A program made the translations under genes and the position numbers. This document shows, piece after piece, positions 1 through 30,329 of a stretch of 30,329 nt of DNA. The stretch lies in the IMG/VR virus record IMGVR_UViG_2778261591_000021, one strand, 5' to 3'. The stretch's first letter is position 1, and each line of letters begins with the position of its first letter. Origin of the DNA: a virus. Taxonomy: Duplodnaviria > Heunggongvirae > Uroviricota > Caudoviricetes. A model generated the notes under the pieces. It searched no databases. It saw nothing but the letters and a program-made list of their open reading frames with translations, and was not told the DNA's origin.

Positions 1-651
1 AGAGTGGCCAGATGCACTGTGGCACGTCTCATGGCAGTTATGGGACTTGCCGGTGTTCTCCGGGGTAAAAAGGTCCGCACTACCGTCAGCCGGAAAGCCG
101 TTGCCGCATGCGACCGCGTAAACCGTCAGTTCGTGGCAGAACGTCCAGACCAGTTGTGGGTGGCTGATTTTACCTGGGTAAGCACATGGCAGGGCTTCGT
201 TTATGTGGCGTTCATCATTGATGTGTTCGCCGGATACATCGTGGGATGGCAGGTCTCATCATCCATGGAAACAACATTCGTGCTGGATGCACTGGAGCAG
301 GCGTTGTGGGCCCGTCGGCCGTCCGGCACAATCCATCACAGTGATAAAGGTTCTCAGTATGTATCGCTGGCCTACACGCAGCGGCTTAAGGAAGCCGGAT
401 TACTGGCATCAACAGGGAGTACTGGCGACTCGTATGACAACGCGATGGCTGAGAGCATCAATGGTCTTTACAAAGCGGAGGTAATACACCGTAAGAGCTG
501 GAAAAACCGGACAGAAGTGGAACTGGCCACACTAACGTGGGTGGACTGGTATAACAATCGACGATTGCTGGAAAGGCTGGGCCATATTCCTCCGGCAGAA
601 GCAGAAAAAGCTTATTATGCTTCCATCGGAAATAATGATCTGGCAGCCTGA
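1..651 (+). CDS. IS3-family transposase OrfB (DDE integrase core), 5' partial
   Basis: Frame is open from base 1. Carries the DDE-type signature blocks DQLWVADFTWV, HHSDKGSQYVS and YDNAMAESINGLYKAE, and ends with the IPPAEAEKAYY tail typical of IS3-family OrfB. Confidence 0.8.
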   Translation, partial: RVARCTVARLMAVMGLAGVLRGKKVRTTVSRKAVAACDRVNRQFVAERPDQLWVADFTWVSTWQGFVYVAFIIDVFAGYIVGWQVSSSMETTFVLDALEQALWARRPSGTIHHSDKGSQYVSLAYTQRLKEAGLLASTGSTGDSYDNAMAESINGLYKAEVIHRKSWKNRTEVELATLTWVDWYNNRRLLERLGHIPPAEAEKAYYASIGNNDLAA

Positions 652-690
652 GTTCACAGATAAAATACTCTCCAGGAAACCCGGGGCGGT
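1..690 (+). mobile_element. IS3-family insertion sequence, right-hand part (left part lies outside the window)
   Basis: Transposase OrfB reading frame runs in from the window start and ends at 651; about 40 bp of presumptive terminal sequence follows before the first phage gene stop at 691. The element boundary is inferred; the terminal inverted repeat was not identified. Confidence 0.55.
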
Positions 691-2298
691 TCAGTCCTCA
701 ATTAATTGCAGACGCTCAGTCATAGTTCGTTTGCCAAATGTTCTCGTCAACTCAATTTCTGCTGCCGCTTCACGGATATGACGTTGCAGCACGTAATTCA
801 CATCACTTTCAAGATAATCCCTGATAAGACTATCAGAAACATTTAATGTTCTTTCTTTCGTACTACCTGCGGCTTTTACAGAAAATACGCTGACAAAATC
901 CTGTGGAACCTTAGCACCAGTAATTTTATTAATTACGATATCCGCTGCAATTTCAGCATCCTCAGGATCCAGTGTTTTATTTCCTCTCGACCACCAGTCA
1001 ACCAAAATACGTCGAAATTTATCGCGTTCACTGATTATTTTTCCAACTTTATATATGCGTGGGAAATAGCTTGCCTGGCCTAATGCTTTCAGTTCTTCAT
1101 CTGGCGGCAATAAACCAAGCTTTTGCATTTCAACTTTCACCCGATTTAATACAGTTCGCATCGCCTGCGCCGTTTCCTGAACAACAGGATTAGCATGCAC
1201 ATCACCGCTTCGCATAGCATTCCCAACCTGCTGACGAAATGAATCAAAACTCATGTCACCACCATCAGCTTTATACTTTGCGTATGCCTGTTTATTTCCG
1301 ACAACAACAGCAGCTTCTTCACGCTGCCATCCACGTGTACGGGTTTCTACAGCTACCGGTGTTTCAATCCCCCTTTCATTTCCTTTAAGGGTGAAATTAT
1401 TTTCGGCTAACTCCAGCGCTGTTTTTCGCACCGTCTTGGACGGAGACTCCATTAACCTTGTCAAAGGAGTAAGATAGCTCCCTGCTTTCCATGCAGCCTT
1501 TCCAACCCACCCACCGGAAACAGGGGTTAAATCATCCAGAGCCGCTGTATCAATTTTCATAGCACCAACACTACCACCATCGGAAAGCGAAGCGGCAGCC
1601 CTGTCAGTCGCTGATGTAATGCTCATATTATCAAGAGCATCAGCAACCTCACGTGTGGCTGCAGCCCGGACGGATGGCGAAAGCGCAACACCAGCACTGG
1701 CAAACACGCCGCTCATCATCGCACCCGCTGCAACGTGAGCGGCACTTTCACCCCATGAGCGTGTTATTTGCTGATTATTCAGTACAACCTCGCTTAATGC
1801 TGTACCGGCAGCACCAATCGCAATCTGTGAGCCAATACGCGCCAGTGCCCCTCCTTGAGCACCGGGAATAAACATTGACGCAACAGTAACCGGATCCATT
1901 CCCGCAGCAATACTGGCAAGGGTTCCAACTACGCCAGCATCAGACAATAAACGTCTGTCTTCATTTTCATCATCTATCTGCTGCTTAATCCACGCCGTTT
2001 CCTCTGGCGATCGGGAATCTGCAAATTTCGCCCCCCAGTATTCATAACCGTGCAACTCATTTTTATCAGCATATGGGTTATAACCCTCGACCGGTTCAAA
2101 CTGTCTGGCTGGGCGGAAAAAACCAGACAGAATATTGTTCTGTCGCATTGCAGCCCCCCATACGGAAGGCTCAGGTGGCAATGGCTCAGGATTAGCCCCT
2201 TCCGGAAGGGCAACATCAAACCCAGTTTGTTCCGGCAAAACGTTACCTGACGGGATCAGTCCGTTATTAAGATCTTCAGCTTGTGCATAAACTGGCAT
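691..2298 (-). CDS. virion protein, 535 aa (internal virion/ejection protein or tail-associated)
   Basis: Last gene of the translationally coupled structural operon; its start overlaps the stop of the upstream 905-aa gene. Ala/Gly-rich. Function is assigned from position only. Confidence 0.4.
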   Translation of the reverse strand: MPVYAQAEDLNNGLIPSGNVLPEQTGFDVALPEGANPEPLPPEPSVWGAAMRQNNILSGFFRPARQFEPVEGYNPYADKNELHGYEYWGAKFADSRSPEETAWIKQQIDDENEDRRLLSDAGVVGTLASIAAGMDPVTVASMFIPGAQGGALARIGSQIAIGAAGTALSEVVLNNQQITRSWGESAAHVAAGAMMSGVFASAGVALSPSVRAAATREVADALDNMSITSATDRAAASLSDGGSVGAMKIDTAALDDLTPVSGGWVGKAAWKAGSYLTPLTRLMESPSKTVRKTALELAENNFTLKGNERGIETPVAVETRTRGWQREEAAVVVGNKQAYAKYKADGGDMSFDSFRQQVGNAMRSGDVHANPVVQETAQAMRTVLNRVKVEMQKLGLLPPDEELKALGQASYFPRIYKVGKIISERDKFRRILVDWWSRGNKTLDPEDAEIAADIVINKITGAKVPQDFVSVFSVKAAGSTKERTLNVSDSLIRDYLESDVNYVLQRHIREAAAEIELTRTFGKRTMTERLQLIED

Positions 2299-5015
2299 TA
2301 TTTAGATCCCCACGAAAAGTAATCTTTAAATTTGTCCATACGTTCGTTATGCAGGCGCTGATACTGCTCATCCAGAGCGCGATGCTTGTCTTTGAAGTTT
2401 CGTATAGCCTGTCCACGCATAATTTCTTCCTGCTCGTACTGCTCCCGTTCCTGCTGCATTTTCTTATAGGGTTCCCAATCTTCTAGTGATGGTTCCCAAC
2501 GCATAGGACGCCCATGTTTGTTATAAAACGGCTGGACCCGATCGATGCCATTTTCATCCTTAGTTCTTACCATAATGGCGTAATCACCATTACGGGGTGT
2601 TAACACGTCAGGGGTTATGAATAATTCTCCATTAATACGACTCTCAGGGGTTTTTGTCTCAACTACAGGAGCATTACCTGACGTGATCCCAAGCAACGTC
2701 GGGCTGGTTGTTATAATCTCTTTGCGCTCACCGTACATCAGCCGTTCTTTTTCAGCTTTCCACTGCGCCGCCTGCCAGCCTGACGGCCCATATTGATAAA
2801 GCGCCTCCGGTGCATATTTCATAAACTGCGCTTCTCCGTTAACCTCGCTGATACTCCAGGTGCGGGCTATCTGCTGGTTGGTCATTTGCTTCGCTACGTC
2901 AGCGTTACCACCAGCAACGCGGTAGTTAATGTCATACAGCGTCTGATAGTCATTACGGAATCTAGCTGCTTCCGGCGTCTGGTCATCCGCAGACGGATCC
3001 CAACGGAACCACTGCGCCATATTGCTGACAGCAGAATTCATCGCCTTGCTGCGATCATTTTTGTACTCTTTTGAACTCTGCGTTGATGCCAATTGAGCTT
3101 TAAGAGCATCGGTCTGGTTGTACGTAAGGTTCTGCGCCTGCTCGATAGCCGCATCAGCAGACATGCCAGAATCAGTTAGTTGCTTAACAGTCAGATAAAA
3201 ACCCTGCATATCCTTCGGCATATTTCCAATAGATGCATTGTCTGTTTCATATAACCGACTAAACAGTTCCGCCGCATTTTTAACCACTTCCTGATTGCTG
3301 GATCGGGATACTGCTGAAAGCTGCGTGATGATCTGCGAAGGCATTATGCCAGTCTGAGCCACAAGCCGAACAACCCCATCATGAGTGGAGGCATCATTAA
3401 TACGAAAGTTCTGCGCCATTTCTGTGTAATCAGCAGCTTTCTGCATTGACTTGTTGCTTGGGTCTAATTTTTCACCTATTGTCAGCGCCTCATTGAATCT
3501 GCGTGAATCCCGTTGCGCCTGAATTGCTTCATTTGATCTCTGAAGCAATGCAGACAATTTTCCGTAAGCATCGAGTTTTAACGCATAGTGAGGATCGTTA
3601 ACCTCAGGCTTCACTTTCTGCATTTCTTCTTGCTGCTGAGAAGGAGGCAAATACTGAATTGCCTGGAATATTCTCGCGTTATCAATCGCTATATCCAGTT
3701 GATTGATTATTTTATCTGCGTTTTTTCCATACCCCCTGATGATGGTCTCCTGAGCCGGTATATAATCTGGAACCTCACCGTTATATAGCTGGGCCATGGT
3801 GTTATTAATAGCTGGCTCAAGCTGTTCTAATATTAACTTCCTTTGCTTTTCTATCTGACTATTAGCAAGGTTATCTATTTGATAAATAGTCAGCGGATCC
3901 ATTCCAGTTTTATTTTTTCTATATCGGGAAAGCCACCCTTGTGTTTCTGATGGAAGATTTCGGATAAATTCTTCTTCTGATATTTCACCTTTACGTGGAT
4001 CACCGACTTTGGCGATCAGTTTATCCACGTTACCCATCCCCCAGTTATATGCTGCTCCGGTCAATATTTCGGAACCGTACTTACCATACAGTTGATTTAC
4101 ATAGTCACTGGCGAGCATTTCATGCTGTTGTTCGTCCGTAGGGTTGTATTCAACGCCACGCTTGGCCGCCAGTTCTTTTCCTGTGCCCGGCATTAACTGG
4201 TATTTCCCCTGGGCTCTCTCTCCAGAAGATGTTATCGGTCCCTCAAGAAGACTACCATCAGGATTAAAATGTCGATCACCTGATTCAACAAGGCGTATGG
4301 CACGCATGTCCATGCCTCCAGAATCATTTTTCTGAAACAGACCATTTAGCCATCCTTCTGGATTGGCAGCGGCATAATTCTTCGCCCGCATTTCTGTGGC
4401 ACTGCGATCATCACTTTCTATTTCTTCCAGAATGCGTTCTTGTGACCATCCCCTGGCAGCTCCATATCTGGCAATGGCTACCATTCTGGAATTTCTGGCT
4501 AAAGTGGCAGTTTGCGGGTCATTCCAGGCATCCGCTTCATTTTGTATCCATAATTTTCTCGTTGCCTGATATTGCTCATCTTCATAGGCATTTGTCTGCC
4601 CTATCTCATGTCTGAGAACTCCAGTACTGAACTGAATTTTCTGTGTTCTGGCTTGTTGCAAAAACATATTTCTTGCAGCTTCATCAGTCAATGAAGCAGC
4701 TATTTCTTCCACATCCTGATCAAATCCAGATATGTACTCTTGCCCCTTACCAATCGCATTTTTGCCTTGTTGTGCATAAAAACCGGTTTGAGGGTTATAA
4801 AGACGTTCATTGCTGCGCTGATTAAGCTGAAGGATGGCATCCTGAGACAATGCAACATTCGCTTTCTGCCTGGCTTCACCATATGCCACCGCATACTGAT
4901 CTGCGACATTCGCCAGCACCTGACCTGCTTGAGGAACATCGAAGGTCTGAAAACCACCGGTTTGCACACCACGACTTTGCACCTGACGTCCGGATACTGT
5001 TGGTACGACTGGCAT
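2298..5015 (-). CDS. internal virion protein with lytic transglycosylase (SLT) domain, 905 aa
   Basis: Contains SLT-like motifs (ES...GKYQLMPGTGKE...AAYNWGMGNV). Start re-assigned to the ATG at 5015, which has a GGAGG Shine-Dalgarno 7 nt upstream and overlaps the upstream stop as TAATG; the track ORF extends to 5090. Confidence 0.7.
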   Translation of the reverse strand: MPVVPTVSGRQVQSRGVQTGGFQTFDVPQAGQVLANVADQYAVAYGEARQKANVALSQDAILQLNQRSNERLYNPQTGFYAQQGKNAIGKGQEYISGFDQDVEEIAASLTDEAARNMFLQQARTQKIQFSTGVLRHEIGQTNAYEDEQYQATRKLWIQNEADAWNDPQTATLARNSRMVAIARYGAARGWSQERILEEIESDDRSATEMRAKNYAAANPEGWLNGLFQKNDSGGMDMRAIRLVESGDRHFNPDGSLLEGPITSSGERAQGKYQLMPGTGKELAAKRGVEYNPTDEQQHEMLASDYVNQLYGKYGSEILTGAAYNWGMGNVDKLIAKVGDPRKGEISEEEFIRNLPSETQGWLSRYRKNKTGMDPLTIYQIDNLANSQIEKQRKLILEQLEPAINNTMAQLYNGEVPDYIPAQETIIRGYGKNADKIINQLDIAIDNARIFQAIQYLPPSQQQEEMQKVKPEVNDPHYALKLDAYGKLSALLQRSNEAIQAQRDSRRFNEALTIGEKLDPSNKSMQKAADYTEMAQNFRINDASTHDGVVRLVAQTGIMPSQIITQLSAVSRSSNQEVVKNAAELFSRLYETDNASIGNMPKDMQGFYLTVKQLTDSGMSADAAIEQAQNLTYNQTDALKAQLASTQSSKEYKNDRSKAMNSAVSNMAQWFRWDPSADDQTPEAARFRNDYQTLYDINYRVAGGNADVAKQMTNQQIARTWSISEVNGEAQFMKYAPEALYQYGPSGWQAAQWKAEKERLMYGERKEIITTSPTLLGITSGNAPVVETKTPESRINGELFITPDVLTPRNGDYAIMVRTKDENGIDRVQPFYNKHGRPMRWEPSLEDWEPYKKMQQEREQYEQEEIMRGQAIRNFKDKHRALDEQYQRLHNERMDKFKDYFSWGSK

Positions 5016-5563
5016 TATAATCCTCCGGGTAATCTGGTTCCTGCTGCTGCCCCGATTGGCGCAGGGGTGCTTTGAGTAAACGGACTCCACGTCCCACCAA
5101 ACATCTGGTATGCACCGTATGCTTTTAGTGGTGCCGTTAACAAAGTGCTGGTCATCGATGATTTAGCAGCCGACTGAGCAGCAGCCCCCTGTGCCTGAGC
5201 ATTCATTCCCTGAACCTGATACCCATATGCCTCACGCTGAGCATTATTCACTGTCGTTAACGCATCAAGAGCGCCGAACTGAGCATTATCCGCAAAAACG
5301 TCAAGAGCTGTTCCGCTACTTAATTCCGCACCGGTAGCCCCCATAGTGGCCGCCGCAGTGCCTGAGCGTTGACGCATTTCACGACGACGCTGATCCGCTT
5401 CAATATTCCCACGATTGATTGAATCCTGTGCCTGAGCTTCAGCAATTTCAGCATTCCGATCAGCTATGGCTGACTGGTATTTTGCCTGCTTGCTCTGGCT
5501 GTACATTGACGCGGCTGTGGATGCCACTGTGACGGCAACCAAAGCGATGGCTGGGTTACACAT
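5015..5563 (-). CDS. internal virion protein, 182 aa, hydrophobic N-terminus
   Basis: N-terminal hydrophobic segment (AIALVAVTVASTAA) followed by an Ala/Gln-rich region. Size and position match a T7 gp14-like core protein. Confidence 0.4.
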   Translation of the reverse strand: MCNPAIALVAVTVASTAASMYSQSKQAKYQSAIADRNAEIAEAQAQDSINRGNIEADQRRREMRQRSGTAAATMGATGAELSSGTALDVFADNAQFGALDALTTVNNAQREAYGYQVQGMNAQAQGAAAQSAAKSSMTSTLLTAPLKAYGAYQMFGGTWSPFTQSTPAPIGAAAGTRLPGGL

Positions 5564-6027
5564 TATTTTCTCTCCATGTGAAATCTGTGGAAATTAAGAC
5601 CAAGAGCACCATAAGGCGCGGCTTCTTCAAGCCTGAATCCAAGCCAGTGCAGCCATGCCTTGGCAACATGGTTTCGCTCGTCGACGTAGTTTTCCAGGCG
5701 CGGATAAACTGCCAGCATCTGCTGCAATACAGGTCGGCAGTGGCGAAGAAATGTCTTCTGATATTTTTCAATACGGCTGGTTCCGACCAGCCAGGGTGTA
5801 CCATTGCCACCGATCATTGACGCCGGAGATACACCAAACATGGTTACCAGTACTCCGTTCGCGAACCCTGACCAGGCCATAGTCGCAGTGCGAAGACCAA
5901 CACGCAGCGCATCTTCGGTAGTCATCAGCGATACCGCATACAGTTCGTCAATATCAGCCTGACGAACATCCGGCAAAATCATCTGAAGATGCTCTTCGGT
6001 GGCGGGAATAATTTGAACATCGATCAT
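5563..6027 (-). CDS. virion-associated protein, 154 aa
   Basis: Lies within the coupled structural operon between the large tail protein and the core proteins (T7 gp13-like position). Confidence 0.35.
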   Translation of the reverse strand: MIDVQIIPATEEHLQMILPDVRQADIDELYAVSLMTTEDALRVGLRTATMAWSGFANGVLVTMFGVSPASMIGGNGTPWLVGTSRIEKYQKTFLRHCRPVLQQMLAVYPRLENYVDERNHVAKAWLHWLGFRLEEAAPYGALGLNFHRFHMERK

Positions 6028-8498
6028 CAGAATCCCCCAACAGTAAGGCGAGGAATAACGGCAAGAACAGACAGCGGCAACGGGTCAAGCTGACGGATTT
6101 TTACACGTCCGTTTTTGCCCCAGTTACTGTCCAGTTTCACTTCTACTTTTCCGGTAGCATCATCAACAGGATCATCGTAGAACTCGAATTCACGCTGTGG
6201 ATATTCGTACCATTTGCCGCCGGGCGTAGTCGCCCAGATGCCGCGACTGGCATTCACAACCAGAGTAACGGACGGGATCACCTGTTTTTTGTCCAGCAGC
6301 GTTTCCTGTCCGTTAATGTTGATATCCAGCGTTTCGAATTCAGCAGTTATTGGCAGGCCGATGTGCACTACAGCCCCCGGTGATTCCAGCGTGACGGCAC
6401 CTCCGGAAACCACTTTCTGTGGTTCCACGTTGGCATCAGAGAGAATATTTACGGTCTGGCCTTCAAGATGAGACAGGCCTCCAAATGTCCTGCGCGCCAT
6501 CTGCCAGTTCGTGGTGGACACATTCCTGAGGGATGGCGGGACGTTCCTGTTAGCACGAACCACTACTGCGGTATTACTGGTTACAGAAATAATGTCGCAA
6601 CGTAATTCTTTTGACACTTCATCGCCAGTATCAGGAACAGTTCCGGCATAAGGGAACTGTAGTTGCGCGCCGACATCACTACTGGTGAAGTACGCACCAC
6701 CAGAAACACTGATTGTATATTCCGCGCGATAATCCCATTCGCCAGAGCCACCAGTGATGGTCATCGTTCTGTCAGACGTATTTCTTCCATCATAGCTAAG
6801 GCCAGAATCAACAAAGAAAGCATCTTCATCGCTGGTAAATAAACGGCTGGACAGCCGCTCGATGTATCTCACTGTTTGCCCGTTAACGGTTCGGTTAACG
6901 ACGAAATACACCGCATCTTCATTGCCTTCGCTGATACTGCATGTGCTTTCATATTTTCCGGTACTGGATTGTGGTGCCCATGCAAAAACCTGCTGATCAC
7001 GCAAATAGGTCATCACCAGTAATTTACCGTCATCACGAATGCAGAAGGCGCTGGAGTAAGGGACAATAGAGAAGCACCAGTCAACAATGCTGTGCTTCTG
7101 AAAAAGATGATTGGCAAGGATGGTCAGGTCGTTCCCCTGATAGCCGTCAACATCGAATGAGTAGGCCAGATCACGGACAACACTGCCTTTCTCCTGGACG
7201 AACAGAGCAATATTCGCTACGGCAATTGGTGGGACGTTGCTTGAGCCATTTGATCCCTGAGAGCTGAATGCAAATGATGATGGGGTTAACACTTTGTTCT
7301 GGTCGCCGGTGATGACGTACTCACCTCCGGAAGTCAGCGCCACCAGAGAACCAACATCAATCAGGTGGCGGATCTCATTAACCTGACGCCCGGCATAGGT
7401 GTAGATAATTCTGTCGTCATCCTGCGTAGGATTGCTTTTGCCAAAATCCTTATAATCCCCGGTACGGCTGGCCCAGATAGTCTGAGGGAACGCAGTCGAT
7501 GCGGCGAAGTAAAGACGTTGTTGATAATAAACAACAGTGCCAGGATAACCATTAACACTGTTCCAGGCATATTTAGCCCATTTATAGCTGGCATTATCCT
7601 CGCCAACTACCTGCGAAGGGATATAGGAAATCACCTCGGCAGTTGCAGTAGTTCCATTTGCAGCAGTGATACGGGCAATGCCAAAACCACTGTGCAGATA
7701 TTCCCACTCAATGCCGGTATCATCATCACCGGATCCGCCCCAGCCATCCCATGATGTGCCTTCTGTATGCGAAGGGCGCAAAGTACCTGTTTTGCCTGCT
7801 GTAACGGCGCGATAGTAGTTACTGTCTGCACGGCGAATATCGCCAATCGACGTACTCTTACTGGTTTCCCATACCGGCACTGAATCAACTGCAGGCTGTT
7901 CCAGATAGAACAATTTGCCTACCTGCTCCGCGCCAAAAATAGAGGCGCTTGCCGTTAACGTAATTGTCCCGGTGCTGGCGCTGGCATAAACCGTCACTGA
8001 CTCGTCAATATTGATATCTTCAAATGGTCCGTTCTTCGTTACCACATCAACCAGTTGCCAGTTGTCATGCGCATAGCGACGCAACTCTTTCGGCGGGTAT
8101 GCCGGATGAACAAGCGTAAGCACGTCTGCGCTTTGCGTGAATTTAATTCGGAACAGATCGGCTTCAGTATATGGCGTGGCAATTTCATAAATAACATTGC
8201 TGCTGTTCAGCACCAACGCACCATCTTTGATAACGCGCATGTACTGGTGTCCGAACTCCAGAGCATAAGTCTGAACCGTCGAGAACTGGAACGGTATCAG
8301 GCGGCATTTCCGATTTGGGTATTTGGCGGCACCGACAAAACGCGTACCAGGTCGATTCTCAACGCCGCCATACTGCCGCACGATAAAGTTATCGCACTTG
8401 CGCAATGCTACCTGGTACTTCGCCATGTCGATACGCCCGTACAACGACGGTCCAATCTCACCACCGGCAAAGCTGGGCTGGATCCAACTGATAGCCAT
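6027..8498 (-). CDS. large tail protein, 823 aa (podovirus tail tube/hub-like)
   Basis: Beta-rich, Gly/Ser/Thr-rich sequence. Position after a 202-aa protein and before the core proteins mirrors T7 gp11/gp12 order and sizes. Confidence 0.45.
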   Translation of the reverse strand: MAISWIQPSFAGGEIGPSLYGRIDMAKYQVALRKCDNFIVRQYGGVENRPGTRFVGAAKYPNRKCRLIPFQFSTVQTYALEFGHQYMRVIKDGALVLNSSNVIYEIATPYTEADLFRIKFTQSADVLTLVHPAYPPKELRRYAHDNWQLVDVVTKNGPFEDINIDESVTVYASASTGTITLTASASIFGAEQVGKLFYLEQPAVDSVPVWETSKSTSIGDIRRADSNYYRAVTAGKTGTLRPSHTEGTSWDGWGGSGDDDTGIEWEYLHSGFGIARITAANGTTATAEVISYIPSQVVGEDNASYKWAKYAWNSVNGYPGTVVYYQQRLYFAASTAFPQTIWASRTGDYKDFGKSNPTQDDDRIIYTYAGRQVNEIRHLIDVGSLVALTSGGEYVITGDQNKVLTPSSFAFSSQGSNGSSNVPPIAVANIALFVQEKGSVVRDLAYSFDVDGYQGNDLTILANHLFQKHSIVDWCFSIVPYSSAFCIRDDGKLLVMTYLRDQQVFAWAPQSSTGKYESTCSISEGNEDAVYFVVNRTVNGQTVRYIERLSSRLFTSDEDAFFVDSGLSYDGRNTSDRTMTITGGSGEWDYRAEYTISVSGGAYFTSSDVGAQLQFPYAGTVPDTGDEVSKELRCDIISVTSNTAVVVRANRNVPPSLRNVSTTNWQMARRTFGGLSHLEGQTVNILSDANVEPQKVVSGGAVTLESPGAVVHIGLPITAEFETLDININGQETLLDKKQVIPSVTLVVNASRGIWATTPGGKWYEYPQREFEFYDDPVDDATGKVEVKLDSNWGKNGRVKIRQLDPLPLSVLAVIPRLTVGGF

Positions 8499-9106
8499 CA
8501 GGACAACCTCGCAATGGTAAACTCGTCAACCGGTGGCTGTGGTTCCTGTGATTCATTCTGGCTATGCGAACCAGCACTAAGAATCACGCGATTGTACATA
8601 TTGAGAGCAAATGTACCGAGATCCGCATTCCCAGTCAGCGCCATGTTAATGGCTGCCGCAAGACGCCAGGCCAGCGCCTCCATAAAAATGGCATCAAACA
8701 TGTTCACATCTGAAACGCGAGAGACATACTTGAGCCATGCCTGCGGCTGGTCTGTATAGATCAATTTTCCTGTTCCGTTGGTGTCTGCACCAACTTCGTA
8801 CTGAACGCGCATTGCTGCTGTTGGATTGCGTACACCAGGAAGCATAATTTCAGTAATGCGCAGACAATCGGACGGGTACTGGTACGCATATTCCCAGTCA
8901 GGCGGTGGATTGCTCGTATCTGCAAGCGCCACGCGTTTGGTAGCAAAGTTCCAGTCAAAATCAGAAAGCACAGCATCACGGCAGGCCTCAAAGTGCAGCG
9001 AACATTCCCCCGCTTCCTTGCTGGCTTCCGTCAGGCTGTTAATGCTGCGGCTATTGCCAATATTGGACAGCGCACGATTACAGATCTCTACTACAGAGGC
9101 CATCAC
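8498..9106 (-). CDS. tail adaptor / tail tubular protein A-like, 202 aa
   Basis: Gene order and size; start overlaps the stop of the upstream gene. Confidence 0.4.
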   Translation of the reverse strand: MMASVVEICNRALSNIGNSRSINSLTEASKEAGECSLHFEACRDAVLSDFDWNFATKRVALADTSNPPPDWEYAYQYPSDCLRITEIMLPGVRNPTAAMRVQYEVGADTNGTGKLIYTDQPQAWLKYVSRVSDVNMFDAIFMEALAWRLAAAINMALTGNADLGTFALNMYNRVILSAGSHSQNESQEPQPPVDEFTIARLS

Positions 9107-9426
9107 TCACCTCCGTTACCGTACAGAGTTTCAGCCGCTGATTTTTCTACATCCCCGGAAACAGGAGCGATCGCCATATCAGTGATCTGCAGATCGGCGC
9201 TGCGATTAACACCATCGTCAGTTTCTCTGGCAGACAGGCCTCGAATAACAGCCTTTGCAGTTATCATCACTTCTGTTCCGACGCCCTGAGGTTGCGCCTT
9301 CAGCTTATTCAATGTGTCGTTATTAAGAGTGATGCACAGCCCCCACGGGTATTCATCGCGAGTTCTGGTTTCTCCGCTCTCATCCTGGTAGCTGTCAGTG
9401 CCGGTTTTGAGGTTTACGAGTTCCAT
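9103..9426 (-). CDS. small virion protein (head-tail connector or decoration candidate)
   Basis: Track ORF starts with GTG at 9432. The ATG at 9426 has an AGGAG Shine-Dalgarno 8 nt upstream and is preferred. Confidence 0.4.
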   Translation of the reverse strand: MELVNLKTGTDSYQDESGETRTRDEYPWGLCITLNNDTLNKLKAQPQGVGTEVMITAKAVIRGLSARETDDGVNRSADLQITDMAIAPVSGDVEKSAAETLYGNGGE

Positions 9427-9435
9427 ATACACTCC

Positions 9436-9460
9436 TGCAATAAAGGGGCCGAAGCCCCTT
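9436..9460 (-). terminator. rho-independent terminator inside the structural operon
   Basis: On the minus strand: 7-bp GC-rich stem (AAGGGGC/GCCCCTT) with a 4-nt loop, followed by TTTATT, placed directly before the RBS of the next gene. Confidence 0.5.
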
Positions 9461-9476
9461 GTCGGATTCGCGAGGC

Positions 9477-9821
9477 TTACACGCCCAGTTCTTTACGCTT
9501 ATCTGCGATCTTCTCGCGGAGCGTTTCGGCTTTAGCGTTATGGTGTGGCTTCTCGTTAAAGAGCAATTCGTACTCTTCACGGAGCTTATCCAGTTCACCA
9601 TCATCTGACACATCGTTGATGATTTTGGTGCTGGTTGCTGCCATAGACACCTTTCCTGCTACCTTTGCTTTTGCCTGTCTGGCTGCATCGTTAACAGGTT
9701 CCAGTGCGCTACCAGGCTCACCTTCGTATTCGATTTCTGCCCCCTCCGGCCACAGTGTGTTATGGATATGAGAGAGGCGCAGAACGCGGTATCTTGGTTT
9801 CTCACCTGACATCGATATCAC
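9477..9821 (-). CDS. hypothetical virion-module protein, 114 aa
   Basis: ORF in operon context; charged, coiled-coil-like C-terminus. Confidence 0.4.
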   Translation of the reverse strand: MISMSGEKPRYRVLRLSHIHNTLWPEGAEIEYEGEPGSALEPVNDAARQAKAKVAGKVSMAATSTKIINDVSDDGELDKLREEYELLFNEKPHHNAKAETLREKIADKRKELGV

Positions 9822-9822
9822 C

Positions 9823-10260
9823 TTAACCAGTTACTTTTGAGCGGATCGGGTACGGCGTATTGGCATCAACATCCAGACTGATACCCGCAGTGAATTTGCC
9901 GGCCGTTAGTGGGCCAGTTGCGACGGAGTAGTTAACACGCAGATATCGCTGAACACCGGCAGGCACCTTTGCAGAAACAACTCGTTTACCTGCTGTCAGG
10001 GTAGCCTTTGCCAGTGCGCCACTATCATAAATAGTGGACCATGAGCTGTTATTCTCACTCGTCTGCAACTGGATGTTTACAGTTGCCTCACCACTTGCCG
10101 TGGCGGCTTCGTTAACCAGCACCCAAAACTCAAGCGGGTAACCCACACCGATATCGCGACGGTTTCCGTCAATTGGACCGAGATCGATTACGTCAGTAGA
10201 AGCCGCGGTATCAGTTACCGCCTGTGCTTCGGAGAACATCAACAGTTTGTCGGTGATCAT
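9823..10260 (-). CDS. putative capsid decoration / beta-sandwich structural protein, 145 aa
   Basis: Immediately downstream of the major capsid gene with a GGAG RBS; Thr/Ser/Ala-rich. Confidence 0.4.
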   Translation of the reverse strand: MITDKLLMFSEAQAVTDTAASTDVIDLGPIDGNRRDIGVGYPLEFWVLVNEAATASGEATVNIQLQTSENNSSWSTIYDSGALAKATLTAGKRVVSAKVPAGVQRYLRVNYSVATGPLTAGKFTAGISLDVDANTPYPIRSKVTG

Positions 10261-10275
10261 CTTCTTTCTCCATTA

Positions 10276-10295
10276 GTGGGCCTGTTGCGGCCCAC
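10276..10295 (-). other. 7-bp GC stem-loop between major capsid stop and next RBS
   Basis: GTGGGCC-tgttgc-GGCCCAC with no T-run after it; likely an mRNA stabiliser or attenuator rather than a full terminator. Confidence 0.35.
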
Positions 10296-10311
10296 AGGTT
10301 AATAACAGGCG

Positions 10312-11304
10312 TTACACCACGCGGGCTTCTGTTTCCAGAAGTGCGTCAATTTCGCGAATCGGCACACCACGAAGTGCTGTCCACCATTCGCCTTCTGTCT
10401 CTTTCACGCTGATCGCCAGAGAACTCTTCTCCAGAGATTGCAGGTCAAGCACTTCGTTAATGGTTCTGTTCATGTAGAAAACAGGACGTCCCATCCCACG
10501 ATTTGGGATTCGATGAAGGGCACGAATCATCAGTTTTGCGATATTCGCGGCAGTAGAAGGAGCGTCAAGATTACTGACATCAATGTTTGCGATACGAACT
10601 ACATAGCGCCAGTCACGTAATGTCAGCCCGTTGTCCCACTTATAATGGGTACGATAACCTTCGTACTTGCCGCCATTAGCATCTTCCAGTGTCACCTGGC
10701 CTTTATCTTCCATCTGAATGCCAGCCTTCTGTCCTTTCGGGAAGATGCCATGCACGGTGTTTTCGCCCCACACCACTAACCAGATTGAAGTGTTATCTGT
10801 ACCCGTGCCACCAGCATCAATGATGTTCTGAGCATTACCCGCAGACAGGCTGGAATATCGGGAGGACAGTCCCATAAACTGCTGAGGGTTAACGCTGGAA
10901 TCACCGTAAAACAGTGTCTGCGCCATCGCCTGATTCATCGCTTCAATAAATGCTCGGTCTTCAGACAGACGGAATTCGGCAGTATTACCGTTCAGATCAG
11001 CCAGAGACTTATCGACTTCAGCATAGGTTTCCAGCATGCCAATGGAATCGGTGACCTGCACTGTGGTTGATTTGCTTGGCTGTACGCCATAGTTCAGCAA
11101 ACGCCAGGTAGCGGAAGGTAAACCAGAACGAATGGTGGTTCGGTGTCCGGTAGGAAGGTTTCCTTCAACAAAAGGCATATCCTGAAGAATTGGGTTAGTT
11201 TGACTGAGAAGCTCGATAATCTTATCGACTTTCCCGTTTGGATCGACGCGCTTACCCCAGTCAGCCAGCGTTAGCGCAGTTAAGCCTTTAACAGCCATTG
11301 TCAT
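10312..11304 (-). CDS. major capsid protein, 330 aa
   Basis: Position directly after the scaffold gene, size, and composition typical of HK97-fold capsid proteins; strong operon context. Confidence 0.7.
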   Translation of the reverse strand: MTMAVKGLTALTLADWGKRVDPNGKVDKIIELLSQTNPILQDMPFVEGNLPTGHRTTIRSGLPSATWRLLNYGVQPSKSTTVQVTDSIGMLETYAEVDKSLADLNGNTAEFRLSEDRAFIEAMNQAMAQTLFYGDSSVNPQQFMGLSSRYSSLSAGNAQNIIDAGGTGTDNTSIWLVVWGENTVHGIFPKGQKAGIQMEDKGQVTLEDANGGKYEGYRTHYKWDNGLTLRDWRYVVRIANIDVSNLDAPSTAANIAKLMIRALHRIPNRGMGRPVFYMNRTINEVLDLQSLEKSSLAISVKETEGEWWTALRGVPIREIDALLETEARVV

Positions 11305-11312
11305 TTCCTCTC

Positions 11313-12014
11313 TTATTTGCCATAGAGCACTTCGGCCGCACTACGCTGGCCTTCATTACCACCGGTGACCATGCCATCTTCAGACATCGCCTTTCCGATT
11401 TTCACGAACGTTTTGACCAGATCAGGGTGATTACCCAGCCCGGTGGTGTTCAGATATTCTTTGAGTTCAGGTGTCCCGAACTGGTCAAGCGCACGCTGTG
11501 CGGCGCTAAGGTTAGAAATCAACTTGTCGCCACCGATTTCTTTGTCGGCTTTTACATCCGCAGCCCACTGCTCGGTTGTTTTCTGCCAGGCTTCTGCCTG
11601 GCGCTGCTGAACACCTGCCAGAATCTTCGGATAAGCATCAACCAGCTTTTGCGCTTGCTCGTTGGTCAGGTTTAGTTCTCGCGCCACCGGCTCGAATTCC
11701 TTCAACGCTTCTGTATCCAGCTCTACGCCTTCGGCAGCCTGAAACTCGTACTTTTCAGGCGCACCCTCTGGTTTATCGCCGTCCTTTTTTTCATCCTGCT
11801 TATCGTTTTCAGGCTTTTTGTCATCAGCAGGTTTATCGCCATCAGCAACAGGTTGTGGCTTATCACCTTCCTGTTGTGATGGATCACCAACTGGAGCAGG
11901 GTTATCACCTGCAGGCGCTGACGGTTCTGACGCAGCCGGAGCTGCTCCACCATCGACTGGTTGCTCATTGCAAAGACGGCGATACAGCAAACGCTCAAAT
12001 AAATTCATGATCAC
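11313..12014 (-). CDS. scaffolding protein
   Basis: Highly acidic, Pro/Asp/Lys-rich low-complexity centre with a helical C-terminus, located between portal and capsid genes. The true start may be the ATG two codons downstream. Confidence 0.55.
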   Translation of the reverse strand: MIMNLFERLLYRRLCNEQPVDGGAAPAASEPSAPAGDNPAPVGDPSQQEGDKPQPVADGDKPADDKKPENDKQDEKKDGDKPEGAPEKYEFQAAEGVELDTEALKEFEPVARELNLTNEQAQKLVDAYPKILAGVQQRQAEAWQKTTEQWAADVKADKEIGGDKLISNLSAAQRALDQFGTPELKEYLNTTGLGNHPDLVKTFVKIGKAMSEDGMVTGGNEGQRSAAEVLYGK

Positions 12015-12307
12015 TCCTGTTCACTGGCCTCTTTGGCCATCTTCAAATACTGTTCAGGGCAATGCGCCATAACGCGCTGAAACAGTTCCAGCGCCAGATT
12101 GCGTTGCCCCTCATTAAATGCCATTGCCATAGCGTCCATCGGTGAGATAGCGGAAAACACACGGCCTTTCTCCAGCACCGACCAGACAACGCGACGCCCC
12201 TGTTCACTGCTCATGACAAAGCGAATGTCATCAATTTCACGCTGCGCCATGTCACGTTGCTTACGGGCGTTTTCTTCTTTCAGTTGATCGTCTTCGTAAT
12301 CTGTCAT
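12011..12307 (-). CDS. hypothetical protein, 98 aa
   Basis: Coupled ORF between portal and scaffold genes. Confidence 0.4.
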   Translation of the reverse strand: MTDYEDDQLKEENARKQRDMAQREIDDIRFVMSSEQGRRVVWSVLEKGRVFSAISPMDAMAMAFNEGQRNLALELFQRVMAHCPEQYLKMAKEASEQE

Positions 12308-13983
12308 TGTGATTGCCCACCCTGACCACTAACTGCATTCGCCATAGCTGACAAAACACTCGGATCCGAAGTTTTAGCTTCGCTTAGTGTCTTGGCACCC
12401 TGTGCCGCCGCCATCCCCATCGCCATCATTTGTTGCTGCTGTTGCTGCTGTGCCCGTTGCTGGCGAGCCTGCTCAACCTGTTCCTGCGGAACAATGACGG
12501 TTGGAGACACTCCGGACATATCAGCGAATGCATCGATCGCCTGATCAACGTTGAGTTTGTCGAGAGCTTCTGGTTTCGCTTGCGCAAGTTGACCAATGAA
12601 GTTAACCGTGGACGCCAGACTGGACAGGCCGATAGACTTCTGCGCCTGAGCCATGACGGAAATGTATTCGACCTTCAGGGGCATACCTTCCATCGCGTCA
12701 GGCGGTGGCGGCAGCATGTTTTTACGCACCATCATCGAGAAAGCGCGGTCAATGAGAGGGTTAAGACATTCGTCGTTCAGACGCTCCAGAACCGGCCCCA
12801 ACATCAGAAGCTTTTCTTCTTTCATTTCGATCACTGCTTCAACAGGCATCGAGCGGGTATTGATGTTCTGCAACATCATGAACAGATCGACAAAGTAGGC
12901 GCTGTTAATGATTTGGCGGGTGTCCTGAATGTCTGCTACCAGATCTGCTGTACTGGGGTTAACCAGATAAGCAGGCCTGAAACCATCCTGACCAGTAATC
13001 TGATCGATATACGTGATGTCGCCAGGAAGAAGAGAGGCGCGCTGATTCTTGAGGGAAGTCGGAGCAACCATCGGCGGATTGGTGGCTTTATCAATCAACT
13101 GCGACTTGCGCTTCTGGAGAAGCTGCAATGCCTTAACAGGTCCAAGCGCCAGCATACCCGGGCATGATGATCCATAAACATCTTCGCCGTTAACTTCCCA
13201 GCGCGGAGCCATAATTGGAAACTCATCGAATCCGGACTCACGCAACAACTTGTCGTTATCGCCACCAACCTCGTAATAAACCGATTTGAATGGCTTGTTC
13301 TTGCTATCCAGCTTCGATGTATCGCGGTCAATGTTCGGGTAAACCGAATGCATCACTTCAATCCACTTCTCGTAGGTGCCGCTTTCCCACATGCTTTTTA
13401 CGGATTCGCTGACGTTATTTAGTCCGAACTCCTGAACAAGCTGACGAACAGTCATAGAGAACTTGCGAAAACAGGTGTCCACACTGCCACGAGGTGAGTT
13501 AGCCAGGTAGTAACTTCCTATCGGGAATGGCATTGTACGAATGATGTCCTCGTCATCCTCCAGCACCGCCATTGCGCCAGTGCTGTATGTGCCGAGGCTT
13601 CCGTATAACTGCGGCAGCGACTGATAGAGATTCGACTTATTGAACATATCGTTCATGCGGTTCTGAACTGCCTCAAGCCACAACTTAACAGGGCCATAAT
13701 CCATCATTTCAGGATCTGGCGTAGCCAGGCGAAACCACGGACGCGCGGGGCTTGTGATGCCTGACATCATGCCGCTGGCGAGAGTGCGCGCCGCCATAGT
13801 CCCGGTCGAATCAATAATGCGTGTATTGCGCCGATCGTTACGGTTGGCCTCAGAAGTCAGAAAGCGGGAACCACGCGGGTTGATGTAATCACTCAACTCG
13901 CGCCAGTGCGGCTCGAACGACTGACGCTCGCTTTCAAGTTGTGCGAACTGTTTGTTCAATCGCTCTTTAGTTGTTTCCGCCAT
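12304..13983 (-). CDS. portal (head-tail connector) protein, 559 aa
   Basis: Size and position between terminase and scaffold; podovirus-type portal. Confidence 0.7.
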   Translation of the reverse strand: MAETTKERLNKQFAQLESERQSFEPHWRELSDYINPRGSRFLTSEANRNDRRNTRIIDSTGTMAARTLASGMMSGITSPARPWFRLATPDPEMMDYGPVKLWLEAVQNRMNDMFNKSNLYQSLPQLYGSLGTYSTGAMAVLEDDEDIIRTMPFPIGSYYLANSPRGSVDTCFRKFSMTVRQLVQEFGLNNVSESVKSMWESGTYEKWIEVMHSVYPNIDRDTSKLDSKNKPFKSVYYEVGGDNDKLLRESGFDEFPIMAPRWEVNGEDVYGSSCPGMLALGPVKALQLLQKRKSQLIDKATNPPMVAPTSLKNQRASLLPGDITYIDQITGQDGFRPAYLVNPSTADLVADIQDTRQIINSAYFVDLFMMLQNINTRSMPVEAVIEMKEEKLLMLGPVLERLNDECLNPLIDRAFSMMVRKNMLPPPPDAMEGMPLKVEYISVMAQAQKSIGLSSLASTVNFIGQLAQAKPEALDKLNVDQAIDAFADMSGVSPTVIVPQEQVEQARQQRAQQQQQQQMMAMGMAAAQGAKTLSEAKTSDPSVLSAMANAVSGQGGQSQ

Positions 13984-13997
13984 TTCAATGACTCCGG

Positions 13998-14204
13998 TTA
14001 CTGACCAAGCAGCGTTTTACCGCTGGTATTAGCGGTTGATGTGTCGCCCTGAGAACCGGTAAGCAGCGTAGAACTACGACCAGCAGCAGCGCGACGGCGA
14101 CGAGTTTCTTCGTCGCGGGCATCAACAACGGCGGCATCCTGCTCCTGTGGTGCTGCCTGAACTTCTGGTGTTGCAGGCACTGATGGTGAGCTACCCATGC
14201 ACAT
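13998..14204 (-). CDS. small hypothetical protein, 68 aa
   Basis: ATG with GGAG 10 nt upstream; first gene of the structural operon after the accessory island. Low-complexity sequence. Confidence 0.3.
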   Translation of the reverse strand: MCMGSSPSVPATPEVQAAPQEQDAAVVDARDEETRRRRAAAGRSSTLLTGSQGDTSTANTSGKTLLGQ

Positions 14205-14272
14205 ATCAATGACTCCGTACGCAATTAAATTATTACCAATTTAACCACATATGATTTATTTATCGTAGATAG

Positions 14273-14309
14273 TTGACATTTAACGCACAAATTATTACCT
14301 TTCAGGTAA
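14273..14309 (+). promoter_or_regulatory. promoter-like TTGACA followed by a TTACC-N5-GGTAA operator-like palindrome
   Basis: TTGACA at 14273-14278; TTACCTTTCAGGTAA at 14295-14309. Same layout as the early promoter at 25090-25132. Points toward the structured region and tRNA. Confidence 0.45.
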
Positions 14310-14329
14310 CCAAAGAGTTCATTCCGGTT

Positions 14330-14631
14330 ACTAACCTGACTGGCTTGTCGTTAAATTGAACAGGTGGAGTGAGCTTTTATTTTGAGCAGTACGGCGTATG
14401 GCACATGCGCCGATAGCGGTCTGGATACGTTTAAGGGGCACCCTCCCTTGCTCGGGCAAACGAACCAGGTAGCCGGAATGTGCAAGTCGAGCGGTTTTAT
14501 TCCGCGCACGGGGATTCACCATCCCGGCGATTCGGTGTGACGCCTCGGAAGAGACGAGGGTACAACGATGAGAGCATTTATGGAGCCGCGACAAAGTGTG
14601 GCGCCTTAACAGGCTAAGTGCTCTCAGCGTT
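14330..14631 (+). other. GC-rich, hairpin-dense non-coding region upstream of the tRNA (candidate structured RNA or tRNA leader)
   Basis: No convincing ORF on either strand. Multiple perfect local hairpins, for example CCTCG-gaagaga-CGAGG and CGGAAT...ATTCCG. Lies between a promoter and the tRNA. Confidence 0.25.
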
Positions 14632-14708
14632 GTGGCATTAGCTCAGTTGGACAGAGCAACCGCCTTCTAAGCGGTTGGTCGCAGGTTCGAATCCTGCATG
14701 CCACGCCA
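14632..14708 (+). tRNA. tRNA-Arg (anticodon TCT, reads AGA)
   Basis: Full cloverleaf: 7-bp acceptor stem GTGGCAT/ATGCCAC, D-arm GCTC/GAGC, anticodon stem ACCGC/GCGGT with loop CTTCTAA, T-arm GCAGG-TTCGAAT-CCTGC, discriminator G and encoded CCA. Resembles but is not identical to an enterobacterial argU-type tRNA as recalled from memory. Confidence 0.85.
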
Positions 14709-14751
14709 GAATCACGCCTAAGGACCGTGATGCCAGAAGTTCCAGGGGCTT

Positions 14752-14795
14752 GGCGGTGATGGTTTCCCTTGAAGGACTATCACCGCCCTTTTTAC
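14752..14795 (+). terminator. rho-independent terminator downstream of the tRNA
   Basis: GGCGGTGAT...ATCACCGCC stem followed by CTTTTTA. Confidence 0.55.
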
Positions 14796-14870
14796 AGCAG
14801 GACGCCATTGCGATGACTTCATGCTGTAAACCAGTACAGCCACGGAAGGCATAACTCATTGCTTCCAGTT

Positions 14871-14896
14871 CGCCCGGTTCGCCGGGCATTTTTTTG
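14871..14896 (+). terminator. rho-independent terminator
   Basis: GCCCGG-ttcg-CCGGGC stem followed by ATTTTTTT. Confidence 0.65.
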
Positions 14897-14900
14897 ATTG

Positions 14901-14929
14901 ATGACCGCAAATTACCTTAAAGGTATAAT
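14901..14929 (+). promoter_or_regulatory. promoter-like element with a perfect -10 TATAAT (14924-14929) overlapped by an operator-like palindrome
   Basis: Palindrome TTACCTTAAAGGTAT at 14912-14926; a possible -35 ATGACC lies 17 bp upstream of the -10. Sits immediately before the moron ORF. Confidence 0.4.
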
Positions 14930-14930
14930 C

Positions 14931-15749
14931 ATGAAAAACTTCAAGGTAATTAGCATGTTTGAATCGTTCAAAGAGCTGTTTTTATCTACTGCCAATACTG
15001 CCGTGAATCGAGCCAAAAACCCTGTGCTTGGTGCTTTTGTTATGTCCTGGTGCGCCTTCAACTGGAAATCAATTCTTTATCTATTTTTTAGCAAATCAAA
15101 CATAATAGATAAAATTTCATATATCTCAGATAACAGCACATGGAAAACTGTTATGTTTTATCCATGCTTATCTGTAATTGCTATCTGCTGCCTATTACCA
15201 TGGGTAAACAATATCATTAACGTATGGCAAGCAAAGCCTCTTGATAATAATGACTCAATCGAAAATCACCTGAAGGCAAGAAAAATCCAGCGTGAAACAA
15301 GACTGCAGAGGTTATTGGCTAAAAAAGATGTTACATACGACAAAGTTAAGACTGGCGCGGAAAAAGACATCCAAGAGATGAAAGAAGAGATTATTCGATC
15401 AAAGAATAGTATGGGGGAATTGACTGCCGAGTTGAAAGCTAAAGATGACGAATTGAGATCCGCCAGTGCACAGTTAGCAGCTCTAAATCATTCATTAAAA
15501 GAGATATCGGAAACTCTTGGAAGAATGAATGAGGCATATAAGACCCTCCAAAATGATTTCGACGAATACAAACTCAAATACCCTGAAAAATCTCAAATAA
15601 AAAGCCTTGCACTTGGCAACGGCCAAACAATTAGCAACGTTTTGGAGCAACACAACTTATCCGGATTAAAATCTGGTAAGCCAAACGTTTTTAATAACTT
15701 TGGTGTTCTATCTGGATTATCAGGTTTCGAGGATAAAAATAAAGACTAA
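14931..15749 (+). CDS. AT-rich accessory (moron) protein, 272 aa: two predicted TM helices plus a long coiled-coil domain; function unknown
   Basis: Opposite strand to all flanking structural genes and visibly AT-rich relative to them. ATG at 14931 has AAAGG upstream; the track ORF starts at TTG 14898. Hydrophobic segments are VLGAFVMSWCAFNWKSILYLFF and VMFYPCLSVIAICCLLPWV; heptad-like charged region from about residue 100 to 220. Confidence 0.6.
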   Translation: MKNFKVISMFESFKELFLSTANTAVNRAKNPVLGAFVMSWCAFNWKSILYLFFSKSNIIDKISYISDNSTWKTVMFYPCLSVIAICCLLPWVNNIINVWQAKPLDNNDSIENHLKARKIQRETRLQRLLAKKDVTYDKVKTGAEKDIQEMKEEIIRSKNSMGELTAELKAKDDELRSASAQLAALNHSLKEISETLGRMNEAYKTLQNDFDEYKLKYPEKSQIKSLALGNGQTISNVLEQHNLSGLKSGKPNVFNNFGVLSGLSGFEDKNKD

Positions 15750-17221
15750 GCATATGGATCGTACTCGGTAAGCGCCTTGCCTTGCTGGTTCTGCTGCCCG
15801 GGAAGTCGCAGGCGCTTTGACACCGGGAAAGCAAACGTCAGCAGTAGCGCATCGCCTTTACCAGGCGAACGCCCAAGTCGTTCTTTGATATCTTCCTTCG
15901 GTTCGATAACGATTTTACCGTCCACGCGAACTTTGTACTCTGCCGCCGACAGATCGTCCGCTGTTTCCTGGTCATCCAGCATCCCGCCCAACCTCAGCCA
16001 TGTCTTGCATGAGTTGAACATCTCCCCGCGCTTGTTAAGCATCTGCGGGTCAGTGGACGCACCGCCGAACGGAACAAGTTGCCATGTACGCCCCCAGCCA
16101 TCACCGATTGACTTCAAACCGGTTCCGTAACCGAAGTCGATGAACACCGCGTCAGCCTGATACTGGTCTTCAAAGTCAGCGATACGCTTCGCCATAATCA
16201 GATCGTCGGTAGTCTTGTTGCCAGTCCATAGCACCTTACTATGCAACCCCTGCCGCAGGTATATCACCGCGTCATCAACGCCTGAATATGCCGGGTCAAC
16301 ACCGATTATCACCGGAGCATGTGCCACCTGCGCAGCGGTTACCACCCGTTTCATTGCCTCATCAGTAAGACCGGTAGGGATAAACTGCAATTCAGATGCA
16401 TCAGGGAATATGCCGCGCACACGGATTTTAACGAAGTCGCTGTCTTCCCCGTAGTCATCAACCCATTTCTGCAACTGCTGTTTGTTAGTACCTTCCACCG
16501 TCCGGCTGTCAATCTGCGCAGTTTTCCAGCGGTGTTTGTATTTGCGGAAACATTCGCGAAAACGCCCGGTATTACGTGTAGGGTTTCCGAACGCCACCCA
16601 GATAATCTCAGTGTCTTCGTCCGTAAGCGCACCCTCAGCAACTTCCCACACCAGATCCGCAATGTTCGACGCTTCATCGAATACCACGATGATGCGTTTG
16701 CGCTCGTTGTGTAGTCCGGCGAATGCCTCAGTGTTGTGCTCAGACCAGGGGATTGCGTCAGCTCGCCACCGCTTGTCGTGCCCAGGATCATTGCTGTACA
16801 TCGCAGTAGCGGTACAGGTAAACCAGTCTTTCGTGATAGCAAGGTTCGACCACTTGATAATTTCCGGCCAGGTCTTCGTTCGTAGCTGGTTGTCGGTGTT
16901 GGCGGTCACCACGACCTTACAATCCTCGCAAGTGGACATGCCCCAGTTGATCAGCATTGAGATGAATGCGGATTTACCAATACCATGACCAGAAGCGCGT
17001 GCCAGCATAAGCGGCTGATAGCGCGTCTCTGGATTCTGCAGGTGATCACGTATCTCTCGGAACGCATCAGCCTGCCACTGACGTGGGCCGGTAGCATGTG
17101 CCAGTTCAGTCCCCTCTTCCCCCCACGGGAACGCATATAGGGCATAGCCAAGCGGATCGTGAGTGAACCCTGCAATATCCTCGATCAACTGCTCTTCAGG
17201 AGATAACGCTGTATCTGTCAC
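15746..17221 (-). CDS. terminase large subunit, 491 aa
   Basis: Walker A-like GHGIGKS, ATPase and nuclease acidic blocks (VVFDEAS, GVDPAYSG), and position after the small subunit with overlapping stop/start. Confidence 0.9.
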   Translation of the reverse strand: MTDTALSPEEQLIEDIAGFTHDPLGYALYAFPWGEEGTELAHATGPRQWQADAFREIRDHLQNPETRYQPLMLARASGHGIGKSAFISMLINWGMSTCEDCKVVVTANTDNQLRTKTWPEIIKWSNLAITKDWFTCTATAMYSNDPGHDKRWRADAIPWSEHNTEAFAGLHNERKRIIVVFDEASNIADLVWEVAEGALTDEDTEIIWVAFGNPTRNTGRFRECFRKYKHRWKTAQIDSRTVEGTNKQQLQKWVDDYGEDSDFVKIRVRGIFPDASELQFIPTGLTDEAMKRVVTAAQVAHAPVIIGVDPAYSGVDDAVIYLRQGLHSKVLWTGNKTTDDLIMAKRIADFEDQYQADAVFIDFGYGTGLKSIGDGWGRTWQLVPFGGASTDPQMLNKRGEMFNSCKTWLRLGGMLDDQETADDLSAAEYKVRVDGKIVIEPKEDIKERLGRSPGKGDALLLTFAFPVSKRLRLPGQQNQQGKALTEYDPYA

Positions 17222-17814
17222 TGATTACCATCCTGACGTTCTTTGAGTCGCTTCCTGGCTGCTGCTATGCGATCAGCAATTGTCACATTCACATTAACAT
17301 CCAGACGTTCTTTGAACGCGTTGACATCAACATGCTTACCAATCAGCTCAAGGTTCTTCACCTTGTCAGGCCATTTAATTTTTTTGAGGATTGTCTCTAT
17401 CGAATCCTCGTTCATGTTCATGATGGTCGATGACAGATCAAAGCCACTAAGCGTAGTGCGCCAGATTTTCGGCCACTCACGGATTGGTTTAAGGCTCCCA
17501 TCGTCGTTGAGGATGTCGATCACGTCCATCTGGTCGATCTCCACCAGGCGCATGAGAACGTAATCAGCACTGACGCGCATTCGTTTGTTGCGCTCCTCCA
17601 TCAACTCGGCAATCCGTTTTTGAATGCGTTCATCGCGCATCATGACACTGGCTTTAACTGCCGCTGTATTTGGGGAGAATCCTGCGTTAATCGCTGCCTG
17701 AGTCTGGTTTTCAGGCGTTTTGATGTATGACTGGCAATAAGCCTCCTGCATTGCTGTTAGTGGCTTAAATTGCGTTGATTTGCGTTTATAGGTTTTAGGT
17801 TCAGCAGGCATCAT
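17218..17814 (-). CDS. terminase small subunit
   Basis: Terminase small-subunit-like sequence with a basic helical C-terminus. Start re-assigned to the ATG at 17814, because the track's TTG-initiated extension to 17892 contains a terminator hairpin. Confidence 0.75.
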   Translation of the reverse strand: MMPAEPKTYKRKSTQFKPLTAMQEAYCQSYIKTPENQTQAAINAGFSPNTAAVKASVMMRDERIQKRIAELMEERNKRMRVSADYVLMRLVEIDQMDVIDILNDDGSLKPIREWPKIWRTTLSGFDLSSTIMNMNEDSIETILKKIKWPDKVKNLELIGKHVDVNAFKERLDVNVNVTIADRIAAARKRLKERQDGNQ

Positions 17815-17821
17815 AACCACC

Positions 17822-17853
17822 GTGGTAATAGTTACCGTTGTGGTAATAGTACC
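17822..17853. repeat. two direct repeats GTGGTAATAGT(T)ACC just upstream of the terminase small-subunit start
   Basis: Copies at 17822-17836 and 17840-17853. Each contains everted GGTAA/TTACC half-sites related to the operator palindrome. Confidence 0.5.
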
Positions 17854-17856
17854 ATG

Positions 17857-17883
17857 CAAAATAAAGCCGCCATAGTTGGCGGC
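17857..17883 (-). terminator. rho-independent terminator immediately upstream of the packaging/late operon
   Basis: Minus strand: GCCGCC-aactat-GGCGGC stem followed by TTTATTTT. Confidence 0.55.
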
Positions 17884-17924
17884 AGTATTCAAAACCCATC
17901 AAATTTATCATGCATAATCTACTC

Positions 17925-17936
17925 GTGACATGTCAC
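17925..17936. repeat. perfect 12-bp palindrome GTGACATGTCAC overlapping the stop of the 115-aa gene
   Basis: Read directly from the sequence; candidate protein-binding site. Confidence 0.5.
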
Positions 17937-18280
17937 ACTATTAATTTCGTTTCATGCCAGCCTTTAGTCACCCAGCATTGCGAGTCACCATTACACGGGC
18001 ATGAATTAACTGGAACTCTCTCGCCGCACTTACCGCAACATTTTCTGCTGATCGATTTTATACGCCCGCGCACGCGTGCATCATCCTGGCGGATCAGTAA
18101 CGCTATATACTCACCAAATTCGTAAGGCGCACGCCCGGGGCGACGCGTGGCACAGTTCCGCGCTAGCATTTCCTGCTCCTGCTTATCCAGCACCAGTTCA
18201 ATTTTGCGCTCACCGGCGGCGGACTGCCGAGCGCGCTGCGCGGCTTTGCGTTCTGCGGGGGATTTAGCCACGAATCGCAC
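17933..18280 (-). CDS. basic protein with C-terminal Cys cluster (CCGKCGERVPVNSCPCNGDSQC), 115 aa; function unknown
   Basis: GTG start in the track with a weak RBS; the true start is uncertain (next ATG is codon 38). Arg/Lys-rich N-terminus and a zinc-ribbon-like C-terminus. Last gene before the terminase genes. Confidence 0.4.
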   Translation of the reverse strand: MRFVAKSPAERKAAQRARQSAAGERKIELVLDKQEQEMLARNCATRRPGRAPYEFGEYIALLIRQDDARVRGRIKSISRKCCGKCGERVPVNSCPCNGDSQCWVTKGWHETKLIV

Positions 18281-18386
18281 TCCACGCCAGATTGATTAAT
18301 GACTCCCAGGTAATATAAACCCGGATACCAGCAGCCAGGCCGAAACCAATCACCATGGCATAAAGCAGAGCGTTGCACTTGTTCAT
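18264..18386 (-). CDS. 40-aa single-pass membrane peptide (MNKCNALLYAMVIGFGLAAGIRVYITWESLINLAWSAIRG)
   Basis: Not in the ORF track (under 60 aa). ATG overlaps the upstream TGA stop as TGATGA, with AGGGGG 7 nt upstream. Hydrophobic core typical of a TM helix. Confidence 0.35.
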   Translation of the reverse strand: MNKCNALLYAMVIGFGLAAGIRVYITWESLINLAWSAIRG

Positions 18387-18949
18387 CACTTCACCCCCTG
18401 CGGCGGTTCCGGTAGCGGCATCCAGTGGGTTACACCGCCAATTGGTTCATCGTCGTCGTACTCCAATGCGGATATATAGAACCCGTCACGACGAGAATAA
18501 GAAATCCCGGACATTACAATGCCATCCGAAACAACAATAATGTCACCCGTTTCTTCCGGCATTCGCTCACTACAGCTTATCCAACTATCCGGAGTTACCG
18601 GATAGTTGCGCATTGCGACCTTTAATGCCTCATAGAAGCAACCTTTCAGATTGTTGAACTGACGCCCATTTAGCGGGACGTGTTCAGTCAGCATGTTGTG
18701 TAATTTCCATGCCGCGTCGTTTACTTCGCTGGATGACAGGGGAGGCAACTTGTAAGTTTGGCTTACAGGTTCGGCACCATGAAGCATGGCGGCGCGGAGT
18801 TTCTGTATCTCCCGTGCCATTATTGCGTCCTGACGAGGAGTGAACATATCACCTGCAATAATTCTGTTTAGTTCCTCGTCAGTGAACTCATAATCATCAG
18901 GAACATTGTGAACCTCAGCATAAAGAGGCTTTTTGGTAGAAATGGTCAT
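18386..18949 (-). CDS. DUF551-type phage protein, 187 aa
   Basis: C-terminal region (ISCSERMPEE...DGFYIS...HWMPLPEPP) matches my recollection of DUF551 as found in lambdoid accessory genes. Confidence 0.5.
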   Translation of the reverse strand: MTISTKKPLYAEVHNVPDDYEFTDEELNRIIAGDMFTPRQDAIMAREIQKLRAAMLHGAEPVSQTYKLPPLSSSEVNDAAWKLHNMLTEHVPLNGRQFNNLKGCFYEALKVAMRNYPVTPDSWISCSERMPEETGDIIVVSDGIVMSGISYSRRDGFYISALEYDDDEPIGGVTHWMPLPEPPQGVK

Positions 18950-19569
18950 CGTAAAACATCCTCCGCACTTACCAGTGCGTTTCGCAAAAGATAATCCATC
19001 GCCCTATCTGGTAATTTGCAATCAGGTTTTGCTTTTTTCAGTTGGCTGACCAATTGTTTAACCAGCACTGTTAATTCGATAACTTGGTAGCGCGGCAATG
19101 GTGAATTATCAGATTTGCCCTGACTGTCTGCGCTGCATGAATGCCCTTCCAGCCATGCCAATGCTTGTCGCATGAAATACGCAATATGTTTGCCGTGGTA
19201 ATCGTCTTCATCGATGTGAAAAGCGATACTGCGGATGTATTCTATTGCATTTTCAATGGCCTCCAACGCTATCGGCGCTGGCGGTGCGGTATAAAACTTC
19301 GTCCCCAGCGGAAACAACTTCATCGCTTTTTCTCCCTTAATGATGCGATAAGTTGATTCTCCGCCAAGGTCTACCGTTCCATCCATAATAAGGCCGTATC
19401 GCTTCTCTGAAACTTCACCAATAGGATCTGCTTCCAGTGATGCCAGTGCAATTTTAAATGCGGTAAGCATGTTGCTTTGATCTTCATTGAGTCCGAACGG
19501 TATTTCATCCCGTGCTGACTCAATGCTGGTAATCGTTTTCTGTAGCCATTCTTTGGTAATAGTGGTCAT
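18946..19569 (-). CDS. hypothetical phage protein, 207 aa (Ead/Ea22-region type)
   Basis: Operon context with overlapping stop/start; acidic protein. Confidence 0.45.
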   Translation of the reverse strand: MTTITKEWLQKTITSIESARDEIPFGLNEDQSNMLTAFKIALASLEADPIGEVSEKRYGLIMDGTVDLGGESTYRIIKGEKAMKLFPLGTKFYTAPPAPIALEAIENAIEYIRSIAFHIDEDDYHGKHIAYFMRQALAWLEGHSCSADSQGKSDNSPLPRYQVIELTVLVKQLVSQLKKAKPDCKLPDRAMDYLLRNALVSAEDVLR

Positions 19570-19571
19570 AG

Positions 19572-19763
19572 CTATTTCACCTTAATCTCAACATTTCGCA
19601 GCTTTAGCTCTACTGGCAGGTCTGACTTTCCGGTTAATGCTAATGCGAGATTTTCTGGAGTAATGAGAGCAGTTATTGTTCTACCCATCGCCAGACGAAT
19701 AATCATTCGTATCTCGCAATCGTCACATGCTCCCGGTCGAACAATTGATATTTGTCCATTCAT
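19572..19763 (-). CDS. small hypothetical protein, 63 aa, with Cys pair (CDDC)
   Basis: ATG at 19763 lies directly after the upstream stop at 19765; the track ORF extends further upstream into the preceding gene. Confidence 0.35.
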   Translation of the reverse strand: MNGQISIVRPGACDDCEIRMIIRLAMGRTITALITPENLALALTGKSDLPVELKLRNVEIKVK

Positions 19764-19764
19764 C

Positions 19765-20481
19765 TCACACTCCTTTGATGCGAATGCCAGCGGCGCGGAT
19801 TGCATCGATGACTTCAGAAACTTTGTATGCCATTACCGTTTGGTAATCATCGTGAAAATCTGTTCGATGAAGCATGCTGCTACGTTCCGGGAGCAGTATT
19901 TCCCGATCCTCCAGTTCTGCTATGCGCTTCTCTGCTGATTCCAGCTTCTCGCGCATATCGTCAACGTACTCGACCAGAGAACCGCCAGCAGGAATTTCGC
20001 ACTCCTCGACCAGTTGGAAGTAGATATCAGCTGCGGCCCGTGTGTTGCTATGCCTAGCGTCGCCCATCTCACCTTCACGAAGAGCATCGCGTTCGGCGGT
20101 AAGATTGGCTATTTTGCTGTCTTTGCCTTCCAGCTCAACACGCAGCTTCCCTACCGTTAGCGCAATATCCTCGTTCTCCTGGTCGCGGCGTTTGATGTAT
20201 TGCTGGTTTCTTTCCCGTTCATCCAGTAGTGCCAAGACGGTAGCGGGATTGGCTGCGGCGATGAATTCAGCATTGGCCTGCTGTTCCATTTGGAAATCTT
20301 CATCGAAACCGCTTTCAGGATGCGCTCCTTCAATTCTGCAAATAGGAATATATCCAGCAACTTCACGATGAATTAGCGCATCATCACCATCAAATCGGCT
20401 CTCTCCATATTCGAGCGACCACTCACCACACGTTGCTTTTTCTGCCGCTTCACGCAGTGCCTGATAGTCAATCTTGCTCAC
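19765..20481 (-). CDS. Ea22-like protein, 238 aa
   Basis: Contains the block EFIAAANPATVLALLDERE recalled as characteristic of lambdoid Ea22-family proteins; central coiled coil. Confidence 0.5.
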   Translation of the reverse strand: MSKIDYQALREAAEKATCGEWSLEYGESRFDGDDALIHREVAGYIPICRIEGAHPESGFDEDFQMEQQANAEFIAAANPATVLALLDERERNQQYIKRRDQENEDIALTVGKLRVELEGKDSKIANLTAERDALREGEMGDARHSNTRAAADIYFQLVEECEIPAGGSLVEYVDDMREKLESAEKRIAELEDREILLPERSSMLHRTDFHDDYQTVMAYKVSEVIDAIRAAGIRIKGV

Positions 20482-20927
20482 TGGTTGCCTCCTTTGCGAA
20501 GCTGGGCAGCAAAGTCACGGATAGTGTCATCAAGGTCTGGGCACAACAGATGGTCAGCAAACATCTCCACGCCCTGCGCCCGTACTTCAGCCAGGAAAGC
20601 GTCGGTGGCTGGGGTGTCTGATTGCAGAGACTTTGCGCGATAGTCATTCCACCCTCTTGCATACATGGGATTAACTTGCACTCCATCTTTTACGCAATAT
20701 GCCTGCCCTCCACGGTTGATAAACTTGATTTCGTCCATAGCGCCAGACTTCAGCCCCGCATTCTCCGCTGCCAGCGCATTAGCACGCACCAGTTGCACTT
20801 CCAGTTGCGTTGCCAAATCGCTGATCAGCTTTGCCACACTGCGCATATCAACGGCACCACATTCTGCTTTCAGTTCCGAAGCCATCTCATGCCCGGCGGC
20901 AACTAACCCTTTGATATTACTTTCCAT
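20478..20927 (-). CDS. hypothetical protein, 149 aa
   Basis: ATG with GAGGG RBS, in operon. Confidence 0.45.
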   Translation of the reverse strand: MESNIKGLVAAGHEMASELKAECGAVDMRSVAKLISDLATQLEVQLVRANALAAENAGLKSGAMDEIKFINRGGQAYCVKDGVQVNPMYARGWNDYRAKSLQSDTPATDAFLAEVRAQGVEMFADHLLCPDLDDTIRDFAAQLRKGGNQ

Positions 20928-20972
20928 CTTTACCCTCGCTTATCCACATAACTTATTGATTACATTGATAAC

Positions 20973-21006
20973 TAAAAAGATCGTCGATTCATGCCGATCT
21001 ATTTTT
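20973..21006. terminator. hairpin AGATCG...CGATCT flanked by T-runs on both strands (bidirectional terminator-like)
   Basis: 6-bp stem with 11-nt loop overlapping the HNH gene stop; TTTTTA follows on the minus strand and ATTTTTCAT on the plus strand. Confidence 0.35.
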
Positions 21007-21597
21007 CATCAGTGATTCATAAAACTTTTGCCACTTATGCCGACCGAAATTAGCCTTCGAGTTACAGCTCGAACAAAGGCAAATAAGGTTCTCCTGACGA
21101 CAGTCTTGCTTGTCGTAATTGATGTGATGAGTTGTTAGCCTTTTGTCTGTTCCATCACAACCTGGGTTCTGACAAGTAAAACCATCTCGCTCAATAACCC
21201 TCTTGCTCGTTTCTCGGAAATCCCACGGATACGGCAATCTCGATAATCCACCAGACCAGTTTGGATTTCCTTCCCCCTTCATCAGAGAAGAACGCATTAT
21301 GTTGGAACACTGTTTCGAGCAGCATTTATGACGCTTCTCATGACTCAAGAAAACGGAGAACGAAGATCCGCATACGCAGCATATTTTTAATACTCGCTTT
21401 AGTTCCCGATTTACCGTCTTGCCTCGCTGTGAAATTCCTACACACTGAAGTGAGCAGAACCTTGAAGATGAGTTGGCTCGCTTAACCTGATATTGCCTGC
21501 CACATACGGAGCAAACCTTTTCGATTTTCCCACCCTTCCAATTCGGGTTTTTATCACCGGATACAATCAATCCCGCAGCATTGGGCTTCTCGCTCAT
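20989..21597 (-). CDS. HNH endonuclease with N-terminal zinc-ribbon repeats, 202 aa
   Basis: Repeated NPNWKGG/NPNWSGG motifs and CxxC pairs; C-terminal HNH core (CQNPGC...THHINYDK...NLICLCSSCNSK). Confidence 0.7.
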   Translation of the reverse strand: MSEKPNAAGLIVSGDKNPNWKGGKIEKVCSVCGRQYQVKRANSSSRFCSLQCVGISQRGKTVNRELKRVLKICCVCGSSFSVFLSHEKRHKCCSKQCSNIMRSSLMKGEGNPNWSGGLSRLPYPWDFRETSKRVIERDGFTCQNPGCDGTDKRLTTHHINYDKQDCRQENLICLCSSCNSKANFGRHKWQKFYESLMKNRSA

Positions 21598-21947
21598 AGT
21601 TCCTCAACCTCCCATCCACCACCGAGCTTTTTAGGTTTTGGATAAGCAACCTGAAAGACAAACGGATAGCTGTCTGCCGCAACCTTCATCTTGACTCTCG
21701 CATCGTCAGTAAAGACTGACTTACTTCCCTTAACGTCCACCATCACCAACTGCCCGTCAGCCAACATCACGGCAAAATCTACAGTCAGGAAGCAGTTGTC
21801 AGCTAACCGCAGCTTGAGACCATCGAATCGATACCAGGCGATTTCCCCTGCACGTTTACGCTGCTCAAGGTGCTGGCAATACGCAGATTCTGTTTTGTTC
21901 ATCTGACCTGTTTTGAGTCGACCAAGAGCCTGTATCTGTTTTCTCAT
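21594..21947 (-). CDS. DUF1064-like (PD-(D/E)xK nuclease-fold) phage protein, 117 aa
   Basis: Pattern E...Y...L...DF.V...DG...DVKG typical of a small phage nuclease-fold family. AGGGG RBS. First gene after an operator-flanked promoter. Confidence 0.45.
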   Translation of the reverse strand: MRKQIQALGRLKTGQMNKTESAYCQHLEQRKRAGEIAWYRFDGLKLRLADNCFLTVDFAVMLADGQLVMVDVKGSKSVFTDDARVKMKVAADSYPFVFQVAYPKPKKLGGGWEVEEL

Positions 21948-21950
21948 GAT

Positions 21951-22027
21951 TTACCCCTGAGGTAATTAAAAACCACATAAGACACGAAATCAATAGATTT
22001 TAGTATATTTTATTACCCGCCAGGTAA
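21951..22027 (-). promoter_or_regulatory. internal promoter (TTGATT-N17-TTTAAT on the minus strand) flanked by two TTACC-N5-GGTAA operator-like palindromes
   Basis: Sites at 21951-21965 (overlaps the start region and RBS of the DUF1064 gene) and 22013-22027 (upstream of the -35). Confidence 0.45.
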
Positions 22028-22037
22028 TCATTTAGGA

Positions 22038-22059
22038 GTAAAAAAATGCGCTATCGCGC
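22038..22059 (-). terminator. weak terminator-like element after the P-like gene
   Basis: 4-bp GC stem (GCGC-gata-GCGC) followed by ATTTTTTT on the minus strand; the stem is short. Confidence 0.3.
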
Positions 22060-22064
22060 TGGTA

Positions 22065-22865
22065 TTACTTGATAAATCCTGCCGCCTTTCCCCGCCTGTA
22101 TTCCTCCATCAGCCACTGTGCCGGTGTTATTCCACCCAGGGTGGCGGCGTTAGGCATGCACCCGAAACTTCGCCCTGGTGGATGGTAAACGTCTCTCCCT
22201 GTGTCCGGAGGTGTACTCATGGGTTCTGGCTTTGCCTGTATGCTGATCACCGGATCGGGTATCTGCTGTCCGGAAGCCACCTTTTTCGCCCAATCATCGA
22301 GCAACCTGCGCGCGTGTTTCTCAACCTCAATCTCGCTAAGCTGGCGCTGATACATTGCACGGCGGGTATCACATACGACCCAGTACATAACCGGATGTCG
22401 CCACGGGAATCTTTCTGGACCACCAGGATATAAACTTTTTTCCTTGCTGTACCGGTGAAACTCCGCCATCACATCGTCAATGGTGACGCCAAGAACCATC
22501 TTGCTGTCTTTGCACCACTTGATGAATTGCCCAGGCGACGGCCAGAACGGAGATTCACTGGCGCGGGCGTGGCGCATACCAGCAGAAACCTGTTCACGGG
22601 TTCGGATCCCACCTTCGGCAAACGCAGCAATCCACTGCTGTTTTGCAGCAACTTCCTGCTCTGGCGTCTTCAGGTTGGTTACCACTGCCGCCGGAAACAG
22701 CTGTTTCAGCTGTTTGAAAAGGGCATCAACAAGCCTCTCTGCTGACATGTTCACCACATTGTCATTGTTGACGTACTGATGCTCATAACCTGACATGCGA
22801 GAAAGGGCTTCTCCGTCATGGTTTTGTATCGCGGTAAAAACGTTGTTCACAAGAAATCCTCCCAT
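22065..22865 (-). CDS. replication protein P-like (replicative helicase loader), 266 aa
   Basis: Recalled similarity to lambda P blocks (SPGQF.xWC, YP..FPW....YW.V, RRLLDDW...G..IP.PV) and position directly after the O-like gene. The first 19 nt overlap the O-like gene. Confidence 0.7.
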   Translation of the reverse strand: MGGFLVNNVFTAIQNHDGEALSRMSGYEHQYVNNDNVVNMSAERLVDALFKQLKQLFPAAVVTNLKTPEQEVAAKQQWIAAFAEGGIRTREQVSAGMRHARASESPFWPSPGQFIKWCKDSKMVLGVTIDDVMAEFHRYSKEKSLYPGGPERFPWRHPVMYWVVCDTRRAMYQRQLSEIEVEKHARRLLDDWAKKVASGQQIPDPVISIQAKPEPMSTPPDTGRDVYHPPGRSFGCMPNAATLGGITPAQWLMEEYRRGKAAGFIK

Positions 22866-23662
22866 GCTTCAGGGCTGTTCCAGTGCGGAACGTTGTTATC
22901 AGGTAATGTTGATTGCTTCTGTCTGCTAATCTGCAGCCGCCTTGCCAGCTTCTGCTCCCACTGTGCCTGATGGTATGCCTTACCCTCAGCCATCCAGTAA
23001 ATTCTGAACTCTGCAAGTTCCTGTGCCGTTGGCAGACTGTCCAGGTAGATCCCCTGCAATGAGCTTTTCCGAAGAAAGTCATCTGATGGCTGCCATTGTT
23101 CATGCATGACAAATTTGCCTAATTGCCCTGGCCCACCAGGAGGAACAAAGTTATTCATCACGGCGTTGTTTGCGCCGGGGTCATGATGCACAGAATCCCC
23201 GTTTTTTGTCCTGCTCTCCCTCTCTTGGTTAAATGACTGGTTATATGACTGGTTCTGGATCCCGTTTTTGGGATCATTCAACATCCCGTTTTTGGGATCA
23301 TTCAACATCCCGTTTTTGGGTATATTCCCGTTTTCGGGTATATTCCCGTTTTCGGGTTCATTGCCCCCCTCCCGGTTGCCTTTAATGTTCCCGTTTTTGG
23401 TTATATTAAGAGAGAAAACCCGCACTCTTTTTGTCGCTCCCTTTCTATCTCCGGTATCTGAAATAAGCCCCATTTTCATGAGCGATATAAGCCCGGCCTG
23501 CACGGTTTTTTTATTCAGGCAAGTGTCTTTAACGAGGCGTTCTATGCTGGGGTAGCAGAGGTTATATTCATCGGCTCTGTCAGCCATCGAGAGCAGTATG
23601 AGCTTTAATGATGAGCTACCTGGATCTGTCTCCCAGGCCCAATCTGTTGCATGTCTGCTCAT
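22847..23662 (-). CDS. replication initiator O-like protein with internal iteron array, 271 aa
   Basis: N-terminal HTH-type initiator region; central PENGNI/PKNGMLND peptide repeats are encoded by the DNA iterons; position before the P-like gene. Confidence 0.65.
   Translation of the reverse strand: MSRHATDWAWETDPGSSSLKLILLSMADRADEYNLCYPSIERLVKDTCLNKKTVQAGLISLMKMGLISDTGDRKGATKRVRVFSLNITKNGNIKGNREGGNEPENGNIPENGNIPKNGMLNDPKNGMLNDPKNGIQNQSYNQSFNQERESRTKNGDSVHHDPGANNAVMNNFVPPGGPGQLGKFVMHEQWQPSDDFLRKSSLQGIYLDSLPTAQELAEFRIYWMAEGKAYHQAQWEQKLARRLQISRQKQSTLPDNNVPHWNSPEAWEDFL
23259..23407. repeat. origin-like iteron array: six copies of core CCCGTTTT(T/C)GG, including two perfect 24-bp tandem units
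   Basis: Units ATCCCGTTTTTGGGATCATTCAAC at 23259-23282 and 23283-23306, with further copies near 23309, 23327, 23345 and 23390; a direct repeat ATGACTGGTT x2 is adjacent. Confidence 0.7.
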
Positions 23663-23677
23663 GATTAATCTCCGCTA

Positions 23678-23878
23678 TCAGCTTGAGTGTTGTGGGGAGG
23701 AATTAATCATGATCTGCTTAATCTCTGCCCTGATGCGACGGTTTGATTCCATGGTGCACTCAACACAGTGTCCGTTGTAAACCCAGCGTTCACTGTCATG
23801 TCCGTGCTTACATGGTTTTCCGGTGTAATAGCGTTTAAGTCCGCGCTTTGCGGCATCAATACGTGTAATGATTTCCAT
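23678..23878 (-). CDS. small Zn-finger-like protein (CKHGH...HCVEC), about 66 aa, at the cII position
   Basis: Internal ATG at 23878 preferred over the hydrophobic N-terminal extension in the track. Cys/His cluster. Located between the cro-like and O-like genes. Confidence 0.35.
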   Translation of the reverse strand: MEIITRIDAAKRGLKRYYTGKPCKHGHDSERWVYNGHCVECTMESNRRIRAEIKQIMINSSPQHSS

Positions 23879-23958
23879 GGTAAGCCCTGTTATTAGTATT
23901 GGGATTACGGTTATTTTGTGCTGACACAAAAAAAAGATCAACCATATTTGGTTTTTTA

Positions 23959-23973
23959 TTACCTTTGAGGTAC
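23959..23973. promoter_or_regulatory. operator-like palindrome TTACCTTTGAGGTAC
   Basis: Lies between the cro-like gene terminator and the Zn-finger gene. Confidence 0.4.
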
Positions 23974-23982
23974 GAATAGATA

Positions 23983-24007
23983 TGAAAAGACCGCCGGATG
24001 GCGGTCT
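23983..24007 (-). terminator. rho-independent terminator downstream of the cro-like gene (tR1-like position)
   Basis: Minus strand: 8-bp stem AGACCGCC-atcc-GGCGGTCT followed by TTTTC. Confidence 0.6.
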
Positions 24008-24028
24008 ACAGAGGGTTGTGGCTGGATA

Positions 24029-24259
24029 TCATGAGTAGAAGAAGTATGCCAATTCTGCTTTTGAGCGCAGCCATTGTCTTGTTTTACAGGCTTTAAAAAG
24101 CCCATTCATCAATACCTTACCTGGCATTTTGCGCTTACCTGTTAAGTGAGTCTGGATATAGTGACTCGTCGTTCCGGCTTCCTGTGCGAAGGCTTCACGC
24201 TCATCCGGAGTAAGTGCAAGCCAGTGCTTTTTGAAATCGAAATGTCCGTTATCGCTCAT
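24029..24259 (-). CDS. Cro-like HTH DNA-binding protein, 76 aa
   Basis: Divergent from the repressor-like gene across an operator-containing intergenic region; HTH-like segment EREAFAQEAGTTSHYIQTHLTGKR. Confidence 0.5.
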   Translation of the reverse strand: MSDNGHFDFKKHWLALTPDEREAFAQEAGTTSHYIQTHLTGKRKMPGKVLMNGLFKACKTRQWLRSKAELAYFFYS

Positions 24260-24295
24260 AGCTATTGCCTGATATTTATTTCAGATAATAAATAT

Positions 24296-24358
24296 TCACC
24301 CATAAGGTAACAAAAATCAAGGATAGTTACCTGTGGGGTGCATTTACCTGTTGGGTAA
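24296..24358. promoter_or_regulatory. immunity-region operator cluster: three TTACC-N5-GGTAA-type sites between the divergent cro-like and repressor-like genes
   Basis: TCACCCATAAGGTAA at 24296-24310, TTACCTGTGGGGTGC at 24327-24341, TTACCTGTTGGGTAA at 24344-24358. Confidence 0.55.
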
Positions 24359-24413
24359 TATTGCTTTAAATTGAATCATCTACTGATTCATATATGAGGC
24401 GATTTTCCAGAAA

Positions 24414-24998
24414 ATGAAAAGTATCCAGGACGTCCGCAGGCAAAATCTCAACGACTTGATCGACCGTGAATTCAATGGTGTTCAGACGCGGATGGCAGAA
24501 AAACTTGGAACTCAGGCAAATCTGGTAAACCGCTGGGCTCTTGGCAAGAAGGTTATCGGCGACCAGGTTGCGCGAAAAATTGAAGCTGCCGCCAATAAAC
24601 CCCGTAACTGGCTTGATATCGATCGCTCGCTTTCTCAGGAAGGTTTTCAGCCTGTCGGCCCAAGCGACATTGGTCAGCTGGCGGCTCACAACCTGGAACG
24701 CTGGATGAGCGAAAGCCGCGACCTTTCAACGCAGGGAAAACTTCACCGCGCATCCGGCGTCGCCCAGGTGACAATCAGTCGCCTGTTAAACAATGAGGTC
24801 AGCGTTTCCATTTCCACCCTGGAGAATGTTGCATCCGCATTCGGGCGTCACGGATATGAACTACTGATTCACCCGCACGACCCTGCGACTATCAACTATG
24901 ACCGCTCACGCTACGCATTGTTACCCGAAACCGAGAAAGCAAAGATCGAAAGTTACATTGAATTTGTCATCAACCAGAACGAAAAAAGCAAACAATAA
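24414..24998 (+). CDS. repressor-like protein with two tandem XRE-type HTH domains and no LexA/S24 peptidase domain, 194 aa
   Basis: HTH 1: TRMAEKLGTQANLVNRWALGKK. HTH 2: KLHRASGVAQVTISRLLNNEVSVSISTLENVASAFG. Occupies the cI position and is followed by its own terminator. Confidence 0.6.
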   Translation: MKSIQDVRRQNLNDLIDREFNGVQTRMAEKLGTQANLVNRWALGKKVIGDQVARKIEAAANKPRNWLDIDRSLSQEGFQPVGPSDIGQLAAHNLERWMSESRDLSTQGKLHRASGVAQVTISRLLNNEVSVSISTLENVASAFGRHGYELLIHPHDPATINYDRSRYALLPETEKAKIESYIEFVINQNEKSKQ

Positions 24999-25018
24999 AA
25001 CTATATTTTTCAGTAAGT

Positions 25019-25043
25019 AAGCCGCCTCATGGCGGCTTTTTTA
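25019..25043 (+). terminator. rho-independent terminator after the repressor-like gene
   Basis: AAGCCGCC-tcat-GGCGGCTT stem followed by TTTTATT. Confidence 0.65.
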
Positions 25044-25055
25044 TTGCCAGATAGA

Positions 25056-25132
25056 TTACCTTACGGGTAATTTTTTTAACTCATATCTATTGACACCAAA
25101 CCAAATAAGCATAATTATTACCTCAACGGTAA
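25056..25132 (+). promoter_or_regulatory. early-left-type promoter (TTGACA at 25090-25095) bracketed by two operator palindromes
   Basis: TTACCTTACGGGTAA at 25056-25070 and TTACCTCAACGGTAA at 25118-25132; the downstream site overlaps the -10 and transcription start region. Confidence 0.55.
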
Positions 25133-25151
25133 CAGACCGAGGTAACAAGTT

Positions 25152-25304
25152 ATGCAGTGGAAAATCATCAACGGTTGGTACTGCGTTACTGCATGCGGAT
25201 TCATGAGCTGGAAGTTCCGCACCTTACAGGAAGGCATTAAGTGGGCTTTCGTCAGCAAAGAAGCTCGCGATGTAGCCAACGATAACGAGATATGGGAGGG
25301 CTGA
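25152..25304 (+). CDS. small protein, 50 aa (MQWKIINGWYCVTACGF...)
   Basis: Not in the ORF track; ATG with GAGGT 9 nt upstream; first ORF of the early operon. Confidence 0.3.
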   Translation: MQWKIINGWYCVTACGFMSWKFRTLQEGIKWAFVSKEARDVANDNEIWEG

Positions 25305-25306
25305 TA

Positions 25307-25606
25307 ATGAACGTTAATCAGCAGAAAAATCTTCAAAAAATCATGCTGGCATTCGACAAGGACTACCGCCTGTCAGAACAGCTATATGACCGACAAGTTG
25401 AACTGATTGAGAGCATCCGACTTCATCAACTGTCCTCAACTTTCGACGTTGTAACAGGCAAAGGCGTTCGTCATGAAGTGCTGGAGGCTGCTAAAGACAG
25501 CCCTGAGTTCGAAGAACTGATGGATGCCTACCGGCGCGAGGCAATGGCAATTATAGCGCGCTGGGATCTGGCGGATCAGCTTGATGGGCAGAGGGACGCG
25601 GCATGA
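25307..25606 (+). CDS. hypothetical early protein, 99 aa
   Basis: ATG at 25307 with GGGAGGG RBS; the track ORF starts 15 nt earlier inside the preceding small ORF. Confidence 0.45.
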   Translation: MNVNQQKNLQKIMLAFDKDYRLSEQLYDRQVELIESIRLHQLSSTFDVVTGKGVRHEVLEAAKDSPEFEELMDAYRREAMAIIARWDLADQLDGQRDAA

Positions 25607-26502
25607 TGCGGAACGCTGGAATCATGGATAGAACAAAATACATCGGAGGAAGCGATGTTGCAGGGATTCTTGGAATTAGCCCATGGCGCACCCCGCTTGA
25701 GGTTTATCTGGATAAGGTCCAGCCACGTGTCAAACCAGTAGACCCAAGCAAGCAGAAAGTTTTCACGCGTGGCCAGCGTATGGAGCCATACGTAATAGAC
25801 CTGCTTTCTGAGGAAACAGGGATGGAAATCGTTCATCGCGGAAACCGCTATATCCACCGTGATTACGATTTTATTGCAGCTGAGATCGATGCAGAAGCAG
25901 CGTCAGGCGAGAACATTGAGATCAAAACAGTTAGTCCGTTCAAAGCCAAAGAATGGGGAGAAATCCAGACAGATGCAATTCCTGTGCATTACACGGCCCA
26001 GGCCATGCACGGGTTGATGGTTACAAACAAACAGGTATGCGTTTTCGGTGTGCTTATCGGTGGCGACGACTTCCGAATCTATCGGGTTGAGCGTGATGAA
26101 GAAACTATCCAGGCGATCTTAGAAAAAGAAATCGCTTTCTGGGACCGAGTGAAAAATCTTAACCCGCCGGAAGCTGCCAGCGTAAGCGATGTATCGCTGA
26201 TGTTTGAGAAAGATGCCGGGACAAGTATCGAGGCTGACGGAAAGGCACTCGCACTATTCAACGATCTACGAGACATGAAATCACGCAGAAAATCACTGGA
26301 AGAAGAAATAGCTATATCAGAAGAGAAGCTGAAGATGTACATGCAAGAGCACTCAGTCCTGACCCTGGACGGAAAGCCGCTCTGCACATGGAAATCTCAG
26401 ATCAGCAACAGATTCGACCAGAAGCTATTCCAGTCAGTACACCCTGAGTTATTCGAAAAATTCAAAACAACAACGACACAACGCGTCTTCAGAATGAAGT
26501 AA
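25603..26502 (+). CDS. YqaJ-type viral recombinase exonuclease, 299 aa
   Basis: N-terminal YIGGSDVAGILGISPWRTPLEVY motif; paired with the downstream RecT gene; GAGGGA RBS. Confidence 0.75.
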   Translation: MMRNAGIMDRTKYIGGSDVAGILGISPWRTPLEVYLDKVQPRVKPVDPSKQKVFTRGQRMEPYVIDLLSEETGMEIVHRGNRYIHRDYDFIAAEIDAEAASGENIEIKTVSPFKAKEWGEIQTDAIPVHYTAQAMHGLMVTNKQVCVFGVLIGGDDFRIYRVERDEETIQAILEKEIAFWDRVKNLNPPEAASVSDVSLMFEKDAGTSIEADGKALALFNDLRDMKSRRKSLEEEIAISEEKLKMYMQEHSVLTLDGKPLCTWKSQISNRFDQKLFQSVHPELFEKFKTTTTQRVFRMK

Positions 26503-26511
26503 GGAGAAAAA

Positions 26512-27534
26512 ATGTCTATCAATGCACTTAAGGCAGCGGCTACCGGTAACCAAGTTGCACATCATAATGAGAAACCAACAACTCTGGCCGGACTTCTGGC
26601 AGACCCAAAAATTAAAGCTCAGATGGCTTTGGCACTTCCAAAGCACATGACAGCAGACCGTCTGGCGCGCATAGCAACCACAGAGATCCGAAAGGTTCCA
26701 AAACTTGCATCATGCGACCAAGCCAGCTTCCTGGGGGCAATTATGCAATGTGCCCAATTGGGTCTTGAACCAGGCGGAGCTCTTGGACACGCTTACCTGA
26801 TACCGTTCGACAAACGCCAGAAAGTAAATGGAAGATGGGAAACCGTATCTACAGAAGCACAGCTGATTATCGGCTATCGCGGAATGATTGACCTTGCCCG
26901 CCGCTCTGGGCAGATCCTGAGTATCTCGGCTCGTACCGTACATACAAACGACAAATTCAGCTACTCATACGGCCTGGAAGAAACGCTCGAGCATTTACCT
27001 TGCGAAACAGGTGACCGCGGAGAATTAACGCACGTTTACGCCGTTGCACGACTGAAAGATGGCGGAGTCCAATTTGAAGTTATGAGCCGGGCAGACATTG
27101 AGAAAGTTCGTGCACTGAGCAAAGCCGGTAGCAGTGGCCCATGGGTTGATCACTTCGATGAGATGGCTAAAAAAACAGTAATTCGCCGACTATTCAAATA
27201 TCTTCCTGTTTCTATTGAAATGCAGAAGGCTGTTGTTATGGATGAGCGCGCTGAAGCTGGACTTAGCCAAGATAACGCAGCTGTTATCACTGGTGAATAT
27301 TCCGTAGTTGACGATGAGCGTCAACACCTGTCGCCAATTTCAGATTCAGAACGAGAAGAAGCTCGAGAATATATCATCGCGATACTTAATAGCCTGGATC
27401 CATCTGCTGAAGATGCAAAAACGATGTTCAAGCGCGCTGAAAATGAGATTAACACCATGGCTGAAAAGCTCGGTGATGAATATCACCAAAAATTCATGAT
27501 GACGCTTAACGATATGCGTCAAGAATTCGAGTAA
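26512..27534 (+). CDS. recT: RecT-family single-strand annealing protein, 340 aa
   Basis: RecT-like core (ASCDQASFLGAIMQCAQLGLEPGG...AYLIPF); AAGGAG RBS; follows the YqaJ exonuclease gene. Confidence 0.8.
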   Translation: MSINALKAAATGNQVAHHNEKPTTLAGLLADPKIKAQMALALPKHMTADRLARIATTEIRKVPKLASCDQASFLGAIMQCAQLGLEPGGALGHAYLIPFDKRQKVNGRWETVSTEAQLIIGYRGMIDLARRSGQILSISARTVHTNDKFSYSYGLEETLEHLPCETGDRGELTHVYAVARLKDGGVQFEVMSRADIEKVRALSKAGSSGPWVDHFDEMAKKTVIRRLFKYLPVSIEMQKAVVMDERAEAGLSQDNAAVITGEYSVVDDERQHLSPISDSEREEAREYIIAILNSLDPSAEDAKTMFKRAENEINTMAEKLGDEYHQKFMMTLNDMRQEFE

Positions 27535-27583
27535 CCACCACCGCGGCGCCACACGCGCCGCACTGCAACCAAGAGAGGTATTT

Positions 27584-27832
27584 ATGAAAGGTGCATTAGG
27601 TAAGAAGGAACTCCTGGCGGTGGTTCCACTGTCATGGAGCACTATCGACCGTATGGAGCGCGCAGGGGAATTTCCTAAACGCTGGTATATCACCGATAAA
27701 CGCTGCGCATGGAACCGTGATGAAGTTGAGCGTTGGCTTGATGAACGTCAGGCAGCAAGCCCGGCAGAGTTCCAGGGTAAAAAACCTCCTGTTCAGCAAC
27801 GTGTATATCGTCCTGTGAGCAACGCTGCATGA
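27584..27832 (+). CDS. AlpA-family phage regulatory / excisionase-like protein, 82 aa
   Basis: Small HTH protein (LLAVVPLSWSTIDRMERAGEFPKRWYI...RCAWNRDEVERWLDER) matching the AlpA/Xis pattern from memory. Confidence 0.55.
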   Translation: MKGALGKKELLAVVPLSWSTIDRMERAGEFPKRWYITDKRCAWNRDEVERWLDERQAASPAEFQGKKPPVQQRVYRPVSNAA

Positions 27833-27974
27833 GTGCGCTGCTAAGGCACTGGAGCAAATGGTCAGGATGGTACTTATTCCTGGCCTCTGTTTCAGCATGG
27901 CTTTATCTGCTGGCATTAATTTTCAGAGAGGGTTGGATTAAGTGAGAAAGTTAAGCCGACTTGAAAAATATCAC

Positions 27975-28241
27975 ATGAACAAGGTTTCAATGCGCAGCCC
28001 TTCAAAGGTTGTTGCCGTTACTCCTGCGGCGATAGAGATCGAAAAACGCGCGATTGAAAGAGAGAAAAAAGGGCAGTTCCGCATTGCCGCCCACCTTTGG
28101 CTTCAGTGTATGGATGTTGCTTCTGGTGATGTTGAGCGTGCAAGGATCGCGGTTCGCAGGGACCAATGTATCACAAAAGGTAACGGCCTTCGCCGTGGCG
28201 ACTATAGCGGCATAGGATGTTGTGGGGTGGTTTATGACTAA
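27975..28241 (+). CDS. PerC/Pch-family-like small transcriptional regulator (tentative), about 88 aa
   Basis: Core EREKKGQFRIAAHLWLQCMDVA resembles the PerC-family signature as I recall it. ATG at 27975 preferred over the GTG at 27942. Confidence 0.35.
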   Translation: MNKVSMRSPSKVVAVTPAAIEIEKRAIEREKKGQFRIAAHLWLQCMDVASGDVERARIAVRRDQCITKGNGLRRGDYSGIGCCGVVYD

Positions 28242-28884
28242 GAAATACACACTAATCTATGCAGATCCACCTTGGGTATACCGGGACAAAGCCGCAGATG
28301 GTAATCGCGGTGCCGGTTTTAAATATCCGGTTATGAGTGTGCTGGATATCTGCCGCCTTCCTGTGTGGGATTTGGCCGATGAAAACTGTCTGTTGGCCAT
28401 GTGGTGGGTGCCAACACAACCACTCGAAGCACTAAAAGTTGTTGAAGCCTGGGGATTTCGTCTGATGACGATGAAGGGCTTCACGTGGATAAAATGTGGT
28501 AGTCGACAACCAGATAAACTGGTTATGGGTATGGGGCACATGACTCGCGCCAATAGTGAAGATTGCCTGTTTGCGGTAAAGGGAAAACTACCTACGCGCA
28601 TTAATGCAGGGATCGTTCAGTCATTTACCGCACCGCGGCTTGAGCATTCAAGAAAACCAGATATCGTTCGTGAAAAACTTGTGCAATTGTTAGGCGATGT
28701 TTCTCGCATTGAACTGTTCGCCCGCCAGTCGTCTCATGGCTTCGATGTTTGGGGTAATCAGTGCGAAGACCCGGCAGTGCAACTACACCCTGGATACGCG
28801 TTGGATATTGGCGGATTAACAAATGCATTCAGCAATGCTCCGCTGTCACCAACAGACAACCAGGGGCGGGAGCGTGCAGCATGA
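28234..28884 (+). CDS. MT-A70-family N6-adenine DNA methyltransferase, 216 aa
   Basis: Catalytic DPPW motif (LIYADPPWVY); ATG at 28234 with GGGGTGG RBS; the track uses a GTG at 28222. Confidence 0.7.
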   Translation: MTKKYTLIYADPPWVYRDKAADGNRGAGFKYPVMSVLDICRLPVWDLADENCLLAMWWVPTQPLEALKVVEAWGFRLMTMKGFTWIKCGSRQPDKLVMGMGHMTRANSEDCLFAVKGKLPTRINAGIVQSFTAPRLEHSRKPDIVREKLVQLLGDVSRIELFARQSSHGFDVWGNQCEDPAVQLHPGYALDIGGLTNAFSNAPLSPTDNQGRERAA

Positions 28885-29075
28885 ACCGGGCATCACCAGC
28901 AGATTTAAGGAAATGCCTTGAAACTGCAAACATGCTTGCACACAGCGGGATCAGGTTTGTTCCCATTCCCGCTGTCACTGATGCTGAATTTGCAACGCTG
29001 TCAGCAATATTCGAAAACAAAATTGAATCACTGGCAGCAGAAGCAAAGATGGAAGAAAATCAGCAGAACTATTAA
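28881..29075 (+). CDS. hypothetical protein, 64 aa
   Basis: ATG overlaps the methyltransferase stop as ATGA; last gene before the convergent integrase. Confidence 0.4.
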   Translation: MNRASPADLRKCLETANMLAHSGIRFVPIPAVTDAEFATLSAIFENKIESLAAEAKMEENQQNY

Positions 29076-29078
29076 ACG

Positions 29079-30329
29079 TTATTCCCCCGCCATCCACTTC
29101 TCAAACTTCGACGGGGAGAACGGAATCAGATCCGTATGCTCCCCGTTAATCCAGGAATCAATCATATCGGCCCACTGCTGCAACATGTAGGCGCGCTGTC
29201 TGGCGTATTCCGCTTTGTTATATACGGCGCGCACACCTTTCTGCTCATGTGCCAGAGCCTTTTCAATCCAGTCTGAAGGATAACCAGCCTCATGCAACAA
29301 CGTACTGGCTGTACGGCGCATATCGTGTACGGTGAAGCCCTGAATATGCTCACCATCTTCATTTATTATTTTCACCGTTCTGTCGATCAGAGAGTTCAGC
29401 GCGGCATTAGATAATGGCTTCCGGAAATTGTAACGACCAGGAACCAGATATTCACTTCCACCAGCGCACATCTGCAACCCAACCAATATATCCTGTGCCT
29501 GTTTAGGCAGGTAAATAACGTGCGCCCGGCTTCCCTTCATGCGGTCTGAAGGAATTGTCCATGTCCATTTTTTAAAATCTATTTCATCCCACGTTGCATT
29601 GGTGAATTCGCCTTTACGAACCATAGTGATAAGCACCAGCTTTAAAGCCATTTTCATAGTGCCCATAGCACCAATGGCATCCAGCGTGCGGAAGAACAGG
29701 CCAATTTCTTCTGGTGTCAGTGTTCGCTCTCGTGGTTTAAATATGGCGATAGACGAAGGTTTAATGTCAGCCGCAGGATTAAACAAACCATGACCACGGT
29801 CATTGGCGTGACGGTATACGCTGCTGATGATCTCCCTGGCCTGTACTGCTGTTGCCCGACCACCGCGTTCGACAATCCGGTCACACAAATCACGAACCAT
29901 CGATGTGGTAATTTCAGCCATCATTTTGTTGCCAAGAACCGGAAGTATGTCACGGTCGATCACCGCCTGCTTCATTGCGCGGGTACTGTCAGCCAAGATG
30001 ACGTGTTTCATATAACTGTCGGTATGTACCGCAAACGTCTCGGCACCACGAATCTTTTTGATACCGTCACGTTTAGCCGCAGCCGGCGACTGGCCTGCTT
30101 TAAGCAGCTTCTTTGCAGCAATCAGTTCTTCTCGCGCTTCTGCCAGGCTGATACCGTCACGCCCATACTGCCCGATTACCAGTGTTTCGCGGCGACCGTT
30201 GATACGGTAGTCATAGCGAAACGAGACCGTGCCTGACGTAAGCACAGCTACATACAGCCCGTCACGATCGGAGACCTTGTACAGTTTGTCCTGCGGCTTG
30301 AGGTTTTTTAATTTTGTATCGGTAAGCAC
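29079..30329 (-). CDS. int: P4-type tyrosine integrase, N-terminus cut by the window end
   Basis: N-terminal LTDTKLKNLKPQDKLYKVSDRDGLYV arm-binding-type region, C-terminal catalytic region (HDMRRTASTLLHEAGYPSDWIE...VYNKAEY). The frame is open at the window edge. Confidence 0.85.
   Translation of the reverse strand: MLTDTKLKNLKPQDKLYKVSDRDGLYVAVLTSGTVSFRYDYRINGRRETLVIGQYGRDGISLAEAREELIAAKKLLKAGQSPAAAKRDGIKKIRGAETFAVHTDSYMKHVILADSTRAMKQAVIDRDILPVLGNKMMAEITTSMVRDLCDRIVERGGRATAVQAREIISSVYRHANDRGHGLFNPAADIKPSSIAIFKPRERTLTPEEIGLFFRTLDAIGAMGTMKMALKLVLITMVRKGEFTNATWDEIDFKKWTWTIPSDRMKGSRAHVIYLPKQAQDILVGLQMCAGGSEYLVPGRYNFRKPLSNAALNSLIDRTVKIINEDGEHIQGFTVHDMRRTASTLLHEAGYPSDWIEKALAHEQKGVRAVYNKAEYARQRAYMLQQWADMIDSWINGEHTDLIPFSPSKFEKWMAGE

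What the first reader, a model, noticed from the sequence alone, without database searches (positions are those of the whole stretch)
27975..28241. PerC/Pch-like small regulator carried next to the integrase
The core (KKGQFRIAAHLWLQCMDV) resembles the PerC family, whose prophage-borne members activate host virulence loci in pathogenic E. coli. If correct, this prophage could influence host gene expression beyond its own cycle. The call is from memory of the family signature and is tentative.
Basis: inference. Interest (0 to 1): 0.5.

Follow-up and report, generated by a model that had tools for sequence, protein, structure and literature searches.

The report
Phage PerC-family small regulator gene
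The ORF is a real, already-annotated PerC-family gene of a phiV10/epsilon15-type prophage, but it is a divergent core-only member sitting in the repressor-controlled early operon, so nothing here shows that it switches on host virulence genes.

Summary
The ORF and the quoted peptide are there.

Three corrections:
- **Start codon.** The CDS most likely starts at GTG 27942 (99 aa), not ATG 27975. The 11 extra residues are conserved and under purifying selection.
- **Partial match.** Only the N-terminal half of the PerC model matches. The C-terminal module shared by PerC, a 104-aa Pch-length relative and EcCIMP1_025 is missing. The protein belongs to a separate subfamily (phrog_868, epsilon15 gp31 / phiV10 p34).
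- **Not a moron.** The gene is translationally coupled inside the early-left operon: RecT, AlpA, a 38-aa protein, this gene, a methylase, then DUF1382 and the convergent integrase. That operon starts at an operator-flanked promoter, so expression is expected on induction or infection rather than in stable lysogeny.

The subfamily keeps this position in epsilon15-like prophages of Salmonella, Enterobacter and Kosakonia, so its conserved role is unlikely to be specific to the E. coli LEE virulence island.

RefSeq already names this exact protein "PerC family transcriptional regulator", and it occurs in 535 of 5426 complete E. coli genomes. Its function is untested. Low interest.

The parts
27942..28241 (+). 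PerC-family CDS, 99 aa, GTG start, TAA stop. Orthologue of epsilon15 gp31 and phiV10 p34; identical to RefSeq WP_001228937.1.
27975..27977 (+). Not conserved as Met in most orthologues.
27942..28040 (+). Subfamily-specific basic N-terminal extension, residues 1-33, net charge about +6, predicted helix at residues 6-17. Absent from PerC, Pch-type and ANR proteins.
28044..28181 (+). PerC core, residues 35-80, which matches Pfam PerC positions 5-50. It forms most of three predicted helices (28-42, 46-59, 63-80) and carries A37, E41, R47, A49, W53, L54, R66, R72, R73 and C76.
28182..28238 (+). Short C-terminal tail (NGLRRGDYSGIGCCGVVYD), modelled with low confidence (pLDDT below 50 for residues 88-99). 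Y88, G95, V96 and Y98 are invariant in the subfamily. It takes the place of the 'MGL...FRL' module of full-length PerC proteins.
27829..27945 (+). Upstream 38-aa membrane-protein ORF (phrog_17484). Its TGA stop overlaps the GTG start of the PerC-like gene (GTGA).
27584..27832 (+). AlpA-family excisionase/regulator gene. Its stop overlaps the start of the 38-aa ORF (ATGA).
28234..28884 (+). MT-A70 DNA adenine methyltransferase gene. Its ATG lies 8 nt inside the end of the PerC-like gene (ATGACTAA).
28881..29075 (+). DUF1382 gene, the last gene of the operon. It overlaps the methylase stop.
29079..30329 (-). P4-type tyrosine integrase gene, convergent with the operon. In related genomes the prophage sits at the 3' end of guaA.
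25090..25118 (+). Sigma-70-like promoter (TTGACA, 17 nt, AATTAT; 10 of 12 matches). It lies downstream of the repressor-gene terminator and is the presumed early-left promoter that drives the operon containing the PerC-like gene.
25056..25132 (.). Two exact TTACC-N5-GGTAA palindromes (25056-25070 and 25118-25132) that bracket the promoter. They are presumed repressor operators and correspond in position to the repressor-binding sites annotated in epsilon15.
24414..24998 (+). HTH repressor gene, followed by an intrinsic terminator at 25019-25038.

Best explanation
This is the gp31/p34-type PerC-family gene of an epsilon15/phiV10-like (Uetakevirus) prophage.

Shown:
- It encodes a 99-aa, basic (pI 9.8), mainly helical protein.
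- Its central three-helix core is homologous to the core of EPEC PerC and of Pch-type proteins.
- The gene is a conserved, purifying-selected member of the phage's early-left operon and is translationally coupled to its neighbours.
- That operon starts at a promoter bracketed by operator-like palindromes next to the repressor gene.

Inferred:
- The protein is made on infection or prophage induction together with the recombination, excision and methylase functions, and not in the stable lysogen.
- It acts as a small accessory regulator rather than a classical HTH factor.
- By analogy with Pch/PerC (relief of H-NS/StpA/Hha silencing at bound loci) and with the related ANR proteins (direct binding of AraC-type regulators and H-NS), the three-helix core most likely contacts a nucleoid-associated or transcription-factor partner that is common to Enterobacteriaceae. 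The basic N-terminal arm may contact DNA.
- The effect would be on phage or host transcription during the early lytic or induction phase.
- Any effect on LEE or other virulence loci would be a side effect in hosts that carry them, and its sign cannot be predicted.
For: **Family**
- Pfam PerC scores 30.3 bits, above the gathering score of 22.6.
- Identity to EPEC PerC is 40% over 60 aa, E 2e-10; hhalign probability is 95%.
- Identity to the other full-length PerC proteins is 36-45% over the core.
- The core residues are kept.

**Subfamily**
- phrog_868 matches at 1.1e-54 over the full length.
- PerC, EcCIMP1_025 and P0151 fall in phrog_994 instead.

**Selection**
- dN/dS is 0.11-0.14.

**Operon and regulation**
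- Start and stop codons overlap with both neighbours.
- No promoter-like or terminator-like site lies on the + strand between 25118 and 30095.
- The promoter at 25090-25118 is flanked by TTACCN5GGTAA sites. The window has 11 such sites against 0.39 expected.
- Epsilon15 has repressor sites annotated at the equivalent place.

**Conserved position in other hosts**
- The position is the same in epsilon15, BUCT554 and prophages of E. coli and Kosakonia, while the flanking nuclease and methylase modules vary.

**Fold**
- The AF2 model has four helices, with core pLDDT of 78-89.
- No HTH-like match was found in the PDB; the best matches, not significant, are MIT/TPR three-helix protein-binding modules.
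- The core superposes at 0.6-0.9 A rmsd on 60-aa phage proteins, one of them named as ANR family.

**Mechanism of relatives**
- Pch relieves H-NS/StpA/Hha silencing (PMC4764244).
- ANR proteins bind AraC-type regulators and H-NS (PMC4983702, PMC5570504).
- Group 1 pch genes are strongly induced by an SOS-inducing drug, and deleting individual HTR regulators (pchA, pchB, pchC, pchE and ler were tested) has little effect on biofilm without induction (PMC6265319).
Against: - No experiment addresses this subfamily.
- Expression timing is inferred from consensus scans and from synteny with epsilon15 annotation, not from transcript data.
- The phage genome is not AT-rich (GC 0.42-0.53), so there is no obvious H-NS-silenced phage target.
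- The authors of the Pch study could not co-precipitate H-NS with PchA (PMC4764244), so the molecular partner of the core is unknown even for the prototype.
- The related prophage phiv142-3 (98.2% identical across the 1.6-kb region containing the gene) is reported to increase stress survival of its host, as cited in PMC9782041. Lysogen-level effects of such prophages therefore exist, although they have not been attributed to this gene.
Confidence: 0.4

Rival explanations
1. Pch/PerC-like virulence activator. The prophage protein activates ler/LEE1 or other H-NS-silenced host virulence loci in LEE-positive hosts and so acts as a lysogenic-conversion regulator.
For: - True homology to PerC and to a Pch-length protein over the core.
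- The prophage type occurs in STEC/EHEC backgrounds: phiV10 infects O157:H7, TL-2011b comes from O103:H25, and hits include CDC STEC strains.
- PerC and PchA/B/C activate LEE1 interchangeably (PMC5293775, citing Porter 2005).
Against: - Only the N-terminal half of the PerC model matches, and the C-terminal module is missing.
- It belongs to a different PHROG from PerC.
- Other PerC-family members have no effect on LEE1 or repress it (PMC6265319, PMC11773190).
- The gene is embedded in a repressor-controlled early operon with no promoter of its own.
- It is conserved in phages of Salmonella, Enterobacter and Kosakonia. That these genera lack LEE is my own knowledge, not tested here.
- The ZX5 lysogen showed no change in adhesion or virulence, though its host was probably LEE-negative (PMC9782041).
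Confidence: 0.12
2. ANR-like anti-activator. The protein binds AraC/XylS-family regulators and/or H-NS directly and damps their regulons, as Aar and Rnr do. This would resemble the LEE1-repressing PerC-family protein EcCIMP1_025.
For: - The NCBIfam ANR model hits at E 2.6e-5, 24 bits, in register with the core.
- 25 of 33 PerC-family relatives also hit the ANR model.
- PerC itself aligns with the EPEC ANR Rnr at E 9e-5.
- The modelled core superposes at under 1 A on a phage ANR-family protein.
- It has three core helices, as described for ANR proteins (PMC4983702).
- The authors of the EcCIMP1_025 study proposed the same idea (PMC11773190).
Against: - The ANR score is below the curated cut-off of 32 bits, and the same sub-threshold hit is given by the activator PerC (18 bits) and by P0151 (29.5 bits), so it does not discriminate function.
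- There is no direct BLASTP hit to Rnr, and hhalign probability is 3.5%.
- No match to the ANR PHROG (phrog_2227) at E 0.01 or better.
- The protein is larger than ANR proteins (11.2 kDa against under 10 kDa) and has extra N- and C-terminal segments.
Confidence: 0.2
3. Phage-internal regulator. The protein works with the adjacent AlpA-type excisionase/regulator, or on phage promoters (int/xis, late or immunity genes), to control the excision, recombination or lytic programme, and has no significant host targets.
For: - The gene keeps a constant position two genes downstream of alpA and upstream of int in all epsilon15-like prophages examined, while other modules are exchanged.
- AlpA and PerC-family genes also co-occur in Gram-negative PICIs (PMC11773190, PMC6092414).
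- Purifying selection is strong across hosts.
Against: - No phage-encoded target site or partner was identified.
- Over-expression studies in ZX5 identified the repressor, anti-repressor and integrase as the cycle determinants and did not test this gene (PMC9782041).
- Characterised relatives act on host loci.
Confidence: 0.25

Closest known systems
phiV10 p34 (YP_512289) and epsilon15 gp31 (NP_848239); RefSeq WP_001228937.1 'PerC family transcriptional regulator'
   Same: - Orthologues or the identical protein.
- The 1.6-kb region containing the gene is 98% identical to phiV10 at nucleotide level, with one nonsynonymous difference in the gene itself.
- About 79% nucleotide identity to epsilon15 over the shared region.
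- Same position in the early-left operon and same 300-nt length as epsilon15 gp31.
   Different: Nothing of substance. The phiV10 record starts the CDS at the internal ATG (88 aa). Some RefSeq records use 83 aa.
PerC of EPEC pEAF (pMAR2, WP_000405638.1)
   Same: - Homologous three-helix core: 40% identity over 60 aa, with the motif A-x3-E...R-x-A-x3-W-L...R...RR-x2-C and a following (D/N)YS-x-I.
- Small, basic protein.
- Carried on a mobile element.
   Different: - PerC matches the whole Pfam model (143 bits, positions 1-90); this protein matches only positions 5-50 (30 bits).
- PerC has a C-terminal 'KKMGL...FRN' module that is absent here.
- This protein has a 33-residue basic N-terminal extension.
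- PerC is in the plasmid perABC operon under the AraC-like PerA; this gene is in a phage early operon.
Pch proteins of EHEC (group 1 PchA/B/C, group 2 PchD, group 3 PchE)
   Same: - Prophage-borne PerC homologues.
- A 104-aa full-length PerC-family protein (P0151) shares 45% identity over 49 aa with this protein. Its identity with PchA was not verified.
- Group 1 pch genes are induced under SOS-inducing conditions (PMC6265319).
   Different: - Group 1 Pch proteins activate LEE1 by displacing H-NS/StpA/Hha (PMC4764244).
- Groups 2 and 3 have little effect on LEE, and PchE represses curli and flagella (PMC6265319, PMC7369912).
- This protein lacks their C-terminal module and sits in a different PHROG.
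EcCIMP1_025, PerC-family protein of a phage-inducible chromosomal island (WP_000617443.1)
   Same: - PerC-family protein on a phage-related element that also carries an alpA gene.
- 36% identity over 44 aa of the core.
   Different: - It matches the full-length PerC model (101 bits) and falls in phrog_994.
- It has been shown experimentally to repress LEE1 in C. rodentium (PMC11773190).
- It scores 31 bits on the ANR model against 24 bits here.
ANR family (Aar of EAEC, Rnr of EPEC; NCBIfam NF033650)
   Same: - Small proteins with three helices.
- Shared A...E(K/R)...A...W...R...C pattern.
- Sub-threshold HMM hit.
- The modelled core superposes on a phage ANR protein at under 1 A (PMC4983702).
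- Rnr itself lies in a Mu-like prophage.
   Different: - The score is below the family cut-off.
- No significant direct alignment to Rnr.
- ANR proteins are 4-9.5 kDa and act by binding AraC-type regulators and H-NS; that activity is untested here.

Membership tests
PerC family (Pfam PF06069) | Whole-protein HMM score at or above the gathering score (22.6 bits) | tested here: met
   30.3 bits, E 5e-7 for the 88-aa form; 30.1 bits for the 99-aa form.
PerC family (Pfam PF06069) | Match over the full 90-position model, including the C-terminal half | tested here: not met
   Only profile positions 5-50 align. PerC, EcCIMP1_025 and P0151 align over positions 1-90, 2-85 and 5-86. The C-terminal 'MGL...FRL' module is absent.
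PerC family (Pfam PF06069) | Significant pairwise homology to the prototype EPEC PerC | tested here: met
   BLASTP 40% identity over 60 aa, E 2e-10. hhalign of the subfamily profile against PerC: probability 95%, E 2.4e-8.
PerC family (Pfam PF06069) | Conserved core residues (A37, E41, R47, A49, W53, L54, R66, R72, R73, C76 in this protein's numbering) | tested here: met
   All are present. A49 and W53 are invariant and the others at least 90% conserved across 33 diverse family members.
PerC family (Pfam PF06069) | Activation of the LEE1/ler promoter, dependent on H-NS/StpA/Hha silencing | not testable with these tools
   Needs reporter assays. Not all family members do this (PMC6265319, PMC11773190, PMC4764244).
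epsilon15 gp31 / phiV10 p34 subfamily (phrog_868) | Full-length HMM match | tested here: met
   E 1.1e-54; residues 1-88 of the 88-aa form match profile positions 12-99 of 99.
epsilon15 gp31 / phiV10 p34 subfamily (phrog_868) | Synteny: RecT, AlpA, (small membrane ORF), this gene, (DUF1317), DNA methylase, int, in a prophage at guaA | tested here: met
   The guaA flank itself lies outside the window but is seen in the 100%-identical locus of strain 90-3040.
ANR family (NCBIfam NF033650) | HMM score at or above the curated cut-off (32 bits) | tested here: not met
   24.0 bits, E 2.6e-5. The bona fide ANR Rnr scores 56.9 bits; PerC scores 18.2 and EcCIMP1_025 31.1.
ANR family (NCBIfam NF033650) | Protein under 10 kDa made of three conserved alpha-helices | tested here: inconclusive
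   A three-helix core is predicted and superposes on a phage ANR model. However, the protein is 11.2 kDa and has an extra N-terminal helix and a C-terminal tail.
ANR family (NCBIfam NF033650) | Direct binding to AraC/XylS-family regulators and/or H-NS | not testable with these tools
   Needs two-hybrid or pull-down assays (PMC4983702, PMC5570504).
Moron / lysogenic-conversion gene | Autonomous transcription unit (own promoter and terminator) expressed from the repressed prophage | tested here: not met
   Start and stop codons overlap with both neighbours. No promoter-like or terminator-like site on the + strand between 25118 and 30095. The operon promoter is flanked by operator-like palindromes. 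This rests on consensus scans only; no transcript data.

The most novel reading that the evidence does not exclude
The gp31-type proteins would be a distinct branch of a single PerC/ANR superfamily of small three-helix proteins carried by phages and satellites. On this reading they act as early 'host-takeover' factors. On prophage induction or infection they would bind a conserved enterobacterial nucleoid or AraC-type regulator, so that induction rather than lysogeny transiently rewires H-NS-controlled host genes, including LEE in the STEC strains that carry this prophage.
Probability: 0.2. Interest if true: 0.5.

Novelty: already known. Interest (0 to 1): 0.15.

Why it matters
As it stands, this is a routine annotation. 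The exact protein is already in RefSeq as a PerC-family regulator, and its orthologues in phiV10 and epsilon15 have carried that label since those genomes were described.

The useful outcome is a caution. PerC-family membership does not predict activation of virulence genes, because characterised members activate LEE, ignore it or repress it. This member is also a truncated, core-only variant expressed with the phage's early genes.

About one in ten complete E. coli genomes carries it. If the protein does act on H-NS or AraC-type regulators during induction, that would link prophage induction to transient changes in host gene expression.

Tried and rejected
- **PDB sequence search.** No relative found, even at E up to 10.
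- **Foldseek against the PDB.** Nothing significant. The best hits were MIT/TPR three-helix bundles at E 0.27, used only as a weak hint of a protein-binding rather than an HTH fold.
- **AFDB50 fold search.** The library was not available.
- **hhalign of the subfamily profile against the EPEC ANR Rnr.** In register but not significant (probability 3.5%), so ANR membership was rejected.
- **Exhaustive profile search of 1.84 billion representatives.** Only 65 clusters reached E 1e-3 or better. It revealed no new relationship beyond PerC-family proteins and wHTH-PerC fusions.
- **Literature.**
  - No paper in the library tests the epsilon15/phiV10 gene.
  - Porter et al. 2005 (PMC543544) is not held.
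  - The ZX5 paper's 'regulatory proteins' turned out to be the repressor, anti-repressor and integrase, not this gene.
- **H-NS silencing of the phage genome.** I considered that the phage might need relief of H-NS silencing of its own genome, but base composition (GC 0.42-0.53) gives no support.
- **Ral-like modulator of the adjacent methylase.** Considered and rejected, because the methylase type varies (MT-A70, Dam, Dcm-Dam fusion) while the PerC-like gene stays constant.
- **P0151.** Its identity with PchA/B/C was not verified.

Full report
**1. Observation**

The + strand carries an ORF that ends at TAA 28239-28241 and contains the quoted peptide KKGQFRIAAHLWLQCMDV.

An alignment of 26 orthologues of 59-85% identity shows that the eleven residues before Met12 are conserved. 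The pattern is xKLxRLEKYH, with Y10 and H11 in at least 90% of sequences, and position 12 is usually not Met. Epsilon15 gp31 and the Enterobacter phage BUCT554 gene are both 300 nt and begin with ATG at the position equivalent to 27942.

Nei-Gojobori dN/dS against those two orthologues is 0.11-0.14 for the whole gene and 0.05-0.15 for codons 2-16. The CDS is therefore 27942-28241. GTG 27942 overlaps the TGA of the upstream 38-aa ORF (GTGA), and a GAGG lies 10 nt upstream. The gene is real and under purifying selection.

**2. What the window is**

The 1.6 kb around the gene is 98% identical to Escherichia phage phiV10 and its relatives: O157 typing phages 9 and 10, phiv142-3 and ZX5, with TL-2011b at 96%. 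The first part of that stretch, up to the end of the PerC-like gene, is 79% identical to Salmonella phage epsilon15. The rest of the window matches the same group.

This is an epsilon15-like (Uetakevirus) prophage. In a 100%-identical locus of E. coli 90-3040, and in other genomes, it sits next to guaA, as published for ZX5 (PMC9782041). The 300-nt gene occurs at 95% identity or better in 535 of 5426 complete E. coli genomes.

RefSeq already calls it 'PerC family transcriptional regulator' (WP_001228937.1). The exact protein is a MULTISPECIES RefSeq entry seen on about 1000 contigs. phiV10 p34 is annotated 'transcriptional activator, PF06069'.

**3. Family test**

| Comparison | Result |
|---|---|
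| Pfam PerC (PF06069) | 30.3 bits (gathering 22.6), E 5e-7; residues 24-69 of the 88-aa form on profile positions 5-50 of 90 |
| BLASTP to EPEC PerC (pMAR2) | 40% over 60 aa, E 2e-10 |
| hhalign, subfamily profile vs PerC | probability 95% |
| Near-invariant core residues in 33 diverse relatives | all kept (A37, E41, R47, A49, W53, L54, R66, R72, R73, C76) |

The membership is partial, however. PerC, the PICI protein EcCIMP1_025 and a 104-aa relative (P0151) match the whole model at 143, 101 and 79 bits. They share a C-terminal '...MG(L/I)...FR(L/N)' module that this protein lacks, and they fall in phrog_994.

This protein instead matches phrog_868 over its full length at E 1.1e-54. It carries a 33-residue basic N-terminal extension and a short conserved tail, DYSGI..GVVYD. 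It is about equally distant from the activator PerC (40%), P0151 (45%) and the repressor EcCIMP1_025 (36%) over 44-60 core residues.

**4. Relation to ANR**

NCBIfam's ANR model gives a sub-threshold hit of 24 bits against a cut-off of 32. This is a property of the whole family, not of this protein:
- 25 of 33 PerC-family relatives hit the ANR model at E 0.01 or better.
- PerC scores 18 bits, P0151 29.5 and EcCIMP1_025 31, while the true ANR Rnr scores 57.
- PerC aligns with Rnr at E 9e-5.

The AF2 model has mean pLDDT 72, with 78-89 over the core. It shows helices at 6-17, 28-42, 46-59 and 63-80 and a disordered tail. It has no significant PDB neighbour; the best are MIT/TPR-type three-helix bundles at E 0.27. 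Its core superposes at 0.6-0.9 A rmsd, with target TM-score 0.85-0.87, on 60-aa phage proteins, one of them named as ANR family.

PerC and ANR therefore look like one superfamily built on a three-helix core. This protein does not meet the ANR threshold, and a profile comparison with Rnr is not significant.

**5. Context and expression**

The genes from AlpA to DUF1382 are chained by overlapping start and stop codons:
- AlpA, 27584-27832
- 38-aa membrane ORF, 27829-27945
- PerC-like gene, 27942-28241
- MT-A70 methylase, 28234-28884
- DUF1382, 28881-29075

They converge on the integrase gene at 29079-30329.

A consensus scan finds no promoter-like or terminator-like site on the + strand between 25118 and 30095. 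The nearest upstream promoter (TTGACA, 17 nt, AATTAT; 25090-25118) follows the terminator of the repressor gene (24414-24998). It is bracketed by two exact TTACC-N5-GGTAA palindromes at 25056 and 25118. This palindrome occurs 11 times in the window against 0.39 expected. In epsilon15 the equivalent interval is annotated with three repressor-binding sites.

From this I infer that the gene belongs to the repressor-controlled early-left operon and is expressed on infection or induction. It does not look like a moron expressed in the lysogen. That inference rests on sequence features only.

**6. Conservation across hosts**

The order RecT, AlpA, (38-aa ORF), PerC-like gene, (DUF1317), methylase, int recurs in epsilon15 (Salmonella), BUCT554 (Enterobacter) and prophages of E. 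coli and Kosakonia. Named homologues come from Citrobacter, Klebsiella, Raoultella, Enterobacter, Erwinia and others.

The flanking modules vary while this gene stays fixed:
- The nuclease is either YqaJ or PD-(D/E)XK type.
- The methylase is MT-A70, Dam or a Dcm-Dam fusion.

A function conserved across these genera is unlikely to be activation of the E. coli/Citrobacter LEE. That the other genera lack LEE is my own knowledge, not tested here.

**7. What relatives do**

- PerC and PchA/B/C activate LEE1 (PMC5293775). Pch does so by reducing H-NS/StpA/Hha occupancy, and the effect disappears when those silencers are deleted (PMC4764244).
- PchD and PchE have little effect on LEE, and PchE represses curli and flagella (PMC6265319, PMC7369912).
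- Group 1 pch genes are strongly induced by an SOS-inducing drug. Deletions of individual HTR regulators (pchA, pchB, pchC, pchE and ler were tested) have little effect on biofilm without induction (PMC6265319).
- EcCIMP1_025, a full-length PerC-family protein of a PICI, represses LEE1 in C. rodentium (PMC11773190).
- ANR proteins bind AraC-type regulators and H-NS (PMC4983702, PMC5570504).
- A lysogen of ZX5 (97.7% identical over this region) showed no change in growth, biofilm, adhesion or virulence (PMC9782041). The same paper cites stress-survival effects for the related prophage phiv142-3.
- I found no paper that tests the epsilon15/phiV10 gene.

**8. Conclusion**

The gene is a divergent, core-only PerC-family member that is already annotated.

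The most likely role is a small accessory regulator made with the early lytic or induction genes. Its PerC/ANR-type three-helix core would engage a nucleoid-associated or transcription-factor partner, and its basic N-terminal arm may touch DNA. My confidence in that mechanism is about 0.4, against about 0.9 for family membership.

The rivals are a Pch-like virulence activator (0.12), an ANR-like anti-activator (0.2) and a purely phage-internal regulator linked to AlpA and Int (0.25). Novelty: already known. Interest: low.

Noticed in passing
window 14295, 14912, 17814, 17832, 21951, 22013, 23959, 24296, 24344, 25056, 25118 (each 15 nt): The palindrome TTACC-N5-GGTAA occurs 11 times (up to 1 mismatch) against 0.39 expected by chance. 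The sites are mostly in pairs, including pairs flanking the repressor gene and the early-left promoter. They look like repressor operators spread over several phage promoters.
   Followed up: partly
window 23226-23357: Three adjacent perfect or near-perfect tandem arrays (periods 12, 24 and 18 nt; 2.4-2.8 copies each) lie inside the minus-strand replication-initiator ORF 22847-23662. They look like iterons of a lambda-type origin.
   Followed up: partly
window 25603-27534: The recombination module is a separate YqaJ-type exonuclease plus RecT, as in epsilon15. In phiV10 the two are annotated as one fused RecE-RecT gene, and other relatives carry a PD-(D/E)XK nuclease instead. This is module shuffling around a constant AlpA/PerC-like pair.
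   Followed up: partly
window 27829-27945: A 38-aa ORF with a predicted C-terminal transmembrane helix (phrog_17484, E 2.6e-27) is conserved in epsilon15-like phages. It is translationally coupled on both sides, between alpA and the PerC-like gene. Function unknown.
   Followed up: no
L007 (E. coli E2348/69 chromosome 2719909-2722946), gene at 1501-1734: The EPEC ANR-family regulator Rnr lies among genes typical of a Mu-like prophage early region (AAA ATPase, DUF3164, DUF2786). This characterised 'antivirulence' regulator is therefore also phage-borne.
   Followed up: no
proteins P0138, P0144, P0145, P0147, P0152, P0160, P0167, P0171, P0176 (alignment A2): Some PerC-family proteins of 140-160 aa carry an N-terminal winged-helix-like domain fused to the PerC core; one member each gave weak HTH_24, MarR or HTH_27 hits. 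This suggests the core itself may be an effector or interaction module rather than the DNA-binding part.
   Followed up: no
window 1-5000, 15001-16000: The first ~5 kb of the window is not shared with most phiV10-like phages: matches start near 4960, or at 690 for TL-2011b. GC drops to 0.43 at 3001-4000 and to 0.42 at 15001-16000, which may mark exchanged or accessory modules.
   Followed up: no
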